From IMG/VR virus record IMGVR_UViG_3300045988_154391: 64,000 nucleotides of DNA. The stretch is one strand, 5' to 3'. Numbering within the stretch: position 1 is the stretch's first letter; every line of letters begins with the position of its first letter. Source of the DNA: a virus (taxonomy: Duplodnaviria > Heunggongvirae > Uroviricota > Caudoviricetes). The notes beneath the pieces were generated by a model. That model was given only the letters and a program-made list of their open reading frames with translations. It was not told the origin of the DNA and searched no databases. Both the position numbers and the translations under genes were made by a program. Shown here piece by piece: positions 1-64,000 of the stretch.

Positions 1-689
1 TTCAGGCTGAAATTGATAAATGGACTTTAATGGCGCGGGAACTGGAACAGTACCCAGACCTCAATATCCCAAAGACTATTTTATATCCAGTGCCTAACAT
101 CCTTCGCGGTGTGCGCAAGGTTACAACTTATCAGACAGAAGCTGTGAACAGCGTCAACATGACCGCTGGCCGCATTATTCATCTGATTGATAAGGACATT
201 CGCATCCAAAAAAGCGCGGGGATCAATGAGCACAGTGCGAAATACATAGAGAACCTGGAAGCAACAAAAGAGCTAATGAGGCAGTACCCGGAGGATGAAA
301 AATTCCGTATGCGCGTACACGGCTTTAGCGAAACAATGCTGCGCGTCCACTACATTTCCAGTAGCCCTAACTACAATGATGGTAAATCAGTTAGTTACCA
401 TGTGCCACTGTGTGGCGTGTTTATCTGCGATGAAACTCTCCGTGATGGAATTATCATCAACGGTGAATTCGAAAAAGCAAAATTTAGCCTTTATGACTCC
501 ATAGAACCGATCATCTGCGACCGCTGGCCGCAAGCAAAAATATATCGCCTGGCAGATATTGAAAATGTAAAAAAACAAATTGCCATCACTCGCGAAGAGA
601 AAAAGGTTAAGTCAGCCGCATCAGTTACGCGCAGCCGTAAAACCAAGAAGGGGCAGCCAGTAAACGACAACCCCGAAAGCGCGCAATAA
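1..689 (+). CDS. 3' portion of an immunity repressor gene, possibly a P1 c1 homologue; 5' end lies outside the window
   Basis: Frame of ORF 30..689 stays open to position 3; converges on pacB as c1 does in P1; C1-operator-like 17-mers occur throughout the window. Identity is by synteny only. Confidence 0.45.
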   Translation, partial: QAEIDKWTLMARELEQYPDLNIPKTILYPVPNILRGVRKVTTYQTEAVNSVNMTAGRIIHLIDKDIRIQKSAGINEHSAKYIENLEATKELMRQYPEDEKFRMRVHGFSETMLRVHYISSSPNYNDGKSVSYHVPLCGVFICDETLRDGIIINGEFEKAKFSLYDSIEPIICDRWPQAKIYRLADIENVKKQIAITREEKKVKSAASVTRSRKTKKGQPVNDNPESAQ

Positions 690-694
690 ATTAT

Positions 695-712
695 GCCCGG
701 CATCAACCGGGC
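695..712. terminator. GC hairpin (GCCCGG-N6-CCGGGC) between two convergent genes; possible bidirectional terminator
   Basis: Perfect 6-bp stem read directly, 5 nt after the stop at 687-689 and 10 nt before the minus-strand stop at 722-724. Confidence 0.35.
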
Positions 713-721
713 ATTCTTCCA

Positions 722-1837
722 TTATTCAGCTGCCACCGGTTTTAACAAGCCAGCATCGAGCAGTTTACGCGTCAACCACTGCTGGCCTTTACCCGTTAAT
801 TGAGGCGTCAACCGTATCTGGTAGCCATCTTCATCATCCAGCACCACTTCTTTCACCGTGAAATACCCCGCGTTGATGTACTGCTGGAACGGCACATTTT
901 TACGTCCACCGGACGCTATCAGGATGCCGTTCTCCCGTAACCAGACAAACAGCGCGTTTTGCTTAAGTCCAACAACCTTTGCAAAATTCCCAATCAGGAT
1001 CCCTTTAGCTACTGATACCCGGTCGGCAAAATCGACTTTAGGAGCGGCGGCCACCAGCTGCTGATTTAGCTGGTGGGCTTTCTGTTCCAGAAGCTGCTTT
1101 TGTTCAGCCAGTTCGGCAGCCAGGCGCAGAGCTTCTGGAAGCGTCTGGGGGATTGCAACCGGTTGCTGTTCTTTTTGCCGGAAGTAGCTGTCTTCCAGTT
1201 TTTCAAAGAATGCCCATGCCTGATCGGTTTCGAGCATTTTAGCGTGGCGGGCTGCGCCGCGTTCCGTCCAGAGGATGAGTGAGCGGGCTTTAGGAGAGAT
1301 AGGATTTTGTGAGTTACTTAAAGTCACCCGCAAATTGTTCAAATCATCTCCAATAACTTTATAGAAATGCTTGCCTTCACAAAAACGTTCAGCATTACGG
1401 GAAAAGTTCTTCTTGATGTTATCCGCATCTGTCCCATACCCCTTAGCAAGGATCTTAGTTGTCACTACACGCACTCCCTGCCACTCTAGAACGGGAATTT
1501 CATCCGGCTGACTTTGAACAACCACCAGTTCTGATTCCTGAACTAAAGGTGTATTAATTTTTTCAGATTTAACGTTAGTAGCTTTCATTCTGTGTGCCTC
1601 CTTGCGTGTTTCGGCTGCGACGGTTGCGTAATTCAGATGCCCCTGTTCGAGCAGGTATTCACGGATATCAGACAGCAGGATACGGTGAACAGCGTTCTTG
1701 TCCTTTCTCCGGTAAAGTTGTTTGGTGATCATGAAGTAGTTGGCAATAACGCCTGGTATATCCCTGGTACTGATACAGGCAGTGTGCTGTTCAATTGCCT
1801 CGATCATCTCTTCACGGGTGACTAATGACGTTCTCAT
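722..1837 (-). CDS. ant: Antirepressor (Ant1-like): shared N-terminal region, central ORF6N/Bro-like segment, C-terminal KilAC/ANT domain
   Basis: 371 aa; C-terminal about 130 aa nearly identical to ORFs 51524..52570 and 50560..51360; start codon overlaps the stop of the upstream 73-aa gene (ATGA). Confidence 0.7.
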   Translation of the reverse strand: MRTSLVTREEMIEAIEQHTACISTRDIPGVIANYFMITKQLYRRKDKNAVHRILLSDIREYLLEQGHLNYATVAAETRKEAHRMKATNVKSEKINTPLVQESELVVVQSQPDEIPVLEWQGVRVVTTKILAKGYGTDADNIKKNFSRNAERFCEGKHFYKVIGDDLNNLRVTLSNSQNPISPKARSLILWTERGAARHAKMLETDQAWAFFEKLEDSYFRQKEQQPVAIPQTLPEALRLAAELAEQKQLLEQKAHQLNQQLVAAAPKVDFADRVSVAKGILIGNFAKVVGLKQNALFVWLRENGILIASGGRKNVPFQQYINAGYFTVKEVVLDDEDGYQIRLTPQLTGKGQQWLTRKLLDAGLLKPVAAE

Positions 1838-2055
1838 AGTCCCTCCTGAGCAGAAGCGTTAACAGGGAGGCACCAGTAACTGAGAGAATTGCGTGAATCA
1901 GTGGAAAAACGGGCAGAGAAAATACATGGGGCGTCAGGAAGCTGAGAGCGGGCCTCATCTTCTGTCGGTGCAATAACGAAGTGATAGTGACGTTTTTGGC
2001 AGGAGTAAAAGCGCCAGATAAATTCAGGATGAGTTGGGGTAGGGATAGTAGCCAT
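1834..2055 (-). CDS. icd: Icd-like small protein (73 aa), paralogue of ORF 52567..52788
   Basis: ORF 1834..2397 trimmed to the Met that aligns with the 73-aa paralogue (shared FIWRFYSC..HYHFVIA.TEDEARSQLPD); translationally coupled to ant as icd/ant are in P1. Confidence 0.5.
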   Translation of the reverse strand: MATIPTPTHPEFIWRFYSCQKRHYHFVIAPTEDEARSQLPDAPCIFSARFSTDSRNSLSYWCLPVNASAQEGL

Positions 2056-2213
2056 ATTGGCAGCCTCCTTAGACGTTGGTATGTAACCACCGCAGAAGAG
2101 ACCAATCTTGCTGGCGGTGGACTGTACGGAGTTGGCCTTACTGGCGTCCAAGGTAACCAGCCTACCCGAAGGTAGCCCCATACAGCCCACCATTGTAGAG
2201 GTGTGCGTGTACG

Positions 2214-2241
2214 CCGATACAAAAAAAGACGCGAGCGGCGT
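2214..2241 (-). terminator. Hairpin (GACGC-N5-GCGTC) followed by a T7 run on the minus strand, inside the leader upstream of the icd-like gene
   Basis: Read directly; lies between the operator-like site at 2374 and the icd-like start at 2055; could mark the 3' end of a short leader or antisense RNA. Confidence 0.3.
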
Positions 2242-2373
2242 CTGTATCGCCTTAGACTTAAGCGGGAGGCCAATCCCGGCACCCGTTTTAATGAGGTGCC
2301 TGATAAGCATAAACCGAAAATGCCTCAAGGCGCAAGAGGTCAGGTTCAATGTAACATCGGCAGTTAAAAAACA

Positions 2374-2390
2374 CAATTTATTAGAGCAAA
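2374..2390. promoter_or_regulatory. C1-operator-like 17-mer (15/17 to ATTGCTCTAATAAATTT, reverse orientation)
   Basis: caATTTATTAGAGCAAa read directly; immediately 3' of pacB and upstream of the icd/ant-like module. Confidence 0.45.
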
Positions 2391-2393
2391 TAT

Positions 2394-3878
2394 TCATTCA
2401 TTAAGCCATGCCAGAGCTTCATCAACCTGCGCTTCGTCTTCGACGCTAAGCACTTCATCCTGGGGAACATAATCCGCCAGCATAGCGAAACAATATGTAT
2501 CCCAATGGTCTGGTGAGTGCAGGTTGAGTTTTTTCTTCATATCCTCCTTACTCATCACCTTCCATTGACCTGCGGAGTTAATCCCTACAGGGATTTTCGA
2601 CGCTTCCTCAATAGTTTCATTACCCTTATCCAGTCTCATACGACCAGATTTTACGGCCTCTGCGGCTTGAACGTTGGCATAAGCACGTTTATCAAAGTAC
2701 AGGCTCTTATCTTCACGGCTATGCATCTTTTTACCCCAGCGTATACGCTGTACGGTAATACCATAATACTCGTACATCAGATCCGCCGTTGCTTTACCCA
2801 GCCCATCACCGTCTATCGCTATGGTGATATTTGGAAATCGCTCAGGATTACATTCTGCGAAAATTTTGGCGGCAAGCTGCGTTTCTGTAACGTCTGTGTA
2901 TTCCAGCATTCGATAGTTGATTACACGGCGTTTATTTCTCTGGCCGGACACCATCATGATATTGATAACGGACTTATCCCGTCCCGTACCACCAGCAACG
3001 TCCACACATGCAAGCCAGCCCCATCCTTTGGCAATCTTGACTTTCCGCCGCGTCGCACGTTCAACCTCATCACGTCCAAGAAGGAAGCCATCCTGTGATT
3101 TAGGGAATAGTCCGCGTACCTTAATCATGTACATAGGGTTATCACGCCCGCCGTACTCCGCCAGCTTCATTTTGATAAATGCTGGCGTTACCAGCGGTGA
3201 TTCCTCACTGTTAAGCGTGATCGCCGTATAAACGCCATCAGGGTTACCAGGACGCTTGGCCAGTTTATGGTGAGTATCGTAGAAATAGCCGCTTGGGCGT
3301 GTAGGCTGTGACAGTAATAAGATGCGGTTATCCTGTCCGGTAAGAGCACCGGTGATGATACCGAAAGCTCTATCACTGACACCGGAGGCTTCATCGATAA
3401 TATACAGAAGATGATCTGCGTGTTCACCGGCGAGAGCTTCTTCACTTCCCAGACGAAAGCCCTTCGGTACTACAGTCCATACACCTTTACCAGTAACCTC
3501 ATAGAAAGCGGTTTCTGTCAGAACAAAATAATCAGCAAGCCATGGAAAACGGCTGGTGGCAGTAGCCCAGTTTATCTTGATGTACTTGAATATACCGGTC
3601 ATTACCTGCTGAATTTTGTTCGCAACGATAATGGCGCGGGCACCGGGATACATGATTATGAACAACATGATCATGATAGAAGTCATGTCTGATTTCCCGG
3701 TACCGTGACCAGACGAAACAGATGTCTTGCTACCCTGTTCCTGCACAGACTCAATAATCAGATCCTGCTGCCAGGTAGGTGTTTTGCCGAACAAAACATC
3801 AGCGGCAGCAATCCAGTCATAACGATATAGCGCCACCAGCTCGCGCCAACGTGGATCCGTTACGCAACTTCTGGCCAT
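2394..3878 (-). CDS. pacB: Terminase large subunit (PacB-like)
   Basis: 494 aa; Walker A-like SGHGTGKS; sits directly after pacA with a 1-nt overlap; size matches what I recall for P1 PacB. Confidence 0.75.
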
Positions 3879-5071
3879 TAATCATCATCCCCGTATAGCT
3901 TGCGGGTAACTTCTTCGTCTTCCTCCTCGTCTTCGTCCAGGTCTTGTTCCAGCCATGGGTCGTTTGATACACCTTCAGTATCAACATCTCCATAACCGCC
4001 TGTATCAACGATATCGGCGATTTCTTCCCTACGCTGCTCAATCCACAATGCGGCATCGGCGCGGCGGTTGGCGGCCCGTTCTCGCGCAACTTTGTCCAGA
4101 TCTTCAAGAGAAGGGCCACCGACGGCTGTTTGCCTTTCCTCATCATCGGTATTGGTCTTAGGAGCACGCAGATCGGCTTTGATTTGCTCCAGCATCAGGG
4201 GCGGCACTTTTCCGCCATGCGCCTCGATGAATTCAGCTGCTTCCAGCACTGACCAGTTATTTTCACGCTTTCGTTCGTATGCCAGCTTAACAATGCCAGC
4301 TTGCCCCATAGATAAAGCGTGCTTTTCCGCCTCCCGGCTTTCTTTTCGATAGTTATTCCGAATGCTGTAAATGGTGTTGATCAGGCTGCTTATCTGCGCG
4401 GAACAGCTGTTTAGCATGCTCGCGATACGATATTCAGGCGGAGTCCCTTCATCATCGTCTTTTTGCTGATCGCGCATTTCCTGCACCAGACGAATACACG
4501 TATCCCTGGCGTTCTCCAGCATAAGGAGATGAGAAAGAGACTTTTCCAGAAGAGTGGTTTCCAGAACATCGGCCCCGGACCGACGCAACATAGCGCGCGC
4601 GGCCTTCCGCGCTTCAACGTTATCTATCAGGTAATCGCCAGCTTCGAATTCAAAGCGTTCACCATCATCATCCAGGGTGTCGCGTTCCAGGCGATCACGT
4701 AAGGTCCGGTGGGCGCGGGTGATCACGTCATGATCATCAGAACGATCATTTATGCGCTTATTTTGGCGCTTCGCATTCTCGACTGCGGCACTGACAACGG
4801 CATTAACCCTTTGTTTTTCCGCTATTTCAGCCGCAATGTGATCACCTGCATGTTGATCATTAGAGTGATCAATGATCATGCTTTTTAGTGGCTTCCTGAC
4901 TGGCTTATTTGGCTTGCGGCTGTCCGCTGTCCTGGTGTCTTCTTTGAAGGCACGGAGATAACGACGTGCAGTATTAGGGTTAAGATTAAACTCGGCGGCA
5001 TACTGTGCGATGGTGTAACCACCATCTCGCGCCAGGCGAGCAAAATTCTTCTTGTGATCGTCCCAGGTCAC
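3878..5071 (-). CDS. pacA: Terminase small / pac-recognition subunit (PacA-like)
   Basis: 397 aa; N-terminal HTH-like segment; acidic C-terminus; contains the GATC-hexamer pac site. Confidence 0.7.
4690..4880. other. pac packaging site: two clusters of four GATC-containing hexamers about 95 bp apart
   Basis: GATC at 4693, 4721, 4732, 4744 and at 4840, 4855, 4867, 4874, mostly as TGATCA/C/T; matches the Dam-regulated P1 pac architecture inside pacA. Confidence 0.6.
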
Positions 5072-5156
5072 TTATGCTTCCTTTCGTAAAAACTCTTTTT
5101 GACGCGAGGGTAACGAAAGTCACATGTCAAAAGGCCCGGAACGGGCAAGCAATCAA

Positions 5157-5609
5157 TCAGATACGTGCGGATGTGGCATTACCGTAATGACGGTGCTGAC
5201 GGGCCACCTTATTGAAAAGTTGACGCGCCATTACCCAAGGCTGGTGCTCCCGGCGTTCCTTTTCGTCCTGCGTCATATAGAGTTCGTTCTGGAGTTTTTC
5301 ATCAAACCGGCGCGGAGCGCGGCTACGGCGAAAGAATTCAGGATTCAGAGAGTGGATCTGAAATCTACGTGGGCGTGTACTGTCATCAATCAAAACAGAC
5401 GAATACTTAGACACAGCGATAGCCTTTAAGCGCAGATAAACATCGCGCTTATCGACATCCAGATGCGGGTATTCCTTTTCAAGAATTGCTGCGAGTTCTT
5501 TCGCTGATAGAAGAGATTTAGTGCGGATCATGTAATCCGCAATCTCGTACGATGTTATTCGTGAGTGATTTATTTCCATGAAGTGGCGTCCCTGCCAGTT
5601 AAGTAACAT
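5157..5609 (-). CDS. Hypothetical protein in the position of P1 lpa (late promoter activator)
   Basis: 150-aa ORF directly upstream of pacA with an operator-like site just upstream; call is from synteny only. Confidence 0.35.
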   Translation of the reverse strand: MLLNWQGRHFMEINHSRITSYEIADYMIRTKSLLSAKELAAILEKEYPHLDVDKRDVYLRLKAIAVSKYSSVLIDDSTRPRRFQIHSLNPEFFRRSRAPRRFDEKLQNELYMTQDEKERREHQPWVMARQLFNKVARQHRHYGNATSARI

Positions 5610-5679
5610 CCTGTCACCTACTGATTAGCCCATGTCAACTAATCAACGTGGAATATAATACCCTCGATTAAAGAAATGG

Positions 5680-5696
5680 CAATACATTAGAGCAAT
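5680..5696. promoter_or_regulatory. C1-operator-like 17-mer (14/17)
   Basis: caatacATTAGAGCAAT between ORF 5698..6741 and the lpa-like ORF. Confidence 0.35.
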
Positions 5697-5697
5697 T

Positions 5698-6741
5698 TTA
5701 TCTAACGCTCGACGAGTGACTTGTGATAGCGCCGACTCCAAGCGCGTAATCAAAGAACAATCGTTGATGCATCGCCAGCCTACCGTGCGTCTTCTCCCAA
5801 TTATCGCGGTCACGCTCAATATCACGCTGGCATGACTGGCACAGAGGAATTGCGTAAATGTCATGCGCGCATAATCGACTATGACGAACGATATAAGGCG
5901 TAATGTGAGCGCCAGCTCCCGCCGCTCCACACCCACAGCATGGACGGGAAGCAACAAAGTCCATGTACTCAGGTAATTTTAGCGATTGCAGTTTTGGTAT
6001 TTTGAAATGCGCCATGCCAGGGTCGGAGTCAACATCCACAGGGCATACTTTTGCACGCATCGGCGCGGCGCGTTCTTCCATCATCTGAACATATGCTGTA
6101 GCGCGATCGTCATACGGGCGAATATCCGCCTCTTTCAGAGGTCCGCTATCCTGCGTTGCGGCTTTCATCTTATTTATTGATATACGGCAAACTTCTTCCG
6201 GCATCAGGTGCATCATGTTGCGCATGAAAGCCCACCAGCACAGTTCCTGAATACTTAAATCATGGCCATCTGAAAGCCCCATTTCCTGACGGGCGACATC
6301 CAGTATCCAGTTAACGCGATTATTATGCAGCGTTTCTTTCAGCTCATTAAAACCACGCATCCGGTAATGGTTATCGTGATGCCAGCACAACAACACCGCG
6401 CTATTGTCTCGTTCTGCGTGGACAATATGGTTGTCACACCAGCTACGATCTGCGGCCTGGCATTGCCCCTCTTTCCTGCGCAACCACGCCACCAGCGCGT
6501 CAATTCCACCAATACGGCGAAACAGTTCATCGCTGTTAAAAAACGGCTGCAACGCCTCATTTGTTGCCATGGTTTGCTCGGTAACAACGAGGCCGTCTTC
6601 CATGTGCTCGATTAACTCACGCGGCACCGGCTCCATAATAAATTTACGGCCAGCCTCCACCAGCTTTCTGACCTCCTGATCCACTTTGAACGTGGCGAGG
6701 CCAAGCTCTTTCTGTACAAAGGGAGTAATTACGGCTTTCAC
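5698..6741 (-). CDS. Hypothetical protein with a C-terminal Cys/His-rich cluster (zinc-ribbon or HNH-like); post-doc position
   Basis: 347 aa; motif CCGCG...H..H..C.H......C..C near the C-terminus; sits where pdcB does in P1. Confidence 0.45.
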
Positions 6742-6768
6742 ATCACACCTTTAATCACTGATTGGGCT

Positions 6769-6948
6769 TTATCTGCTGCCCGGCATTCTCTGTTTAAGCA
6801 CAACCATTTCCTGACGGCATAACACAGCAATAGCTGTCCTGGCACCAATTTGCTTACCAACCAGGTATTGCTTTACCTCGCGGCGACTCACGCCATCAAG
6901 AAGCATCTTTAACGCTTCACGGGACAATTTGTTGTATTTACGTGCCAT
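6769..6948 (-). CDS. Small basic protein, possibly helix-turn-helix; post-doc position
   Basis: ORF 6769..6969 trimmed to the MARKYNK start so it no longer overlaps doc. Confidence 0.35.
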   Translation of the reverse strand: MARKYNKLSREALKMLLDGVSRREVKQYLVGKQIGARTAIAVLCRQEMVVLKQRMPGSR

Positions 6949-6952
6949 TAAT

Positions 6953-7333
6953 CTACTCCGCGGAACCATACAATCTACGTAACGTGTCGGCGACAGAAGA
7001 TACAGATATCTCTCCGGTCGCAGCCCCTACGGTAAGGTCTGCCAGTTCAGGTGAATCAAATACCTGCACCCCGTTACGGCGTAGAAATAGCAGCGCACTG
7101 TTTAGCGCGGTACGCTTATTGGCATCATTGAATATATGCCCTCTCGCTGTAGCCACCAGGTAGGTGGCGGAGACTTCGAAAAGGTCGGTGATCTCTTCGT
7201 AGGCAACTCTGGCCTGAACTCTCCCGATAATGGCCTCTGCCCTACCCGGATCAGACATTCCCGGCAGGCCGCCGTAGCGGCTTATATTCGCATCATGAAG
7301 CGCAATAAGTTCTTCCGGTGATATATGCCTCAT
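6953..7333 (-). CDS. doc: Doc toxin (Fic/Doc family)
   Basis: 126 aa; matches my recollection of P1 Doc in length and sequence; directly downstream of phd with a 1-nt overlap. Confidence 0.9.
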
Positions 7334-7554
7334 TATCGGTTAACCAGTTCCTTGTTGGTGGAGTCCAGGGTGTCAAACAGGGATGCAAATTCAGCATCCA
7401 GCGCCGCTTTTTTGTAGGCTTCGAAAGTAGCCTTGCTGACAATTACTGCTGGCTCACGGCCTCTGCGGGTGATTTCAACCTCTTCCCCGGCTTCAACATT
7501 GTTGAGCACTTCAGAAAGGTTGCCACGCGCGGTACGGAAGTTAATGGATTGCAT
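7333..7554 (-). CDS. phd: Phd antitoxin
   Basis: 73 aa from the MQSINFR start; the track's longer ORF begins at an upstream GTG. Confidence 0.9.
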
Positions 7555-7626
7555 AAACACCTCGTGTACTCGTTATGTGTACACAATTATAAACTTCACA
7601 GGCATAAAGCACCAGCACTTTGCAGC
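7555..7626. promoter_or_regulatory. Putative phd-doc promoter/operator with GTGTAC palindromes
   Basis: gtgtac at 7564-7569 and tgtgtacaca at 7577-7586, immediately upstream of the phd start. Confidence 0.4.
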
Positions 7627-8016
7627 TTAAATAACCGGACAATCATCAAATTCCCCACTTCGGGCATCATTGATGACATGAGTGATCACACCAAAAACAG
7701 CATTACTGCCCGTGTATCCATCGTCATCTACTGGTAACGCCTCTTTCTTCCCGGTGCTTAAATCCTCCAGGTGCTGGCGCGGATACTTCCTGTATCTCTT
7801 TATGCGATATTCACCCTCCATAGCGCACACAAGCAGAGAACCATCAACCGGAGTAAGCGAGGAATCAACCACCAGCAAAGCACCCTGCAATATTCCCTCA
7901 CGGTGATGGCTATCAGCTGCCCGCATGAAGTAGGTCGCTGAAGGATGTCTAATTATCTGCTGATCAAGAGAAATTCGGCTTTCAACATAATCCGCCGCAG
8001 GAGAAGGGAAGCCCAT
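7627..8016 (-). CDS. humD: UmuD-like S24 peptidase (HumD)
   Basis: 129 aa; UmuD'-like sequence; LexA box immediately upstream. Confidence 0.75.
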   Translation of the reverse strand: MGFPSPAADYVESRISLDQQIIRHPSATYFMRAADSHHREGILQGALLVVDSSLTPVDGSLLVCAMEGEYRIKRYRKYPRQHLEDLSTGKKEALPVDDDGYTGSNAVFGVITHVINDARSGEFDDCPVI

Positions 8017-8034
8017 AGCGTTTTACCTCAATGA

Positions 8035-8054
8035 TACTGTTTATTCATACAGTA
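8035..8054. promoter_or_regulatory. LexA (SOS) box TACTGT-N8-ACAGTA
   Basis: Perfect CTGT-N8-ACAG read directly, 19 nt upstream of the humD start. Confidence 0.65.
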
Positions 8055-8139
8055 TACATTGAAAAGGCATAGTTTGTGAAAGCGGGGTTTGTAGGCGCGC
8101 CACGCTGGGGGCTAATCACATTTCTCCCCCATCTTGCCG

Positions 8140-8391
8140 TTATTTTTTTGGTGCATCCTCGTTCTGATACACCGGATCGCTCCCTTTTGGCAACTGGAGG
8201 CTTAACTGCCGATAGTGCCGTAACCGTTCCATGAAATAGGTGCGCAGGTTTTCCGGTTGCTCACGGGCCACCTGCTCTGCAATCACAGGTATATTCAGCC
8301 GTTCTTTGTAAGCAACGCCGCTGGCGGCAAGGTCTACGTTCACCTTGTCTCGCTCTTCCTGGCTTTTAGCTGCTATATTTCGATCTGACAC
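8140..8391 (-). CDS. hot: Homologue of DNA polymerase III theta subunit (HolE-like)
   Basis: 83 aa; [21 protein letters not shown]...REQPE shared with E. coli theta as I recall it. Confidence 0.75.
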
Positions 8392-8423
8392 AAGAAACCT
8401 CCAGGAGTTAGTGGATCAGGCAC

Positions 8424-8774
8424 ATGCACAATAACGTTCTCAATGTTAGCCGTTCAATTCAGACAATCAGAGACTGCACCAGTGTGGTGGCATCAATCCC
8501 ATTGCGGAACAGCATAGACGAACTGCAAATTCGTGTATTGAATCCGAATCAGGCTAATAAGCAATTGCGCTTTATTTTGACGCTGAAAAGTGAAACAGAG
8601 GGGATAAAGCACAGCGTAAAAGTGTTTTCTGAGGCCATTCTGCTTAATGGGAAGCTCCGGCATCTGGTAAGGCCAGAACGTCAATATCCTGACGTCCTGG
8701 CGCGTGAAAAAGACCTTCTTTCTGAAGTTCAGGATAGGGTGATCGATTTCGTCAAATGCTATCCCCTGCATTGA
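8424..8774 (+). CDS. Hypothetical protein
   Basis: 116-aa ORF; overlaps an antisense ORF (8493..8771), so coding strand is ambiguous. Confidence 0.3.
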   Translation: MHNNVLNVSRSIQTIRDCTSVVASIPLRNSIDELQIRVLNPNQANKQLRFILTLKSETEGIKHSVKVFSEAILLNGKLRHLVRPERQYPDVLAREKDLLSEVQDRVIDFVKCYPLH

Positions 8775-9043
8775 GGGCAGGTGTTCCCTTCCGCAAAGTA
8801 GGGAAAATTGCTATCAAGTTCATCACACCATCTGCGATGGTCGTAGCACCAAAACGCCTCCCACGGTGCACGGAAATACTTCATCCACCAGGACACTCGA
8901 TCAGGTATATCTGCTGGTGGCAGTTCTTCTGGCAATAATTTGCCTGATAATTCCCTTTCCGCCCGCGACAGCATTTTTTTGAGGCTCGCGTTCTCTTTTT
9001 CAAGCTCATCTACGCGCACCTGTAATTCAGCTTTCGTTGGCAT
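8759..9043 (-). CDS. Hypothetical small protein
   Basis: ORF 8759..9124 trimmed to an internal Met to limit overlap with the upstream gene. Confidence 0.3.
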   Translation of the reverse strand: MPTKAELQVRVDELEKENASLKKMLSRAERELSGKLLPEELPPADIPDRVSWWMKYFRAPWEAFWCYDHRRWCDELDSNFPYFAEGNTCPQCRG

Positions 9044-9965
9044 GGTCCACCTCATGCTTTTCAGCCACCAGCGGCAATAAAGCCCTGGCCATCTTATGAA
9101 CCAATAGTGCATCAATAATGCCAAGCGTATGCCCCGGCTTAATGTTTAATGCCGCCTCAAGGTGACACCTTTCCAGGTCACTTTTCTCGGCTTGTTTATG
9201 ATGATCTGGTGTAATAACGTCGCCCAAAACACGGCTAATTCTTTCTCGTAATTGCTGGGTGCCAGCACACTTGATCGCTGTATCGTGGAGACGGTTAACC
9301 AGTTCGCGATAAACATGCGGCTTAATGCGGATACGTTCACCGGTGACGCCCTTTCCTGGCGCTGGCACCGAACTATCCGGAATATCCGGATAGTTGCCAG
9401 CCTCGTAAGCTACCCACAGCCAGTGCATGAATGTTTCAGTGGACACACAACCACAGTCCACATCGATTTTCCCGCGTTGCTGTTCCAGCCATTGCCCAAA
9501 ATCCAACCTGTAAGTCTTACTTTCAAGTTCATCACCATTGAACTCGACTTTCTGCGACGCTATGAGAGCTGATTCGTATTGTTCGCGAGTGACAACTGAC
9601 TGGTATTCATCGCTATCAAGGCCACCAATTGGAAGCTCAATCTCACAACAAAAATTGCGCCCAAAGAAAGTGTCTTTTTTGTGGTCTGAGCCAAAAGCAA
9701 AAGTCGCGCATGGTGCCATTAAATTGACACTGGGTAGGTAACAATAACTCATTCCATCAGGCCACCCGCCGCACTTAGGCAGCTCCTTCACTAACAAGTC
9801 GATAAACTTCATTTTTTTATCATCTTTGCAAGCCGCCAAAGCCATTTGGGCAAGTGCCAATACTTCATCTGCCGTATATCCAGCACCGTGACCATACATT
9901 TCGATACGGGAAATAATCTCTGATATACGCTCTTCAGTGATTCTGGTCATTTCTTTTTGCGCCAT
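9027..9965 (-). CDS. Hypothetical protein
   Basis: 312-aa ORF in the co-directional leftward block. Confidence 0.5.
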   Translation of the reverse strand: MAQKEMTRITEERISEIISRIEMYGHGAGYTADEVLALAQMALAACKDDKKMKFIDLLVKELPKCGGWPDGMSYCYLPSVNLMAPCATFAFGSDHKKDTFFGRNFCCEIELPIGGLDSDEYQSVVTREQYESALIASQKVEFNGDELESKTYRLDFGQWLEQQRGKIDVDCGCVSTETFMHWLWVAYEAGNYPDIPDSSVPAPGKGVTGERIRIKPHVYRELVNRLHDTAIKCAGTQQLRERISRVLGDVITPDHHKQAEKSDLERCHLEAALNIKPGHTLGIIDALLVHKMARALLPLVAEKHEVDHANES

Positions 9966-10321
9966 TTCTTTTCACATTCCTTAGTCCATTTTTCAATGTT
10001 CATTTTGGCAATATCAGTCATTCCATCACCTAAGAAATACTTTTTCCGGTACGTCTTGCACTTAAACCACACTACAACAGCCACCAGCCAGAAAATAAAA
10101 GGCCATACGGCAATACCAACTCCAGCCGCGATAAAGCCCAATATCCATAAATGAAGCTCTCCAACTTCTGTTTCCGGCAATATTCTTAAAGAATTAAACA
10201 GCAGGCTGAACGAATGGTCGTATGCATTGGCAGTATAAGACATGCAATCCATATAATTAAAGTCATAGCCTGCGGCTGCCGCCCATAATGGGCGGTCAAG
10301 AAAATGTTTTAGTGTCATCAT
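9947..10321 (-). CDS. Hypothetical membrane protein
   Basis: 124 aa; hydrophobic core FIAAGVGIAVWPFIFWLVAVVVWF; lysine-rich C-terminus. Confidence 0.45.
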   Translation of the reverse strand: MMTLKHFLDRPLWAAAAGYDFNYMDCMSYTANAYDHSFSLLFNSLRILPETEVGELHLWILGFIAAGVGIAVWPFIFWLVAVVVWFKCKTYRKKYFLGDGMTDIAKMNIEKWTKECEKKWRKKK

Positions 10322-10327
10322 ATTAAT

Positions 10328-10621
10328 TTAAGGTTCAGACCAGTTATCTTCAATAGCAATGCTTAATCTTTGTAGCCATTCTGCTAATTTCAGCATTGCT
10401 TCTCTTTCGCTTAAACCACACGGAAAATCATCAAGCGATATTGTTGGCTTGAAGTTTCCCAAATTATCCATTTCAACGGTCAGATTTTGCTCCAGAACGG
10501 TATTTCTTACGCGGCTATTGTGCCGAAGCAAATATACTGAACGTGATTTATTGGTTTTGTGGTCGAACGTATATTCGGTAAGTATCATCTGACTTCCGCC
10601 ATGATTATTACCGCGCCACAT
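10328..10621 (-). CDS. Hypothetical protein
   Basis: 97-aa ORF in the operon-like array. Confidence 0.4.
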   Translation of the reverse strand: MWRGNNHGGSQMILTEYTFDHKTNKSRSVYLLRHNSRVRNTVLEQNLTVEMDNLGNFKPTISLDDFPCGLSEREAMLKLAEWLQRLSIAIEDNWSEP

Positions 10622-10644
10622 AATTACTCCGTGTTAATTGAAAT

Positions 10645-10926
10645 TTAGCTATTAATCTTCACTTTTATCGCGTACACCTTTACCGGTTTATCACCGAAGT
10701 GTGGATGTGTGATTGTTTTTATTTCATATCCGTTATACGGGACGTCAATTCTGCGACTGAAGTCTTCGCGCTTCGGATATCCCTTTGTGATAATCAGGCG
10801 GTCATACTCGCGGAACATAATTCGCTTATTCCAGTAGTCATTACACAGGCGATACTCTTCCGTTTTCTCTCCGCGAATCATGGCATCGAAGTATTCACCT
10901 TTAACGGCAAGTTGCAGGTTAGCCAC
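10645..10926 (-). CDS. Small ASCH/PUA-like domain protein (putative)
   Basis: 93 aa; YFDAMIRGEKTEEYR resembles the ASCH N-terminal signature. Confidence 0.4.
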   Translation of the reverse strand: MANLQLAVKGEYFDAMIRGEKTEEYRLCNDYWNKRIMFREYDRLIITKGYPKREDFSRRIDVPYNGYEIKTITHPHFGDKPVKVYAIKVKINS

Positions 10927-11206
10927 GACCTTCCTCCTTTGGCTTGTGAATTTGTATCGTCATGCCGCTTTGAGTGGTGACTACAACGACAGAACCAGGC
11001 TGAAGACTGTTAAGATTGAATGCTTCGTAAAACGAAGCCAAGGCCAGCGCTTTTTTATTCTTTCGGTTCCACCAACGCCATCCATTGCTACAGGCTACAC
11101 TGACAATCCACTGTCCACTCCTGTAAGCCATATAAAACCAGATGAGCAAAACCTGAATGAATGCTATCCAGTCAATAATCGTATATTTCGCGAAGGAGAC
11201 CATCAA
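10919..11206 (-). CDS. Small membrane protein, paralogue of ORF 12804..13127
   Basis: 95 aa; one hydrophobic helix then a conserved ...A..FYEAF.L....PG... domain; 4-nt overlap with the preceding Ea22-like gene. Confidence 0.45.
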   Translation of the reverse strand: MMVSFAKYTIIDWIAFIQVLLIWFYMAYRSGQWIVSVACSNGWRWWNRKNKKALALASFYEAFNLNSLQPGSVVVVTTQSGMTIQIHKPKEEGRG

Positions 11207-11775
11207 TTAACCTCCTGCGGCGGTTCCGGTAGAGGCATCCAGTACAAGGCGTTCCCTAACCACGATAAAGTGCCGTCGCTCAACTCCACGTATTCCCCTT
11301 GTACCTGTCCTGCCATATACTCGCCGTGCTTTGAATAAATTAAAATCCAATCATCTTGAGCGGGCATTCGCTCACTACAGCTTATCCAACCATCCGGAGT
11401 TACCGGATAGTTGCCCGACAGCTCGTTCAACTTGTAAGTTTGGCTTACAGGTTCGGCTTCCAGTTCTGCAATGCGCTTCTCTGCAGCTTCCAGCTCAACG
11501 CGCAGCTTCCCTACCGTTAGCGCAATTTCCTCGTTCTCCTGGTCGCGGCGTTTGATGTATTGCTGGTTTCTTTCCCGTTCATCCAGCAGCGCCAGCACGG
11601 TTTCTGGTCCGGTCAGAAATTTGAAGGCGTTGAGCGCATCAATATCCACACCGTAATCCTTAAGTTCCTGTTCACTTAACAAATCATCATCAACTGGCAA
11701 CATTAACAGGCGTTCCATTGCCGGAATTGCACGTTCTGCCGCCTCACGCAGTGCCTGATAGTTAATTTTGGTCAT
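11203..11775 (-). CDS. Ead/Ea22-like protein with C-terminal DUF551-like domain
   Basis: 190 aa; N-terminal INYQALREAAERA; coiled-coil AELEAE; C-terminal WISCSERMP...WMPLPEPP. Confidence 0.55.
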   Translation of the reverse strand: MTKINYQALREAAERAIPAMERLLMLPVDDDLLSEQELKDYGVDIDALNAFKFLTGPETVLALLDERERNQQYIKRRDQENEEIALTVGKLRVELEAAEKRIAELEAEPVSQTYKLNELSGNYPVTPDGWISCSERMPAQDDWILIYSKHGEYMAGQVQGEYVELSDGTLSWLGNALYWMPLPEPPQEVN

Positions 11776-11776
11776 A

Positions 11777-12076
11777 TCACATCCTCCTGAAGCCGTTGCA
11801 TTTACGTAAAAAATCGCAGATATAGCCCTTCATTTTTTCGTGCCAATCTCGATCATTCCCATTGCACCAACCATCAGGTGGAGTCCAGTTTTCTATCAGA
11901 GCAGCCATTTTCTTTGCTTTCGCCGGAGTAGCTGTTGCGGTATCGCAGTAATGACGAGTGTCAACCAACGTATCCATACCATCGATATCAAGTACGCAAA
12001 ACCATGTGTGATTCGGCATTTCAACAGATGGTATTTGTTGCCCACGTCGACGTTTATCAATAAGACATACAGTCAC
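11777..12076 (-). CDS. Hypothetical protein
   Basis: 99-aa ORF, tightly packed between two Ea22-like genes. Confidence 0.4.
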   Translation of the reverse strand: MTVCLIDKRRRGQQIPSVEMPNHTWFCVLDIDGMDTLVDTRHYCDTATATPAKAKKMAALIENWTPPDGWCNGNDRDWHEKMKGYICDFLRKCNGFRRM

Positions 12077-12807
12077 TGGTTGCCTCCTTTGCGAAGCTGG
12101 GCAGCAAAGTCAACTAACCACTCAGTCATTTCAACCTTCCCTACCAGGTCTGAACCAGGGTGCATACAGCAATCACTCTGCGCCGCTTTGAAATCCTTAT
12201 ACTCATATTCTTGGGCCACCAGATTTTTTGCAGCTTCTATAGCAGCATCCACGCCCTGCGCCCGCACTTCAGCCAGGAAAGCATCGGTGGCTGGCATATT
12301 TCCTGTTGCCTTCATGGCCTCCAAAATAACCAGAACGCCATCTCGCCCAACCACCTCAGCGATAACCTCAGTGTTGTCGCCAACAACATCGCAGAATGCC
12401 TGAACTGCCTTACGAGCCAGCTCATTCTCCACTGCCAGCGCCGTGCGATTACCCTCCAGCTCTGCAATGCGCTGTTTTGCGGCATCCAGTTCAATCGACA
12501 ATTTTTCCAACTGCTCTTGATGCTTCTTGTATTCCTGATATGCGTGCCAAGACTGACCTTTGCGCACACTATCAGTGATATCAGTAATCTGTTCTGGTGT
12601 TAGCGTGGTCAGTGGCTGTGATGGGAAAATAAGCACTTTCCCGGAATCCCAATCAAAACCAGCGTGAATTGACTGAACCTCAACTGAAGGTGTTGAACCA
12701 ATGCTGCCAGGCGAATGAACAACGATTGTTACATCCATATCGCGACGATGGCTGTGGTTGTTGGACAAAATACGATTCACCAACTCAGAAAATTTGGAAA
12801 ATTTCAT
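12073..12807 (-). CDS. Ea22-like paralogue
   Basis: 244 aa; coiled-coil AAKQRIAELEGNRTALAVENELARKA; shares ATDAFLAE(I/V)RA with ORF 13091..13966. Confidence 0.5.
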   Translation of the reverse strand: MKFSKFSELVNRILSNNHSHRRDMDVTIVVHSPGSIGSTPSVEVQSIHAGFDWDSGKVLIFPSQPLTTLTPEQITDITDSVRKGQSWHAYQEYKKHQEQLEKLSIELDAAKQRIAELEGNRTALAVENELARKAVQAFCDVVGDNTEVIAEVVGRDGVLVILEAMKATGNMPATDAFLAEVRAQGVDAAIEAAKNLVAQEYEYKDFKAAQSDCCMHPGSDLVGKVEMTEWLVDFAAQLRKGGNQ

Positions 12808-13127
12808 GCTGATTCCCCTTTCTCTGCTCTCTCCTGTCGGAACATCACTATCATCAGGTCGCCTTTTGTCGCTATCCTGGCTGTTGTACCTGGTTCAATG
12901 CGGCTAAGCTCAAATGCGTCATAGAACGCTTCTAATGCCTTCTGGCGTAGTTCCTGTTTGCGCCGTTTTTTCCACTGTTTTAGGAAAATGGAACCCAGCC
13001 ATCGCCATGTGCGGGACATGATGTAAAGCCAACCGAGAAGTGCCAGACCGGTATTTAGGAGCGTATCGATCGTTATTGTCGTGTCGATATTCACTGGCTG
13101 CTTCCTTTGCGAATCTGTTCCGCCCAT
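12804..13127 (-). CDS. Small membrane protein, paralogue of ORF 10919..11206
   Basis: 107 aa; hydrophobic helix then ALEAFYDAFELSRIEPGTTARIATKGDLMIVMF; overlaps the 3' end of the preceding Ea22-like gene by 37 nt. Confidence 0.45.
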   Translation of the reverse strand: MGGTDSQRKQPVNIDTTITIDTLLNTGLALLGWLYIMSRTWRWLGSIFLKQWKKRRKQELRQKALEAFYDAFELSRIEPGTTARIATKGDLMIVMFRQERAEKGESA

Positions 13128-13966
13128 TCTTCAAGGGATTTCTCCGCATATTCACCAGACAGGCCATCAATCGGATGCGCTTCATTAGCCAACTCTTCTT
13201 TCGCTGACAAAATCATGCGTGTAACGTCGAAAACTTCACGCAAAGACTTATTGATAAATCCGTGATTGAACGCAGCAGCAAGACGGCTGGCGGTATAGTT
13301 AATCCCCTCGTTGCGTGCTTCCGCACGAATTTCAGACAGGAAAGCATCGGTGGCTGGGGTTTCGACATTAGGTCGAAGCTCATAATCACAAACTCTTTCA
13401 ATCCATGGTGATACTCTGTCGCATTTCCTCTTCTTGCGTTCACCGACCTTGGTTGCCTGCTGAATAATTACCCCCCAGCAAATGCTTTCGACCTCTTCGC
13501 TCCATCCATCGCAAGCATCGCCTCTATAGTCGTCAATTGCAGCCTCAGCAGCAGCGATAGCCTCCTCAGCAGTTTTGTGACACTCGAAACTAAATTCAGA
13601 GCCATATGAGAAATACATAGCCCCGGCCTTCAGCGCCGCATTCTCCGCTGCCAGCGCCGCGAGATTAGTCTCAAGCTCTGCAATTCGACACATAGCATCA
13701 ATATTTGTGTCCTCCAGGCGCTTAATTTCACCAAGCAGCTCCAGTGCAACCTTTGGGTTGAACGCGGCAACATAACGAGCGTTGTTCTCTGCATTTTTCT
13801 GTCCATCAAAGCCGGTCCATTTGATAACGTCTTCACATCGTTCATCACCGGGCGTGTGCACCGCATAAGTACCAGTATCCGTCGAAATAAATGCGACCCA
13901 TTCGTCTGGTGTTGCCTTTTCTGCCGCCTCACGCAGTACCTGATAGTCAATTGTCATTCTCGCCAT
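13091..13966 (-). CDS. Ead/Ea22-like protein
   Basis: 291 aa; N-terminal DYQVLREAAEKATPDEWV; coiled-coil RIAELETNLAALAAENAALKA. Confidence 0.55.
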   Translation of the reverse strand: MARMTIDYQVLREAAEKATPDEWVAFISTDTGTYAVHTPGDERCEDVIKWTGFDGQKNAENNARYVAAFNPKVALELLGEIKRLEDTNIDAMCRIAELETNLAALAAENAALKAGAMYFSYGSEFSFECHKTAEEAIAAAEAAIDDYRGDACDGWSEEVESICWGVIIQQATKVGERKKRKCDRVSPWIERVCDYELRPNVETPATDAFLSEIRAEARNEGINYTASRLAAAFNHGFINKSLREVFDVTRMILSAKEELANEAHPIDGLSGEYAEKSLEEWAEQIRKGSSQ

Positions 13967-14598
13967 CCTTCACAGTTGTAATCACTACAGCCTTCAAAAT
14001 CATATGGGCTGTACTGCCAGGTTATTTTTCCGCAATGCGGACAATTCCAACGCACCTTCCCGCTTCGCGACTTCTTTCTTCTGTTTTGCTTTTTCAACCA
14101 GTCAGGCATGACCAAACCTGCGCCCTGAACCATTGTTCTGCGGTTAAAGTTATTGATATTGAACGTCCGGCGCTTTGCTGCATCAGCAATGGAAAATGGC
14201 AACCAAACTATTCCTGGTTCGTTTTTGTTGGCGACGCTAAAGATGGTCGCTTTACTGAAGTCATCTGTTGGCAATCCACCGTGTTGAAGCCAGTAAACAT
14301 CGTTGCCGTTCCAGCTACCTTTTTTGTAGGCCACATACGCAGTGCAATCTGACTCAATCAGGCTTTCTGTAGGGATGTACTGGCAATCAACGTGCCACAC
14401 AGCCATTGCATCCACGCTATCAGCGCAAACAGGCTGATCGATATCTCGTCCACAATTCCAGGCTTTTTGGGCTGCTTCCAGCGTGTAAACATGAGCGCGA
14501 TCGATATCAGAACTGTAACCATTGCCGTTATGGCAATGGAATGAGGCGTTATTACCCACAGTTTCACGCAAGCACATCATGTAAAAGCGGTTATTCAC
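13954..14598 (-). CDS. Hypothetical protein with C-terminal Cys-rich zinc-ribbon-like motif
   Basis: 214 aa; CPHCG...C..YNC near the C-terminus. Confidence 0.45.
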   Translation of the reverse strand: MNNRFYMMCLRETVGNNASFHCHNGNGYSSDIDRAHVYTLEAAQKAWNCGRDIDQPVCADSVDAMAVWHVDCQYIPTESLIESDCTAYVAYKKGSWNGNDVYWLQHGGLPTDDFSKATIFSVANKNEPGIVWLPFSIADAAKRRTFNINNFNRRTMVQGAGLVMPDWLKKQNRRKKSRSGKVRWNCPHCGKITWQYSPYDFEGCSDYNCEGWRE

Positions 14599-14806
14599 TG
14601 GATGCCTCCCAGCAAATTTGTCTTATATAAGAACTGTTAACGCGCTTTACTTTCCCGTCGAACTCCAGTTTCTTTAGACGACGCAAAACGTATGCCGTTT
14701 TGAGTGTGCGATATTTATCCCTAAGCCAGTTGGTCACGACGTAAGTCATACAGCGCCCGTGTTCTTCCAACACCCGAACTATTTCTTCGTCGGTTGGCTT
14801 GCTCAT
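14591..14806 (-). CDS. Hypothetical small basic protein
   Basis: 71-aa ORF, overlapping neighbours by a few nt. Confidence 0.4.
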   Translation of the reverse strand: MSKPTDEEIVRVLEEHGRCMTYVVTNWLRDKYRTLKTAYVLRRLKKLEFDGKVKRVNSSYIRQICWEASSE

Positions 14807-15024
14807 TTTGTCGCTCCTTCAGCTTTCTCTACTTTCGCTGCCATGATTTCCAGCTTTTGTGCTGCCGATGCCGCTAACCTGTGAAATTCATCATCTGTTT
14901 CAACTGGAATTGGTACAAACCTGACACCAATTTGAGCAAGGCTATGCGCCATTTCGAGACTTGCTCTTAACTCTGCTGGGGATGCTTTATTCAGGCCGAC
15001 TTCCTCACAAATAACTGATTGCAT
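14803..15024 (-). CDS. Hypothetical small protein
   Basis: 73-aa ORF. Confidence 0.4.
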   Translation of the reverse strand: MQSVICEEVGLNKASPAELRASLEMAHSLAQIGVRFVPIPVETDDEFHRLAASAAQKLEIMAAKVEKAEGATK

Positions 15025-15033
15025 ACGCTCGCC

Positions 15034-15639
15034 CTACTGAATACGCTCAAACTCGATTACCCAAACCCAGGGATTAGCACTCCAGCTTTCTTCGCCGTAG
15101 ATGGATTCCCACAGGCGCTGGAACGCAACCTTGGCCATTGCGAAATCCCCCTTGGGAGTAAGGAATGTTCCCGGGTGATCAGGAAGCAAACTTCCAGCAG
15201 GCGGAACGCCCTCATCCCTTGCATCGCATTCGCTGATATCGTTCAACCGCTCAACGCGCACGTTGGTAATTTCCAGAAGAATGCGCGATGCCCAGCGCGG
15301 CATGTGAATTGATGGCGTCCACTTTTCTGATACTGGTTTATTACAAACCTCGACCGGAACCCGGTGCGTTTGTTCTGTCCAGGAGTTACGCACGCTTGCG
15401 CGATAAACCAGCGTTGCGACGTCCGTCGCTTTGCCATGTACCCGGTAGGTTTCGCGAACCCAAATACGATCGCCCGGTTGACCATATGGACAATGCTTGG
15501 CAAGCAACTCTGCGGCCACTGCCCGTCCATAGAATTTTTCTTCAACAATCCTGCGAGTCTGTGTTTTATTCCCGCCAAGAATTGCCCGGACCATCTCATC
15601 GTTAAAAATCATGCCGCGCTCTTTCACTTCGCCTTTCAT
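15034..15639 (-). CDS. ASCH/PUA-like domain protein (putative)
   Basis: 201 aa; MIFNDEMVRAILGGNKTQTRR matches the ASCH N-terminal pattern; true start is probably the MIFNDE Met. Confidence 0.45.
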   Translation of the reverse strand: MKGEVKERGMIFNDEMVRAILGGNKTQTRRIVEEKFYGRAVAAELLAKHCPYGQPGDRIWVRETYRVHGKATDVATLVYRASVRNSWTEQTHRVPVEVCNKPVSEKWTPSIHMPRWASRILLEITNVRVERLNDISECDARDEGVPPAGSLLPDHPGTFLTPKGDFAMAKVAFQRLWESIYGEESWSANPWVWVIEFERIQ

Positions 15640-15817
15640 GCATCCCCCTTACCCATGTGCGACGATGCCGCCAAAAGTGATAGAGAACAGCCAGAAATAG
15701 ATCGCGGCCATAATGATTTTGAATGCCGTGTTCATATTTTCATCTCCTGTGATTGATTGGATACATGCCGCGCCTTGCGGCATGTTTTTATTTTCACTTT
15801 CTCTGTTTTAAAAATCA

Positions 15818-15834
15818 ATATTTATTAGAGCAAT
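15818..15834. promoter_or_regulatory. C1-operator-like 17-mer (16/17)
   Basis: AtATTTATTAGAGCAAT abutting the 3' end of the HAD-like gene, upstream of ORF 15034..15639. Confidence 0.5.
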
Positions 15835-16340
15835 TATTGTTGATGGAGAAGCGCGTTTTCATACTCCCTGACCATTAACGTAAGCACGCCGTGCCTCCTG
15901 AAAACACGCGCCACTTCAATCTTATCTTCCAGCGCGAACGCGATTTTACTTAGACCAATTTTCTTAAGGAGATCAATCTTTGCTGGGCCGTCATTTCTGT
16001 CATCGGTGGCAGGACGCATAGATAGCAAAGGCTCAGCCCCGTTTGTTACGTACTTCCGCAGCCAGGCTCGTGTTTTATCCCTTGCGATCTCACAGCGCCC
16101 GGTTACAAACCAGACCGTGTAAACGTTAAATAACTGGCGCACAATATCAATAACTGGAGTTATGGGAGTATCAGTGTCACAGGCGAGATTAAACTCGTTC
16201 CAGTCCTTTGTTAATGCACCTTTACCTGGTGGCGGAAGCAAATGCAGTCTGTCTTCAGTTGCCTCTGATATTGTTCCATCAATATCAACTATGACGATAT
16301 ACGGACGTTCCTGGTGTGCGTGTTTATTGAAAATACTCAA
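15834..16340 (-). CDS. HAD-superfamily phosphatase-like protein
   Basis: 168 aa; N-terminal VIVDIDGT, the HAD motif I. Confidence 0.5.
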   Translation of the reverse strand: MSIFNKHAHQERPYIVIVDIDGTISEATEDRLHLLPPPGKGALTKDWNEFNLACDTDTPITPVIDIVRQLFNVYTVWFVTGRCEIARDKTRAWLRKYVTNGAEPLLSMRPATDDRNDGPAKIDLLKKIGLSKIAFALEDKIEVARVFRRHGVLTLMVREYENALLHQQ

Positions 16341-16412
16341 ATGCCCTCCTCATTGGACGAAAAAAATGCTGGTGGGCGCACTCCACCAGCATTAAAAGTG
16401 ACACTGTAACTG

Positions 16413-17675
16413 TCAGCGAACGTAAATAGTGCCGCCGTTCTCTTTTTCCCATGCATCGCTACGTGCATAGCAAACATCGAGAAGTCTTCTTGCCGCTGTT
16501 TCCTCTAAACCCAATTCGACAACCAACTGCTCATGACGGCGGGTAACCACATCAAACAGGGTATGCAGCCCTTTAGCTGCCAGATCATCAATAAATTCCG
16601 GTTCGAACGGCAGCTCTGCCTCTGCCAACATAACCTCTTGCGCCCACTCAACTCGACGGACCAGTTCCGGGCGGCGGCTTTCCATCTCTTTACAGATCAA
16701 TTCATGGAAGAACTCTACCCAACCTTCCGGCTGGAACTCGCGGAAAATGGCCAACGGCTGGAAGTTTGGCATCAACCATTCGTTGATCCGGATATCAATG
16801 GCATAGCCCATGTCGCAGCAGAACTGATAAGCAAAGTCCAGCTTAGAAACGATATAAGGACGCTCGTTATTGAACTCTTTAGGCGATGAGATCCCATAAG
16901 CCAGGAGGCGCGGGAAGAAGGAGATTTGCCCTAACGTCGGATGAAGTTTGCTTGCAGGGAAACGGCGCTCAGTAATGCCATACATTTCCTTCTTGAGCGT
17001 CGCAAATTTGGCATTCTCATTAACCAGCGCGGTAACCTCTGCTTTTTTATTAGCAAATGCCACGCGCGCTTCGCTTGCATCTTTAATAGTTTTTTTGAGC
17101 TGTTGGTTAAGGTCGGCGACCTGCTTACGCAGTTCCTGTCGCTCGCTTTTAGCTTTGTTATAGCGTTTCTCAAGGTTAAAAGGATCAAGTTTCATGATCT
17201 CTTTATATTGAGATTTTAGCGTTGAAATCTGTGAGTTCCGCAGTTCAACCATCGCGGTCATTTCATTGAGTTTTGTTTCCAGCTCAATGCTTATACGTTC
17301 GGCATTATCAGCACGCTGGTTGGCGTCATGCGTCGCATCGTCGATCGCGTCCTGTTGCTGGCGTTTCAAATGTTCAATTTGCAGCTGAAGCTCTTCAATT
17401 TCTTTACCCTTCAGACCGAGATCCAACTGCATATTTTCAGCTGCATCGACCAGGGAGTTATGGCTATCAGCTTCTGCGTTATAAACATCAATAAGCTGTG
17501 CGTGAAGCATCTCCGCTGACTGAACCGCATTATCAAAAAAACGTGCTGTGAGGTCATCACAACTAACGCGGCGTTGCGCGGCCCGGATGTTCTGGATAAT
17601 GGCCGGGATACCGGCATTCAGGACATCAGGGATAGATACATTTTCGATTGATTGGTTTTGTGCTGAAGTGCTCAT
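16413..17675 (-). CDS. Large coiled-coil protein, function unknown
   Basis: 420 aa; long heptad-like central region rich in E, K and Q; globular C-terminal domain. Confidence 0.5.
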   Translation of the reverse strand: MSTSAQNQSIENVSIPDVLNAGIPAIIQNIRAAQRRVSCDDLTARFFDNAVQSAEMLHAQLIDVYNAEADSHNSLVDAAENMQLDLGLKGKEIEELQLQIEHLKRQQQDAIDDATHDANQRADNAERISIELETKLNEMTAMVELRNSQISTLKSQYKEIMKLDPFNLEKRYNKAKSERQELRKQVADLNQQLKKTIKDASEARVAFANKKAEVTALVNENAKFATLKKEMYGITERRFPASKLHPTLGQISFFPRLLAYGISSPKEFNNERPYIVSKLDFAYQFCCDMGYAIDIRINEWLMPNFQPLAIFREFQPEGWVEFFHELICKEMESRRPELVRRVEWAQEVMLAEAELPFEPEFIDDLAAKGLHTLFDVVTRRHEQLVVELGLEETAARRLLDVCYARSDAWEKENGGTIYVR

Positions 17676-17676
17676 T

Positions 17677-17895
17677 TCAAAGTTCCGTATTAGCTTGTGC
17701 TTCGGTCATTTTTCCTAAGTATGAAGGTGGAAGGACTACGCAATTTGTATCCAGTCCCTCACCTATGGCAGCCTGTAAAATTCTGGCTAAGGTGAGTCTC
17801 TTGTTGCGATACCTGGTGATGACATGCCTGATACCGCCGGTCGGCGTAACAAAGGCGATCAGCCAGTAGTGATATTTCCGTCGGAATGGCCACAT
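17677..17895 (-). CDS. Hypothetical small protein
   Basis: 72-aa first ORF downstream of the paired operator-like sites. Confidence 0.35.
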   Translation of the reverse strand: MWPFRRKYHYWLIAFVTPTGGIRHVITRYRNKRLTLARILQAAIGEGLDTNCVVLPPSYLGKMTEAQANTEL

Positions 17896-17909
17896 AGTGC
17901 ACCTTGTAG

Positions 17910-17975
17910 ATTGCTCTAATAAAAAACGTGATGAGTGTACATCACGTTTTAAAAATATGGAATTATTAGAGCAAT
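17910..17975. promoter_or_regulatory. Pair of inverted C1-operator-like 17-mers (each 14/17)
   Basis: ATTGCTCTAATAAAAAA at 17910-17926 and ggAATTATTAGAGCAAT at 17959-17975, in the gap upstream of the 72-aa and 420-aa genes. Confidence 0.45.
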
Positions 17976-17976
17976 A

Positions 17977-18678
17977 TTATTCTGATTCTCGCTCAAAAAA
18001 TGAGCTGATAAGGGGAAGCCAATCCTCTGACACTTCGCGAGGTCGCGGTTTGCCGTGGAAAAAGATTATTCGGCAGTCTTTTGGTAATGCCCCATTCCCC
18101 CTGGAGTAACGCGCGCTCGCATATTTCGAACCAGGTTCCACAACATCGGCCTTGTAACTTACAAACCATCCCGGATACAGATCCTGAAATGCTGGTGTAT
18201 CATCGCCCATAACCTTTCGTAAGAACCCCTGGTCACCCCAACACTCAGTAGTGACACAACGAGAAATCCAACCTTCCGGATCTTGCCAGAATGCACTCCA
18301 GATATGCGCTTTAACACTATTTGGTATCCACAGGGCACCGCTGCCACGATATTGTGGATGGTAAAAATCCCTAAGCATGGTGAAGCTGGTTGGTGGATGC
18401 TCTAGGATTGGGCGTATATCACCGGCAATAACCGTGTCCAAATCCAGATAGAACAGATCATCGGTTATATCCGGTCGGAACAACTCGATTTTCGCCCACC
18501 AGCCACGGCACTTTTGCCACTGGTTGATCAATGGGACAACTTTGACGCCAGGTACATGTAAACGCTTCAGGTCTGTCAGGCAAATAATTTCATAGCCTTT
18601 TGGCAGTTGATTAACCAGCCACTGCACATCGGAAGCGTTATAGTCACCACCAGAGCGAAAAACTAAAGCAATCTTCAT
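17977..18678 (-). CDS. Hypothetical protein, possibly a DxD-type nucleotide-sugar transferase
   Basis: 233 aa; FYLDLDTVI is DxD-like; weak call. Confidence 0.3.
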
Positions 18679-19367
18679 GCTGCACCATCACCTTTCACTT
18701 TCATCAATGTCAGGTTTCCGCAAAATACGGCACCAGTGTCGATATACTGCTGATTCCAGAATGTCTTCGGGCTTTTCACCGGAGTGTGACCAAAGATAAA
18801 ACGATCTGCGCCCGAAATTTCGCCACCAATATCATCCATCGAATCACTGATACGCTCGCGCGCCCAGACAACGTTGAAAAGCGGCACCTCCTTACCGAAT
18901 TGATATTCATTATCCGGATAGTCGGCATGGGCTATAACGATAGTTTCTTGCCCGATGTTCAACTCAATGATATAGGGCAGTCGTCTTACCAACTCCACCA
19001 GCGCCCTGGCTAATATTTCCTGATCAGCGTCCAGCATGAAGAACCATTGACCGCCATTCATTAGCCAGTTATTCACGTTGCCATCAGGACTTAACGCATC
19101 AATCATCAGCCGCTCATGGTTGCCCATAACCGCTCTGAACCATGGCATCTGCAATAGCTCCAGGCATTTAACATTTTCGGTGCCGCGATCGATAATGTCG
19201 CCGACCGATATCAGTAAATCCTGCGCAGGGTCAAAATCCACACGATGGAGTTCGGACATCAGTCTGGTGTAGCAACCATGCAGATCACCAACAACCCAGA
19301 CATTCCTGTATTTGGTACCGTCGATACGGTGATAAATTGTGGGTGCTATCATGTATTCTTCAGCCAT
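18675..19367 (-). CDS. ppp: Ser/Thr protein phosphatase (lambda PPase / calcineurin-like metallophosphatase)
   Basis: 230 aa; GDLHG, GDIIDRG and GNHE metallophosphatase motifs. Confidence 0.8.
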
Positions 19368-19975
19368 TCTTTAAGAGTCATCTGCGGAATACCTCCCATT
19401 TTCCCGCATGAAACAACGTCAATCTGTTCACGCGCAGACTGGAATAACAAAGGCAGGTGACTTAGATTTTTTGGCGTGCCGCCGGAGTGAACTCGTGGCT
19501 CTTGCGTAGCGTCAACGCCCACCAGGGCTACATGTTTGAATCCGATATGGAAAGCCAGGTTCAGAGCACCATATGCACTATTGCCGCTGGCAATTTCATT
19601 CTCATCTTCGCAAAGGCCGAAATGTCCGGACCAGCGCCACGCCCACCACTCGGGAGAATTCGTATTTTTTGGCTCCATGCCGCGTTCAGCCACACGACGG
19701 AAGCACAGAACGCCGTCTCTGACTTCACGTTCTTTAACATCGGGTAGTGCCATGCAATAACAAACACCACGGCGACGGCGGCCACGACCAACGCGCCGCA
19801 TATTGTCTGGCGATGGATCAAGTGTGAAAAAATAAGAAGCGCGGTTAAGCGAGTCGATGGCCCCATTGACCGCTATAATCGGTACTCCGCGCGGCGCAAC
19901 AAAGTTTGCGGCGCTTGGGCCACTGCCGACGATAATAACGCGATCACTGCCTCTAAATTTATTCTTGGGAAACAT
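19349..19975 (-). CDS. MptE/DUF115-like protein, paralogue 1
   Basis: 208 aa; VIIVGSGPS...IIAVNGA; its 5' end overlaps the upstream paralogue by 103 nt. Confidence 0.45.
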
Positions 19976-32149: not shown

Positions 32150-34728
32150 ATAGCCATAACGTCATGAGCAACACCACGAGTGTCTCCCTTACAAGACACA
32201 GAACGTCTGGCAAAGAGAGGTTCCACTCTGAAGCCTCTGTCCTGATAAAGTTCTCTGACGTTTGGCGCGCCACTGTTAGTAATGAGTACCTTTGCACCTC
32301 GGCGATGAGCATCCGTCAACAGAGACACCAGGCGTTTTTGCTCTTCAAACTTAAAGTCATGACCGGAATAGTTCGTGAACCCCTCTGTATTGGGGAGCGG
32401 TTCATACGGCGGATCGCAAAAGATGACATCTCCTTCTCCGGCAGCTTCAATCACTGCTGCAAAATCACCGCATACAAACTCAGACCGCCCTTCCGCACCG
32501 AGGAAGGCTTCCATCTCCTGTAATGGGAAATACGGAGTTTTATACTTCCCATAACCGACATTGAACTCACCGGCCTGGTTGTAGCGCGTCAATCCGTTAA
32601 AACAATGACGGTTCAGGAACAAAAACGCCGCTGCGCGATGTAAATCATCATAGACTTGTTTGTTAAACGCATTCCGTACTGCCAAGTATCCCTCCTGGGT
32701 GTTGTAGTCCAGGAAAAAACGATGTGCCAGAGTGATAAGTGAATGCTCCTCGCGTTGCAGAGTCTTGTAAAAGTTAATCAGGTCAGCATTCACATCATTT
32801 AGCAGATTTTCCTGGTATCCGGCATTCATGAAGACAGCTCCGCCACCGACGAAAGGTTCAATCAGGCGCTTCCCTTCTGGCAAATAGCGAAAGATTTGTT
32901 CCAGAACACCAAATTTTCCACCGGCCCATTTGAATATGGACCGTTCGAATTCTGCCGCTGGTTTAACTTTTCGCTCTTTTGTTTCACTTCCTTCTTTCTG
33001 CCGACATACGGCCTTAGTAATCCGATCGCCAATCCAGCGCATTACTGGTATTGCCATACTATTGCCGATCGCTTTGTAACGCGGTCCGTCAGCTGCAAGC
33101 ATCGCGGCCTCTTCTTCGCTTAAATCTGGATAGTGATTGCGAAGATATGCCAGTTCATCTGAATTAACTTTTTTACGCTTTTCCGTCGGGATCAACGTAT
33201 GCCCATCAGGAAAACCTTGAAGTCTCTCACATTCGACAGGGGTAAGACGGCGAACACTCATCATATGAGGTAAGTAACCATTCTCACCTAATTCGCCTTT
33301 TTCAATACTTTTCTGCCCCCCAAAAGATAACGCAACGGCGTCAGCTGTAGCGCGGGAATCAAGAGTAAAACTTATCTCTTTTTGCCACCCTTTACCTTGC
33401 GGTCCAGCATCATCTTTTCGCCCAATTTGTGCATGTTGTAGCGAATACGCAACAGCTGGTGGGCAGCCTGCATTTGGATTGCTATTAACAGAATTACCTG
33501 ATCGTAAAGTCGGAGAACATTCAATAGAAACATCTTGTCCATAATCTTTGCAGGAAAAAGCTACAACTGCATTTTCTTGACCATGGTTACGACCAATAGT
33601 ATGTGCCAATTCACAATTAACATCAGGATCTTGTGTTCCATGAATAGCCATCACCGCCAGATGTTCGTGACTTTCTTGTGATCTGGCACGAAGAGTGCCT
33701 GCACCTTCACGCCAACTACCAGCACCAGTACTACTGAAAACAGCTAAATCGGTTGCATCTTTAAAATCTCTGGCCTTGACAGTAGAAGCAGTCTCATCAT
33801 CAGCATATTCGCCAAATGCAACCATTCGATAAGCACCAACAAGCCCACTTCCGCGCTGCGCAAAAATCTCTTGGTTACTTGCACCGATTCCGCCAGTATT
33901 GTGTGACTGGTTAAGTGTCGGGTGAGGATTTACAGGGTTATCCCAATGGCTCCCGCTTTTAATGCCATTTCCAACATTTCCGGCAACTTCCTTCCCCTCG
34001 CCTCTGCTCGGCGCAATATTCCGGCGCACGCCTTCGAACTCAAAAAGTACCGTTGCGGGATCGAGGTCTGTTCGAGCACTTGCGACAACAAACACGCGTC
34101 GGCGTCGTTGTGCCACTCCGAAGTATTGGGCATCAAGGATTCTCCAGGCCACCTTTCGCTGCGGTCCATAAATACAACCACACTGCGGCCACTTTGGAAC
34201 ATGGCAACCGGTTTTGCCATCCCACCGCCAGAACGCGTTGCTTTTTCCTGATTCAGGTCGATCACCTGGTTCAAATGGCACATCTTCTCCAGCCAATCCG
34301 GCAAGGAAACATCCGAAGGCGTTATCTGCCGATGACAAGACTCCTGGGACATTTTCCCAGACGATAACGGCTGGTTTGAGAAATGACTCAGCCCGTTTGT
34401 CGTCAATTGCATTTGCAAGCTCCACATACTTTAAAGTTAGCGCGCCACGCTCATCATCAAGCCCACCACGTAATCCCGCGATACTGAATGCCTGACAAGG
34501 TGTTCCCCCGACGAGCACATCAGGGGATTCGATTTCCCCAGCCAGGACTTTTTTGGCAAGTTTTGTCATGTCGCCAAGGTTGGCGACATGGGGCCAGCGG
34601 TGCGCAAGAACGGCAGATGGAAAAGGCTCGATTTCAGCAAACCACGCCGGACGCATACCCAACGGTTCCCAGGCAATACTCGCGGCTTCAATTCCACTGC
34701 AAACAGATCCATAGCACAGCTCTTTCAC
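32140..34728 (-). CDS. dmt: Fused DNA methyltransferase: N-terminal C5-cytosine domain plus C-terminal Dam-like N6-adenine domain
   Basis: 862 aa; C5 motifs [27 protein letters not shown]; C-terminal FKWAGGK and DPPYEP. Confidence 0.85.
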
Positions 34729-35630
34729 TGCTTAGCCTCTCCACCAAGGGCATTTACCAGAGCATCAACCAGGCACGAAATTTCACTGGTCAACAGGAAG
34801 AAATCTGCGTCCAGTCGCTGCGCTACATCTTCACTATCAATATCAGAGTTCTGATCAAGCAATTCATCCGCAAATTTGACGCTGGTAAGGCTGAAGTTAT
34901 GGTCCAGTGTAAATTTAATGCGGTTCTGCCAGTCGAGTGCCAACTTAGTGACGAGCTTGCCAGCTTCCAGGTGTGTGGAAATTTCATCGCTTCCCAAATC
35001 CTGCTTTTTCACTCGGGCAATACCGCCATCCTCAAGCACTGCCTTAAGTTCTGCCGCATCCCCCATTTGAAATCCCTGTGGAGCACTACCATCACGTACC
35101 CAGTCGGTCAGCGTTAATTCAATGGGATTTTCAACACTCAGGGGAACAACAGGAAGAGAACCCAGAGACTTACGCATAAGCGCGAGCATATCCTCTGCCT
35201 GCCGCGCGCTGGCATTGATATAGATACGTTTAGTTGAACCGTCGTAGATCGCCTGGATAACAGAAAACTTTGAAAAAGCCCGTGGCAGAAGAGAATGCAG
35301 AACTTCGTCTTTCAGGGAGTCCTTCTCTGTTTTCTTCAGTTTACGCGCTTGTTCTTGCTCAAGTTTTTCAATTTTTTCTTGAATAGCTCGCTGGATAACC
35401 GGCGGGGGAAGAATTTTTGTTTCGCGCTTTGCTTCAACAAGGATAAAACCATTTCCATGCATAGCGATAACTTCGGAATTATCACCAAATGGAGATACAA
35501 AACCGAACTTGGCCATATCCTGACTACCGCATGGCGTGAAAAGGATCATTTTCTTTTTATCTTCTAAGTCGGTCAGATCCGCCTCACGAGAAAGTTTATA
35601 AATAGTAATGTTTTTCCAGTGCTTAAACAT
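34725..35630 (-). CDS. hrdC: RdgC-like recombination-associated protein
   Basis: About 301 aa from the [13 protein letters not shown] start; [13 protein letters not shown] and [24 protein letters not shown] are near-identical to host RdgC as I recall it. Confidence 0.85.
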
Positions 35631-35979
35631 GTTGTAACCCTTGAATATCAACCACAGAAAGCTCGTCTTTGTAGAAAAAGGCCAGGTTGTGGCACCCCCT
35701 CGTTTGAGCGTATGAGCTGGGACCAATTTCGTTCTTCCAGACAAATGGCTTCAAATCCGTACGGCGAAGCATAAAAACGCGATTTGTTCCGCTCTGATTC
35801 CCAATGAGGCAAAAGCCTTCTTTCACCTTGATAGCCTGCAAGTTGTCGAGTTCACCGCTGGTTACACGGCTATCGAACTCTTTGCGGCTTATTAGCTCCA
35901 TCTGCATCTGACGACTCCAAACAAATGCCCATTGAAGGGCGATGGCTGAATGGTACCGAAAATACGACATAAAAAACAA
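35623..35979 (-). CDS. Hypothetical protein upstream of hrdC
   Basis: 118-aa ORF whose start abuts an operator-like site; first gene of the apparent three-gene dmt operon. Confidence 0.4.
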
Positions 35980-35995
35980 TATTTATTAGAGCAAT
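35979..35995. promoter_or_regulatory. C1-operator-like 17-mer (16/17)
   Basis: AtATTTATTAGAGCAAT at the 5' end of the minus-strand operon. Confidence 0.5.
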
Positions 35996-36076
35996 TTTGC
36001 AATAGTTGAACTCCATGTAGACCACAAACAACCTGAGTTAAAATAACGAAAATCAGAGCAAATAATTGGTGATGAC

Positions 36077-36361
36077 GTGGCAAGTATTGCAACAAAAGAC
36101 AGCATTTGTTCGGGGCACGGAGGATTCCCATCCAGGCCTCCTGTAGAGAGTGAACCACTACTTAAAGTCAACGGAGTCGAAGTGTTAGTTGATGGTAAGC
36201 AATATGCACAGCATACCGATGGAAACAGTACGCACGGTGGGCAAGCTATATCAACCAGGGCATGGTTTACCGTCAATGGTAAAGGGATCGTATGCGTTGG
36301 TGACCCTGTTTCATGCGGATCTACCGTAGCGTCCGGAGACGGCCTGGTTCAGGTAAGTTAG
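36077..36361 (+). CDS. PAAR-like spike-tip protein (putative)
   Basis: 94 aa; ICSGHGG, HTDGNSTHGG and VGDPVSCGSTVASGDG resemble PAAR repeats; appears to start on GTG. Confidence 0.5.
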   Translation: MASIATKDSICSGHGGFPSRPPVESEPLLKVNGVEVLVDGKQYAQHTDGNSTHGGQAISTRAWFTVNGKGIVCVGDPVSCGSTVASGDGLVQVS

Positions 36362-36369
36362 GAGATATC

Positions 36370-37158
36370 ATGCTGGAAAAAGACTACCAGTTATCCGCAT
36401 ATAAAAAATTGGCTGCCGCCGGTGGGATGAAAACACCTGGTGCCATAACATCAGCACGAAACAGTGCTAACACAGCAAAACTGCTTGCAGAAGAATTGAC
36501 CGGATTAATTCTGGATACAATTGTCTATCCCGACACTATTACCAGCTATGTTTCAACGATCAGAACAACCACAACCGGCTTAACGAACATTGGAGAACTG
36601 GCAACTAAGCACGCGGACCTGTTGGCTGGTTATGCAGATCTGTCAATGCTGCTTCAACTCGATATTGGTTGGGATGTTTACTGCCGTGCTAATGAGCGAG
36701 AAGTATCAGAACTGCCGATCTCTATTGCCATTGGTGATGTGACTATTACTAAATCGCTTGAGGACGCTGTAAACGCGCTTAATACATCAAGTTTAGTCGC
36801 TGCTATGGGGGAGATTAACCAGACCCTTAACACTGGCTCAGGAAGCTCGTCAGGCTCTGGTTCAGGCGGCGGCACTGCCACTCCCCCACCAGCACTAACA
36901 GAAGAGCAAATTGAATCTCTGAAAGTAGCAACTGAACAGTTTGGGGTTGTTTTCAACCAGACAACAGCGCCCACAACTGCGTTACAACAGCAGTATGAAC
37001 GAGCGAATGAAAGCGCCAATGTAGCCATAACTGCTTATAACCATGCTATCGGTACTGCTCTTGCGGAAGCATCAGCAAATAAGGCCAGCACAGCCAGCGC
37101 AGTTGCTGCTTTGGTTCCTGATTCTGTTCTTGATGAATTAAACAAAGCGGCACAGTAA
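36370..37158 (+). CDS. Hypothetical protein with a Ser/Gly-rich linker
   Basis: ORF 36313..37158 trimmed to the ATG at 36370, which has an AGGAG 5-9 nt upstream. Confidence 0.45.
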   Translation: MLEKDYQLSAYKKLAAAGGMKTPGAITSARNSANTAKLLAEELTGLILDTIVYPDTITSYVSTIRTTTTGLTNIGELATKHADLLAGYADLSMLLQLDIGWDVYCRANEREVSELPISIAIGDVTITKSLEDAVNALNTSSLVAAMGEINQTLNTGSGSSSGSGSGGGTATPPPALTEEQIESLKVATEQFGVVFNQTTAPTTALQQQYERANESANVAITAYNHAIGTALAEASANKASTASAVAALVPDSVLDELNKAAQ

Positions 37159-37197
37159 CAAAGGACTTCATTGATAATTTTTTTTCAGGAGGAAGAC

Positions 37198-37620
37198 ATG
37201 TCATTCTTTTCTACGTTAAAAACAGCTTTGTCTTTGAAGGAGAAACTTGCTGCTACTGGTGTTCTTGTTCTGATTTGCGCACTTGTTGGTGCTGGGTTTG
37301 CATGGGAACGTCATCAGCTAAAGCAAGCCATCGAGAAAATTGGCAGTCTTGATCAGGCTGTTAAGGAACGTGATAAGTCAATAATGGATCTTAACCAGAC
37401 CATTGAGACGATGAACAAAGCAGAGCAACATTTTCACAGCCAGGAAGTGAAAAATGAATCAGAACAAGCCAAATATGCTGACAGGCAAATGGAACGAAAA
37501 GCTGAAGTTCAGAAACAACTGGTTGCGGCGGGTAATGTTCGCCAGCGCATTCCTGCTGACACTCAGCGGTTGCTCCGGGAGTCGATCAGCGAATTTAACG
37601 CCGACGCCGACAAAGGTTAA
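37198..37620 (+). CDS. Putative i-spanin (Rz-like)
   Basis: 140 aa from the ATG at 37198 (AGGAGG upstream); N-terminal transmembrane helix then coiled-coil periplasmic domain. Confidence 0.5.
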   Translation: MSFFSTLKTALSLKEKLAATGVLVLICALVGAGFAWERHQLKQAIEKIGSLDQAVKERDKSIMDLNQTIETMNKAEQHFHSQEVKNESEQAKYADRQMERKAEVQKQLVAAGNVRQRIPADTQRLLRESISEFNADADKG

Positions 37621-37786
37621 CCACCCTGCCCCCAAAAGTGCATTTATGTGCAGAATGCCAGAGTTTAGCAGTGAATATTTTGATGATCTGCCAGCGTATA
37701 TCCTCGATACAGAAACGATGCTGATGGGGATTAACAGGAAGAATCGCAACGTTAATGATTACAACCGCGCTATCAGCGGTAACTAA
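37535..37786 (+). CDS. Putative o-spanin lipoprotein (Rz1-like), overlapping the 3' end of the i-spanin in another frame
   Basis: 83 aa; MFASAFLLTLSGC signal with lipobox; Pro-rich mature part; starts 86 nt before the i-spanin stop and extends 166 nt past it. Confidence 0.5.
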   Translation: MFASAFLLTLSGCSGSRSANLTPTPTKVNHPAPKSAFMCRMPEFSSEYFDDLPAYILDTETMLMGINRKNRNVNDYNRAISGN

Positions 37787-37797
37787 AAGGGATTTTT

Positions 37798-38190
37798 ATG
37801 TCTGATAAAGTAACAGTAAAGCAAACTATCAACAAAGCGACTTCAATCTACAAAATTGAGCACATCACTGTTGGCAAGCCAGGATCTGAACAATACCGTC
37901 ATGCTTTCGAGCTTGCCGATCAGCTTGGTTTAAAACACCCGGATTGCATTGAGCATGTATTTCCGACCTATGCTGATGAGCAATGTACTCATGTTCTTAC
38001 CGAAGAGGATTTTTTCAGCACTGAAGAACGAGAAGGCGTTGATCGCTGCATTGGTGTGATTTGCTCTTCAGTGAGTTATGAGTTATTCCCTAATGTCCAT
38101 GAAAATGGTGGTATTGGATACCAATTCCTGTACGAAGGCGATGAGCTTAAATGTTATGAACATGGTCTTCTTATCGAAAGCGTAGAATAA
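37798..38190 (+). CDS. Hypothetical protein
   Basis: 130-aa ORF adjacent to the plasmid origin. Confidence 0.45.
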   Translation: MSDKVTVKQTINKATSIYKIEHITVGKPGSEQYRHAFELADQLGLKHPDCIEHVFPTYADEQCTHVLTEEDFFSTEEREGVDRCIGVICSSVSYELFPNVHENGGIGYQFLYEGDELKCYEHGLLIESVE

Positions 38191-38232
38191 TACCCTTCCT
38201 TCCAACCGGCTATGTTGGCCGGTTTATTCAAC

Positions 38233-38303
38233 TTATCCACAGCATAGATCCAATAAACAGATCCTAAAGAGAACCCAGGAAGATCCAAAGAAGATCCCGG
38301 ATC
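38233..38303. other. Plasmid origin region: consensus DnaA box plus five clustered GATC sites
   Basis: TTATCCACA at 38233-38241; GATC at 38247, 38260, 38282, 38293, 38300, mostly in AGATCC heptamers. Confidence 0.6.
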
Positions 38304-38343
38304 GCTGTAAGCCGCGCCATTTCTGGCCTGAAATGGGATCAAC

Positions 38344-38450
38344 ATTGACTATACGCGATTTTATGTTGACTGTGCACGATTTATTGTTGACTGCACGCGA
38401 TTTATTGTTGACTATACGCGACAGAAACATTGACTGTACGCGATTTTAGA
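38344..38450. repeat. Five direct iterons upstream of repA (incC-like)
   Basis: Five copies of (A/G)TTGACT(A/G)(T/C)(A/G)CGCGAT-like units at about 21-bp spacing. Confidence 0.7.
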
Positions 38451-38523
38451 GCCTGACTATTCACAGTTGTTGATAACTGCAATCCAGATGACGCCAGGCC
38501 GCGACACATATGGAGAAACCACG

Positions 38524-39408
38524 ATGCCGGAAGAAAATAAAGGCTTCCTTAGCGTTGAAGAAGTTGCAGGAAATACAGGAGAAATCCACAGCCTGAAACC
38601 CAATAACAATAGCACTATACAACCCATCGCTTTGTTGCGCTTAGGTGTGTTTGTGCCAACCTTAAAATCTACCAATGTGGCACTACGTCGCGGATCGTCA
38701 GTTACTACAAACACAACGAACGCAACCGAAGAACTATCAAGCCTCAAAATTGTTGAGCAGGAAGGCTATGAGGGAATTGAAATACATGGTCCACGCCTGG
38801 ATATGGATACTGATTTTAAGGTGTGGGTGGGCATAACCTCCGCGTTGTTTGACTACGCACCTGATGATGACGGCATAATCACCCTGCCATTCTCCGAGTT
38901 TGCCGATCGATGCGGCTATCCACGTAAGCGCCTTTCAAAGGCGTTCCGTAAAAGTATTGATGACTCTCTGACACGCATTCAGCAGACAGTTGTCAAATTC
39001 CGCTTCCCGGCGGCAAAAGGTCATCTCAATAACATTAACGTCAACTTGTTGGCATATAGCAGCCTGAATACCGAGCTTGATGTTATCGAGATCCAGCCGC
39101 AGAAACAGCTATCTGAACTTTACTATGTTGACTATAAGCGAATCCTGAAGCTGAAGATGCTGGATAAGCTCGGGCGCAAAGAGACGGCCAAGGTACTGTA
39201 TACATTCTTTGAGGCTCTACCTGCCAACCCGGCACCTGTCAGCATTGAGCGCCTTAGAGCAAGGCTTAATCTCAAATCATCCGTTAGCGTGCAAAATAGC
39301 GTTATCAGAAAAGCCATGAAAGATTTGGAAGCTATTGAATATCTTAAATTTTCAGAGATAAAAAACGGCAGGAAAATCGGCTTCCAGATCCATAAGCGCA
39401 ATCCATAA
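38524..39408 (+). CDS. repA: Plasmid replication initiator RepA
   Basis: 294 aa from the ATG at 38524 (GGAG upstream); P.ALLRLGVFVP and GPRLDMDTDFK resemble P1 RepA as I recall it. Confidence 0.8.
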   Translation: MPEENKGFLSVEEVAGNTGEIHSLKPNNNSTIQPIALLRLGVFVPTLKSTNVALRRGSSVTTNTTNATEELSSLKIVEQEGYEGIEIHGPRLDMDTDFKVWVGITSALFDYAPDDDGIITLPFSEFADRCGYPRKRLSKAFRKSIDDSLTRIQQTVVKFRFPAAKGHLNNINVNLLAYSSLNTELDVIEIQPQKQLSELYYVDYKRILKLKMLDKLGRKETAKVLYTFFEALPANPAPVSIERLRARLNLKSSVSVQNSVIRKAMKDLEAIEYLKFSEIKNGRKIGFQIHKRNP

Positions 39409-39409
39409 T

Positions 39410-39690
39410 ATTGACTATATGCGATAGCGAGAAGTTGACTATAGGCGACATTCGTTGACGCTGGTGGATTTTTGCTGGCGTCAATATTCTGCAAGCTGCT
39501 ATTGAGATGGCTTTTAGGGTCATTTCATCGCGTATAGTCAACGTTTCTCCCGACAATATCTTACATAGTCGATTTTTGGTGGAGTTAAATCGACTACAGT
39601 CAACTTTTGACTGTAGTCACATCGCGCATAGTCAACTATTCACATTAACTTTCGCGCATAGTCAACATTTGCGCGGTTCTCATCAAGCAG
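39410..39690. repeat. Iteron array downstream of repA in both orientations (incA-like copy-control locus)
   Basis: About 8-9 copies of TTGACTATA(T/G)GCGA and its reverse complement. Confidence 0.6.
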
Positions 39691-39700
39691 TGGTATTGAT

Positions 39701-40510
39701 ATGCAAGAAGAGAAACAACACTACCTCTACGTTCTGGTGCCGGAGAACGGAGATACTTTTAAAATCGGCATTTCATGTGGTCCATTGGCACGGTTTAAAG
39801 GGCTACAAGTGAATCCCGATTTTGCGCTTTCACGGGTCTATCGTGGTACGCGTTTGGCAATAGTTAATCTTGAGCGGGCTTTACACGCAACCTTTTTCCC
39901 CTGGAATGCGCCGTGGGAGAAAAGCGCCGGTGGCGGGCATACTGAATGGTTTACACGAGAGTGTCTTGATAAGGTTTTGGCTCATATCGAATATCTAAAT
40001 GATATGTGGGGAGGGATTCTCGAGCGGATTAAGTCGAATGATTTACTTCAGCGTCCAGTAGATGCTGCTCGCTCTTTCGAAAAAGAACTGGATGTTACTT
40101 CTATCGTGACTTTCAAAGATGACGCAGGAATGAGGGATGTGGCTTATGTCTCCATATCTGGCTATGAACCTGACGCGATCCGCGCTCAATGTGAATTGCT
40201 GAAAGCGATGTTTACGCTTCGGACTAAATATCCCTGGGAGACAGGGCGGGTGTGCTTCCCTATGGAAGAGTTAACCGCCACCATTGATTCCCAGCTTTAC
40301 CACGATAATCCAGAGAAGTTTTTTAGCCTTTTAGCCGGTAATGGGCTTAACTGTGTGTCCGGACTGGGGCGAAGTAGAATCCAACATGCCTCGCTCTTCG
40401 GTCCCTTCTTTTACGATCGAAACGGGTGCTTTGAGGCTGAACTTCCGGCGCTTACGCGTGCTATAGATACTATCGATTTCGAACGATTATTCGCAGCTCT
40501 TAACAAATAA
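39701..40510 (+). CDS. T5orf172/MUG113-type (GIY-YIG-like) domain protein
   Basis: 269 aa; N-terminal YLYVLVPENGDTFKIGIS...RFKGLQ...GGGHTEWF matches the T5orf172 signature as I recall it; lies between the iterons and parA and has its own terminator. Confidence 0.5.
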   Translation: MQEEKQHYLYVLVPENGDTFKIGISCGPLARFKGLQVNPDFALSRVYRGTRLAIVNLERALHATFFPWNAPWEKSAGGGHTEWFTRECLDKVLAHIEYLNDMWGGILERIKSNDLLQRPVDAARSFEKELDVTSIVTFKDDAGMRDVAYVSISGYEPDAIRAQCELLKAMFTLRTKYPWETGRVCFPMEELTATIDSQLYHDNPEKFFSLLAGNGLNCVSGLGRSRIQHASLFGPFFYDRNGCFEAELPALTRAIDTIDFERLFAALNK

Positions 40511-40517
40511 CACTGAT

Positions 40518-40538
40518 GCCCCTGAACGGGGCTTTTTT
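40518..40538 (+). terminator. Rho-independent terminator
   Basis: GCCCC-tgaac-GGGGC followed by TTTTTT, 8 nt after the stop. Confidence 0.65.
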
Positions 40539-40678
40539 GTGCCCTCCTTGCAACTCTCTATCGTGCAAAATGAACCAAACATGCAGAGAATGCTATGTAC
40601 AAGCATCTACGCATACATTATTATTTTATGCAGCATTTTTAATTAAATTCAAAAATACAGCATAAAGGATGACTTTCG

Positions 40679-41875
40679 ATGAGTGATTCCAGCCAGCTTC
40701 ACAAGGTTGCTCAAAGAGCAAACAGAATGCTCAATGTTCTGACTGAACAAGTACAGTTGCAAAAGGATGAGCTACACGCGAACGAGTTTTACCAGGTCTA
40801 TGCGAAAGCGGCACTGGCAAAACTGCCTCTACTGACTCGAGCGAACGTTGACTATGCCGTAAGTGAAATGGAAGAAAAGGGTTATGTTTTCGATAAACGC
40901 CCTGCTGGCTCTTCAATGAAATATGCGATGTCAATTCAGAACATCATTGACATATATGAACATCGCGGAGTGCCAAAATACCGGGATCGCTACAGCGAAG
41001 CGTATGTGATTTTCATCTCCAATCTTAAAGGCGGTGTGTCAAAAACTGTATCGACGGTTTCTCTGGCGCATGCAATGCGTGCTCACCCTCATCTTCTGAT
41101 GGAAGATTTAAGGATTCTGGTTATTGACCTTGATCCGCAATCTTCAGCAACGATGTTTTTAAGCCATAAACACTCTATTGGTATCGTAAACGCAACATCT
41201 GCACAGGCTATGTTGCAGAATGTAAGCCGTGAAGAGCTGTTAGAGGAGTTTATTGTTCCTTCTGTTGTACCTGGGGTTGACGTTATGCCTGCGTCGATTG
41301 ACGATGCCTTTATTGCATCCGATTGGAGAGAGCTGTGCAATGAGCATCTACCGGGTCAGAACATCCATGCTGTCCTGAAAGAAAATGTGATTGATAAGCT
41401 GAAGAGCGATTATGACTTTATCCTCGTTGATAGTGGTCCTCACCTTGACGCCTTCCTGAAAAATGCTTTGGCCTCGGCCAATATACTGTTTACACCTCTG
41501 CCGCCAGCAACTGTCGATTTCCACTCATCGCTTAAATACGTTGCCCGCCTTCCTGAGTTGGTGAAACTCATTTCGGATGAAGGCTGCGAGTGCCAGCTTG
41601 CGACTAACATTGGTTTTATGTCCAAGTTGAGTAACAAGGCAGACCATAAGTATTGCCATAGCCTGGCTAAAGAAGTGTTCGGTGGGGATATGCTCGATGT
41701 CGTCCTCCCTCGCCTTGACGGTTTTGAACGTTGCGGCGAGTCTTTTGACACTGTTATTTCAGCTAACCCGGCAACGTATGTTGGTAGTGCTGATGCATTG
41801 AAGAACGCGCGAATTGCCGCGGAAGATTTTGCTAAAGCAGTTTTTGACCGTATTGAATTTATCAGATCTAACTGA
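40679..41875 (+). CDS. parA: Partition ATPase ParA (type Ia, with N-terminal HTH extension)
   Basis: 398 aa; deviant Walker A KGGVSKT. Confidence 0.9.
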   Translation: MSDSSQLHKVAQRANRMLNVLTEQVQLQKDELHANEFYQVYAKAALAKLPLLTRANVDYAVSEMEEKGYVFDKRPAGSSMKYAMSIQNIIDIYEHRGVPKYRDRYSEAYVIFISNLKGGVSKTVSTVSLAHAMRAHPHLLMEDLRILVIDLDPQSSATMFLSHKHSIGIVNATSAQAMLQNVSREELLEEFIVPSVVPGVDVMPASIDDAFIASDWRELCNEHLPGQNIHAVLKENVIDKLKSDYDFILVDSGPHLDAFLKNALASANILFTPLPPATVDFHSSLKYVARLPELVKLISDEGCECQLATNIGFMSKLSNKADHKYCHSLAKEVFGGDMLDVVLPRLDGFERCGESFDTVISANPATYVGSADALKNARIAAEDFAKAVFDRIEFIRSN

Positions 41876-41891
41876 GGAGTAAGAAACCCCC

Positions 41892-42893
41892 ATGTCAAAG
41901 AAAAACAGACCAACAATTGGGCGAACCCTTAATCCTTCAATATTAAGCGGATTTGATAGTTCTTCAGCCTCTGGCGATCGAATCGAGCAGGTATTCAAGT
42001 TATCAACTGGTCGCCAGGCCACATTTATCGAGGAGATAATTCCTCCGAACCAGGTAGAAAGCGATACCTTTATTGATCAGCATAACAACGGGCGTGACCA
42101 GGCATCTCTTACGCCAAAATCATTAAAAAGTATCCGAAGCACTATTAAGCATCAGCAATTTTACCCTGCAATAGGTGTTAGACGGGCTACAGGGAAAATT
42201 GAAATTTTGGATGGTTCCCGGCGTCGAGCTTCTGCCATCTTAGAGAACGTAGGGTTGCGGGTTTTAGTCACGGACCAGGAGATCAGCGTTCAGGAAGCGC
42301 AAAATTTAGCGAAAGACGTTCAGACAGCATTGCAGCACAGCATTCGAGAAATAGGTCTGCGTTTGATGCGAATGAAAAATGATGGGATGAGTCAGAAGGA
42401 TATTGCAGCCAAAGAAGGACTGTCTCAGGCGAAGGTCACGCGTGCTCTCCAGGCAGCGAGTGCTCCGGAAGAATTAGTCGCCCTTTTCCCTGTGCAGTCG
42501 GAATTAACCTTTTCGGACTACAAAACGCTTTGTGCTGTTGGCGACGAAATGGGGAACAAGAATTTAGAGTTTGATCAGCTTATTCAAAACATATCCCCGG
42601 AAATAAACGACATCTTATCCATTGAAGAAATGGCCGAAGATGAAGTTAAAAATAAAATCCTGCGCTTGATAACAAAGGAAGCCTCACTACTCACGGATAA
42701 AGGTTCTAAAGATAAGTCCGTAGTTACTGAATTATGGAAATTTGAGGACAAGGATCGCTTTGCAAGGAAGCGCGTGAAAGGCCGTGCATTTTCTTATGAG
42801 TTTAATCGACTTTCAAAAGAGCTACAGGAAGAACTCGACAGGATGATTGGGCATATCCTTAGAAAGAGCCTCGATAAAAAGCCGAAGCCTTAA
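41892..42893 (+). CDS. parB: Partition protein ParB
   Basis: 333 aa; immediately downstream of parA and followed by parS-like heptamers. Confidence 0.9.
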   Translation: MSKKNRPTIGRTLNPSILSGFDSSSASGDRIEQVFKLSTGRQATFIEEIIPPNQVESDTFIDQHNNGRDQASLTPKSLKSIRSTIKHQQFYPAIGVRRATGKIEILDGSRRRASAILENVGLRVLVTDQEISVQEAQNLAKDVQTALQHSIREIGLRLMRMKNDGMSQKDIAAKEGLSQAKVTRALQAASAPEELVALFPVQSELTFSDYKTLCAVGDEMGNKNLEFDQLIQNISPEINDILSIEEMAEDEVKNKILRLITKEASLLTDKGSKDKSVVTELWKFEDKDRFARKRVKGRAFSYEFNRLSKELQEELDRMIGHILRKSLDKKPKP

Positions 42894-42894
42894 A

Positions 42895-42985
42895 CTTTCG
42901 CCATTCAAATTTCACTGTTAACCTACTGTTTTTAAAGTAAATCAATCTAAAATTTCAAGGTGAAATCGCCACGATTTCACCTTGG
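42895..42985. other. parS partition site (box A heptamers and box B hexamers around an AT-rich spacer)
   Basis: TCGCCA at 42898 and ATTTCAC at 42909; then GTGAAAT, TCGCCA, ATTTCAC at 42960-42980. Confidence 0.65.
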
Positions 42986-43097
42986 ATTTTACCTTCCTCC
43001 CCTACTCCCGAAAAAAATAAAAAAATTGCTTGTCACGAGAAAGTCAACAAGTGACTTTCAATAAAATCTCTTCCGAAAAGGGATTCACACAAGTGCC

Positions 43098-44825
43098 TTG
43101 TGTTTAAGGAAGAGTAAATTGAGTAACTTACGCGAATACCAGAATCGTATTGCAGATATCGCAAAACGCTCTAAAGCTGTGCTTGGCTGGGCAAGCACTG
43201 CGCAGTTCGGTACTGATAACCAATTCATTAAAGATGATGCCGCGCGTGCCGCATCTATCCTTGAAGCTGCACGTAAAGACCCGGTTTTTGCGGGTATCTC
43301 TGATAATGCCACCGCTCAAATCGCTACAGCGTGGGCAAGTGCACTGGCTGACTACGCCGCAGCACATAAATCTATGCCGCGTCCGGAAATTCTGGCCTCC
43401 TGCCACCAGACGCTGGAAAACTGCCTGATTGAGTCCACCCGCAATAGCATGGATGCCACTAATAAAGCGATGCTGGAATCCGTCGCAGCAGAGATGATGA
43501 GCGTTTCTGACGGTGTTATGCGTCTGCCTTTATTCCTCGCGATGATCCTGCCTGTTCAGTTGGGGGCCGCTACCGCTGATGCGTGTACCTTCATTCCGGT
43601 TACGCGTGACCAGTCAGACATCTATGAAGTCTTTAACGTGGCAGGTTCCTCTTTTGGTTCTTATGCTGCTGGTGATGTTCTGGACATGCAATCCGTCGGG
43701 GTGTACAGCCAGTTACGTCGCCGCTATGTGCTGGTGGCAAGCTCCGATGGCACCAGCAAAACCGCAACCTTCAAGATGGAAGACTTCGAAGGCCAGAATG
43801 TACCAATCCGAAAAGGTCGCACTAACATCTACGTTAACCGTATTAAGTCTGTTGTTGATAACGGTTCCGGCAGCCTACTTCACTCGTTTACTAATGCTGC
43901 TGGTGAGCAAATCACTGTTACCTGCTCTCTGAACTACAACATTGGTCAGATTGCCCTGTCGTTCCCCAAAGCGCCGGATAAAGGCACTGAGATCGCAATT
44001 GAGACGGAAATCAATATTGAAGCCGCTCCTGAGCTGATCCCGCTGATCAACCACGAAATGAAGAAATACACCCTGTTCCCAAGTCAGTTCGTTATCGCGG
44101 CTGAGCACACGGTACAGGCGGCGTATGAAGCACAGCGTGAATTTGGTCTGGACCTGGGTTCCCTACAGTTCCGCACCCTGAAGGAATACCTGTCTCATGA
44201 ACAGGATATGCTGCGTCTTCGCATCATGATCTGGCGCACTCTTGCGACCGACACCTTTGACATCGCTCTGCCGGTTAACCAGTCCTTTGATGTATGGGCA
44301 ACCATCATTCGTGGCAAATTCCAGACTGTATATCGCGACATTATTGAGCGCGTTAAATCTTCTGGTGCGATGGGGATGTTTGCTGGTGCTGATGCAGCAT
44401 CTTTCTTCAAACAGTTGCCGAAGGATTTCTTCCAGCCAGCCGAAGACTATATCCAGACTCCGTATGTTCACTACATCGGTACCCTGTTCGGTAACGTGAA
44501 AGTGTACGAAGTACCTGCTGGTATTTGTAAGAACTTAACGACAGAGAACATTCAGTTCAGCTCGATGGATGTGCTGTGCTACGTCCGTGATGAAAATCCG
44601 GGTAAAGCAGGCTTTGTGACTGGTGATGCTGTCCCGGCTATCCCGTTCCAGCATCCGACCACTCCGGCGCTGGTCAACCGTACCACACTGTGGGGTTCGG
44701 CTATCAACGATATGCACCCACGCAACGGCGCTGATTACTTCACTCGTGTAACGCTGACAATGGCCAAAAAAGGCGGGCTTAACTTTATAAGCGGCGACAC
44801 GATTGATGCCGGTGACTCTGAGTAA
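43098..44825 (+). CDS. Large structural protein, possibly the major head protein (P1 gene 23 position)
   Basis: Track ORF starts on TTG at 43098; a second TTG at 43119 has a better AGGAAGAG upstream; functional call is from synteny only. Confidence 0.4.
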   Translation: MCLRKSKLSNLREYQNRIADIAKRSKAVLGWASTAQFGTDNQFIKDDAARAASILEAARKDPVFAGISDNATAQIATAWASALADYAAAHKSMPRPEILASCHQTLENCLIESTRNSMDATNKAMLESVAAEMMSVSDGVMRLPLFLAMILPVQLGAATADACTFIPVTRDQSDIYEVFNVAGSSFGSYAAGDVLDMQSVGVYSQLRRRYVLVASSDGTSKTATFKMEDFEGQNVPIRKGRTNIYVNRIKSVVDNGSGSLLHSFTNAAGEQITVTCSLNYNIGQIALSFPKAPDKGTEIAIETEINIEAAPELIPLINHEMKKYTLFPSQFVIAAEHTVQAAYEAQREFGLDLGSLQFRTLKEYLSHEQDMLRLRIMIWRTLATDTFDIALPVNQSFDVWATIIRGKFQTVYRDIIERVKSSGAMGMFAGADAASFFKQLPKDFFQPAEDYIQTPYVHYIGTLFGNVKVYEVPAGICKNLTTENIQFSSMDVLCYVRDENPGKAGFVTGDAVPAIPFQHPTTPALVNRTTLWGSAINDMHPRNGADYFTRVTLTMAKKGGLNFISGDTIDAGDSE

Positions 44826-44885
44826 TCAGGGGAAGTTCTCCGTTTAACATAGCGCCCCCGTGCGGGGCGCATAACAGGGAAAGTT

Positions 44886-46475
44886 ATGTCTCAATATTCA
44901 ATTCAACAGTCATTAGGTAATGCATCCGGCGTCGCTGTTAGCCCGATCAATGCCGATGCGACGTTATCTACCGGTGTTGCATTAAATAGCAGCTTGTGGG
45001 CTGGTATTGGCGTATTTGCGCGTGGCAAGCCGTTTACTGTTCTTGCGGTTACTGAGTCCAATTACGAAGATGTTCTCGGCGAACCGCTGAAGCCGTCTTC
45101 CGGCTCACAGTTCGAACCAATTCGCCATGTATACGAAGCTATTCAGCAAACGTCAGGTTATGTTGTTCGTGCTGTTCCGGATGATGCGAAGTTCCCGATT
45201 ATTATGTTCGATGAATCAGGCGAACCGGCTTACAGTGCGTTGCCATACGGTTCTGAAATTGAACTTGATAGCGGCGAAGCCTTTGCTATCTACGTTGATG
45301 ATGGTGATCCGTGTATTTCACCTACCCGTGAGTTAACCATCGAAACGGCAACAGCGGACAGCGCAGGTAATGAACGCTTCCTCCTGAAACTGACCCAGAC
45401 GACTTCGCTCGGCGTGGTAACGACCCTGGAGACACACACTGTGTCTTTGGCGGAAGAAGCAAAAGATGACATGGGCCGCTTGTGTTATCTGCCTACGGCT
45501 CTGGAAGCCCGTTCTAAATATCTGCGCGCGGTTGTTAATGAAGAGCTGATTTCGACGGCGAAAGTAACAAATAAAAAATCGCTGGCGTTCACTGGCGGTA
45601 CCAACGGCGATCAGTCGAACATTTCCACTGCTGCTTACCTGCGTGCGGTGAAAGTGCTGAACAATGCGCCGTACATGTACACCGCTGTTCTTGGCTTGGG
45701 CTGCTATGACAATGCGGCTATCACCGCATTAGGTAAAATCTGTGCAGATCGCCTGATTGATGGCTTCTTTGATGTCAAACCGACATTGACGTACACGGAA
45801 GCGATCTCTGCTGTTGAAGATACCGGTTTACTTGGTACCGATTATGTAAGCTGTGCTGTCTATCACTACCCGTTCTCCTGCAAAGACAAATGGACCCAAT
45901 CCCGTGTGGTCTTTGGTCTGTCTGGCGTGGCGTATGCGGCGAAAGCTCGTGGCGTCAAGAAAAACTCTGATGTCGGCGGTTGGCATTACTCACCGGCTGG
46001 TGAAGAACGTGCCGTCATTGCTCGTGCGTCAATTCAACCGCTGTATCCGGAAGATACCCCGGACGAAGAAGCAATGGTCAAGGGCCGTCTCAATAAAGTA
46101 TCTGTTGGCACCTCTGGCCAGATGATCATCGACGATGCTTTAACTTGCTGCACGCAGGATAACTATCTGCACTTCCAGCACGTCCCATCCCTGATGAATG
46201 CAATCAGCCGTTTCTTTGTCCAGTTAGCCCGACAGATGAAGCATAGCCCGGACGGTATTACTGCGGCTGGCCTGACTAAAGGGATGACCAAACTTTTAGA
46301 TCGCTTTGTCGCCTCCGGCGCTCTGGTGGCTCCTCGTGATCCTGATGCTGACGGTACAGAACCGTATGTGCTGAAAGTTACGCAGGCGGAATTCGATAAA
46401 TGGGAAGTAGTCTGGGCTTGCTGCCCGACTGGCGTAGCCCGTCGTATCCAGGGCGTACCGCTGCTTATTAAGTAA
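44886..46475 (+). CDS. Putative contractile tail sheath protein
   Basis: 529 aa; central AVLGLGCYDNAAITALGKICADRL resembles the sheath-protein VPG...ALA motif; weak recollection-based similarity. Confidence 0.45.
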   Translation: MSQYSIQQSLGNASGVAVSPINADATLSTGVALNSSLWAGIGVFARGKPFTVLAVTESNYEDVLGEPLKPSSGSQFEPIRHVYEAIQQTSGYVVRAVPDDAKFPIIMFDESGEPAYSALPYGSEIELDSGEAFAIYVDDGDPCISPTRELTIETATADSAGNERFLLKLTQTTSLGVVTTLETHTVSLAEEAKDDMGRLCYLPTALEARSKYLRAVVNEELISTAKVTNKKSLAFTGGTNGDQSNISTAAYLRAVKVLNNAPYMYTAVLGLGCYDNAAITALGKICADRLIDGFFDVKPTLTYTEAISAVEDTGLLGTDYVSCAVYHYPFSCKDKWTQSRVVFGLSGVAYAAKARGVKKNSDVGGWHYSPAGEERAVIARASIQPLYPEDTPDEEAMVKGRLNKVSVGTSGQMIIDDALTCCTQDNYLHFQHVPSLMNAISRFFVQLARQMKHSPDGITAAGLTKGMTKLLDRFVASGALVAPRDPDADGTEPYVLKVTQAEFDKWEVVWACCPTGVARRIQGVPLLIK

Positions 46476-46484
46476 GGGAATACA

Positions 46485-47300
46485 ATGAGCAAAAACTTTT
46501 TTCAATCCGGGGCATTTTTGGGGAATGGACTGTCTCGTTTCGCTTTGAACTCTGATCCTGTGCAGCTGATGGAGTCTGCCAGAGCAAGCGCCGAACCGCC
46601 AACAGATCCGGTTATTAATAATAATCCGGAACCGGCGGCACAGACTAACGATAACGTTCCATCTGCCCCGGCTCCTGAGCAAATCCTGGAAGGGAAAGAC
46701 GGTAAAGAATGGACCGTCGAACAGGCGCACCAGATGATTCTGGAAGCTGCAAATCGAAGTGCTATGCAGAATGCGTTGAGTGATGCGGCCGACGCCGTTT
46801 TCGCCTGGGCTGATAGCGGTGATCTGACTTTCGACTCCCTTGATGGTTTCGTTCAGGCTATCGCTGGTATCTCTGATGACGACGACTCCGAAGTTACAGA
46901 AGAACAGGACGATGCCTATAACGAAGCATGGGCAAATGTTGCTGACTTCCTCGCAGCATGCGGTGTAGATGATGACCTGATCGAAGCACTGGCTGACGAT
47001 GAAGACGACGACGCAGCTGCTGATGTTGGTGCCTCTATCGCTGGTTTAGATAGCGACGACCGTGACGAACTGGAAGCGGCGTTTGTTGTTGCTGGCACTT
47101 CTGATGAAATGCTGACTGAAGCATTTAAGAAGGTTGTTCGTAATGGTGAGATCAAACTCATCCGTAAACGCCTGCGTAAAAAACGTCTGACTGCGGCTCA
47201 AAAATCGGCGCTGAAAAAAGCGCGTCGAAAAGCCCAGACCGGCGCGGCAAAACTGGCCCGCAAAAAGTCAATGAAACTGCGCCGTAAGCGCCTCGGCTAA
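46485..47300 (+). CDS. Acidic protein with a strongly basic C-terminal tail
   Basis: 271 aa; D/E-rich centre; last about 45 residues dominated by K and R. Confidence 0.4.
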   Translation: MSKNFFQSGAFLGNGLSRFALNSDPVQLMESARASAEPPTDPVINNNPEPAAQTNDNVPSAPAPEQILEGKDGKEWTVEQAHQMILEAANRSAMQNALSDAADAVFAWADSGDLTFDSLDGFVQAIAGISDDDDSEVTEEQDDAYNEAWANVADFLAACGVDDDLIEALADDEDDDAAADVGASIAGLDSDDRDELEAAFVVAGTSDEMLTEAFKKVVRNGEIKLIRKRLRKKRLTAAQKSALKKARRKAQTGAAKLARKKSMKLRRKRLG

Positions 47301-47335
47301 AGGAGGGGGCCGGAGAACTCCGGCCTTTAACTTGA

Positions 47336-47917
47336 ATGGCTCCTATAGCTTATGGGGTTTACAGCCAGGCTGACGGTGTATCGCCATATCTGAAAGTTAC
47401 TTTAACGAACTCTCAGTACCAGGTTACCGGATATATCAGCCAGGGAGCGGCAATGAACATGGCCCAGAATTGGGAAGCGCCATTTACCGGTATGTCCATG
47501 GGATCTGTTTCTGGTGCTCTGGGTGGTTTTGTGCAAGTAGGTACTGAAACAACGTCGGTTGCCCGTTGGAATAGCTTAATGGTTTGGGAAGGGGGGACTC
47601 CGCCGACGTTCACGCTGCCTGTAACTTTCATTGCTTTGAACAATCCATTCATTGAAGTTTCAGGCGCTATCGCCGCGTTGACAGCCATGATTAGCCCGGA
47701 ACTAAAAGCGGCCAATGTTGGTGGTCGAATCCCGGAGCGCGTGACGCTAAACATTGGTCGCCGGATCAACATCACCGATGTCGCCATCCAGGACTTAAGT
47801 TTTGATCTCGATGCGCCAAGGGACAGTAATGGATATTTCCTGAAAAACACCGTCAACCTCCAGTTGACCGGTTCTTCGATATATAACAGCTCCGATATTG
47901 TTCGGGCGTTCCAGTAA
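47336..47917 (+). CDS. Hypothetical structural protein
   Basis: 193-aa ORF in the structural operon. Confidence 0.4.
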   Translation: MAPIAYGVYSQADGVSPYLKVTLTNSQYQVTGYISQGAAMNMAQNWEAPFTGMSMGSVSGALGGFVQVGTETTSVARWNSLMVWEGGTPPTFTLPVTFIALNNPFIEVSGAIAALTAMISPELKAANVGGRIPERVTLNIGRRINITDVAIQDLSFDLDAPRDSNGYFLKNTVNLQLTGSSIYNSSDIVRAFQ

Positions 47918-47928
47918 AAGGATTTTAT

Positions 47929-48438
47929 ATGGGGCACAATAACACTAAGGGAAACCGTAAATTTATTAAGGGCCGCTATACTGCCAACGCGGCCAAAGGC
48001 GAACGACTGGTATCTTCTGAATTCCAGCTCACTTTTGCAGGCCATGAAGATATCAGCGTACTGGTTCGCACGTCGCAAATTCCTGAAATGACCCGCGAGG
48101 ATGTGGAGGACTATGGTCCGAATGGTGTGAAGTTCAACCAGCACGGACCAATTCGAAACTCTGGGGAAATCCAGGTCCAGTGCGTGGAGACTATCGAAGG
48201 CGATATTCTTCAGTTCATCAAGGATCGCATTGCGGCGAAGGACTATGTTGATATCACGATGGCTGCTACCCCTGAATCCAAATCTTCCGGGGTTAACGCT
48301 GTGACAAAAGCTGCTACAACAATTGAAATGTTGGACTGCAAAATCTACAGTGATGCAATCGACTTTAGTACCGAAGATGTGACTGCTGCTGTGCGCCCGT
48401 CACTTCGTATCGTCTACAACTGGATTGAGTGGGATTAA
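47929..48438 (+). CDS. Hypothetical structural protein
   Basis: 169-aa ORF followed by a strong terminator. Confidence 0.4.
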   Translation: MGHNNTKGNRKFIKGRYTANAAKGERLVSSEFQLTFAGHEDISVLVRTSQIPEMTREDVEDYGPNGVKFNQHGPIRNSGEIQVQCVETIEGDILQFIKDRIAAKDYVDITMAATPESKSSGVNAVTKAATTIEMLDCKIYSDAIDFSTEDVTAAVRPSLRIVYNWIEWD

Positions 48439-48457
48439 GAGTCATCCCTTGTATTTT

Positions 48458-48482
48458 AAAGCTCCTTCGGGAGCTTTTTTTA
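48458..48482 (+). terminator. Rho-independent terminator
   Basis: AGCTCC-ttcg-GGAGCT followed by a T7 run. Confidence 0.65.
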
Positions 48483-48609
48483 TAACTATTTTATATAAAC
48501 ATGCATCGATAACATTGTCTGGAGTTTTATGTTAGATTATTAATGTTCTAATAAACTACAATTATTGAGGTAGATGTTTGTGCCTGTACTGTTAAAGGGG
48601 GACTCTAAA

Positions 48610-49206
48610 ATGGCTGTGATTCCAATGTCGTACTCCCCGGGTACTGTCGCTCGTCGATTTTCGATCCTGGACGGAGTTACCATCCAGGGTGTGCTTTACC
48701 AGGTTATATGGGATTCCAAAACCCCATTTGCAGCTGTAATAGAGGCTGCGCCTTCTATTATCGATGGTGATATGCGCCATAAGGTTGTCGCTACTCTTGA
48801 ACTTCAACGTCGCCCGCAGCTTGAAGGCGTACTGGTAAGGAAGTTCTGGGAGGATAGCGATGTTGCCCAGATTGAAGGTATCGTGGTTGATGGAACCGTC
48901 CGGGATGTCGGTTTAGCTACTTTTGTTTACGAAACCGTAGCCTCAAAAGCTGGTGTTGTTTTGCTCAGTGATAATGAGCAATACGAAGGTGGAAAAGCTC
49001 TTTGGCAACACATCGCCCGTCGCTCTTCCGAGCTAAAAGTGTTTATCCTTGACACCGATGCCGCTCAGTATTACCCGTTTGACGGCGAACGTGTTTGCTA
49101 TGACGGGGTAAGTATTCCTGAATCCGAGATATGGAGTGAACACCCAGATCGAAGTAAGCATGGGGTTGTTCTGGTCGCTGAATCCATAATTGGAAATGCG
49201 GCATAG
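48610..49206 (+). CDS. Hypothetical protein, isolated gene with its own AT-rich upstream region
   Basis: ORF 48574..49206 trimmed to the ATG at 48610 (AGGGGGA upstream). Confidence 0.4.
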   Translation: MAVIPMSYSPGTVARRFSILDGVTIQGVLYQVIWDSKTPFAAVIEAAPSIIDGDMRHKVVATLELQRRPQLEGVLVRKFWEDSDVAQIEGIVVDGTVRDVGLATFVYETVASKAGVVLLSDNEQYEGGKALWQHIARRSSELKVFILDTDAAQYYPFDGERVCYDGVSIPESEIWSEHPDRSKHGVVLVAESIIGNAA

Positions 49207-49388
49207 CAGTAAAAAATTCCTTGCTCCTTAAAAGGGGAGAGGGTTAATCTACGTATGCTAAGCATAGATATGGCCTCAGATTAATGTTAAGCGTCTTGCA
49301 GGACGCGTAATGTTATCTGGGGCTTTCTTCTATCTGCTTTTCGGGTAATGCCTGAAGCAGATAGCCTCAAGCACCCGCAACGATTGTA

Positions 49389-49634
49389 TCAATGTCTGGC
49401 TTTTTTTCTATAGAAATCACCTGGAAGGGTGAATATCCACATCAGAAGAAATGTTGCAGCAAACATGATCCCTAATGGCCAGACCGCGCCAAAGAAAATC
49501 CATTCTAAGATCTCCTCTGCTTGTTCTTTGCGGTCGATATCGACAAGCATTTTTCGGCTGATCATGTATACACAGAAGCCAATACAAACATATTCTGCAA
49601 AAGCGATCGCTAACTGTAAAAAATCAGATTGCAT
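49389..49634 (-). CDS. Small membrane protein downstream of repL
   Basis: ORF 49389..49715 trimmed to an internal Met to avoid overlapping repL; two hydrophobic segments. Confidence 0.35.
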   Translation of the reverse strand: MQSDFLQLAIAFAEYVCIGFCVYMISRKMLVDIDRKEQAEEILEWIFFGAVWPLGIMFAATFLLMWIFTLPGDFYRKKARH

Positions 49635-49684
49635 CTCCGACCTCAAACTGAAAACGCCAGGTGACTCCAGATTAGAGCAATCTA

Positions 49685-50530
49685 TCACCCTCTGAATCCT
49701 GCCGGTATACCCCATTGTTCGTTATCTTTATTTTTGGCTAAAACCGCATTAAGAGCTTCGTTTACCGTCATGCAATGCGGCAAATTATCGAAGTTTGATA
49801 CCCCGCCAATATCAGGAGAACGCTTGTTCTTCAGGTAAGCATATTTCCGCGCTGCCGCCTCTACTTTCTGCTTGAACTCATGTTTTTGAGCGCGCTTTTT
49901 GGATAACCGCAGATTGTCAGCCTTTGCTTTTGCCTCAGCGATCCATGAAGTCAATTTTTTGAGTCTGCTCGTTCCGGCACCGCCGGAAACTGATCTTTTT
50001 GTTTTTTTAACTTGTGACTTCTTATTCTTTATTGCCACGTCATCCTGACAGGGGGAGGGGGTATCATTTTGACATGGGGGTGTGGATAAAAAATTAAATA
50101 AAGCCAATGTCTTAGCGAGAACAGCTTTAACCTTGGTTGCCGCTGAAGAGATCTTTAATTTGCTTTCAATCAGCGCATTTTTGGCTTGTTGTGCGAAGGC
50201 CAAAAAGGATGGCGTAAACCGGTACAGGTTAGCGCGACGTTCACGGTGATCGCCGATAACAATCTCTACAGACAGAATTCCTTTGTTTACAGCTTCACGG
50301 AATGCACGAACGACGGTTGATTGGCTATAACCAGTTTCTGCCGCGATCAGGCGGTGAGGCTTGTGAATGAAGTATTCACTGGTTGTTGCCGCGAGATTTG
50401 CACATTGCGACAGGATATGCCCGGCGCTACGGGATAGACCGGAGTATGTTACAAAGCAGGCCAATTCATAGCCAGAAAAAGTAAAATCGCTCATCGTTAT
50501 ACAGCTCAGGAAAGTGACTTTAGCCAGCAT
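49685..50530 (-). CDS. repL: Lytic replication initiator RepL-like protein
   Basis: 281 aa directly downstream of the kilA-like gene, as in the P1 kilA-repL operon. Confidence 0.65.
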   Translation of the reverse strand: MLAKVTFLSCITMSDFTFSGYELACFVTYSGLSRSAGHILSQCANLAATTSEYFIHKPHRLIAAETGYSQSTVVRAFREAVNKGILSVEIVIGDHRERRANLYRFTPSFLAFAQQAKNALIESKLKISSAATKVKAVLAKTLALFNFLSTPPCQNDTPSPCQDDVAIKNKKSQVKKTKRSVSGGAGTSRLKKLTSWIAEAKAKADNLRLSKKRAQKHEFKQKVEAAARKYAYLKNKRSPDIGGVSNFDNLPHCMTVNEALNAVLAKNKDNEQWGIPAGFRG

Positions 50531-50559
50531 TACAATGCTGGTGGTTCTTACTACGTCTG

Positions 50560-51360
50560 TTAGCGCGTTGCCGCGACAGGTACCAGCACACCAGCATCAA
50601 GCAATCGCTTCATCAGCCACTGCTGACCTTTGCCGGTTATACGAGTCGTGAAAGAAATCCTGCTTCCATTGCTTGTATCGATCACGGTTTCTTTAAGGGT
50701 GAAATACCCACGGGATATGTATTCTTGTTTGGGGACGTTCCTGCGTTCACCGGTTGCGATCAGAATTCCGTTATCACGCAACCAGGTGAAGAGATAGTTT
50801 TGGCCCAGGCCGAGCACTTTGGCATAGTTGCCGATTAGAACCCCGCTGGCGGTAGCAACGCGTTCGGCGAATTCGACTTTAGGTGCATCCATAAGCATTT
50901 TTTGCTCCAGCCGTTGCTTTTGCTCTGCCAGGTCGGCAGCCAAACGGAGAGCTTCAGGGAGACTCTGCGGAATAGCAGGTTGTAATCTTCCAGCTCGATA
51001 GTCGATAAATGTCTGGTTTACCTTCAGCCGAAACGCGGGAGAAATCCAGCCTGCGTACTCCACAGCGAGCAATTCATGGGCAAAAGTGCCGCCGCCACGG
51101 CCTTCGAACGAAACTATGCAATTCTGCATAGTTTCTTTTTCAAGCTCTTCGATGAGCTGTTTGGCTGACAGCGTTCTTAGCCATTGAGCTGGCGCTTTAT
51201 GGGCACCGAGTCCGCTCGCTCTGTGTAGAGCATTAAGGTTGTAACGGCCAGCGCGGTCGGTCGTAATTTCAACACCACAAATAACAGGCAGAGTGGTTGA
51301 AGGATCGACATTTTGATGAAGGTTTGATATATTCATATCCGCATTGAATGTTTGTTGCAT
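50560..51360 (-). CDS. kilA: KilA-like protein (KilA-N domain plus KilAC/ANT C-terminal domain)
   Basis: 266 aa; C-terminal 120 aa paralogous to both Ant-like proteins; operator-like site upstream. Confidence 0.65.
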   Translation of the reverse strand: MQQTFNADMNISNLHQNVDPSTTLPVICGVEITTDRAGRYNLNALHRASGLGAHKAPAQWLRTLSAKQLIEELEKETMQNCIVSFEGRGGGTFAHELLAVEYAGWISPAFRLKVNQTFIDYRAGRLQPAIPQSLPEALRLAADLAEQKQRLEQKMLMDAPKVEFAERVATASGVLIGNYAKVLGLGQNYLFTWLRDNGILIATGERRNVPKQEYISRGYFTLKETVIDTSNGSRISFTTRITGKGQQWLMKRLLDAGVLVPVAATR

Positions 51361-51429
51361 TTTTTCTCCAAATTTGCATCAACCTTCAATCACCAGCTCG
51401 AAATGGTGATTCTTTGCACTTAGAAAACG

Positions 51430-51446
51430 AAATTTATTAGAGCAAA
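51430..51446. promoter_or_regulatory. C1-operator-like 17-mer (16/17) upstream of kilA-repL
   Basis: AAATTTATTAGAGCAAa. Confidence 0.55.
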
Positions 51447-51523
51447 TTTTTCTGACTCGATCCAGATCGGGTTGGTCGATCTGCTCAGAAACCTGCCAGT
51501 TTGCTGGCAGGTTTTTTCTTTTG

Positions 51524-52570
51524 TTAACCTATTGCTACTGGTTTTAACAAACCAGCATCAAGTAGCTTGCGAGTTAACCACTGCTGGCCTTTACCCGTTA
51601 ATTGGGGCGTCAGCCGTATCTGGTAGCCATTTTCATCATCCAGCACCACTTCTTTCACCGTGAAATATCCGGCGTTAATGTACTGCTGGCGCGGTACGTT
51701 TTTGCGCGCACCAAAAGCCATGAGAATGCCGTTCTGGCGCAACCATGAGAAAAGGGCGTTTTGCTTAAGTCCAACGACCTTTGCAAAGTTCCCGATCAGG
51801 ATTCCATTAGCCACTGATACCCGGTCGGCAAAATCGACTTTAGGGGCTGCGGCCACCAGCTGTTGTTCCAACTGCATTTTCTGTTCTGCCAACTCGGCAG
51901 CCAGGCGTAGAGCTTCTGGTAATGTTTGGGGGATCGATGGGGTAGGGGAGTTTGCCTGCTGCAATTCTTCCAGTTTGTCGATCAGCGAACGGCGGACCGC
52001 TTTCGATTCGCGAGCAGCAACGCGCAGGGCTTGTTTGTATGTCATTACTATAACTACCTGATCCGCTCCACCTTTTTTCTTATCCATAGGGGTTACGAAG
52101 ATTTCGTAACCCTCCCCATCAAGCTCATCCTTAACTCTGGCAATGAAATCATTGTTGCGAACTGGTTTTTCGCTACATAATTTCCGTGCCTCATTGACCA
52201 TCTTTAACAGTGTCAGGCTGTCGATTGTGTCTCCGGTGTTGGGGATAATATTCACGGCTGGTGCTGGCGTAGCTGACGTAACAGGTGCTGGTTTTTCAAC
52301 ATTCAAATTATTACCGGTCATTCTATGTGCCTCCTTTCTCATTTCTGCTGCCACTGTTGCGTAACGTAGACGTCCTTGTTCAATCAAATAATCCCTGATC
52401 TCGGCTATCAGTAGCCTGTTGATCACAGCCTTATCTGTTCGGGTATAAAAACGCCTGGTTATCATGAAATAGTTAGCAATTGCGCCGGGGATCTCCCGTG
52501 TCGGCATACAGGCAGTATGCAAAGCGATCGCTTCGGCTATTTCATTACGGGTGACGAGAGGTTTTTTCAT
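51524..52570 (-). CDS. ant: Antirepressor (Ant-like) with KilAC/ANT C-terminal domain
   Basis: 348 aa; N- and C-terminal thirds paralogous to ORF 722..1837, central third different; 4-nt overlap with the icd-like gene. Confidence 0.75.
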   Translation of the reverse strand: MKKPLVTRNEIAEAIALHTACMPTREIPGAIANYFMITRRFYTRTDKAVINRLLIAEIRDYLIEQGRLRYATVAAEMRKEAHRMTGNNLNVEKPAPVTSATPAPAVNIIPNTGDTIDSLTLLKMVNEARKLCSEKPVRNNDFIARVKDELDGEGYEIFVTPMDKKKGGADQVVIVMTYKQALRVAARESKAVRRSLIDKLEELQQANSPTPSIPQTLPEALRLAAELAEQKMQLEQQLVAAAPKVDFADRVSVANGILIGNFAKVVGLKQNALFSWLRQNGILMAFGARKNVPRQQYINAGYFTVKEVVLDDENGYQIRLTPQLTGKGQQWLTRKLLDAGLLKPVAIG

Positions 52571-52788
52571 AAAACCCCCTGAACGTCGGCAGAGAAGGGG
52601 AGGTTCCAGTAACTAAGTGAATTGCGCGAGTTAGTTGAAAAACGGGCAGTAAAAATGCAGGGGCCATCAGGCAATTGGGAGCGTGCTTCGTCTTCTGTTG
52701 CTGCGATAACGAAGTGATAGTGGTGTTTTTTACAGGAATAGAAACGCCAGATGAATTCTTGGCGTGCGCAAGGATTGGCATTAACCAT
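52567..52788 (-). CDS. icd: Icd-like small protein (73 aa)
   Basis: Paralogue of ORF 1834..2055; translationally coupled to ant. Confidence 0.55.
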   Translation of the reverse strand: MVNANPCARQEFIWRFYSCKKHHYHFVIAATEDEARSQLPDGPCIFTARFSTNSRNSLSYWNLPFSADVQGVL

Positions 52789-53118
52789 AGTTACGGCCTC
52801 GTAAGTTGATAAACAACCTGCGACCCGCTGTCAAACAGGTGGCAGGACGTGACAGGGTTGACAGACTGGCACTTACGAAACCAGCAGGCCGAAGCCTCCC
52901 CATCACGCCCCACCATAATTCGGGCGTAACGTGGTTTTACGGACACAAAAATACCGCAATATCGGAAATGTGCGGTTGTCCGCGTAAGTATTCAGGCTGT
53001 CAAACCTGGTCGCAGAATTTGCTGCGACGGCGGAACTATAAGCCTGAACGATTAAAAGGTCAATATGATGCGAAAAGATAGCATTCGTGACTTAAAAATA
53101 CAAATTTATTAGAGCATT

Positions 53119-53135
53119 GTTTGTTTAATAAATAC
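53119..53135. promoter_or_regulatory. C1-operator-like 17-mer (16/17) upstream of the icd-ant leader
   Basis: AAATTTATTAGAGCAtT. Confidence 0.5.
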
Positions 53136-53214
53136 ACAAATGGATCTAATAACCTCTTTTTTTTAAAGGCGAAAATATGTACCCTAAATGAGTTATAAGG
53201 CAGGTGAGGTTATA

Positions 53215-53862
53215 ATGAGAAAACTATTACTACCGTTATTATTTATGGCTGGGACTGTTAATGCAGCATCAAGCGTAAAGGAGATTTGTACCGATTATAC
53301 GAAATACCTTGGGCACGTTTACGGCTTTGCTGTCAGTCAAGACGAATCCATGCGCAAGAAGTTACTGTCAGATATGAAACGCCTTAAACTTTCTGAAGCG
53401 ATGGTGCAGCAAGAACTGTATAAAGTCGCAACCAACGAAAATGCTAAATATCAATATTCTCGCCTGTTAAATCCCGACGCAAACGAGATCAATCGAAGCT
53501 CTTTCGATTATATGGTAAAGGCATGCGAAACCGCTCCTGATTTTGCTATCCCTAGCTGGGGTGTGCTGGTGGCGAGCAATGCCGTTAATAAAGAAGACGT
53601 TGGAAGAAATGGCATTGATTCAATCAGAAACGCCCCGGGAATGCGCCATCAAAACGTGCAGGGTACGCTTGAAGAGCGGGCCAGGGGGCCGGGTACAAAC
53701 TCCCCAATGGGAAACCTCTCACCAGAGGAATTGCAAGAGTATAACCAACGGATGGAGCAGTATGAGAAAGCGGCACGCGAACAAATGGAACAACAAAAGA
53801 ACGGCTCACTTAATACCTTCCAGCAAGGTTTAAAAGCGCTTAATTTACCCTATGAATGGTAA
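53215..53862 (+). CDS. Secreted protein, possibly Sim-like superinfection exclusion
   Basis: ORF 53188..53862 trimmed to the Met of a signal peptide (MRKLLLPLLFMAGTVNAAS); low GC; shares VQGTLEERARG with Sit. Confidence 0.4.
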   Translation: MRKLLLPLLFMAGTVNAASSVKEICTDYTKYLGHVYGFAVSQDESMRKKLLSDMKRLKLSEAMVQQELYKVATNENAKYQYSRLLNPDANEINRSSFDYMVKACETAPDFAIPSWGVLVASNAVNKEDVGRNGIDSIRNAPGMRHQNVQGTLEERARGPGTNSPMGNLSPEELQEYNQRMEQYEKAAREQMEQQKNGSLNTFQQGLKALNLPYEW

Positions 53863-53923
53863 ATATATTATGGATAACCAATTAAAATATTGATAATCGT
53901 TAATATCCAAAGGAGATAAATTA

Positions 53924-54400
53924 ATGCGCATCAAACGATTTTTTCTAATTCTTGCTTTGCTTACTCCATTTTCATCAATGGCAAATGTAAGCAAATGGTC
54001 AACCGGCGAGACTCATGGTGTTCGTTCTTATGCTGTTTCCAGCAAAGATAATTATACGCTTACATTTGAGTGCGATGTTGGATTTAATAATACGGATCCC
54101 AATCAAGTAGGAACACGACTACTCACTCTCATGAAAACAGAACCTGGCGGTGAGTCATTTGATGCTAAAAAAGAACAAATAACGCTGAAAGTTGGTGATG
54201 ATGAATATCCTATCAGTTCTATCGGTTCCTCTGTGGGTGATAGTTACTGGTATGGTTTTTGGTCAGATACCCCTGATATGGAAGTTAAAACATTCGATGC
54301 ATACGTAGACGGAAAAAAAATCGCAACATTTACGCTATGTAAGGCCGCAGAGCTTTTCAACGCGGCACCTGAAGATGGCTGCCTGAAGCGCGCAAAATGA
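53924..54400 (+). CDS. Secreted protein of unknown function
   Basis: 158 aa; signal peptide MRIKRFFLILALLTPFSSMANV; low GC. Confidence 0.4.
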   Translation: MRIKRFFLILALLTPFSSMANVSKWSTGETHGVRSYAVSSKDNYTLTFECDVGFNNTDPNQVGTRLLTLMKTEPGGESFDAKKEQITLKVGDDEYPISSIGSSVGDSYWYGFWSDTPDMEVKTFDAYVDGKKIATFTLCKAAELFNAAPEDGCLKRAK

Positions 54401-54434
54401 CCTGTCACAAATGACTACTCGTAGAATCGGTTAA

Positions 54435-55025
<591 letters not shown>

Positions 55026-55035
55026 GGGGGCTGAT

Positions 55036-55647
55036 ATGGGGCTTAATGTTGCTTCAGTAAAGTCTTATGTATCTTCGGCATTAACGACGACATTATTTGG
55101 CTCCGGCGTTGGTGAGCGGGAAGTTGGTAAGCTGACGTCAATCATCATGAACAAAATGCTGTTCGCGCAAGGATGGCAGTTCTCTGTCGAAGTTGATGGT
55201 CTGGAGGGGGCAGACTTCTTTGCTAAAGACATTACCTACCACGATTACAGCATCGAATATGAAACGATTAAAATCGGCGGAGGGAATATCCTTCAACCAA
55301 CGGAGCGTTCGCCAGGGCAGATAACAATGATGGTCAGGGATACCGTTGATGGCCTCGTTTTGGACTGGTTTAAGACGGCAAAAAGTCGGGTGATTAATCC
55401 AGACGGTACCGGGAATATACCGTCTAAATATTTGCTCAATGTGCGTATTTATCGGTTGCTGTCTTCCGGCTTAACCAAACTGGAAAATGAGATGACTGTA
55501 TTCCCGGTCACTACCGGCGATGTCACCTATGCGCGGGATCAGGTTACGGAATTTAAGTCATTCCCAATGACCTTCGCATTGCACAGCACGTTTAACCAAT
55601 CCTCAAGTTCTTTGGCTTCCCTTCTGGGCTTTAGTTTTTCTCTTTGA
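55036..55647 (+). CDS. Putative tail tube protein
   Basis: 203 aa; position two genes upstream of sit; call is from size and synteny only. Confidence 0.35.
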   Translation: MGLNVASVKSYVSSALTTTLFGSGVGEREVGKLTSIIMNKMLFAQGWQFSVEVDGLEGADFFAKDITYHDYSIEYETIKIGGGNILQPTERSPGQITMMVRDTVDGLVLDWFKTAKSRVINPDGTGNIPSKYLLNVRIYRLLSSGLTKLENEMTVFPVTTGDVTYARDQVTEFKSFPMTFALHSTFNQSSSSLASLLGFSFSL

Positions 55648-55661
55648 ATTAAGGAGCAAGG

Positions 55662-56543
55662 ATGCTTTTACCCCTTTTCCCGCTACCATCGCGGCCAACT
55701 GAATTGATCCAGTTCCGTCAGCCAAATATTGCTGATGCGATGCGTTTCAACTCGATAACACCGGAGGAACAAGAACAACAGACAACGGCGTATTTAAAAG
55801 CCTTGCTGGCTGAACCCGCGAAACATGATCCCCTGACATGGACGGCGCAGGACCGGATTACCGCGTTATGGTGGATATTTACCGGCTCCCGTGAAACACC
55901 GGTCGAGACATTCACCTACACCTGTAAACATTGCGGTAAAGAGCATTATTACGATTGCGATATGAATGCTCTGGCTGAAGATATCCAGGTCCTGGAAGTG
56001 GAACCTTTCATTGACGATATTGAGGTGTCTGTAGAGGGAGTGCCTTATCAATGGCGTATCGTGCCGCTTGATGGTTGGGCAATGGAAATGCTGGAGATGC
56101 GCCGTGCAGCATTGCCACCTGAAGACGACGCGGAATTCAAAGAAGCGATCGTTGATTTGCGTTTTTGGGAATTCGCTTATCAGTGTGAGCTTTATAACGA
56201 TGTTAGTGGTACTCGTGAAGATCAGGCTGAGCGTCGTTATGAAACGATTAAACGGATGGCCATTGATACTGAATTTATGAAGCTGGCGGCACACATCCGA
56301 CTGGCTCATGAAAAGCTCGAACATGGTTTACCGTGCTACATCGATAAAGGTGAAATGCGTCTTCGTCTCCCGCCGCATAAATGCCCAAACCAGGATAAAA
56401 AGGAGTCCACAGAGGGTGCGTTTACCCGTCTGTGGGTGCCCTTTCGGGCTACCGACTTCATTCCACAGGTGGGGATTGAAAAGCTATCAGACCTTAGTGT
56501 CCAACCTGGTTTTGTATGGGGGTATACCGATTCAGGACGCTGA
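55662..56543 (+). CDS. Hypothetical tail assembly protein
   Basis: 293-aa ORF immediately upstream of sit. Confidence 0.4.
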   Translation: MLLPLFPLPSRPTELIQFRQPNIADAMRFNSITPEEQEQQTTAYLKALLAEPAKHDPLTWTAQDRITALWWIFTGSRETPVETFTYTCKHCGKEHYYDCDMNALAEDIQVLEVEPFIDDIEVSVEGVPYQWRIVPLDGWAMEMLEMRRAALPPEDDAEFKEAIVDLRFWEFAYQCELYNDVSGTREDQAERRYETIKRMAIDTEFMKLAAHIRLAHEKLEHGLPCYIDKGEMRLRLPPHKCPNQDKKESTEGAFTRLWVPFRATDFIPQVGIEKLSDLSVQPGFVWGYTDSGR

Positions 56544-56624
56544 AAGGCTTACTGAATCCTATGCGTTTTTCCTGTTGGAGAAACTGGAAGAAAAACTTAA
56601 ACCGAAACGGTAGGCGATAAGATC

Positions 56625-59600
56625 ATGGAAAGAAAAAACGCCAACATTGACGATGTTATAAGGACAGTTGAAACCGCCAGCGCAAAAGAGCTGGAAGAGC
56701 TTGCAGGTATCCGGGAAGCTGTTGAAGATTTGAAAGGGGGACGCGTTGCAACTGTTGATCCTGTCTCTCGCAGTGTGTCGGCATTAAATCGCACAATCGA
56801 AAATTCCCGGCCAGACTTTGTGGCCAATGCGCCATCAGTGGACCCTATTGTTGAGGCAATGAAACGGCTTAATTTAGGGGACGTTCCTCGTGTAGTTCAG
56901 GAGGATGTTGCTCTACAGGAACCGCAGGCCAAATCAACTACGCGAAAGGGTAAAAAACGAGGCAGGAAGGCTATAACAGAAGATGTAAAGGCGCAACGGA
57001 CCGAAGCAGCCGAACACGCCCGCGAAATGTTCGGTCAAAAAGGCGGTACGCAAAAAAGCCAAAACCAACGCGATGCGCGTGGTCGTTTTATTGGAAAGTC
57101 AGGGAGTAAGGCCGCAGCGGAAGATGCCCGTGCTGAACGCGCTGAAAAGACCAGGCGCAAAGAGGATGATGAGCGTCTAAATGCTGAATCAGGTTTATTA
57201 AAAAAACTGTCAAAAGTAGCTGAAGGTATAGGTAACCCTTCAGAGACTCGTGCCGTCGATGCTTTAGGTTATGCCGTTGCTGGCCCATTGTGGGCAGCGG
57301 GGAAAGAGCTTGGCGGGATATCAAAAGAAGTTGGCGGATCGCTTAATGGTGCCAGAAAGTCTATTGCCGATGTGATTCGTGGCAATGACGATAACAGCCG
57401 TAAAAAAGGTTTTTTTAGGCGTAAATCGCAAAGTAGTGCCGATGTCGTTCAGGTTAACACCCAAAAACGGACGATTCAGGAACTTCAGGATCAGACCAGC
57501 GAAATTAAAGAGGGCAATGACAAGATTCTCAGCGCCCTTGATCAGATAGCCAAAAACACCGGGAAAAAGAAGGGCGGCTTGCTGTCCAAATTATTTAGCC
57601 TGTTAGGGAAGGGGGCCGGTGGTATTGCTTCCCTCATTTTTGGCCGTGGGGCACTAAAGAAAGTTGGCTCGATGGCACTAGGCGCTTTAGGTATAAAAAA
57701 AGTTGCAAGCTTATTGGGCTTTGGTGGGAAAAAGGCTGCTGCCAAAGAAGCTGGCGAATTGGCTACTCGCGGTGCCGGAAAACTTGCAACTAAGGGATTG
57801 GGGAAACTAGGTGTTAAGGCACTTGCAAAGGGGGTTTTACGCGCAATTCCCCTAGTCGGCACAGTGGCTGGAGGTATTTATGATGCGGTAACCGGTTGGA
57901 ATGATACAGAAGCGCAACGTCGAGCGTTTGGGCTTAAATCAGGACAAGATCCATCATTCCAGCAAAAAGCCGCTTATACGTTAGCCAATGTTCTTGATAT
58001 GGGGGGACTGGTATCTGGTATTAGCAGCGCCATTGGTGAGGTTCTCAAATCACTTGGATTTGAGGATATCGGCAATATGTTGCAATCATTTTCGACGGAA
58101 AGTATTGCTCAGGCCATTGATAGTGGGATTACCAACTTAGAAACATATATTTCTAACCTTGGTGACACCATATCCACAACATTCAACGATTACACAGCCA
58201 AGATTGGCGATGCTATTTCAGCCTGGTTCAGTGACACAACCAAGAGTCTGAACGAAAAATTAGACGCCATCAAAGACTTCTTTACTGTCGATAACCTGAA
58301 ACAGGTTTTCAGTGATGCAATTGATAGTGCAATTGATTTCATTAAGAACCCAGGGAAATACATTAAAGAAGCTGGCAGTAATCTATGGAGTGCCGCAAAA
58401 GAGCTTTCAGGTGAGGTTGCAGATGCCGCTGTTCAGAGCACCCCAGTGGCCTGGGTTGCATCAAAGCTAGTCAATAAAGCGGATGCGAAAGAGGTTACAC
58501 CTGAATTAAAAACACCTGCTAAAGAACGTCAGGAGGACAATGCTCCTAAGACTGAATATACCTCTAAAAAGGCTAATATTGTCACTCGTGTTGTAAATGC
58601 ATCCCTAGATACGGCGAAAGATAGCAATAAAACAGTTAAAGAAACTGCCAATCAGATAATCAATGCAAATGCCGTAGAAACGGGCAATAGCGCGTTGCAG
58701 AAAATTGATAAAGCTATTGGTCAAAATAGCTCGTCATCATCGTCGCTTAATACCACTGGCACCAGGAATGACATTCAGAAAGCTGCGGATACCTACAACA
58801 ATGGCAACTTGGATGTAAAAGTCGGAAGTCTTGGCGCTGAAGGTAAGGCAAATCTCGATAAGTTGGCTCCGTATTTTGCCGAACTAGAGAATAAATACGG
58901 TCTTCCAGAAGGCACTCTTTACGCGATTGCTGCAACTGAATCTGGTGGTAATCCGTATGCAAAATCCCAAACCGGTGCTCTGGGGATGTTTCAGTTCACG
59001 GGGATTGCTCGTGAAGAGACTGGCTTAGCTGAAGGTGAATCGTTTGATCCTGTGAAATCGGCAGAAGCTGCGGCTCTTCTCATGAGCAAATATCTGAAGC
59101 AAGCCAATGGAGACTTAAACGAGGCCATCACTGCATATAATGCTGGGTTTGGCACTATCAATAAGTGGAAAAAAGGCACAGGTGACTTATCGAAAGAAAA
59201 CCGTGAGTACGCGATCAAGGTCAATACTCATCGTGCTCGCTATTTAGGTGGTGAAATCTATACACCTGGAGCAGGAGCACAGGGTGGGGCGCAATATGGA
59301 GTGAGGGGACCACTGCCTGATAACGCTGTTATCGATCAGTCTACTGGCCTGGCGTTTACCCCTGGTGATAGCCCGTTTGAGAAAGGCGGTCTGGTAGACA
59401 AAATTGGCAATGCTGTTGGCGTTAACGATCTGGTCAACAAATTCATGAATGGCCGGGGTATGCGTCGGGAAGTCGTTCAGGGAACGCTCGAAGAACGTGC
59501 ACGAGGGAAGGGGACCGCAACAGCAGCTGGCAATGTGTATGTTGATACTCCGATGCCAGTTGAAGAGGCGCGTCCGGTGGCCAGCAACTCAAGTTACTTT

Positions 59601-60023
59601 GACCAACTCGGCGCACAAATGGGGATTGATGGACTATTTGATAAACTCCGCAACTCGCCGGGGATGCGGAAAAATAATGCGCCTGAACCAGCCTCCACGT
59701 CCCAGGTGACGACTGCCGCCAACGATTTGCAGCAACCAACCGGTCGTATGCAGATAGACGGACAGGTTATTAGTGACCTTGGCGGCTCCGGTGCCAAGCC
59801 GACAATGCAGTTGGCTGATAATACCGTTTCACTTGATGGTGAAACGAAGCGGCTGTTTGCGCAGATGACCTCATTGCTTGCCAGGATTGAAGAGCACACT
59901 AAAGACTCGGCGAAAGGCCAGGGAACTGTCGTAAAGGTCAGCACGCCTCAACCGGGCGTTATGCGCACGGTGCCACTGTCAATTGATGATCCGTTGATGA
60001 ATGACTACGCGAGAGTTGATTGA
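56625..60023 (+). CDS. sit: Tape-measure-like protein with lytic transglycosylase (SLT) domain
   Basis: 1132 aa; Gly-rich hydrophobic central segment; SLT motifs AIAATESGGNPYA...GALGMFQF...AYNAG. Confidence 0.8.
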   Translation: MERKNANIDDVIRTVETASAKELEELAGIREAVEDLKGGRVATVDPVSRSVSALNRTIENSRPDFVANAPSVDPIVEAMKRLNLGDVPRVVQEDVALQEPQAKSTTRKGKKRGRKAITEDVKAQRTEAAEHAREMFGQKGGTQKSQNQRDARGRFIGKSGSKAAAEDARAERAEKTRRKEDDERLNAESGLLKKLSKVAEGIGNPSETRAVDALGYAVAGPLWAAGKELGGISKEVGGSLNGARKSIADVIRGNDDNSRKKGFFRRKSQSSADVVQVNTQKRTIQELQDQTSEIKEGNDKILSALDQIAKNTGKKKGGLLSKLFSLLGKGAGGIASLIFGRGALKKVGSMALGALGIKKVASLLGFGGKKAAAKEAGELATRGAGKLATKGLGKLGVKALAKGVLRAIPLVGTVAGGIYDAVTGWNDTEAQRRAFGLKSGQDPSFQQKAAYTLANVLDMGGLVSGISSAIGEVLKSLGFEDIGNMLQSFSTESIAQAIDSGITNLETYISNLGDTISTTFNDYTAKIGDAISAWFSDTTKSLNEKLDAIKDFFTVDNLKQVFSDAIDSAIDFIKNPGKYIKEAGSNLWSAAKELSGEVADAAVQSTPVAWVASKLVNKADAKEVTPELKTPAKERQEDNAPKTEYTSKKANIVTRVVNASLDTAKDSNKTVKETANQIINANAVETGNSALQKIDKAIGQNSSSSSSLNTTGTRNDIQKAADTYNNGNLDVKVGSLGAEGKANLDKLAPYFAELENKYGLPEGTLYAIAATESGGNPYAKSQTGALGMFQFTGIAREETGLAEGESFDPVKSAEAAALLMSKYLKQANGDLNEAITAYNAGFGTINKWKKGTGDLSKENREYAIKVNTHRARYLGGEIYTPGAGAQGGAQYGVRGPLPDNAVIDQSTGLAFTPGDSPFEKGGLVDKIGNAVGVNDLVNKFMNGRGMRREVVQGTLEERARGKGTATAAGNVYVDTPMPVEEARPVASNSSYFDQLGAQMGIDGLFDKLRNSPGMRKNNAPEPASTSQVTTAANDLQQPTGRMQIDGQVISDLGGSGAKPTMQLADNTVSLDGETKRLFAQMTSLLARIEEHTKDSAKGQGTVVKVSTPQPGVMRTVPLSIDDPLMNDYARVD

Positions 60024-60379
60024 TGGCCAACAATAATGAAATTGATCCTTTACTGACGCTGGAGTTATCCGGCGTAAAAACGTATGAGTCCCAGGAGGAG
60101 GCCTGGGGCGCTCGTTTATATGAGTGGCTAAACACTTATCAGGGTGAGGTATACGGAGATCCGTCATGGGGCAATGTTTTACCGCAGTTTAAACACGAAC
60201 CGACCAACTTGTCGCATGTTCAAATTGCGGTTGAGGCAATGCTTTTGCAAAAACTGACGGTAGATTTACCCGACATACCGATTTCTGGCTTGTCAGTAGC
60301 CGAGGGAGATGCTTTTGATAAGTTGAAAATATCCATTCGTATCAGGGATATAACTATCACACAGGACGTGGTGCTATGA
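60020..60379 (+). CDS. Small tail/baseplate protein
   Basis: 119 aa; overlaps sit and the next gene by 4 nt each. Confidence 0.45.
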   Translation: MMANNNEIDPLLTLELSGVKTYESQEEAWGARLYEWLNTYQGEVYGDPSWGNVLPQFKHEPTNLSHVQIAVEAMLLQKLTVDLPDIPISGLSVAEGDAFDKLKISIRIRDITITQDVVL

Positions 60380-61809
60380 GTAAAACAACACCGACTAAAG
60401 ACAGTATTCGTGCAGAGTTTGAAGAGCTTGTCGAGAAAGATTCATTCTGGTCGAAGTTTGTCGGCTCTCAATTTGTCTCGATGCTGACATTGTTTATTAC
60501 CCAGATTGTCTACAGGTGCTTTCAGTATGCCGATGCGGCGCTGGCTGAAGGCTTTATATCGACCGCGACGCGGCGTTCCTCTATCCTGGCAGCAGCAGAA
60601 ACGAATAGTTACGTTGGTACCAAGCCAACACCGTCATCGGGGATGATTGAGATCACCGCCACAAGTGAAGATGCCCCAGCGGTAATCCCCAAAAATATGC
60701 CTTTAATATCTGACGACCAGTACCCTTACATGACTATGGATGTATGCAGGTTGGTTGACGGCACCGGTACGGTAGAAGTGGCACAGTTGGAAATCCAGGA
60801 GGTGACATATACCGTTACGGCAGCCAAAGAATTTCTGGAAGTCGTGTTATCAAAGGCTCTCACTGCTGTCTGCTATAAGCTGGAAGTATTCGTGACGACC
60901 GATGGTAAGACCACGCAGTGGTCTTCCAGCACTATGTTCCGGTTAGCCGGTAGTAAAAGCCAGGTCTACGTTGAGTTTTATAAGCCATCCGAGCAGTTGG
61001 GGGTTCGATTCGGTGATGGGCTAATTGGGCAAATACCGCCAGAAGGCTCGACCATTACACTTAAGGTATGGTGCACCAACGGAGATATAACCCTGGTTGC
61101 TGGCCAAAACCTGACGCCTGTCGATTCTGCGGCTAATTTAGCTAATTTGATTTCAGTTAAGACAACGACACCCATAACCGCAGGTACCGATGCCGAAACA
61201 ACGGAGATCACACGTAATCGTGCACAATATTACCTTGCCTATGATGATCAGGTCGTATGGGGCGGGGACTATACGTATTTTTTGGTGCGTAACATCCCGG
61301 GACTGTCCTGGGTAAAGGCATGGGGCGAAGGCCAGCAAGAGAAATTAGATGGTGCTTATAATGTTCGGAATATCAATAAGATATTTATTTCAGGATGGCA
61401 TCCAAACAAAAGCCAGTCAGAGCTTGAAGAAATGATCCTGGCTGCCTTTAAGAAGGTGCCGAATGAGTTGAACAAGAAATTCTCGTATAAAGAGGTCAGA
61501 AAACTCCCCTTTAAGATCACTATCACTGGGCGGATATCGGCAAGCCTGACCATTGAGAACGTGACTGATGAGCTGAAGTCGGCACTGGAAACAAAATTTG
61601 GGCGTGACTCAACTTTCTTTGATCCGAACCGTGTCGGCAAGTACATCCTAATCAAGAAAAAAGACGTTTGGGCATTTATCGAAACGCTGGGTTATTTCCG
61701 CGACTTTTATCTGGAATTTGTCGAGTGGAATGAGTCCAACGGCTTTTACGATTTCGTTTATCTGGATACAGAAAACTCCACCTTTAATATTTCGTATGAG
61801 GAGGAGTGA
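60376..61809 (+). CDS. Baseplate protein (BplA-like)
   Basis: 477 aa in the position of P1 bplA. Confidence 0.5.
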   Translation: MSKTTPTKDSIRAEFEELVEKDSFWSKFVGSQFVSMLTLFITQIVYRCFQYADAALAEGFISTATRRSSILAAAETNSYVGTKPTPSSGMIEITATSEDAPAVIPKNMPLISDDQYPYMTMDVCRLVDGTGTVEVAQLEIQEVTYTVTAAKEFLEVVLSKALTAVCYKLEVFVTTDGKTTQWSSSTMFRLAGSKSQVYVEFYKPSEQLGVRFGDGLIGQIPPEGSTITLKVWCTNGDITLVAGQNLTPVDSAANLANLISVKTTTPITAGTDAETTEITRNRAQYYLAYDDQVVWGGDYTYFLVRNIPGLSWVKAWGEGQQEKLDGAYNVRNINKIFISGWHPNKSQSELEEMILAAFKKVPNELNKKFSYKEVRKLPFKITITGRISASLTIENVTDELKSALETKFGRDSTFFDPNRVGKYILIKKKDVWAFIETLGYFRDFYLEFVEWNESNGFYDFVYLDTENSTFNISYEEE

Positions 61810-62645
61810 TGCAGCGTTCCTGGTTTAATAACCGGCTTACATCAGCTAAGCAAAAGTCATTACTTTATAAATCATTGGCTGATTTGGTTCAGTCAATGAT
61901 GGACACCTTTGTTGACCCATGGTTGGAGCGAATTACCAACCGGAAGTCTATTTTCTCCATGAGCAAGGAGGATCTGGAGACTAGGACAAATGAACTTGGC
62001 CAGTTTTTTACTATCAGAACGTCGAATTCATCTTCCGTTCCGATGTTGTTACAACAGCGGTTTGATGAGATCCATTTTAAGGGTACTGAACGCCCTATAA
62101 ACCAGACAATTTATCGCGAATTTAACGGTATATCGGTTTTATGGGATCCCATATATGCTCCGGTGGACTTTGAACGTCATCCCTATGGCACGGTCCTGAT
62201 TCCAGAAAGCACACTGGAAACCACCGGCGGCACATTCGGCGAGATGTTTCTGACTTCCAGAGGAATGATCAGTATTCCCATAAACGACCTGGCCCGGACA
62301 ATGGGTATTACTGGAACGATAGATCAGTCCGCAATTACAGAAGAAATTCTCAGAAAGTTTAATCAGTTCGTAAAGCCTCTACTGCCACTGCATATAGTGT
62401 TTGATGGGCTTACGCTCTATTTGTCGGTTGTTGTAAATGAACAGGCCGACATGATCACTTTGAATGAGATTTCTGATACCGAAAAAGCATTCTGCTGGTT
62501 TGAAACTTCGGATACAACTTCGCTTACTGAAGTTACGTCGATTAACGCCCCGATCACTGCAACGCCGGGCGGCACTATTGTGAAAGCAACGCCTACGTTT
62601 GATCGCACCCGCGCAGATGATTTGCTGTTGGATAGCGATGCGTGA
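61806..62645 (+). CDS. Baseplate/tail protein (P1 gene 16 position)
   Basis: 279-aa ORF. Confidence 0.45.
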   Translation: MMQRSWFNNRLTSAKQKSLLYKSLADLVQSMMDTFVDPWLERITNRKSIFSMSKEDLETRTNELGQFFTIRTSNSSSVPMLLQQRFDEIHFKGTERPINQTIYREFNGISVLWDPIYAPVDFERHPYGTVLIPESTLETTGGTFGEMFLTSRGMISIPINDLARTMGITGTIDQSAITEEILRKFNQFVKPLLPLHIVFDGLTLYLSVVVNEQADMITLNEISDTEKAFCWFETSDTTSLTEVTSINAPITATPGGTIVKATPTFDRTRADDLLLDSDA

Positions 62646-62723
62646 CAATCACCCCGTCCGCAGGGCGGGGTGACAAGTTACTTATCTTACAATGAGGCTT
62701 CACAACATTGATTAGGGAAAATC

Positions 62724-63158
62724 ATGTCTGACGTCTCAACAAACCTCTATAAGAGTCAGTTGTTGGACTATTACTATCAGCGGCGCGCTGAATCGTCCAT
62801 TAACAAAGGCTCTCGATTTTTAATCAGCAAGGCCGTTTTCGGTACCAGTTCACTGGTTACTAAGAAAGGAGATGGCACTTATGAGATTGGAGAACTGCCA
62901 AAGGCTTTCGATCTGGCAGAACTGACCAGTCAATTTTGCACCATCAACCTCGTCCCAACCTACTCAGGAGGGATAATTACTGTCCGAATGGACCTTGATC
63001 AAAGTCAGTTGCAGGAAGGGAAAAACTACCCATTCAACACTCTGGTTGTTCTGGATAACGAGAATAAGCCAATCGCCATTATTTGTGTCCAAGAAGACTC
63101 GCTGTATGTGGGCAAAACATATACCGCAGTTATGGCCATAAACACGACTACAGCATAA
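62724..63158 (+). CDS. Tail fibre-associated protein (P1 R position)
   Basis: 144-aa ORF immediately upstream of the tail fibre gene. Confidence 0.45.
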   Translation: MSDVSTNLYKSQLLDYYYQRRAESSINKGSRFLISKAVFGTSSLVTKKGDGTYEIGELPKAFDLAELTSQFCTINLVPTYSGGIITVRMDLDQSQLQEGKNYPFNTLVVLDNENKPIAIICVQEDSLYVGKTYTAVMAINTTTA

Positions 63159-63169
63159 GGATATGCTTG

Positions 63170-64000
63170 ATGAATGACGTTACAGTTGTTACATCGGTTA
63201 CTTACCCATCACCCGAGTCGTTGGCTCTGGTGGCTGATGTGCAATACCACGAACCATATCTGTCAGCCGCTCTAAACCGAAAATTCAGGGGAATTGTTGA
63301 CCCGGGATTTTATGCTGGTTTCTTGCCTAAGCCTGGCGGTGGGATGAAACTGTTAATCACCTCAGTGGATGGTGATAAAACCGCTGGCGCGGCGTCAGTG
63401 AATATTGGTGAATTCTACCAGGTAACTATTCAGCAGCGTAAGGATATTTCTCTTGCACTTAGCGCAGGTAAGAAATATGCAATTGTGCTGAAGGGAAGAT
63501 ACCTCCTTGGAGAAGATTCTTATCAGGTTAATACCGCGTCACATATTCATGCGGCTGAATTTGTTGCCAGAACCTATACCGATTCATATCAGTTAGGAGA
63601 TGGGGAACTGCTTGTTTGTACGGTGAATATCCCTGCTGGCGTATCTGCTATTACTCAGGAAATGATAGATGTATCCGACCGCATCGATCTCACGATAGGC
63701 ATTGAAATTTCCGACTCTGTAACCAGTACCAGAAGTGATGTCGCTGCAAGTTCGCTGGCAGTTAAAAAAGCCTACGATCTGGCGAAAAGCAAGTATACGG
63801 CGCAGGATGCAAGCACAACGCAAAAGGGATTAGTTCAGCTCAGTAGTGCTACTAACAGCACGTCTGAAGTGCTGGCCGCCACACCGAAAGCTGTCAAGGC
63901 TGCATATGACCTGGCTAACGGGAAGTATACAGCCCAGGATGCAACCACGACACAAAAAGGGATAGTTCAGCTCAGTAGCGACACCAACAGCACTTCTGAA
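63170..64000 (+). CDS. Tail fibre protein S, N-terminal part (3' end beyond window)
   Basis: ATG at 63170 with AAGGA 8 nt upstream; open to the window end; repeated KYTAQDA(S/T)TTQKG(L/I)VQLSS.TNSTSE units. Confidence 0.7.
   Translation, partial: MNDVTVVTSVTYPSPESLALVADVQYHEPYLSAALNRKFRGIVDPGFYAGFLPKPGGGMKLLITSVDGDKTAGAASVNIGEFYQVTIQQRKDISLALSAGKKYAIVLKGRYLLGEDSYQVNTASHIHAAEFVARTYTDSYQLGDGELLVCTVNIPAGVSAITQEMIDVSDRIDLTIGIEISDSVTSTRSDVAASSLAVKKAYDLAKSKYTAQDASTTQKGLVQLSSATNSTSEVLAATPKAVKAAYDLANGKYTAQDATTTQKGIVQLSSDTNSTSE

Follow-up and report, generated by a model that had tools for sequence, protein, structure and literature searches.

The replicon and its organization

The 64,000-nucleotide stretch analysed here (the window; virus record IMGVR_UViG_3300045988_154391, Caudoviricetes) contains a repA gene set between two groups of short repeats. 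The locus raises the question of whether this segment is a complete replicon of the kind known from phage P1 and, if so, of which type. A first-pass annotation had described it as a complete iteron-controlled replicon, and each of the elements named there was recovered: a perfect DnaA box, a GATC cluster, five direct iterons, repA and a downstream iteron array are the parts of a unit spanning 38233-39667. We are highly confident that a P1-like phage-plasmid uses this unit, which is of the p0111 type, as its low-copy plasmid-prophage replicon, and that the unit belongs to the iteron-controlled theta replicons of the P1/RepFIB family. Its features are as follows.

38233..38241, + strand: DnaA box TTATCCACA, perfect consensus, left end of the origin
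38246..38340, no strand: Dam-site cluster made up of a G+C-rich spacer and six GATC sites, four within AGATCC heptamer cores, one within GGATCG and the sixth just 5' of iteron 1
38345-59, 38366-80, 38387-401, 38408-22 and 38430-44, + strand: incC-like array of five direct iterons with a 15-bp core, start-to-start distances 21/21/21/22 bp
38387..38415, + strand: weak candidate repA promoter (-35 TTGACT at 38387-92, 17-bp spacer, -10 GACTAT at 38410-15)
38457-65 (+ strand) and 38468-76 (- strand): two DnaA boxes with one mismatch each, CTATTCACA and TTATCAACA, respectively, between the iterons and repA
38524..39408, + strand: repA, iteron-binding replication initiator by homology, 294 aa, with GGAG at 38512-15
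39128..39142, + strand: iteron-like site inside repA, TTGACTATAAGCGAA, matrix score 17.7
39411-25, 39435-49 and a divergent copy, TTGACGCTGGTGGAT, at 39455-69, + strand: direct part of the incA-like array
39527-41, 39589-603, 39621-35 and 39651-65, - strand: inverted part of the incA-like array, four strong copies, with one decayed copy at 39558-72

The P1 layout ascribed to the locus was borne out when the order of elements was compared with the annotated P1 GenBank record, from which the P1 anatomy was taken. The oriR/incC-repA-incA order is shared (DnaA box, Dam sites, five iterons, repA, and an array that is first direct and then inverted), as is the iteron spacing, iterons 14-10 of P1 incC being set 21/21/21/22 bp apart. 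The flanking genes upfA and parAB are also common to both. P1 oriR differs in having two tandem DnaA boxes on the left, where the window has one. An Rfam scan of 37500-41000 gave no match, so this region holds no known antisense-RNA control element.

DnaA boxes and Dam sites of the origin

Perfect matches to TTATNCACA occur three times in the 64 kb, and the box at 38233-38241 is one of them. In an alignment with P1 oriR it falls on the annotated DnaA site, and it is kept in all relatives; in the contig L012, which carries the replicon on a non-P1 backbone, it forms the left limit of homology. The six GATC sites of the adjoining cluster (38247, 38260, 38282, 38293, 38300 and 38337; AGATCC in four cases) fall within about 95-100 bp and constitute the densest such cluster of the window, a count of six being reached in 1 of 200 shuffles. 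Box and cluster had both been recognized previously, and both stand. The segment 38246-38340 is 76% identical to the P1 segment containing five annotated Dam sites and 77% identical to a Klebsiella FIB(K)-like origin. It is presumed to be the region of unwinding and of SeqA sequestration; A+T makes up only 55% of the DNA reaching from the DnaA box through the last heptamer, however, so that no obvious unwinding element stands out.

By count alone, the two right-hand boxes with one mismatch do not reach significance. P1 carries DnaA-box-like sequences where the window has 38457-38476, and L012 has a perfect TTATCCACA on the - strand where the window has 38468-76.

Upstream iterons and a candidate repA promoter

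All five direct iterons of the first-pass annotation were found, and the iteron core of the window is TTGACTRYRCGCGAT. The unit proposed there, TTGACT(A/G)(T/C)(A/G)CGCGAT, is exact in four of the five upstream copies, but the second copy reads ...GCACGAT. With up to two mismatches allowed, this pattern matched the window 14 times (2.5 +/- 1.6 expected), with 12 of these matches falling in 38345-39665. A 19-nt weight matrix was also built from the 11 clear copies, which score 24-28 bits, with no site outside 38343-39667 scoring above 10; since these very sites went into the training of the matrix, its ranking of them is circular, and the independent test is the mismatch-pattern count. The upstream iterons (38345-38444) are probably the RepA-binding sites of the origin as well as the repA operator. 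In L012 the block retains its 100-bp length.

The iteron-like site inside repA scores between the true iterons (at least 24) and background (at most 10). It is unchanged in L012, even though only 41% of the repA codons are identical between the window and L012.

Iterons 3 and 4 together make up the candidate promoter TTGACT-17-GACTAT, which was read by eye, agrees with the consensus at 8 of 12 positions and has a poor -10 element. The corresponding iteron pair of L012 forms the same candidate promoter, and the annotated PrepA of P1 likewise lies among iterons (12-10). A consensus scan for sigma-70 promoters on the + strand 5' of repA returned none, and PrepA is therefore placed here only tentatively.

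The RepA protein

The RefSeq start of repA is the ATG at 38524, with GGAG 8 nt upstream, and the gene ends at 39408. A lack of similarity between RepA and P1-family initiators had been named as the observation that would overturn the assignment of the locus. By BLASTP, residues 5-294 of RepA align with residues 2-280 of P1 RepA at 41% identity (E 2e-71), that is, from end to end. The protein also belongs to PHROG 775 (E 2e-134) and matches Pfam Rep3_C with 27.3 bits (cutoff 21.1), while Rep3_N, with 22.0 bits, falls just below its gathering score of 22.4; NCBIfam gave no match for RepA. It is 100% identical to the RepA proteins of SJ46 and JL22 and 85% identical to that of L012.

An AlphaFold model of RepA (pLDDT 71) predicts a tandem winged-helix (WH1-WH2) fold. 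The best Foldseek matches of the model in the PDB were RctB, RepE, pi and pPS10 RepA, with TrfA also present (E 5e-7 to 3e-3). TM scores over the whole protein against the solved initiators are about 0.3, and only WH1 superposes well (TM 0.6, target-normalized), so the resemblance is supported at the level of domains only. A phmmer search of the PDB with RepA yielded chance-level matches only (E > 0.3). Thus, for RepE of F, pi of R6K, RepA of pPS10 and domains 2-3 of RctB from Vibrio chromosome 2, the predicted fold is alike while sequence similarity is not detectable.

The array downstream of repA

The downstream array begins 2 nt past the repA stop codon. It had been described as an array of inverted iterons, which is accurate for the four strong copies and the decayed one, but three direct copies come first. 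In P1, too, incA begins at the repA stop, and it comprises 3 direct and 6 inverted iterons, 9 in all; the window has 3 plus 4-5, or 8-9. The divergent direct copy at 39455-69 is kept in the IncHI2-typed plasmid pHum4b and in L012, although the spacers of L012 have diverged, and the decayed copy at 39558-72 aligns with a good iteron in L012. In the Escherichia albertii plasmid pEA50_2 the array is shorter by exactly one unit.

Such fluid composition, with one copy decayed in the window and intact in L012, one missing from L012 and one unit deleted in E. albertii, is what might be seen if 39411-39665 had no part in copy control but was a second origin, a site related to partition or the debris of decaying repeats. 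We consider this very unlikely. The position of the array, its direct-then-inverted pattern and its copy number mirror P1 incA, and its iterons are better conserved between the window and L012 (78%) than the spacers (50%). Moreover, neither a DnaA box nor a GATC cluster accompanies the array, and the partition site parS lies elsewhere, 3' of parB, and is P1-like. An incA-like copy-control array is the reading retained below.

Assignment to the p0111 type

The window replicon is the p0111 type of P1-like phage-plasmids, as found in pO111_2 of E. coli O111:H- 11128 and in SJ46, RCS47 and JL22. Over 38100-39800 the window is 99.4% identical to pO111_2 (NC_013370.1; 1,701 bp), 98.6% to SJ46, 98.5% to JL22 and 97.8% to RCS47, and we found no difference of substance between these p0111 phages or plasmids and the window. 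Assignment to p0111 requires that the rep gene of a reference plasmid be matched at high nucleotide identity, as it is by the window; the reference is AP010962.1 (PMC11165635), which we infer to be the same plasmid as NC_013370.1. P1-like phage-plasmids carry either an IncY or a p0111 replicon, and JL22 has been typed as p0111 (PMC9603915; also PMC11165635). The type is named for P1-like phage-plasmids in several papers (PMC9603915, PMC11165635, PMC5241659), and SJ46 RepA was reported to be 42% identical to P1 RepA (PMC5241659). These papers on P1-like phage-plasmids name the rep gene only, and the searchable literature yielded no description of p0111 iterons or origin anatomy.

The replicons RepFIB, IncFIB(K) and SSU5 of Enterobacterales have initiators of the same family and iterons that flank repA on both sides, and several records annotate the present protein as 'RepFIB replication protein A'. 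It might accordingly be supposed that a RepFIB or FIB(K) plasmid replicon was captured recently by a P1-like phage, and that the locus is an IncFIB member interacting with F-type or Klebsiella FIB plasmids. The nearest relatives outside p0111, at 44-53% RepA identity, are indeed the initiators of a Proteus plasmid, of FIB(K)-like plasmids, of E. coli RepFIB and of SSU5 (44-49% for the RepFIB, FIB(K) and SSU5 initiators; 47% for E. coli RepFIB and 49% for a Klebsiella FIB(K)-like initiator). The Klebsiella FIB(K)-like origin shares the DnaA box, the GATC heptamers and the spacer (77% identical) in an identical DnaA/GATC layout, and has related iterons, TGTCTACTGTATGCGAT, at 21-22-bp spacing that resemble those of the window. 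We nevertheless regard this reading as highly improbable. All outside identities are at most 53%, well separated from the p0111 cluster: of the best 5,000 plasmid records, 394 have a RepA at least 99% identical, 4 one at 80-99%, and the others fall below 60%. The Klebsiella iterons differ from those of the window at several core positions and those of E. coli RepFIB (ACTGACTACAGCTTATAT) are quite different; the cores, TGTCTAYTGTAYGCKAY for Klebsiella, ACTGACTACAGCTTATAT for E. coli RepFIB and CCACTGTAGAGAGTAG for SSU5, differ from the window's. The RepA proteins of these replicons are longer (about 300-340 aa) and their backbones differ. The window thus has neither the RepA nor the iterons of RepFIB (F/P307) or IncFIB(K), and these comparisons argue that p0111 is a sister lineage of RepFIB/FIB(K) and not a member.

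That the locus is the IncY replicon itself, a diverged P1/P7 repA allele of unchanged control specificity that would be incompatible with P1 through incA/incC, can practically be dismissed: layout and iteron spacing are as in P1, the flanks are P1 DNA and P1 matches the left half of the origin at 76% identity, but this last identity is family-wide (77% to the Klebsiella FIB(K)-like origin), the iteron cores, TTGACTRYRCGCGAT against the GATGTGTGCTGGAGGGAAA of the P1 19-mers, have no recognizable sequence in common, RepA is farther from P1 than from the RepFIB, FIB(K) and SSU5 initiators, and IncY and p0111 are handled as separate types (PMC9603915, PMC11165635). With iterons unlike those of P1 and a RepA only 41% identical to it, slightly nearer to RepFIB/FIB(K)/SSU5, the p0111 replicon is a P1-family replicon that is not IncY.

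The first-pass annotation had left the incompatibility type open, a position that stands; the iterons do not match the P1 19-mers. Because both the iterons and RepA differ from those of P1, no cross-reaction in replication control is expected with IncY elements. The P1-type partition determinant incB (parS with ParB) is nevertheless present: ParA is identical to P1 ParA at 397 of 398 residues and ParB at 330 of 333, and parS is nearly identical. Given this P1-type incB, replicon specificity alone does not predict compatibility with P1. The partition determinant incB is an incompatibility determinant separate from the replicon. The ParAB proteins of SJ46 and RCS47 have been called P7-like and distant from P1 (PMC5241659), which does not fit the present data, as ParA and ParB of both the window and SJ46 are at least 99% identical to those of P1.

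Limits of the swapped segment and the T5orf172 gene

On either side of the swapped segment the window runs collinear with P1, at 96% identity over 34007-38327 and at 99% over 40577-44085. Homology to P1 DNA stops at 38327, just 5' of iteron 1, and resumes at 40577, so that the swapped segment comprises only 38328-40576 (2,249 bp, vs 1,491 bp in P1). The 75-85% identity to P1 within 38200-38327 was considered as evidence of a recombination junction inside the origin; this was rejected, as the Klebsiella FIB(K)-like origin matches the segment equally well. In E. albertii and in pHum4b the flank changes at about 38217, and the true junction with P1 DNA probably lies within 38050-38230.

At the right end of the swapped segment lies one further gene.

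39701..40532, + strand: T5orf172 (GIY-YIG-like) gene (39701-40510; Pfam T5orf172, PHROG 2876) with its terminator

This 810-bp gene, located between repA and parA, is extra relative to P1. It is cargo, outside the core replicon. All six of the P1-like p0111 loci examined have it alongside the replicon, the p0111 phages and plasmid compared above sharing the same gene between repA and parA, and it is absent from P1 and from two non-P1 backbones with this replicon (L008 and L012). Its product matched nothing in PADLOC or in NCBIfam. The gene adjoins the right recombination boundary at 40576. Conceivably, though in our estimation very unlikely, the T5orf172 protein is a homing-type nuclease that would drive conversion to the p0111 cassette by cutting the IncY allele in P1-like elements that co-reside or co-infect. 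Such an activity would account for repeated switches of replicon type along the phylogeny of P1-like phage-plasmids, on whose tree 17 replicon-type changes have been inferred (PMC11165635).

Conservation of the cis elements and a model of replication control

Between the window and L012, third codon positions of repA are 48% identical and the leader 49%. The DnaA/GATC segment, by comparison, is 92% identical, the iteron block 84% and the incA iterons 78%, with their spacers at 50%. The cis elements are strongly conserved even in relatives that are close to saturation at silent sites, which indicates purifying selection. The locus is a clean example of modular replicon evolution: the origin half that serves host factors (DnaA box and Dam sites) is 76-92% identical across relatives and is kept, while the specificity module of iterons and RepA diverges.

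By analogy with P1, RepA monomers would bind the five origin iterons and, together with host DnaA, open the adjoining GATC-rich DNA, upon which DnaB and the replisome would load. Immediate re-initiation would then be blocked at the GATC cluster through Dam methylation and sequestration by SeqA. RepA bound at the origin would also cover its own promoter and repress repA, and the downstream array would titrate RepA and pair with the origin (handcuffing), keeping copy number near one per chromosome. We infer all of these steps by transfer from P1.

Distribution and use

The p0111 replicon is already known and catalogued, and it is a common element; the finding is therefore real but ordinary. Placing the window as a P1-like phage-plasmid of p0111 type is of small practical value. 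The class is widespread in E. coli and Salmonella, sometimes with ESBL or mcr genes aboard. A base-level map of the origin and its control arrays is a modest addition, the typing literature having been searched without one coming to light, and could help in building P1/PAC-compatible mini-replicons or vectors and in designing curing tools based on incompatibility.

The diversity of relatives was taken from a protein search and contig look-ups, and the RepA search of genome contigs matched a single locus. One replicon module was found on three backbones: P1-like, pHum4b and the L012 contig. In pHum4b the replicon is 90% identical to that of the window at the DNA level; its repA is fragmented, with many single-base indels, and was left out of the protein inference. 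E. coli plasmids include sequences 100% identical to the replicon segment, and in a 92.8-kb plasmid that is 100% identical over 38100-39800 the p0111-type segment is the sole typed replicon. The segment is present in 415 of 5,426 complete E. coli genomes, at a median of one place per genome and a maximum of two. PLSDB/MOB-suite labels the p0111 replicon 'IncHI1B'.

Identity and distribution of the replicon

The iteron-controlled replicon at 38233-39667 belongs, by sequence, to a type already in the catalogues: it is the p0111 replicon known from P1-like phage-plasmids, and the databases contain sequences identical to it. Over 38100-39800, identity is 100% with CP098199 and CP057976, both E. 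coli plasmids, and 99.4% with plasmid pO111_2 from E. coli O111:H- 11128; among phages, identity is 99.0% to vB_EcoM-Ro157c2YLVW, 98.6% to SJ46, 98.5% to JL22 and 97.8% to RCS47, with RepA 100% identical in the window, SJ46 and JL22. The core segment is present in 415 of 5,426 complete E. coli genomes (median one place per genome, maximum two) and lies on plasmids at 457 of its 465 places; most of the records sampled were ~77-175 kb. Among the best 5,000 plasmid-collection records for RepA relatives, 394 were at least 99% identical, four were intermediate and the remainder fell below 60%.

P1-like phage-plasmids carry an IncY or a p0111 replicon in roughly equal numbers (PMC9603915), and replicon type has switched repeatedly along their phylogeny (PMC11165635). 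SJ46 RepA was reported to be 42% identical to P1 RepA (PMC5241659). These three papers and PMC6906374 contain no description of p0111 iterons or origin, and a full-text literature search for 'p0111' together with 'iteron' returned only one paper, which is unrelated. The only additions made here are a base-level map of the p0111 origin with its control arrays, and evidence for their conservation. MOB-suite typing via PLSDB calls this replicon 'IncHI1B' (PLSDB records L001, L009-L011 and L016) and PlasmidFinder-based papers call it p0111; the former label is a naming quirk and a possible source of error in automated typing.

Organization of the origin, repA and control arrays

Elements were mapped by direct reading of 37800-40200 and by repeat scans. 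The first-pass annotation had described a complete P1-type replicon, and every element that it listed was found: DnaA box, GATC cluster, five direct iterons, repA and a downstream array. Its description of that array as inverted holds for four copies and a decayed fifth; three others are direct, so that the orientation is mixed. Two further DnaA boxes, each with one mismatch, and an iteron-like site inside repA are additional to that annotation.

Elements of the p0111 replicon and the adjoining gene (window coordinates)
38233-38241: DnaA box TTATCCACA, perfect consensus
38247, 38260, 38282, 38293, 38300, 38337: six GATC sites, four as AGATCC
38345, 38366, 38387, 38408, 38430: starts of five direct iterons (incC-like), core TTGACTRYRCGCGAT
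38457-38465 and 38468-38476: one-mismatch DnaA boxes between the iterons and repA
38524-39408: repA, ATG start, 294 aa, GGAG 8 nt upstream of the start
39128-39142: iteron-like site TTGACTATAAGCGAA inside repA (codons 202-206), matrix score 17.7
39411, 39435: starts of direct iterons, downstream (incA-like) array
39455-39469: divergent third direct copy TTGACGCTGGTGGAT, downstream array
39527-39541, 39589-39603, 39621-39635, 39651-39665: inverted iterons, downstream array
39558-39572: decayed inverted iteron, downstream array
39701-40510: T5orf172 (GIY-YIG-like) gene, 269 aa, with its own terminator to 40532, between the downstream array and parA

The perfect DnaA box is one of three such perfect matches in the whole 64 kb, and the GATC cluster is the densest in the window, six per 100 bp being reached in 1 of 200 shuffles. 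Copy 2 of the origin iterons deviates, reading GCACGAT. A 19-nucleotide weight matrix gave 24-28 bits for 11 clear copies and at most 10 outside the region; this ranking is circular, the matrix having been trained on the same 11 copies, and the real test against chance is therefore the mismatch-pattern count. Allowing up to two mismatches, 14 matches to the iteron pattern were found where 2.5 +/- 1.6 were expected, 12 of them inside 38345-39665. A promoter scan found none for repA; the best candidate for PrepA combines TTGACT (38387-38392) and GACTAT (38410-38415), from iterons 3 and 4, across a 17-bp spacer.

The repA start at 38524 is also the RefSeq start in an identical plasmid. In Pfam, RepA scored over the cutoff for Rep3_C and slightly below it for Rep3_N. 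AlphaFold, supplied with 35 homologues, gave a model of mean pLDDT 71 in which the N-terminal 60 residues are disordered. The closest solved structures were RctB domains 2-3, RepE, pi, pPS10 RepA and TrfA; because whole-chain TM-scores were only ~0.3 and WH1 alone superposed well, this likeness is at the domain level only.

Relationship to P1 and RepFIB replicons

In the annotated P1 record (NC_005856), a DnaA site, five Dam sites, five incC iterons, repA and nine incA iterons follow in the same order, and the start-to-start spacing of the incC iterons (21, 21, 21 and 22 bp) is identical in P1 and the window, bearing out the proposed P1-type layout. P1 PrepA is annotated among the incC iterons, and P1 incA runs from the repA stop codon on, with three direct iterons followed by six inverted ones. 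RepA aligned with P1 RepA from end to end at 41% identity (E 2e-71), and the assignment to the P1 family stands. The P1 iterons (GATGTGTGCTGGAGGGAAA), on the other hand, share nothing recognisable with those of the window.

The nearest initiators outside the type belong to a Proteus plasmid (53%), Klebsiella FIB(K)-like plasmids (49%), E. coli RepFIB (47%) and SSU5-type phage-plasmids (45%), all slightly closer to the window RepA than P1 RepA is. A relationship to the iterons of the window can be recognised both in the Klebsiella repeats (TGTCTACTGTATGCGAT) and in the Proteus ones (TTGAYGCTRG..GAT). On these comparisons, therefore, the replicon is a separate branch of the P1/RepFIB family and no recent derivative of the P1 replicon.

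Selection on cis-acting sites

A protein search identified an 85% identical RepA (P0003), encoded by L012, an E. coli contig of 91 kb, where its neighbours differ from those in the window. The L012 iterons (TTGACTATGTGCGAT) follow the same plan, five plus three direct and four inverted. Identity between the two was 48% at repA third codon positions, 49% in the repA leader and 50% in the downstream spacers, versus 92% (101/110) in the DnaA/GATC segment, 84% in the origin iteron block (100 bp long in both) and 78% in the downstream iterons. These alignments show selection acting on the cis sites. The site at 39128-39142 is unchanged in L012 although just 41% of repA codons are identical, and may be an extra RepA-binding site.

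RepA residues 151-190 (window 38974-39093), a predicted WH1 beta-hairpin, hold 18 of the 44 amino-acid differences, 14 of them in 151-180; WH2 is nearly invariant, with three. The iterons differ at core positions 9-10 only. We infer that these two sets of changes may represent co-variation of protein and site.

The downstream array begins 2 nucleotides past the repA stop codon. Its divergent copy (39455-39469) is off the local consensus, yet is kept in L012 and in pHum4b, an IncHI2-typed plasmid; it resembles the Proteus iterons. E. albertii pEA50_2 has a 30-bp deletion (39621-39650) of exactly one inverted iteron unit, which makes the number of iterons in the control array a natural polymorphism. 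In L012 the copy decayed in the window is intact and the 39621-39635 copy is missing. As read from these alignments, iteron number in this array is fluid.

Proposed mechanism

Parts, arrangement and P1 homology were read directly; the mechanism is modelled on the P1 replicon, reportedly worked out by Abeles, Austin, Chattoraj and co-workers. RepA monomers on the five origin iterons, with DnaA, would open the GATC-rich DNA. Dam methylation would be needed, and the hemimethylated origin would be sequestered by SeqA. RepA bound to iterons would repress the repA promoter, which is the weakest step. The downstream array would limit copy number by titrating RepA and by pairing with the origin, the handcuffing said to have been treated by Das and Chattoraj in 2004, a paper that appears among those listed in PMC6312765.

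Partition genes and incompatibility

ParA and ParB match their P1 counterparts at 397 of 398 and 330 of 333 residues, and parS is nearly identical (40679-42990). SJ46 ParA, ParB and parS are likewise P1-type, in disagreement with the statement that the Par proteins of SJ46 and RCS47 resemble those of P7 and are distant from P1's (PMC5241659). Since parS and ParB are of the P1 type, partition (incB) incompatibility with P1 is expected even though the replicon differs; replication-control incompatibility is not expected, because iterons and RepA both differ.

Junctions with P1 DNA

The window is collinear with P1 at 34007-38327 (96%) and 40577-44085 (99%). Between them, 38328-40576 has no DNA-level match to P1 apart from a short stretch within repA. 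This swapped segment (2,249 bp; 1,491 bp in P1) contains the iterons, repA, the downstream array and the extra T5orf172 gene with its terminator. Upstream lie P1 genes upfC, upfB, ppfA, mlp and upfA, and downstream parA, parB, parS and gene 23. The T5orf172 gene, at the segment's right edge, was carried by all six of the P1-like p0111 loci that were compared; P1 lacks it, as do two non-P1 backbones bearing the same replicon. Its product matches PHROG 2876 (unknown function) and had no PADLOC or NCBIfam match.

On the left, identity to P1 falls from 98-100% (to 38049) to ~90% (38050-38199) and ~75% (38200-38330) before alignment ends. These steps were at first read as a recombination junction inside the origin, which was rejected since the segment is similarly close to the origin of a Klebsiella FIB(K)-like plasmid with a 49% identical RepA: for 38233-38344, from DnaA box to iterons, identity is 76% with P1, 77% with that origin and 92% with L012 (shuffled controls, at most 60%). 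The left flank switches at ~38217 in pEA50_2 and pHum4b. It follows that the origin's host-factor half is conserved throughout the family and belongs to the incoming module, and the junction is probably at the 3' end of upfA or in its terminator. Collinearity with P1 is briefly interrupted a second time, upstream, at 33257-34006 in the hrdC/dmt area, where the sole match is 168 bp at 73%.

Follow-up and report, generated by a model that had tools for sequence, protein, structure and literature searches.

Background

In ICP1-like and T5-like phages, freestanding genes with a T5orf172 nuclease domain lie beside essential replication and structural genes, and in ICP1-like phages such genes, described as putative homing endonucleases, were found where the segments exchanged between phages end (Barth et al. 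2023, PMC10448857). Odn (ICP1 gp88) puts the same nuclease to a different use: there it is joined to a RepA_N domain that mimics the sequence of a replication initiator, and cleavage takes place at the iterons of the origin of PLE (Barth et al. 2021, PMC8263062). CapR, a domesticated protein of the PLE satellites that is active in the conflict between mobile elements, derives from the T5orf172 homing-gene family as well and consists of the DNA-binding domain only, acting as a repressor. The Seg proteins of phage T4 and I-TevI combine an N-terminal catalytic domain of the GIY-YIG superfamily with a C-terminal DNA-binding domain and are intergenic and optional, and in mixed infections the T4 homing enzymes bring about marker exclusion and co-conversion of the DNA flanking them.

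P1-like phage-plasmids are widespread and carry ESBL, mcr and other resistance genes. Published surveys distinguish two replicon types among them; the type switched 17 times on the core tree of 193 P1-like elements (PMC11165635), and no mechanism for this replicon switching was offered in the literature that we searched. In the paper on JL22, the IncY repA was reported to be replaced by repA' (p0111) together with gp57, a gene of no stated function (PMC9603915).

Here we analyse a gene, called gene X below, in the maintenance region of such an element, present in a window of 64,000 nucleotides (the whole stretch of viral DNA that was analysed, IMG/VR record IMGVR_UViG_3300045988_154391), together with its orthologues P0004 (locus L002), P0009 (loci L071 and L072, Salmonella enterica) and P0011 (locus L073, from a faeces metagenome). 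With the putative homing genes of ICP1-like and T5-like phages, gene X shares the Pfam nuclease domain, the freestanding state beside essential genes, the location at the boundary of exchanged segments, the sporadic occurrence and the pairing of a conserved nuclease with a modular, fast-changing second domain (PMC10448857). It differs from them in that its nuclease is N-terminal, its second domain is acidic and winged-helix-like instead of a CapR/DUF723/DUF4397 zinc finger or a Bro-N/KilA-N module, and its place is the plasmid-maintenance region of a temperate phage-plasmid, where its homing would be putative. With Odn it has in common the setting of competing, modular RepA/origin cassettes and, as far as models can tell, a T5orf172 nuclease joined to a domain resembling the iteron-binding domain of an initiator, whereas the sequence mimicry that defines Odn was not found in X (PMC8263062). 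Like the Seg proteins and I-TevI, X has its catalytic domain at the N-terminus and is intergenic and optional, but it belongs to the T5orf172 subfamily (FKIG instead of YIG) and has an unrelated, acidic C-terminal domain. Unlike CapR, it still has the nuclease domain, conserved residues included. The SLX1/HIGLE nucleases (PDB 6seh, 7cq2, 7wme) share the fold alone with it, at 11-15% identity, and SLX1, unlike X, acts with SLX4 on branched DNA and has a RING/PHD finger.

In databases the protein is labelled 'GIY-YIG nuclease family protein'. This label and the mention of X in one paper as a gene without function were already known, and no functional or comparative study of X was found in the literature searched. 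New are its position at the cassette end, which is the same whichever of three RepA types precedes it, the shared breakpoints, its transfer between cassettes and rate of pseudogenisation, and a winged-helix, possibly Rep-WH1-like, C-terminal domain.

Results and discussion

Gene X closes an alternative replicon cassette

Over positions 38400-42900 the window was 98.4-98.8% identical to SJ46, RCS47 and JL22, and it is a P1-like phage-plasmid of this ("p0111") type. In blastn comparisons with P1 (NC_005856, L001), homology halted at 38327 (35001-38327 against L001:1174-4506, 95.9%), which is inside oriR, past the DnaA box and the GATC repeats and directly 5' of the first iteron, and restarted at 40577, 19 nt 5' of the -35 element of Ppar (40577-45000 against L001:5998-10421, 99.2%). 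Since P1 homology stops and resumes at these two points, the whole iteron-repA-iteron-X block is, judged by sequence comparison, an alternative replicon cassette (the 'p0111' replicon) with X as its last gene. This 2.25-kb cassette (38328-40576) comprises iterons, repA, iterons, X and a terminator (Table 1), and the P1 block for which it was swapped is the whole IncY cassette, i.e. incC, repA, incA and a 171-bp spacer.

Table 1. Features of the replicon cassette and its flanks in the window
Feature	Position	Strand	Description
Cassette left flank	38205..38327	+	Left part of oriR, homologous to P1; includes DnaA box and GATC repeats
Five direct iterons 5' of repA	38343..38443	+	Core TGTTGACTATACGCGA, 21-22 bp spacing; repeat search
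repA	38524..39408	+	p0111-type initiator of the Rep_3 family; Pfam Rep3_C, Rep3_N
Two direct iterons	39409..39448	+	Directly after the repA stop codon; repeat search
Inverted iteron array	39526..39671	-	Four clear and two degenerate copies; counterpart of incA; repeat search
Gene X	39701..40510	+	ATG start, 269 aa; coordinates include the stop codon
X N-terminal domain	39701..40009	+	Residues 1-103; T5orf172/GIY-YIG nuclease fold
X C-terminal domain and stop codon	40010..40510	+	Residues 104-269; acidic, fast-evolving, winged-helix model
X intrinsic terminator	40518..40541	+	GCCCC-TGAAC-GGGGC, then TTTTTTG; terminator scan and folding
Cassette right flank	40577..40678	+	P1 homology; Ppar promoter/operator at 40596-40624, with a promoter-like site there
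parA	40679..41875	+	P1-type; Pfam HTH_54/AAA_31
parB	41892..42893	+	P1-type; Pfam ParB

The exchanged block differs from P1 in its initiator as well as in its iterons. RepA of the window was 41-43% identical to P1 RepA and 83-84% identical to that of L002, and the iterons were TTGACTATACGCGA in the window versus ATGTGTGCTGGA in P1; the five direct iterons 5' of repA are the counterpart of P1 incC with a different sequence, P1 and L071 both having iterons of the ATGTGTGCTGGA type. ParA and ParB, in contrast, were 99-100% identical to those of P1. The repA gene probably starts at the ATG listed in Table 1, giving 294 aa, while the mechanical open reading frame begins at a TTG at 38467. The final inverted iteron ends 30 nt 5' of the X start codon.

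An earlier note, made from the window sequence by itself, had described a 269-aa reading frame with its own terminator between the inverted iterons and the par operon, and had recognised no motif in the C-terminal part; all of this was borne out, the C-terminal 166 aa matching no known sequence family (Pfam, solved structures). It had further regarded X as cargo placed into the replicon/partition junction of P1. This view has to be given up, as the entire cassette was swapped, X is its conserved last gene (391 of 404 PLSDB records), and orthologues take the equivalent place after two further types of RepA.

The N-terminal domain has the features of a T5orf172 nuclease

The N-terminus had been assigned to T5orf172/MUG113. 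The first part of this assignment stands, as residues 8-85 gave a match to Pfam T5orf172 (PF10544) of 26.2 bits (curated cut-off 20; E = 1.2e-5), but the second does not, MUG113 scoring 14.6 bits, under its cut-off of 22.3. The orthologues P0009 and P0011 were also above the T5orf172 cut-off (25.1 and 26.7 bits), and phrog_681, annotated as 'endonuclease', matched the N-terminus of X with an E-value of 1.6e-9. PHROG 2876, to which no function is assigned, spans X over its full length. No match was found in NCBIfam (defence systems), a sequence search of solved structures gave nothing at E <= 10, and Rfam over 37500-41500 gave sub-threshold noise only. What the earlier note had named in advance as speaking against it, the lack of a significant domain match or the presence of the same gene at this position in P1, was not encountered: the match is significant and, by the P1 annotation and by blastn and tblastn, incA is followed by parA in canonical P1 with no gene in between.

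An exhaustive HMMER profile search of 1.8 billion representative proteins yielded 166 relatives at E <= 1e-3, nearly all of them related via the N-terminal domain only. When 63 relatives with 18-45% identity to X were aligned, the residues Y10, K21, G23, R31, E58 and E82 proved invariant (63/63), and all four orthologues keep them; H62 was found in 59 of the 63, and S44, L61, H62, G79, T81 and F84 were nearly invariant. Y10, R31 and E82 correspond to the GIY tyrosine, the arginine and the metal-binding glutamate of GIY-YIG enzymes, and for E180 of Odn, the equivalent of E82, mutation was predicted by its authors to abolish catalysis (PMC8263062). The tyrosine of 'YIG' is a phenylalanine in 52 of the 63 relatives (F20 in X), so that F20 is best read as a subfamily trait and not as a lesion. 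The GIY-YIG alpha/beta fold is present in the domain, and X agrees with Pfam T5orf172 (PF10544) and the GIY-YIG clan in every membership feature that can be computed. The nuclease domain of X is thus probably active, as far as its residues allow this to be predicted.

The family keeps one position behind three RepA types

The C-terminal 166 aa were common to four lineages only, namely the window type (1241 sequences in its 90% cluster), P0004, P0009 and P0011. All four occur in P1-like elements with the gene order repA, iterons, X, Ppar-parA, parB, and they stand behind three RepA types: a p0111-like type in the window and L002 (83% identical to each other), an IncY-like type in L071 (83% identical to P1 RepA, with P1-type iterons) and a third type in L073, 43-49% identical to all others. 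In each lineage at most some tens of nucleotides separate the repeat array from the start of X, and the sequence directly 5' of it in the other three lineages consists of the repeats of its own cassette. L073 has a terminator comparable to that of the window; in L002 and L071 the hairpins lack a clear T-run. In PLSDB the cassette was present in 404 plasmids, in 391 of which X was the last gene and a single match extended over 80% or more of the cassette, and 401 plasmids had X; among complete E. coli genomes, 412 of 5426 carried X, almost always on plasmids.

The loci L002 and L071 share their backbone (ParA 100%, ParB 98%, gp23 99% identity) and differ in their cassettes, the homology breaking at L002:8830 and resuming at 11020, i.e. 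at points equivalent to those between the window and P1, with X again as the last cassette gene. Because the same backbone thus carries different cassettes with the breaks around them, X appears to travel with rep and not with par; indeed, the par genes of these two loci are near-identical, yet their X proteins are only 29% identical. X is optional at this site: p0111-type elements, L002, L071 and L073 have it, and neither P1 nor the IncY plasmids with P7-type par, in which about 115 bp lie between incA and parA, contain it. The incA-Ppar spacer of P1 (L001:5827-5997) was searched for a remnant of X and gave no significant tblastn or blastn match, which leaves loss in P1 and gain elsewhere indistinguishable.

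The earlier note had also thought of defence or counter-defence, that is, X as a stand-alone nuclease directed against unrelated phages or plasmids or against host defences and parked at a permissive intergenic site. We consider this rather unlikely. Phage-plasmids do often carry defence genes, a nuclease joined to a fast-diverging second domain would suit such a task, X is dispensable (see below) yet common, and the neighbourhoods of its distant N-domain relatives are mixed, with toxin-antitoxin genes, transposases, resolvases and phage genes. However, no family of PADLOC-DB 2.0 matched at E <= 1, no recurrent partner gene was found in the neighbourhoods examined, and the site is held by one gene family in four diverged lineages, instead of being a variable island of different systems. 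In addition, full-length homologues among the 1.8 billion representative proteins were confined to P1-like elements, and X has no sensor, ATPase or methyltransferase and no obvious means of protecting host DNA.

Gene X appears to have moved between cassettes

The phylogeny of X in the four lineages is at odds with that of the flanking genes. The window and L002 have 83% identity in RepA and 64% in the X N-terminal domain, whereas L071 and L073 have only 43% in RepA but 62% in the X N-terminal domain; in pairs across the two X clades RepA is 41-49% and the X N-terminal domain 35-42% identical. The L071 and L073 par proteins are diverged as well (ParA 57%, ParB 43%), and at the DNA level the X N-terminal domain (76% over 231 nt) is the sole alignable sequence between backbone and parA, repA giving no alignment. 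As X of L071 and L073 is closer than their RepA, the common ancestor of these X genes would be younger than that of the repA genes, and X therefore appears to have been transferred between cassette types with its position kept.

Gene X is constrained, dispensable and often disrupted

Among the X alleles pN/pS was 0.31, with similar values for both domains, compared with 0.02 for repA, 0.00 for parA, 0.06 for parB and 0.15 for upfA, at a similar pS in repA (0.049) and parA (0.048). There was no signature of a sweep, the synonymous diversity of the cassette being about that of par. These values mark X as a real gene under purifying selection. At the same time, it was disrupted in about 18% of the 45 X-carrying IMG/VR loci, by three independent nonsense alleles in seven loci (codon 112 changed from TCG to TAG in five, codon 68 from TGG to TAG in one, and codon 228 from CAA to TAA in one, which matches phage SJ46 in X coordinates) and by a TnpB element of the IS605 family that splits X in one locus. 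In the phage record vB_EcoM-673R5 the match to X falls into two pieces, and X may be interrupted there too. The alleles indicate that X is dispensable, the element being maintained without it, and far less constrained than its neighbours.

Such decay could mean that X has no current enzymatic role and is a former homing gene in decay, or else a DNA-binding regulator with a dead nuclease, comparable to CapR. Besides the frequent nonsense, insertion and possibly interrupted alleles, the phenylalanine in place of the second tyrosine of the GIY-YIG motif and a pN/pS exceeding that of the neighbours by a factor of 5 to 15 or more point in this direction. Nevertheless we regard this explanation as very doubtful, since the pN/pS (0.31) is well under 1 and the majority of alleles are intact, residues of the catalytic type do not vary even across very distant relatives, F20 is the norm of the family, and the domestication of CapR kept the DNA-binding domain and dropped the nuclease, while X retains its nuclease domain. 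If X were only a decaying passenger, the finding would be of annotation value only.

Neither a promoter scan nor reading by eye revealed a sigma-70-like site between the iterons and the ATG of X, and its Shine-Dalgarno sequence is weak. As no promoter-like site precedes it, X is probably expressed by read-through from the RepA-autoregulated repA promoter across the iteron array, modulated by iteron-bound RepA.

The C-terminal domain is modelled as a winged helix

Modelled alone, the C-terminal domain reached a pLDDT of 76 and a pTM of 0.72. Its structural matches were all winged-helix proteins, including ORC, Cdc6 and Cdt1; the longest alignments were to the WH1 domains of Rep initiators, and the top match in BFVD, a library of viral proteins, was a COG5527 plasmid-replication initiator (E 0.022, prob 0.99). 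A winged-helix fold is a reasonably safe prediction, while a specific relation to Rep WH1 is only suggestive, the scores being modest and the alignment behind the model shallow. Pfam gave nothing at E <= 10 for this domain alone, and thus no known DNA-binding domain, and no sequence relatives outside the four P1-like lineages were found among the 1.8 billion representative proteins. An Odn-style chimerism was tried by comparing the domain with five RepA proteins (BLASTP, hhalign, hmmsearch), and nothing significant resulted; the domain has no sequence homology to the DNA-binding domain of an initiator.

All four orthologues are acidic, with a pI of 5.4-5.6 for the protein and 5.05-5.24 for the C-terminal domain versus 9.3 for RepA. 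A domain that recognises specific DNA sequences is not usually so acidic, which makes a protein partner conceivable. Between orthologues the C-terminal domain was 15-32% identical and the N-terminal domain 35-64%, and such rapid divergence is typical of specificity domains.

These properties raise the question whether X is an accessory coupled to the replicon. Its Rep-WH1-like domain would then dock on RepA (WH1 to WH1) or on iteron DNA and bring a nuclease or nickase to the iterons, either those of its own element, for copy-number control, the resolution of handcuffed pairs or regulation, or those of a rival in the manner of ICP1 Odn, which offers the precedent of a T5orf172 nuclease directed at origin iterons (PMC8263062). 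The closeness of the X start to the incA-like array in all four lineages, its association with the rep cassette and not with par (as in L002 and L071), the modelled likeness to initiator WH1 domains and an acidity that would fit a basic partner such as RepA are all consistent with this. We still judge it improbable, since the domain resembles none of the five RepA proteins in sequence or profile, and since the window and L002, with the same iterons and RepA proteins that are 83% identical, have C-terminal domains just 32% identical. The X clade of L071 and L073 moreover stands behind two different RepA/iteron types, X can be absent (P1) or disrupted (about 18% of loci, including SJ46), and cleaving its own origin would be self-destructive.

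A possible homing-like nuclease at a recombination boundary

Our tentative preference is that X is a freestanding, homing-endonuclease-like gene encoding a selfish or competitive nuclease at a recombination boundary, a reading that we hold to be quite possible. X would be a two-domain DNA endonuclease, with catalysis by the N-terminal T5orf172/GIY-YIG domain and specificity for a target or partner provided by the C-terminal winged helix. When a related P1-like genome with another cassette, e.g. an IncY P1 without X, is co-resident in the cell, X would cut this rival in or near cassette-specific DNA, and recombinational repair would proceed via the conserved flanks, the left half of oriR on one side and Ppar/parA on the other. 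As a result, X would be copied into the rival, with or without the replicon cassette, or the rival would be eliminated. We infer the nuclease activity, its target and the stimulation of cassette exchange alike.

A homing-like role appears the most economical account of several features of X taken together: conserved catalytic residues, a fast-diverging second domain, optional presence at a fixed intergenic site, movement between cassettes, common decayed alleles and a recurrent boundary of exchange. It would also suit the presence of X in L071, whose RepA is 83% P1-like, and its absence from P1. It agrees with the account given by the Seed laboratory of T5orf172 genes in ICP1-like phages (PMC10448857) and with the 17 replicon switches on the P1-like core tree (PMC11165635), and in four of the features tested X resembles a freestanding homing endonuclease.

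Several points argue against it. Plain homologous recombination in the conserved flanks can yield the same recurrent breakpoints with no nuclease involved, and part of the distribution is accounted for just as well if X was ancestral and P1 has lost it. X is acidic, whereas characterised GIY-YIG homing enzymes are basic, and it has none of the zinc-finger, Bro-N or KilA-N modules typical of T5orf172 homing genes, its nuclease being N-terminal and not C-terminal. Diversity in the cassette shows no sweep-like loss, and the constraint still expressed by the pN/pS of X possibly reflects a benefit to the element or the host.

A more specific version, which we consider unlikely, would make X a nuclease of 'replicon-cassette drive' or replicon warfare, in which the Rep-WH1-like domain, on its own or paired with RepA, takes the T5orf172 nuclease to the iteron arrays of competing P1-like replicons, so that the rival is destroyed or its cassette converted. 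Expression of X might then be limited to a short time after entry, while the adjacent iterons are not yet occupied by RepA. If true, this would provide a mechanism for the frequent IncY/p0111 switching in resistance-carrying P1-like phage-plasmids.

Returning to the homing-like reading in general, X may help to explain why P1-like elements switch replicon type so frequently, and this switching leads to the testable hypothesis of nuclease-stimulated cassette exchange or exclusion. If it is correct, the concept of T5orf172 homing genes and Odn would reach from lytic vibriophages to the maintenance module of a temperate phage-plasmid.

Methods

Positions in P1 were taken from its annotation (oriR L001:4384-4625, DnaA box 4405-4422, first iteron at 4522, Ppar L001:6017-6045). 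Values of pN/pS were calculated pairwise by the Nei-Gojobori method on the alleles of 43 IMG/VR loci and the window, which included 29 X alleles. Further relatives were sought in several collections: viral contigs scanned with P0009 gave no further full-length relative, and the scan of metagenome contigs found N-domain relatives only and no full-length X. Genome contigs searched for full-length relatives gave one close relative and one N-domain-only relative, and a word-indexed search with the 63-sequence profile gave 8 matches.

Recombination at the incA end

Judged from sequence comparison, the end of the iteron array incA is a three-way recombination junction, at which the replication (rep) cassette, the optional T5orf172/GIY-YIG-type gene (hereafter X) and the type of partition (par) genes meet, because in two IncY plasmids, NZ_CP040574.1 and NZ_MK256965.1, a P7-type par (ParA of 401 aa) lies only about 115 bp from incA, and this incA-parA interval holds neither X nor the 171-bp spacer of P1. 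Two other loci, L002 and L071, which are P1-like and carry X, are 96-99% identical in their flanking DNA and share nearly the same backbone, and their replicon cassettes differ, being p0111-like in L002 and IncY-like in L071. By its breakpoints, which are those seen between the window and P1, this pair is a second, independent case of cassette swapping.

Coordinates of the features discussed
Feature	Sequence	Position
incA-parA region	NZ_CP040574.1, NZ_MK256965.1	861-1261
X interrupted by IS605-family element	L045	8295-10057
X (premature stop in L040)	L040, phage SJ46	4324-5130 in both
X gene	phi456 (OR339795.1)	39982-40788
repA, mechanical start (TTG)	window	38467
repA, proposed start (ATG)	window	38524
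Iteron-like 16-mer	window	39126-39141
Iteron-like 16-mer	L002	about 9611
Inverted iterons with TTGACT, minus strand	window	39526-39671
Translated-iteron ORF	window	39507-39812

Disrupted and misannotated X genes

In the IMG/VR locus L045, X is split after codon 98 by a TnpB element (Pfam OrfB_IS605 and Cas12f1-like TNB), and about 230 nt of the gene are missing alongside the insertion. In L040, codon 228 is changed from CAA to TAA; as this contig corresponds to phage SJ46, which it matches in length and in the coordinates of X, a truncated X is therefore present in a named, isolated phage-plasmid. In phi456, X is misannotated as 'terminase small subunit', and in the gene call for P0004, the X protein of L002, a 41-aa N-terminal extension consists solely of translated iterons (AYSQH repeats), an artefact that recurs as an ORF in the window.

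The repA start and iteron-associated sites

The mechanically called repA ORF encodes 313 aa; alignment with the RepA proteins of L002 (N-terminus MTSEESKGFL) and P1 points to the downstream ATG as the true start, giving 294 aa. The repA coding sequence also contains an iteron-like 16-mer, TGTTGACTATAAGCGA, which matches the reference iteron at 94% identity. This 16-mer is kept in the diverged L002 cassette and may be an internal RepA-binding site. On the minus strand, TTGACT hexamers resembling a -35 box occur in the inverted iterons and face the 3' end of repA; they may mark an antisense promoter.

Follow-up and report, generated by a model that had tools for sequence, protein, structure and literature searches.

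A gene of the P1 pmgF family with a predicted divergent GNAT-like fold occupies a variable slot of a P1-like phage-plasmid

In P1-like phage-plasmids, the region that holds rlfA, rlfB and pmgF has been published as variable region 5 (PMC9603915), and substitutions of rlfA-rlfB-pmgF were reported earlier (PMC6906374). The PmgF protein of P1 (AAQ14025.1) is 98 aa long and belongs to phrog_7349, and the gene name stands for "putative morphogenetic function". In a CRISPRi screen of P1, pmgF was found to be non-essential, and bplB and pmgG were found to be essential (PMC10695390). BplB and PmgG are included in the virion table of the P1 virion-proteome paper, and pmgF is absent as a term from the main text of that paper (PMC9024508). 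The paper describing the P1vir transcriptome does not mention pmgF.

Other described systems are also relevant to the locus considered here. A hok/sok type I toxin-antitoxin locus of the HokD type (Rfam RF01794) is found in P1-like plasmids, and includes the hok ORF and a 3′ UTR. Members of the GNAT superfamily bind the pyrophosphate of CoA at a loop with the pattern Q/R-x-x-G-x-G/A. One phage GNAT, AcrVA5, is only about 90 aa long and inactivates Cas12a by acetylation.

The DNA analysed here, referred to as the window, is a stretch of 64,000 nt and, judged from its sequence, the whole of it is a P1-like phage-plasmid. The features in and around the slot of interest are listed below.

47929-48438, plus strand: bplB, a tail tube / baseplate gene that closes the late structural operon, belongs to the conserved backbone and forms the left flank of the slot.
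48458-48484, plus strand: intrinsic terminator with an 8-bp stem, a UUCG loop and a T-run; also the left boundary of the slot.
48485-48579, plus strand: AT-rich leader of the cassette, with a weak promoter candidate and a Shine-Dalgarno sequence, GAGG, at 48567-48570.
48580-49206, plus strand: full-length gene of the pmgF family, 208 aa from GTG 48580, with a predicted divergent GNAT-like fold.
49202-49376, minus strand: remnant of a hok/sok leader (Rfam RF01794, 94.7 bits; gathering score 59).
49389-49634, minus strand: ORF for a small membrane protein of 81 aa, downstream of repL and part of the slot relative to P1.
49671-49681, minus strand: right-hand limit of the slot in the comparison with P1, at the ATTGCTCTAAT core of the C1 operator Orlf.
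49685-50530, minus strand: repL (lytic replication initiator, contains oriL), right flank.
50560-51360, minus strand: kilA, after repL.

The left flank is the end of the late operon 23-22-21-pmgG-bplB, and the product of bplB matches the tail tube family phrog_1120 (E 8.6e-83). Up to position 48480, the bplB side is 99.8 % identical to both P1 and MH422554. The operon is closed by a terminator that consists of the stem-loop AAAGCUCC-UUCG-GGAGCUUU at 48458-48477 and seven U at 48478-48484. This hairpin has 8 pairs and a dG of -12.5 kcal/mol (z = -4.2), and equally good folds arose in 0 of 200 shuffles. A preliminary description of this DNA had reported a strong terminator before the gene and minus-strand genes beyond it, and both observations were confirmed, the 81-aa ORF, repL and kilA all being on the minus strand. 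The 81-aa ORF, which is missing from P1, matches phrog_3772 (E 1.6e-52) and is annotated in RefSeq as WP_032313323.1. The core of the C1 operator Orlf sits just past the stop codon of repL, and the 3′ part of the operator is unlike that of P1.

The plus-strand ORF in the slot is open from 48574 to 49206. Three alternative starts, ATG 48574, GTG 48580 and ATG 48610, would give proteins of 210, 208 and 198 aa, respectively, and gene callers are split between these three forms. Homologues that share 30-50 % identity with the protein open with MP[VI]L..GDS, the proline being nearly invariant in the family alignment, and the reading frame of the window contains (V)PVLLKGDSK before ATG 48610. Because of this match to the N-termini of homologues, and because GAGG lies nine bases upstream of GTG 48580, the likeliest start is GTG 48580 rather than ATG 48610. 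The single plus-strand gene of the preliminary description therefore stands, but its length of 198 aa is replaced by a probable 208 aa. Residues are numbered throughout according to the 198-aa form, which is the form that was modelled.

The gene is real and under purifying selection. Relative to the allele in phage SJ46, 29 differences are synonymous and 8 non-synonymous, giving a dN/dS of 0.08. Its GC content (48.8 %, compared with 47.6 % for the whole window) is that of the backbone. A stranded copy, in the IncF plasmid OZ039654, carries a frameshift.

The boundaries of the slot depend on which relative the window is compared to. Homology to P1 (AF234172) halts at 48480, the end of the terminator, and picks up again at 49671, and between these breakpoints P1 carries pmgF on the plus strand and rlfB and rlfA on the minus strand. 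Relative to MH422554, homology also halts at 48480 but picks up at 49242, and the slot in MH422554 contains only a hok toxin gene. The cassette defined by the latter comparison (48481-49241) is 100 % identical to the corresponding part of the E. coli plasmid pLH50-c-C (NZ_CP100503.1), and the same gene is present in phages RCS47, SJ46 and vB_EcoM-673R5. RCS47 has, in addition, an insertion of the IS605 family further to the right.

The distribution of the alleles was surveyed using BLAST counts among 680 plasmids in PLSDB that carry bplB. The cassette was found in 125 of them and P1-type pmgF in 101, and an intact hok directly follows the bplB terminator in at least 251. Among 5426 complete E. 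coli genomes, 127 contain the gene, with plasmids accounting for 126 of the 129 matching places. All of the E. coli genome copies, among the matches listed, are annotated as "hypothetical protein". A search for transposon-like ends was negative, as the cassette is not bordered by any meaningful repeats, direct or inverted. As repeats and transposon ends are lacking, the simplest route for exchange of the cassette would be homologous recombination in the conserved flanks.

We conclude that the gene is dispensable, patchily distributed cargo in a recombination hot spot located between the bplB terminator and repL. Presence/absence polymorphism among collinear relatives, as expected for a moron, is seen in the 125 of 680 plasmids that carry the cassette and in the alternative alleles that fill the same slot in others. 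The accessory status proposed in the preliminary description is supported by this polymorphism, by the published status of the slot as variable region 5 and by the non-essential nature of the homologue in P1.

P1 pmgF has the same position and orientation as the gene in the window, right after the bplB terminator. Residues 4-66 of the window protein and 3-67 of PmgF share 43 % identity (blastp, E 4e-16), this alignment, which spans 63 residues, was also recovered by tblastn, and phrog_7349 matches residues 3-66 (E 5.5e-11). However, P1 PmgF is without the entire GNAT-like core (window residues ~67-198), and the two architectures differ accordingly, namely 98 aa in P1 and 198-208 aa, with the core added, in the window. 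The last 30 residues of PmgF have only a short resemblance to the window protein (ILSDNKE versus LLSDNEQ). A remnant of the C-terminal half was sought downstream of P1 pmgF with tblastn, and none was found. The sequences beyond the gene also differ, as P1 has rlfB-rlfA after pmgF and the window has a sok remnant and the 81-aa ORF. On the basis of these alignments, the family is represented in the window by its full-length form and in P1 by PmgF, which corresponds to the N-terminal third only, without the predicted enzyme core. The preliminary description, which had called for a homology search, regarded clear homology to a conserved P1 structural gene as an argument against an accessory gene. 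The search did retrieve pmgF, but this P1 relative is neither conserved nor essential.

How the gene is transcribed bears on whether it is independently expressed. The segment between the terminator and the gene had been described as an AT-rich region of 120 bp. It is AT-rich (22.5 % GC at 48478-48579), but given a start at GTG 48580 it is about 100 bp long. This leader is 97-99 % conserved in the RCS47 and SJ46 alleles. When 48481-48609 was scanned with the sigma-70 consensus, no site with 9 or more of 12 matches was found. The best promoter candidate found by hand, with 8 of 12 matches, is TTGTCT (48515-48520) and TATTAA (48538-48543), separated by a 17-nt spacer. Promoter prediction, which had been suggested as a check, yielded no candidate in the leader stronger than this one.

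Other forms of control were also considered for the leader. Nothing in it resembles the -22 box (AAGTGACTT) and the -10 (TAAAAT) of LP23, which were taken from the P1 record as a reference, and a P1 late (Lpa) promoter was rejected. A 17-mer, AATGTTCTAATAAACTA, at 48542-48558, which resembles a C1 operator, was rejected as evidence for control by the C1 repressor, as it has 4 mismatches and is at chance level, with composition-preserving shuffles producing about 2 C1-operator-like sites of such quality per window. A riboswitch was likewise rejected (SAM-III match of 22.7 bits versus 45, E 0.025, chance level). The fold of the leader RNA is also at chance level (z -0.5). In the P1 annotation, the two promoters predicted for pmgF precede the terminator, and one of these, TTGAAA-17-TACAGT (48323-48351), is present in the window. 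At the 3′ side of the gene, the hairpin after the stop codon is without a U-tract (z only -1.8), and a scan from the stop codon to the 81-aa ORF revealed no terminator-like site. Transcription of the gene would depend on read-through of the bplB terminator or on a weak promoter in the AT-rich leader. The layout had been called moron-like and taken to suggest independent expression; the accessory part of that proposal holds, but the analysis gave no support to independent expression, with no convincing promoter in the leader, no terminator after the gene and a deviant GC content only in the leader.

The possibility that read-through of the late operon serves a morphogenetic function, in virion assembly or structure, as the name pmgF implies, is raised by the location of the gene, which is directly downstream of and co-oriented with 23-22-21-pmgG-bplB, by the scan that gave it no promoter of its own and by the P1 promoter predictions placed before the terminator. 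We give this explanation hardly any credence. A strong terminator separates bplB from the gene, pmgF is non-essential in P1, and the term does not appear in the main text of the virion-proteome paper, where BplB and PmgG are in the virion table. Moreover, in at least 251 of the plasmids that carry bplB this site is filled by hok and not by the cassette, and the predicted fold resembles an enzyme and is unlike a virion part.

The fold was predicted using AlphaFold2 with an alignment of 62 family members (pLDDT 91.8, pTM 0.88). The elements in the model include strands at 84-93, 116-119 and 142-148 and helices at 102-114 and 126-138, and the predicted protein contains the strand 4-helix 3-strand 5-helix 4-strand 6 core of GNATs. 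When the model was compared to the PDB using Foldseek, the best 50 matches were all GNAT acetyltransferases, with probabilities of up to 1.00, though with E-values of only 3e-3 to 2e-2 and TM-scores of 0.3-0.43. They include HAT1, NatD, Naa10/50/60, dopamine N-acetyltransferase, AAC(6′)-Iy, KacT and RimI. A version of the Q/R-x-x-G-x-G/A loop, R98-D-V-G101-L-A103, lies between the strand at 84-93 and the helix at 102-114.

Conservation in the family alignment (n = 62) is high at several positions in and after this loop. G101 is found in 52 of 62 sequences, A or G at position 103 in 56 and Y107 in 61. S120 (62 of 62) and D121 (61 of 62) are practically invariant, W132, Y164 and W175 are present in all 62, and Q124 and G128 are also conserved. 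The position of R98 in the motif is variable across the family.

Sequence searches alone place the protein below the usual limits for a GNAT. It scores 14.2 bits with PF00583 (E 0.054), and the Pfam threshold is missed, the gathering cut-off being 20.7. Only 8 of the 62 relatives match PF00583 at E <= 0.1, the best at 6e-4. The top match among PDB profiles is an arylalkylamine N-acetyltransferase, which is aligned at strand 4 / motif A (E 0.079), and when hhalign was used to compare the protein to one canonical GNAT the correct motif was aligned but with a probability of only 16 %. Searches of the PDB by sequence gave nothing significant.

Thus, the window protein shares with the GNAT superfamily (PF00583, clan CL0257) the core described above and the R-x-x-G-x-A loop, but differs from canonical GNATs in several ways. 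It falls below the Pfam threshold and its TM-scores are < 0.45. The N-terminal strand 1-helix 1-helix 2 arm is missing; the N-terminal third is instead beta-rich and without alpha1-alpha2, and in it a single short helix (10-16) precedes a series of strands that reaches to residue 67. There is also a long C-terminal loop with a family-specific Y-D-G-x-N-I...W motif. By its predicted fold and motif, the protein belongs to the GNAT superfamily, of which it is a divergent member.

The low TM-scores (0.3-0.43), the missed Pfam threshold and the arginine of the motif that is not conserved would also suit a pseudo-enzyme, namely a non-catalytic binder with a GNAT fold that blocks a nucleotide signal or a protein of the host or of a competitor. 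The invariant W132, Y164 and W175 are in family-specific parts, including the long C-terminal loop, and could form a binding surface. However, G101, A/G103 and, where strand 5 ends, the invariant S120-D121 persist across about 25 % identity, as an active site would predict, and we consider a pseudo-enzyme rather unlikely. It is more probable, because the divergent GNAT fold has the cofactor-loop motif in the canonical place, that the protein binds acyl-CoA, and the acyl group would then be passed to a target in the host, in the phage or among small molecules.

The family to which the protein belongs is large. At E <= 1e-3 it comprises 357 clusters at 50 % identity, nearly all of which are stand-alone proteins of about 200 aa. 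One phage family, phrog_7522, matches the window protein end to end (E 2e-139), and in BFVD there are 15 matches to phage proteins at E <= 1e-3, several of them named "NAT_SF domain containing". The phage proteins matched by structure are about 200 aa in length (E down to 9e-13, TM 0.74). However, these proteins, phrog_7522 and the related unnamed phage families phrog_3307 and phrog_15502 carry no functional assignment, and placing the window protein among them names it without explaining its role. NCBI uses the name "N-acetyltransferase" for an E. coli protein that is 87 % identical. No match to the window protein was found in NCBIfam, and a repeat homology search with the family profile did not retrieve a named member. 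PADLOC-DB v2 contained no match at E <= 1 for the window protein, nor did it contain a match for the 87 % identical chromosomal homologue or for the neighbour of that homologue.

The neighbourhoods of seven homologues, and of the copy in the jumbo phage RsoM2USA, are heterogeneous with no recurrent partner. One relative, found in a metagenomic phage-like contig, adjoins a gene for a DenV-type endonuclease, and genes for dCMP deaminase and NADAR are located a few genes beyond it. Members of the family are also found in genomic islands. A chromosomal homologue that is 68 % identical adjoins an ABC exporter with a C39 peptidase, an HlyD-like protein and two glycosyltransferases, and other homologues are near an Ntox44 toxin, or near a pyocin-S DNase with an immunity gene.

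Some of these neighbours raise the question of whether the product is an acetyltransferase for detoxification or immunity that benefits the lysogen by acting, as MccE, RimL or AAC enzymes do, on an antibiotic, a microcin or a bacteriocin. The cluster around the 68 % identical homologue looks like a bacteriocin-type cluster, the toxin and pyocin genes are close to further homologues, and the fold matches include AAC(6′)-Iy and RimI. However, each of these neighbourhoods is a single example, other copies are located among housekeeping genes, and no resistance-gene annotation is present in any of the plasmid records. In addition, immunity of a lysogen makes little sense in the lytic phage contexts in which relatives are found. 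We regard detoxification as distinctly unlikely. The lytic phage contexts, namely the metagenomic phage-like contig and RsoM2USA, are the reason for favouring a role during infection, which might be host takeover or counter-defence, and not virion assembly.

The segment between the gene and the 81-aa ORF had been described as 180 bp of non-coding DNA. No credible protein gene was found at 49207-49388, in agreement with this, but the segment is not featureless, as it contains the RF01794 match of 94.7 bits. The remnant retains the mok start and the region complementary to Sok, and the hok toxin ORF is missing. The last hok AUG included in the Rfam model (49204-49202) shares one base with the stop codon of the gene. 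The remnant could be aligned almost perfectly with the intact hok locus of MH422554 as far down as about 49243, where the match is lost, and from 49242 onward the two are 99 % identical. A tblastn search with the Hok protein of MH422554 found no match in the window or in four other loci that carry the cassette. The 175-nt sok/hok leader is therefore shared with the known type I locus, but the hok ORF and 3′ UTR of that locus are missing here and the gene cassette is there instead. Judged from this alignment, the cassette occupies the place of the hok ORF and 3′ UTR of a hok allele, so that the leader is orphaned.

The remnant may retain a Sok-type promoter, since a candidate consisting of TTGCTC (49221-49226) and TAATCT (49245-49250), separated by an 18-nt spacer, has the same -10 as the intact locus. 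As a side possibility, the toxin-less sok leader might still make Sok RNA and protect the host from the hok loci of competing P1-like plasmids.

The location of the gene exactly at the site of the hok toxin ORF of related plasmids could mean that it has replaced hok as the stabilizing or defensive killer of the plasmid, as a GNAT-type toxin or abortive-infection effector of the TacT, AtaT or KacT kind, and KacT is among the fold matches (rank 40). We consider this very unlikely. No co-oriented ORF of 40 aa or more was found beside the gene and there is thus no candidate for an adjacent small antitoxin, nor was there a PADLOC match. Stand-alone copies exist in many genomes and phages, and the P1-type and hok-type alleles demonstrate that the element is stable without the gene.

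The explanation that we favour, with moderate confidence, is that the gene is dispensable, horizontally exchanged cargo that encodes a divergent GNAT-fold protein, which probably uses acyl-CoA to modify a target. The gene is cargo of variable region 5, in the place where relatives carry the hok toxin ORF. If this is correct, the window protein and AcrVA5 are both small stand-alone GNAT-fold proteins that are accessory cargo of mobile elements. However, AcrVA5 is much smaller than the window protein, and the likeness is one of proposed role only. A broader proposal, by analogy, is that the family of ~200-aa proteins consists of uncharacterized phage acyltransferases that, much as AcrVA5 does but on another target, disable by acylation a target involved in host defence or takeover, with P1 pmgF a decayed, catalytically dead remnant; as a whole, we judge this proposal to be unlikely.

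The variable region itself and phrog_7522 were already known. The new findings are modest: pmgF is linked to a full-length family of GNAT-like proteins, a likely start is assigned that gives 208 aa, and the spacer is recognized as a toxin-less hok/sok leader. Taken alone, a hypothetical accessory gene in a region already described as variable is an ordinary finding. However, P1-like phage-plasmids are frequent in E. coli and Salmonella and act as vehicles of resistance genes, and knowledge of the cargo in their hot spots is useful. A P1 gene family named as "putative morphogenetic" can be re-labelled as a dispensable accessory gene with a predicted enzyme-like product, and tying the pmgF family to a broad phage family provides a concrete candidate for screens for anti-defence or host-modification functions.

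The P1-type slot contents (pmgF-rlfB-rlfA) and the window-type contents, which include the plus-strand pmgF-family gene, have their right-hand breakpoint inside the C1 operator Orlf. The Orlf core, ATTGCTCTAAT, directly follows the repL stop and is common to P1 and the window, and divergence starts right behind it. The minus-strand features concerned are as follows.

Window 49671-49681, minus (7002-7018 in P1 locus L002): Orlf breakpoint, from the P1/window comparison
49389-49634, minus: 81-aa ORF (phrog_3772; WP_032313323.1), two hydrophobic segments
49202-49376, minus: hok/sok leader (Rfam RF01794, 94.7 bits)

The 81-aa ORF lies downstream of repL and was found in window-type and hok-type elements; P1 is without it, and in the P1-like phage RCS47 it is split by an IS605-family element. 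The plus-strand pmgF-family gene is also present in pM505-b, an IncY, P1-like plasmid (L016, 3516-4928), where the cassette DNA is 94.6 % identical and genes for a DUF3892 protein and a ParA-family protein come next, in place of the 81-aa ORF and repL. As these neighbours differ, the right side of the slot is variable too.

Behind the RF01794 leader, the hok toxin ORF is absent from the window. The mok start of the leader opens a 55-aa ORF (49098-49265) that reaches into the pmgF-family gene on its antisense strand, and a candidate Sok promoter consists of TTGCTC (49221-49226) and TAATCT (49245-49250), separated by 18 nt. This hok-less leader may be either a defunct remnant or an orphan antitoxin RNA.

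A copy of the pmgF-family gene was found in the conjugative IncF plasmid NZ_OZ039654.1 (L015, 2501-3273), in a P1-derived fragment, made up of partial bplB and the gene, that sits between IS elements. This copy is frameshifted, has mutations in both upstream start codons, and its leader is shortened by a 6-bp deletion.

Homologues also occur in chromosomes. One, 87 % identical to the gene product, adjoins proB-proA in E. coli (L020-L023, 7001-9321) and is represented by 815 member sequences, named N-acetyltransferase by NCBI. It lies at the border of an integrated island with AlpA and a DUF3987 protein, with an integrase at the opposite end in L023. The gene convergent with it codes for a protein of 545 aa (in L023, 439 aa), for which Pfam (precomputed), PADLOC and NCBIfam gave no match. 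A 5-Mb metagenome-assembled chromosome (L004, 6001-12638) carries a homologue of 68 % identity, whose gene overlaps the end of a cluster encoding a C39-peptidase ABC exporter, an HlyD-like protein, two glycosyltransferases and an 85-aa ORF, which looks like a glycosylated-bacteriocin locus. One family member, P0248 (375 aa; L017, 761-1888), has two domains: residues 115-180 resemble the core of the gene's family (hhalign probability 97.6 %) and residues 257-313 match the canonical GNAT model of Pfam (36.9 bits, above threshold), in what looks like a tandem-GNAT arrangement.

Elsewhere in the window, the following RNA features were recorded.

2110-2197, minus: first C4 antisense RNA match, adjoining the isrK match
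2222-2299, minus: isrK match
52835-52920, minus: second, separate C4 antisense RNA match
52989-53041, minus: a1/b1 target match of the second C4, beside the icd-ant-kilA region
29395-29467, 31314-31386 and 31392-31464, minus: three tRNA genes (Rfam)

The presence of two separate C4 matches within 64 kb suggests two immunity-I-type modules.

What the first reader, a model, noticed from the sequence alone, without database searches (positions are those of the whole stretch)
50560..52570. Three KilAC-domain paralogues with near-identical DNA blocks
The 3' 300 nt of the two ant-like genes (722..1000 and 51524..51800) are about 90 percent identical at DNA level and the kilA-like gene shares the same C-terminal domain, while N-terminal and central domains differ (ORF6N-like, unrelated, KilA-N). 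This pattern fits domain shuffling by recombination within the element, which could also promote rearrangement between the two icd/ant loci some 50 kb apart.
Basis: seen in the sequence. Interest (0 to 1): 0.5.

Follow-up and report, generated by a model that had tools for sequence, protein, structure and literature searches.

The report
Two antirepressor operons sharing recombining ends
This P1-like phage-plasmid carries the normal P1 antirepressor operon plus kilA and a second complete antirepressor operon with its own antisense RNA; the three proteins share an end domain, but only at 84% and about 61-64% DNA identity, which is a known kind of phage gene mosaicism.

Summary
The window is a P1/P7-like phage-plasmid. 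It has three KilAC (Pfam ANT) genes: ant1 51524-52570, kilA 50560-51360, and an extra ant ("antX") 722-1837.

"Near-identical DNA blocks" is overstated.
The longest exact runs are 36, 32 and 29 nt, and dS is 0.79.
- kilA is 61-64% identical to either ant gene, with synonymous sites saturated.
- The two Ant proteins also share an 84-codon N-terminal block. Only the central domain is swapped.

antX sits in a 1.7-kb insert between c1 and pacB. The insert is a complete second immI-type operon: a C1-operator-like site, a leader with a1/b1, a C4 antisense RNA, a2/b2, icd, then ant. Its pairing elements differ from those of the resident P7-type C4.

Across 76 related modules I found 14 covarying C4/target specificities. 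The N and C blocks are conserved and flank an old, variable central cassette. Conversion tracts and crossovers lie inside the KilAC block.

So recombination-driven shuffling is supported. Rearrangement between the two loci is not: none of about 815 matching PLSDB plasmid records shows it. This is a new member of a known kind, of modest interest.

The parts
722..1837 (-). antX, the extra antirepressor gene (371 aa). N block = codons 1-84 (1586-1837). Central ORF6N domain = 1154-1585. KilAC C block = 722-1153. A conserved internal Ant2-like start lies at 1586-1588, preceded by AAGGAGG.
   Evidence: ORF; Pfam ORF6N 8.7e-19 and ANT 5.9e-31; block limits; internal start at aa 84 as in P1 ant2
1834..2055 (-). 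icdX, a 73-aa Icd-like ORF. Its stop overlaps the antX start (ATGA), as icd/ant1 do in the canonical operon.
   Evidence: Sequence; phrog_1426 1.2e-45, the same family as canonical Icd; 80% nt identity to icd over 161 nt
2067..2105 (-). Predicted a2 (2099-2105, TTGGTCT) and b2 (2067-2074, GTCTAAGG) targets of C4X. b2 overlaps the icdX Shine-Dalgarno sequence.
   Evidence: Complementarity to a' and b' read; best-pair search
2110..2197 (-). C4X, a C4-family antisense RNA (core 2116-2191). b' loop ACCTTGGAC is at 2146-2154 and a' AGGCCAA at 2132-2138.
   Evidence: Rfam RF01695 75.9 bits, gathering score 45; predicted fold -41.6 kcal/mol with the same topology as the canonical C4
2222..2299 (-). 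Leader RNA element with a1 (2267-2273, TTGGCCT, in a hairpin loop), b1 (2250-2257, GTCTAAGG) and an intrinsic terminator (2227-2243 plus a T run).
   Evidence: Rfam isrK RF01394 60.8 bits, gathering score 50; c4-a1b1 20.5 bits; terminator scan
2374..2390 (-). C1-operator-like site TTTGCTCTAATAAATTG, matching the consensus at 15 of 17 positions, directly after the pacB stop codon.
   Evidence: Pattern search: 11 sites in the window against 0.24 expected
693..714 (.). GC-rich hairpin between the convergent c1 and antX stop codons; terminator-like.
690..2395 (-). The whole 1.7-kb insert. P1 has 24 bp here, between the c1 stop and the pacB stop.
   Evidence: Alignment with the P1 junction; the insert is absent from P1, P7 and SJ46 and present in RCS47, 673R5 and JL22
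51524..52570 (-). ant1/ant2, the canonical P1/P7 antirepressor. N block = 52319-52570. Central domain = 51935-52318. KilAC C block = 51524-51934. The ant2 start is at 52319-52321.
   Evidence: 98.5% identical to P7 and 96% to P1 across the region; P1 annotation; Pfam ANT 1.4e-30
52567..52788 (-). icd (canonical).
52835..52920 (-). Canonical C4 antisense RNA with the b' loop TCGTAAGT (P1 has TCACTAAC) and a' CTGTCAA. I call it P7-type because the region is 98.5% identical to P7; the P7 b' sequence itself was not extracted.
   Evidence: Rfam 69.6 bits; comparison with the annotated P1 c4; region identity to P7
52989..53041 (-). Canonical a1/b1 leader.
   Evidence: Rfam c4-a1b1 61.2 bits
53102..53118 (-). 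C1 operator of the canonical immI operon (equivalent to P1 Oc4/Op51).
50560..51360 (-). kilA: KilA-N (aa 27-123) plus KilAC (aa 152-254). A C1 operator lies at 51430-51446.
   Evidence: Pfam; P1 annotation; operator
49685..50530 (-). repL, the lytic replicon gene, downstream of kilA. Given for context.

Best explanation
The window is a P1/P7-like phage-plasmid. It carries two complete, parallel immI-type antirepressor operons, plus kilA.

Each operon has the same order: C1 operator, leader with a1/b1, C4 antisense RNA, a2/b2, icd, then ant, with an internal Ant2-type start inside ant. The canonical operon lies next to kilA-repL. The second is a self-contained 1.7-kb cassette inserted between the convergent c1 and pacB genes.

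The three KilAC domains are homologous by descent. The two ant genes belong to two allele lineages, X-type and 1-type. Their N-terminal block and KilAC block are conserved. In the population of P1-like elements these blocks act as homology arms. Between them an old, divergent central domain (ORF6N-type or Ant1-type) is exchanged, and conversion tracts pass within them. That history accounts for the 84% DNA block. It is not a recent duplication.

Inferred function: in the lysogen each C4 RNA pairs with its own a2/b2 sites and blocks icd translation, and with it the coupled ant expression. The two C4 RNAs have different pairing elements, so neither should silence the other operon. The element would then be immune to superinfecting relatives of either C4 type. 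Its own antX would escape the C4 of a resident P1 or P7 prophage.

The two ant copies in this window are too diverged to recombine often, and a crossover between them would give non-viable products.
For: Shown:
- Identity of the element and of the canonical genes.
- Limits of the insert.
- Pfam domains.
- Two C4 RNAs above the Rfam gathering score, and both leaders.
- C1-operator-like sites upstream of both operons and of kilA.
- The icd/ant ATGA overlap, and the conserved internal start with its Shine-Dalgarno sequence.
- Different a'/b' elements, each with matching targets.
- 14 (b',a') types in 76 modules, with a1/a2 and b1/b2 covarying.
- One complete plasmid, pE2865-1, with four modules, each a different type.
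- Conserved arms and a variable centre.
- Conversion tracts and crossovers in the KilAC block.
- 268 of 816 matching PLSDB records carry the c1-pacB module at 80% or more coverage. The insertion has been noted in the literature (PMC6906374).
- No junction variants in about 815 matching records.
- The RepA-like gene and parA/parB lie between the two loci, and c1 lies outside them.

Inferred from established P1/P7 biology (Citron and Schuster 1990; Biere et al. 1992; my own knowledge):
- C4 blocks icd translation.
- ant is expressed through coupling to icd.
- A difference in b' alone makes P1 and P7 heteroimmune.
Against: - No experiment shows that AntX binds or inactivates C1, or that C4X represses icdX.
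- The operator has 2 mismatches.
- The promoter scan found no sigma-70 match upstream of C4X on the minus strand. Only weak hexamers lie at the positions homologous to P1 P51a/b, and that is my reading.
- RNAduplex energies computed with stem flanks included did not separate cognate from non-cognate pairs cleanly. The orthogonality claim rests on loop complementarity and on covariation.
- The IMG/VR sample was recruited with antX peptides, so every locus has an X-type N block. This is a sampling bias.
- Conversion donors could be co-resident or co-infecting relatives rather than the paralogue in the same element.
Confidence: 0.75

Rival explanations
1. The KilAC blocks are near-identical repeats that actively recombine within this element. 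They shuffle domains and cause deletions or rearrangements between the two icd/ant loci 50.8 kb apart.
For: - The two copies are direct repeats.
- Exact runs of 36, 32 and 29 nt exist.
- Relatives show conversion tracts and crossovers in this block.
- In one draft genome, contigs L087 and L059 carry reciprocal junctions between two other, 95-99% identical modules.
Against: - Identity is 84%, and dS is 0.79.
- The window's antX has no tract derived from its own ant1.
- None of 815 and 821 matching PLSDB records shows either predicted junction, and none of 782 shows the L087 junction.
- Truncated variants are deletions to pdcB, several with IS1 next to antX, not ant-ant crossovers.
- A crossover would separate c1 from repA/parAB.
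Confidence: 0.1
2. Plain ancient duplication. The three KilAC domains diverged vertically under purifying selection, and the DNA similarity carries no recombination history.
For: Low dN/dS (0.08) in the C block, and saturated synonymous sites against kilA.
Against: - Synonymous divergence is very uneven along the same gene pair: pS is 0.77 in the N block and 0.49 in the C block.
- Among alleles, dS is 0.5-1.3 in the centre and 0.01-0.47 in the arms.
- Diagnostic sites are patchy.
- There are hybrid genes: L066, L087, and plasmids such as the Sanji one.
Confidence: 0.1
3. The second operon is a decaying or silent remnant of an insertion with no role in immunity.
For: Weak promoter hexamers, with no hit in the scan. 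The operator has 2 mismatches.
Against: - All parts are intact and in register. C4X is invariant in 23 modules. The a/b targets covary with a'/b' across types.
- antX is under purifying selection.
- The module is present in 268 PLSDB records.
Confidence: 0.05

Closest known systems
P1/P7 immI operon (c4-icd-ant1/ant2)
   Same: The canonical copy at 51524-53118 is this operon. The region is 98.5% identical to P7, so I call its C4 P7-type. The second copy has the same order and the same logic: C1 operator, a1/b1 leader, C4 RNA, a2/b2 over the icd ribosome-binding site, the icd-ant ATGA overlap, and an internal Ant2-type start.
   Different: - The second copy lies between c1 and pacB.
- It uses a different C4 scaffold and different a'/b' sequences.
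- Its leader scores as isrK rather than c4-a1b1.
- Its Ant has an ORF6N central domain.
- Activity has not been tested.
P1 KilA (KilA-N plus KilAC), expressed from the C1-controlled kilA-repL operon
   Same: The gene at 50560-51360 is kilA (98.5% identical to P7, 96% to P1) and has the same KilAC domain as the Ant proteins.
   Different: It shares only 61-64% DNA identity with either ant C block. It has no C4/icd control and no Ant N block.
The Bro/KilA/Ant domain-shuffling network of phage regulators (Iyer, Koonin and Aravind 2002, PMC88810; called the 'Bro network' in PMC10111431)
   Same: ANT/KilAC is combined with ORF6N, KilA-N or Phage_pRha N-terminal modules. This is the published pattern.
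   Different: Here the exchange can be followed at the DNA level within one phage group, with conserved flanking arms and visible conversion tracts.
Gifsy-1 isrK-orf45-anrP locus and the P4 CI/seqA immunity RNAs
   Same: The leader of module X passes the Rfam isrK threshold. It is already published that the C4 and isrK profiles detect CI and seqA relatives (PMC10111431).
   Different: The Gifsy-1 paper describes IsrK as an activator of orf45/anrP translation and reports no C4 RNA (PMC4825925). Here a C4 RNA lies between the leader and icd.
Extra ant/icd insertions already noted in P1-like and D6-like plasmids (pTZ20_1P, RCS47, pSvP1, pYU39_89)
   Same: This is the same insertion between pacB and c1 (PMC6906374). 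A second c4/icd region has also been noted in a D6-like plasmid (PMC6799933).
   Different: Those reports are descriptive. I did not find the C4 specificity, the operator or the cassette structure analysed in the library I searched.

Membership tests
Pfam ANT (KilAC, PF03374) | Domain match above the gathering score. | tested here: met
   107.4, 106.3 and 112.2 bits against a cut-off of 25.3 for antX, Ant1 and KilA.
Pfam ORF6N (PF10543) and KilA-N (PF04383) | Domain match above the gathering score. | tested here: met
   antX has ORF6N at 68 bits (cut-off 27.8). KilA has KilA-N at 75.4 bits (cut-off 23.8). The Ant1 centre matches neither.
P1-type immI operon (module X) | A C4 antisense RNA upstream of icd. 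| tested here: met
   RF01695 at 75.9 bits, gathering score 45, at 2110-2197.
P1-type immI operon (module X) | Two pairs of target sites complementary to a' and b', one pair in the leader and one over the icd ribosome-binding site. | tested here: met
   a1 TTGGCCT, b1 GTCTAAGG, a2 TTGGTCT, b2 GTCTAAGG overlapping AAGGAGG. The targets covary with a'/b' across 14 types.
P1-type immI operon (module X) | A C1 operator and a promoter upstream. | tested here: inconclusive
   The operator-like site matches 15 of 17 positions. No consensus promoter was found by the scan.
P1-type immI operon (module X) | icd translationally coupled to ant, and two in-frame Ant products. | tested here: met
   The ATGA overlap. 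The internal ATG at codon 84 with AAGGAGG, at the position of P1 ant2. This is sequence-level evidence only.
P1-type immI operon (module X) | Ant inactivates the C1 repressor, and C4 represses ant in trans. | not testable with these tools
   Needs genetics or biochemistry.
Recombinogenic dispersed repeats that rearrange the genome | Long stretches of near identity between the copies. | tested here: not met
   83.6% over 408 nt, with a longest exact run of 36 nt.
Recombinogenic dispersed repeats that rearrange the genome | Rearranged variants in relatives. | tested here: not met
   No record with 80% or more of either predicted junction in one place, among 815 and 821 matching PLSDB plasmid records.

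The most novel reading that the evidence does not exclude
P1-like phage-plasmids carry one to four orthogonal C4-icd-ant modules, drawn from a combinatorial set of at least 14 antisense specificities (b' crossed with a', on three RNA scaffolds). The extra modules serve in competition between related phages. Each added C4 extends immunity. Each added Ant escapes the C4 of a resident relative and can derepress it. The conserved N and KilAC blocks are the arms through which central Ant domains are swapped, and those domains may set the target range.
Probability: 0.4. Interest if true: 0.6.

Novelty: new member of a known kind. Interest (0 to 1): 0.33.

Why it matters
For this finding, little. KilAC paralogues and Bro/Ant domain shuffling are textbook phage mosaicism, and the extra ant between pacB and c1 is already annotated in RCS47-like plasmids.

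The wider picture is more useful.
- P1-like plasmids are common in E. coli and often carry resistance genes.
- Their compatibility and mutual induction may depend on which C4/Ant modules they hold.
- A catalogue of C4 specificities would predict which pairs are heteroimmune.
- The covarying a'/b' and target sets are a natural library of orthogonal antisense switches.

Tried and rejected
- **Central-domain homology.** A profile-profile comparison of the ORF6N-type and Ant1-type central domains gave 0.4% probability, so no homology was detected. Both domains hit phrog_1726. I leave this open.
- **Truncated antX variants in PLSDB and phage phi456.** I took these as candidate ant-ant recombinants. 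All five loci checked are deletions running from antX to pdcB, and IS1 abuts antX in three of them.
- **L087.** It carries a pacB-module-baseplate-flank junction on a 25.8-kb contig, and L059 from the same draft genome carries the reciprocal junction. This would be a resolved circle, but the junction is absent from 782 matching PLSDB records. I treat it as a probable repeat-induced misassembly and cannot settle it without reads.
- **RNAduplex on a'/b' segments with stem flanks.** The energies were dominated by spurious pairings. I replaced this with a direct complementarity count.
- **MAFFT alignment of the three C4 scaffolds.** It misaligned the outer stem, so I ran no pair counts.
- **PDB sequence search with antX.** No hit at E of 1 or below.
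- **Literature searches.** I found no analysis of multi-module immI.
Full report
**What the window is.** Megablast of both regions places the window in the P1 group (Punavirus). The stretch 49500-53200 is 98.5% identical to P7 and 96% to P1. It carries, on the minus strand, the immI region followed by the start of the lytic replicon: c4, icd, ant1/ant2, kilA and repL. The start of the window holds the 3' part of c1 (1-689, plus strand) and pacB (2394-3878, minus strand).

**The observation.** Three ORFs carry the Pfam ANT/KilAC domain well above threshold:
- antX 722-1837, which has ORF6N plus ANT;
- ant1 51524-52570, which has ANT only;
- kilA 50560-51360, which has KilA-N plus ANT.

The self-comparison reports the repeat family at 714-1013, 51516-51815 and 50555-50854.

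Random pairs of 279-nt windows average 25% and never exceed 37%. In a codon alignment the shared 3' block covers 136 codons (408 nt) at 83.6%, with one 7-codon indel. The longest exact runs are 36, 32 and 29 nt. kilA is 61-64% identical to either ant gene, and its longest runs are 12 nt or less.

So the similarity is real and extended for the ant pair, but it is not "about 90%" or "near-identical". For kilA it is ordinary domain homology.

The two Ant proteins also share their first 84 codons (65.5% nt). Only the central 128-144 codons are unrelated.

Substitutions in the C block are mostly synonymous (dS 0.79, dN 0.063). Synonymous sites are saturated in the N block and against kilA.

**What lies around antX.** In P1 the c1 and pacB stop codons are 24 bp apart. 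Here 1.7 kb (690-2395) lies between them. Read on the minus strand, the insert contains, in order:
- a C1-operator-like site, TTTGCTCTAATAAATTG, at 2374-2390. It matches the consensus at 15 of 17 positions. The window holds 11 such sites against 0.24 expected by chance, and they include the operators of the canonical c4 and kilA promoters;
- a leader that passes the Rfam isrK threshold, at 2222-2299 (60.8 bits), with an intrinsic terminator;
- a C4 antisense RNA at 2110-2197 (75.9 bits, gathering score 45);
- a 73-aa Icd homologue at 1834-2055, whose stop overlaps the antX start (ATGA);
- antX itself;
- a hairpin at 693-714.

antX keeps the internal ATG at codon 84 with an AAGGAGG Shine-Dalgarno sequence. 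This is the position where P1 ant2 starts.

The canonical operon at 51524-53118 has the same parts in the same order. The window therefore holds two complete immI-type operons.

The 187-aa ORF at 1834-2397 with a Phage_ASH hit is a translation across the C4 RNA, not a gene.

**Specificity of the two antisense RNAs.** In P1 the annotated C4 pairs through b' (TCACTAAC) and a' (CTGTCAA) with b1/b2 and a1/a2.
- The canonical C4 here has b' TCGTAAGT, with targets ACTTACGC and ACTTACGA, and a' CTGTCAA, with target TTGACAG. The region is 98.5% identical to P7, so I call it P7-type, although I did not extract the P7 b' sequence itself.
- C4X has b' ACCTTGGAC, with target GTCTAAGG in both the leader and over the icdX ribosome-binding site. 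It has a' AGGCCAA, with targets TTGGCCT and TTGGTCT.

Neither element of one RNA matches the targets of the other.

From my own knowledge of the P1/P7 literature (Citron and Schuster 1990; Biere et al. 1992), a difference in b' alone makes P1 and P7 heteroimmune. C4 acts by blocking icd translation, to which ant expression is coupled. On that basis I infer that the two operons are independently gated. This has not been tested.

**Relatives.** The c1-pacB module is present at 80% or more coverage in 268 of 816 matching PLSDB records. It has been noted in print as [quoted passage not shown] (PMC6906374).

A scan of IMG/VR with antX returned 79 loci. Modules occur at the c1-pacB site, at the canonical site, at a site that is empty here (between 26423 and 26469), and on the cre side of c1. 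The complete plasmid pE2865-1 has four modules plus kilA.

Across 76 modules I found three C4 scaffolds and 14 (b',a') combinations. In every one, the a1/a2 and b1/b2 targets change in step with a' and b'. The four modules of pE2865-1 all differ from each other.

**Recombination history.** Against this window's antX, the 70 complete genes keep the N block at 92-100% and the C block at 83-99%. The centre runs through alleles at 100, 95, 83, 78, 76, 72 and 69%, or is an Ant1-type centre.

Synonymous divergence is 0.5-1.3 in the centre and 0.01-0.47 in the arms. The same contrast separates the ant1 gene here from that of P1.

At 64 sites that distinguish X-type from 1-type C blocks, several genes carry contiguous 1-type tracts:
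- L087 and L083 switch type partway through the block;
- L066 is X-type up to the block boundary and 1-type from there on into kilA-repL. Many complete plasmids share that hybrid;
- L009 equals this window's antX except for 5 substitutions within 31 nt (window 974-1004), and all five carry the ant1 state.

This is direct evidence that the KilAC block exchanges sequence between ant lineages. The sample is biased toward X-type N blocks, because the search peptides came from antX. The donors may be co-resident or co-infecting elements rather than the paralogue in the same element.

**Rearrangement between the two loci.** The copies are direct repeats 50.8 kb apart.

I built the two junctions that a crossover at the C-block boundary would create and searched PLSDB. 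No record covered 80% or more of either junction in one place, among 815 and 821 matching records.

The truncated antX variants I checked are deletions running from antX to pdcB, and IS1 abuts antX in three of the five loci.

The RepA-like gene and parA/parB (38467-42893) lie between the two loci, and c1 lies outside them. A crossover would therefore give one circle with the replicon but no repressor, and another circle with c1 but no replicon. I infer that neither would persist.

The window's antX differs from the X-type consensus at only 2 sites in the C block, and just one of those matches its own ant1, so there is no conversion tract from the resident paralogue.

One draft genome shows reciprocal junctions between two other modules that share a 450-nt, 95-99% identical icd/N block (L087 and L059). 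No complete plasmid has that junction, so I regard it as a probable misassembly.

**The KilAC domain itself.** There is no sequence relative in the PDB.

Database homologues of the block at 59-67% identity often carry a Phage_pRha N-terminal domain instead. This fits the published Bro/KilA/Ant shuffling network (PMC88810, cited in PMC10111431).

**Verdict.**
- The domain-shuffling reading is supported at the population level.
- The rearrangement idea is not supported.
- The feature is a further member of a known kind: P1 immI-type operons and Bro-network antirepressors.
- The part worth following up is the set of orthogonal C4 specificities and the multi-module plasmids. I did not find these analysed in the searched library.

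Noticed in passing
window 49202-49376 (-): Rfam sok antitoxin RNA hit (94.7 bits, gathering score 59), just downstream of repL. It suggests a hok/sok-type module at the position where P1 has rlfA. I did not look for the toxin ORF.
   Followed up: no
window 1834-2397 (-): A 187-aa ORF with a Pfam Phage_ASH hit spans the C4X RNA and its leader. The 'ash family protein' annotations at this place in PLSDB records are probably translations of the RNA gene. The real icdX starts at 2055.
   Followed up: partly
window 2222-2299 and 52947-53028 (-): The Rfam isrK model matches the a1/b1 leaders of both operons, at 60.8 and 48.4 bits. isrK and c4-a1b1 therefore describe the same kind of element, although isrK is not in the C4 clan.
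   Followed up: partly
window 26423-26469: The intergenic gap between a baseplate-V-like gene and a glycosyltransferase-like gene is an empty insertion site here. In L083, L084 and pE2865-1 a further C4-icd-ant module sits at this position.
   Followed up: yes
L088+L089 (NZ_AP018809.1, pE2865-1): A complete 99.5-kb P1-like plasmid with four icd-ant modules (one in inverted orientation, on the cre side of c1) plus kilA. Each module has a different C4 (b',a') pair.
   Followed up: yes
L087 and L059 (IMG genome 2548876964): Two contigs carry reciprocal junctions between the pacB-site and baseplate-site modules, with the switch inside the shared 450-nt icd/N block. The L087 contig (25,810 nt) is close to the size of the circle such a crossover would excise. 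No complete plasmid shows this junction. It is either a misassembly or a real resolution product; this is undecided.
   Followed up: partly
L002 (phage phi456), L005-L008 (plasmids): There are recurrent deletions running from inside antX to pdcB, which remove pacAB and lpa. IS1 sits directly at the antX breakpoint in L002, L006 and L007, but not in L005 or L008. These are defective P1-like plasmids.
   Followed up: partly
window 29395-29467, 31314-31386, 31392-31464 (-): Three tRNA genes (Rfam tRNA, 65-75 bits), as expected for P1-like phages.
   Followed up: no
window 63770-64000 and 11459-13952: Diverged direct repeats inside coding sequence. One is 99 nt at 80% in the tail-fibre-like region at the end of the window. 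The others are 40-49 nt at 83-88% between 11.4 and 13.9 kb.
   Followed up: no

Follow-up and report, generated by a model that had tools for sequence, protein, structure and literature searches.

The window, by which we mean the whole 64,000-nt stretch of DNA analyzed here, is a P1-like (Punavirus) phage-plasmid. From 53.2 kb onward, its plus strand encodes, in this order, a 215-aa protein, a 158-aa protein, pmgC, tub, pmgB, sit, pmgA, bplA, gene 16 and R, and the ant, icd and c4 genes lie on the minus strand upstream of the 215-aa gene. The nearest relative over the whole of this sim locus is phage vB_EcoM-Ro157c2YLVW; P1 and P7 resemble it in the flanks only. The features considered in this study are the following.

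53102–53118, minus strand: C1 repressor operator (Oc4/Op51), AAATTTATTAGAGCATT, aligning with the annotated P1 Oc4 (L001 3003–3019), in the divergent control region of c4 and the simA-like gene
53202–53209, plus strand: Shine-Dalgarno-like sequence AGGTGAGG, read from the sequence, 5 nt before the ATG at 53215
53215–53265, plus strand: Sec-type signal peptide MRKLLLPLLFMAGTVNA, with cleavage predicted by inspection between VNA and AS
53266–53604, plus strand: folded all-helical N-terminal domain, residues 18–130, with invariant C25 and C104
53605–53718, plus strand: linear motif resembling that of Sit, within a linker predicted to be disordered, residues 131–168, core GIDSIRNAPGMRHQNVQGTLEERARGPGTNSPMGNL (BLASTP against Sit, E = 5e-9)
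53719–53862, plus strand: variable C-terminal tail and stop codon, with an AF2-predicted helix at about residues 170–196
53924–54400, plus strand: second secreted protein, 158 aa, YfjT family (phrog_3429, E = 6e-80)
56625–60023, plus strand: sit, tape-measure protein with an SLT lytic transglycosylase domain (Pfam SLT, E = 8.8e-27, residues 750–859, 58872–59201)
59442–59537, plus strand: Sit motif copy 1, residues 940–971, FMNGRGMRREVVQGTLEERARGKGTATAAGNV, from the alignment, present in all 12 divergent Sits compared
59577–59678, plus strand: Sit half-motif copy 2, VASNSSYFDQLGAQMGIDGLFDKLRNSPGMRKNN, reading VASN..GID..RNSPGMR (tblastn E = 0.17 on its own)

The open reading frame of the 215-aa protein can begin at 53188 or 53215 and ends at 53862 on the plus strand, and its product from 53215 starts with MRKLLLPLLFMAGTVNA followed by ASS. 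We favor the start at 53215 over the upstream ATG because of the Shine-Dalgarno-like sequence located 5 nt before it; in the P1 annotation, simA starts at the ATG equivalent to 53188. The operator and control region is nearly identical in the window and P1. A promoter scan 5' of the gene gave no strong sigma-70 site, and the only conserved promoter there is PsimA, which is annotated in P1 as a prediction. In the P1 annotation, the late promoter LPsit lies downstream of the sim genes, which are thus not part of the tail operon.

The N-terminus of the 215-aa protein has the layout of a signal peptide, as judged by inspection, with an n-region of MRK, a 12-residue hydrophobic core (LLLPLLFMAGTV) and the predicted cleavage site. 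N16, A17 and S19 are invariant in the alignment of 22 family members, and AF2 gave pLDDT values below 50 for residues 1–15. The preliminary description of this DNA would have given up its proposal if a cleavable signal peptide had been lacking; such a peptide is predicted and is conserved in the family. Its sequence contains no lipobox cysteine, and the protein is predicted to be Sec-exported and periplasmic. When modeled with the family alignment, residues 21–120 are all helical with block-mean pLDDT values of 90–96, and this orphan domain is probably disulfide-bonded. The linker that carries the motif has a pLDDT of about 47 and a short helix at LEERA. A PTP-like phytase assignment (PF14566) was considered and rejected: the match scored 26.7 bits against a cutoff of 27 and covered profile positions 46–132 only, the Cys-x5-Arg loop is missing, the sole candidate cysteine (C104, in CETAPDF) has no Arg at +6, and more distant family members did not match. 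The gene had also been called low in GC, which applies only mildly (45.1%, the window as a whole having 47.6%), and the segment with the motif reaches 56.6%.

The protein had been placed where P1 keeps sim, divergent from the immunity-I block. We confirmed this position and found that the gene is an intact orthologue of simA, which is unrelated to SimC. Residues 1–48 are 85% identical to P1 SimA (tblastn), and the window at 53080–53360 is nearly identical to P1 (L001 2985–3260) through Oc4, the predicted PsimA and the first ~45 codons. In P1, simA ends where a GAA codon has become TAA, and the ATG from which simB starts is the equivalent of internal codon Met46 in the intact gene; beyond this point, the two sequences diverge completely. 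Judged by these alignments, simA is all that is left in P1 of a gene that the window has in full, the rest having been replaced by simB–simC. P1 SimA (P1_gp043, 52 aa, "putative superimmunity accessory function") thus shares its locus, upstream region and signal peptide with the window protein, but it is a stub without the helical domain and the Sit-like motif, both of which the window protein has. P1 SimC is likewise a signal-peptide protein of the same operon, but it lacks the Sit-like motif and any sequence similarity to the 215-aa protein (best BLASTP E = 28); the 158-aa neighbor is also unrelated to SimC. The P1 annotation assigns superimmunity to SimC, and the P1 Sim/SimC protein was reportedly described in papers of 1989–1990 as a processed exclusion protein.

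An intact gene and simBC may occur together: a contig from the Logan assembly of ERR4338330 (L016 480–2214) contains in tandem an intact gene for a 179-aa SimA-like protein with the full motif and the genes for homologues of SimB (59% identity) and SimC (44% identity). P7 has a third cassette, which encodes a lipoprotein and a DUF5384 protein, and the alternative cassettes of P1 and P7 likewise encode signal-peptide proteins or lipoproteins. The sim region is one of the eight variable regions of P1-like plasmids (PMC9603915). In the papers that we searched or read, we found no mention of the simA truncation or of the Sit motif.

The 215-aa protein belongs to phrog_3933 (E = 5e-137 over its full length), and the names given to its homologues at NCBI include "simA domain protein". 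A word-index search found 28 family clusters, and when 1.84 billion representatives were scanned in full by HMMER with a profile of the family, only 11 proteins matched. All members with examinable context are in P1-like elements of Escherichia, Salmonella, Klebsiella and Cronobacter and occupy the same locus; in the window and 10 further loci, the gene lies between the c4/icd/ant block and pmgC on the strand opposite to c4. A gene for a secreted YfjT-family protein comes next at most loci, with the simB and simC homologues in its place in L016. This YfjT-like gene is a conserved partner 3' of the SimA-like gene and is sometimes duplicated (L015); the homologues of the 158-aa protein in relatives (PF27224, YfjT) are 28–63% identical to it. 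In the elements carrying a 163-aa SimA-like variant, a 394-aa open reading frame with a weak SH3_3 match lies between the YfjT-like gene and pmgC (L017 1467–2651) and is a further cargo gene at the sim hot spot. Salmonella-type elements (L009, L011, L013 and L015) carry toxin–antitoxin pairs, either PrlF/YhaV or Gp49 with dnstrm_HI1420, upstream of ant beside the immunity-I block, and no such pair was found at this place in the window.

Among 5,426 complete E. coli genomes, 251 carry at least part of the gene and 81 of these have it in full length, nearly always on plasmids and annotated as "hypothetical protein". In PLSDB, 267 plasmids matched, 84 of them over the full length.

The protein has a peptide in common with Sit, the tape-measure protein of P1 (PMC12810830, PMC10695390), which is essential (PMC10695390) and was not resolved in the cryo-EM structure of the P1 virion (PMC12810830). 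Residues 122–168 of the 215-aa protein align with residues 929–971 of Sit with 23 identities over 47 positions (BLASTP, E = 5e-9), and a tblastn search of the whole window with the 215-aa protein returned the Sit match at E = 1.4e-7. The profiles match reciprocally: the 215-aa protein hits the Sit profile phrog_2533 at positions 929–972 (E = 8e-8), and the Sit C-terminus hits phrog_3933 at positions 129–169 (E = 3.7e-8). The resemblance that had been noticed in the sequence is thus borne out. Its core was described as an 11-residue motif, and VQGTLEERARG indeed comprises 11 consecutive identities, but the common element is longer, spanning 32–47 residues in two halves, (F/I)xNxxGMR(H/Q)Q and xV(Q/E)G(T/S)LxERA(R/Y)GxG. 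The peptides were present at the places given for them with offsets of 1–3 nt, NAPGMR...GPGT occupying 53629–53697 and GRGMR...GKGT 59451–59516. Within the real open reading frames of the window, N..GMR occurs only at the site in the 215-aa gene and at two sites in sit.

The peptide is conserved while its codons differ, as had been stated. In a 32-codon core (53623–53718 versus 59442–59537), 19 residues are identical, five of them with the same codon (one being Met) and 14 with different codons, and the nucleotide identity is 58/96. Because the codons have diverged while the peptide was kept, the two segments do not stem from a recent DNA duplication.

In Sit, the motif is located ~80 residues C-terminal of the SLT domain, inside a conserved block starting at TGLAFTPGDSPFEKGG, and all 12 divergent Sits have (D/N)(L/M)xxKF(M/L)NxxGMRxxxV(Q/E)GT(L/I)xxRA(Y/R)(G/S)xG. 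The C-terminal 233 residues of the window's Sit are 96–100% identical to those of P1 and P7. When residues 700–1132 of Sit were modeled with AF2 from a shallow alignment of 10 similar sequences, the SLT domain alone was folded, and the motif was of low confidence with the same short helix as in the 215-aa protein. The motif thus falls in a segment predicted to be disordered (pLDDT < 50) in both proteins, and both copies look like linear motifs in flexible regions in these models.

The second partial copy reported in Sit, LRNSPGMRK, is real and lies at about 59646–59672. It sits in a ~60-aa insertion (59538–59720, Sit residues about 972–1032) of E. coli-lineage Sits, which has the pattern GIDGLxDKLxNxxGMR, corresponding to the first half of the motif only, and varies between strains; the insertion is absent in the Sits of Salmonella, Klebsiella and Cronobacter. 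Capture of this copy from a simA-like gene is less likely than an internal partial duplication of copy 1, because copy 2 keeps the GxxLxDK(L/F)xN spacing of Sit.

For scans of large collections, a degenerate DNA pattern was derived from GMRxxxV(Q/E)G(T/S)LxxRA by back-translation. In IMG/VR, at least 134 matches were obtained in at least 120 stretches, and all 134 of the matches listed fall in Sit-type or SimA-like reading frames of P1-like contigs. In 185,579 genomes, one for each species (596 Gb), all five matches lie in P1-like Sit or SimA-like genes, and none lies in a host chromosomal protein. About 0.1–0.5 matches would be expected by chance, as estimated from the information content. 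Since every listed match falls in one of the two families, the motif is not a low-complexity feature common to unrelated proteins, an outcome that the preliminary description had named as fatal to its proposal. Short contigs in GTDB metagenome-assembled genomes labelled Paenibacillus intestinavium and Bacillota (L139 and L140) encode Sit of the P1 type and SimA-like sequences. Over the parts compared, these agree with their E. coli counterparts, and they are most likely binning contamination. A search with a 44-residue motif profile gave 14 candidates and missed Sit itself, its word-index step being unsuited to this use, and we used the DNA pattern scans instead. When the C-terminus of Sit was used as the query for homologues, all that came back were incomplete pieces of Sit from Escherichia and Salmonella, with no new contexts.

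Within the SimA family, N139, G142, M143, R144 and Q146 are nearly invariant, and the sequences divide into two tail types after the NxxGMR half. Type A members (those of the window, P0013, P0019, P0020, P0022, P0028, P0003 and P0048) continue with xV(Q/E)G(T/S)LxxRA(R/Y)GxG as in Sit; among them, P0003 is the 163-aa variant, which ends directly after the motif, and the motif of P0028, FLNSPGMRHQKVEGTLAERAYGKGTSTAMGNLS, is almost the Sit sequence. In type B, which makes up about half of the family variants (JK004, P0009, P0010, P0014, P0015 and P0023–27), unrelated Cys-containing modules replace the second half. The 11-residue block is dispensable in these lineages, since only the NxxGMR half is retained there. 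P0048, the most distant member, which is found on contigs of about 1 kb, retains NAPGMRHQAVKGSMAERARGDGT; because this deepest branch is of type A, the family probably started out with the full motif. Between the window gene and distant orthologues, pS is about 0.9 (saturated) and pN is 0.2–0.35, and in the deepest comparison, that with P0048, the motif region is 58% identical and the folded domain 40%. These comparisons support the view that the motif is old and kept by purifying selection, and the pattern scans support its restriction to Sit and the SimA-like family.

Several database variants of 205 aa (P0002, P0004, P0005, P0007, P0008 and P0017) are frameshifted into the +1 frame, in the region corresponding to window 53543–53833; in P0004 and P0005, the shift occurs right after ERARG at a G5 run at about 53682–53686. 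These variants could be assembly errors, decay or slippage, and the gene may decay easily.

Our tentative reading, which we hold at somewhat below an even chance, is that the 215-aa protein is a periplasmic exclusion factor whose copy of the Sit motif competes for the partner of Sit. As the first gene of a variable sim operon with exported products only, the gene encodes an intact SimA that, as we infer, is expressed from the prophage and exported by Sec, so that the helical domain and flexible linker would display the two-half motif in the periplasm. Incoming Sit would be ejected into this compartment at infection, by analogy with other tape-measure proteins. The linker motif might then occupy whatever the Sit motif has to engage, be it Sit itself or a component of the host envelope. 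Passage through the cell wall or the forming of a channel would stall, which may block superinfecting P1-like phages. Interference with superinfection is the most likely role because an exported prophage protein and virion Sit would meet only in the periplasm. The SimA-like motif fits its own Sit weakly, and not clearly, better than it fits foreign Sits (core, 12 genomes: permutation P = 0.22); for the full motif, P = 0.02 in six type A genomes, which are non-independent. NAPGMRHQ occurs in both the SimA-like protein and the Sit of one genome (L007). Against an exclusion role, P1 discarded most of simA, and its superimmunity is credited to the unrelated SimC. The missing second half of the motif in type B, the weak promoter evidence and the frequent frameshifted variants in databases also count against it.

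The same compartment and locus arguments would serve a T4 Spackle-like reading, in which the helical domain or the motif binds incoming Sit directly and blocks the SLT domain or co-assembles with it motif to motif. The wall of the lysogen would then be protected and superinfection excluded, with the motif as a self-association element and no third party to compete for. The short distance between the SLT domain and the Sit motif and the position of the latter inside the conserved block fit such contact, and there is a hint of matching in that LEERARG is found in the Sit and SimA-like proteins of E. coli and LAERAYG in other Sits; we nevertheless regard direct binding as unlikely. We give a similarly low probability to the reading that both proteins attach independently to the same envelope component, such as peptidoglycan, a PBP/hydrolase complex or a periplasmic chaperone, and that the SimA-like protein and its YfjT-like partner form a lysogenic-conversion or envelope-modulating factor with no part in exclusion. 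The near identity of the motif across Escherichia, Salmonella, Klebsiella and Cronobacter elements would suit a conserved host target, the half-motif standing alone in type B and in Sit copy 2 is as expected of a modular docking peptide, and the secreted partner is conserved. However, a protein occupying the site of Sit would compete with incoming Sit, so that this reading shades into the competitive one, and the family is confined to P1-like elements, at the sim locus in the examples examined.

It is also conceivable, though very improbable, that a fragment of sit was captured by the neighboring gene, or the reverse, through illegitimate recombination and that the motif has no function of its own. 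The two genes are only about 3 kb apart, and shuffling is apparent in the C-terminal tails of the SimA-like proteins. A relic is, however, hard to reconcile with a motif better conserved than the folded domain in the deepest comparison, where synonymous sites are saturated, or with near-invariant N139, G142, M143 and R144 in a segment predicted to be disordered. That the resemblance arose by chance or through low complexity has a negligible probability in view of the pairwise E value, the reciprocal profile matches and the confinement of all listed pattern matches to two families where fewer than one match was expected.

If the competitive reading is taken one step further, the protein could be a case of self-mimicry: an exported decoy would show the peptide with which Sit engages an essential entry factor of the periplasm or inner membrane, the tails would be arms-race variants, and simBC would be a later replacement. 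We consider this extended version doubtful. Were it true, the NxxGMR/VQGTLxERAxG peptide would mark the DNA entry step of P1 and provide a handle for the host factor.

Phage T4 offers two counterparts. Spackle inhibits the tail lysozyme gp5 in the periplasm. Imm and Spackle are phage envelope proteins that stop the genome delivery of relatives through ejected tail-lumen or tail-tip proteins, as we propose for the 215-aa protein, but no sequence or fold relationship to either was detected, and neither, to our knowledge, carries a motif copied from its target. The exclusion protein Imm has been described as binding the tape-measure protein and acting on it (bioRxiv 10.64898/2026.03.06.709160). 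The Ltp protein of TP-J34, from the phages of Streptococcus and Lactococcus, is an exported helical protein expressed by a prophage; it is reported to target the tape-measure protein and to stop DNA entry at that step (PMC3952083). Ltp is, however, a lipoprotein of Gram-positive hosts, whereas the 215-aa protein lacks a lipobox and any homology to Ltp that we could detect; more generally, we found no fold or sequence relationship to solved Spackle-like or Ltp-like exclusion proteins. Short-linear-motif mimicry has been described for eukaryotic viruses and bacterial effectors. There, as here, a conserved disordered peptide is copied between otherwise unrelated proteins, but the protein copied is one of the host, whereas the source of the motif considered here is a structural protein that the phage itself injects. 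We know of no documented phage exclusion system built on a motif of the phage's own structural protein.

It is plausible, then, that the gene represents a new and testable variant of tape-measure-directed exclusion. The peptide can be mutated on both sides, in the secreted protein and in Sit, which offers a handle for fishing out the P1 entry factor and for testing mimicry-based exclusion. The classic sim locus of P1 can also be reread, with simA as the remnant of a larger gene that is still intact in about one third of the complete E. coli genomes with any part of it (81/251), on their P1-like plasmids.
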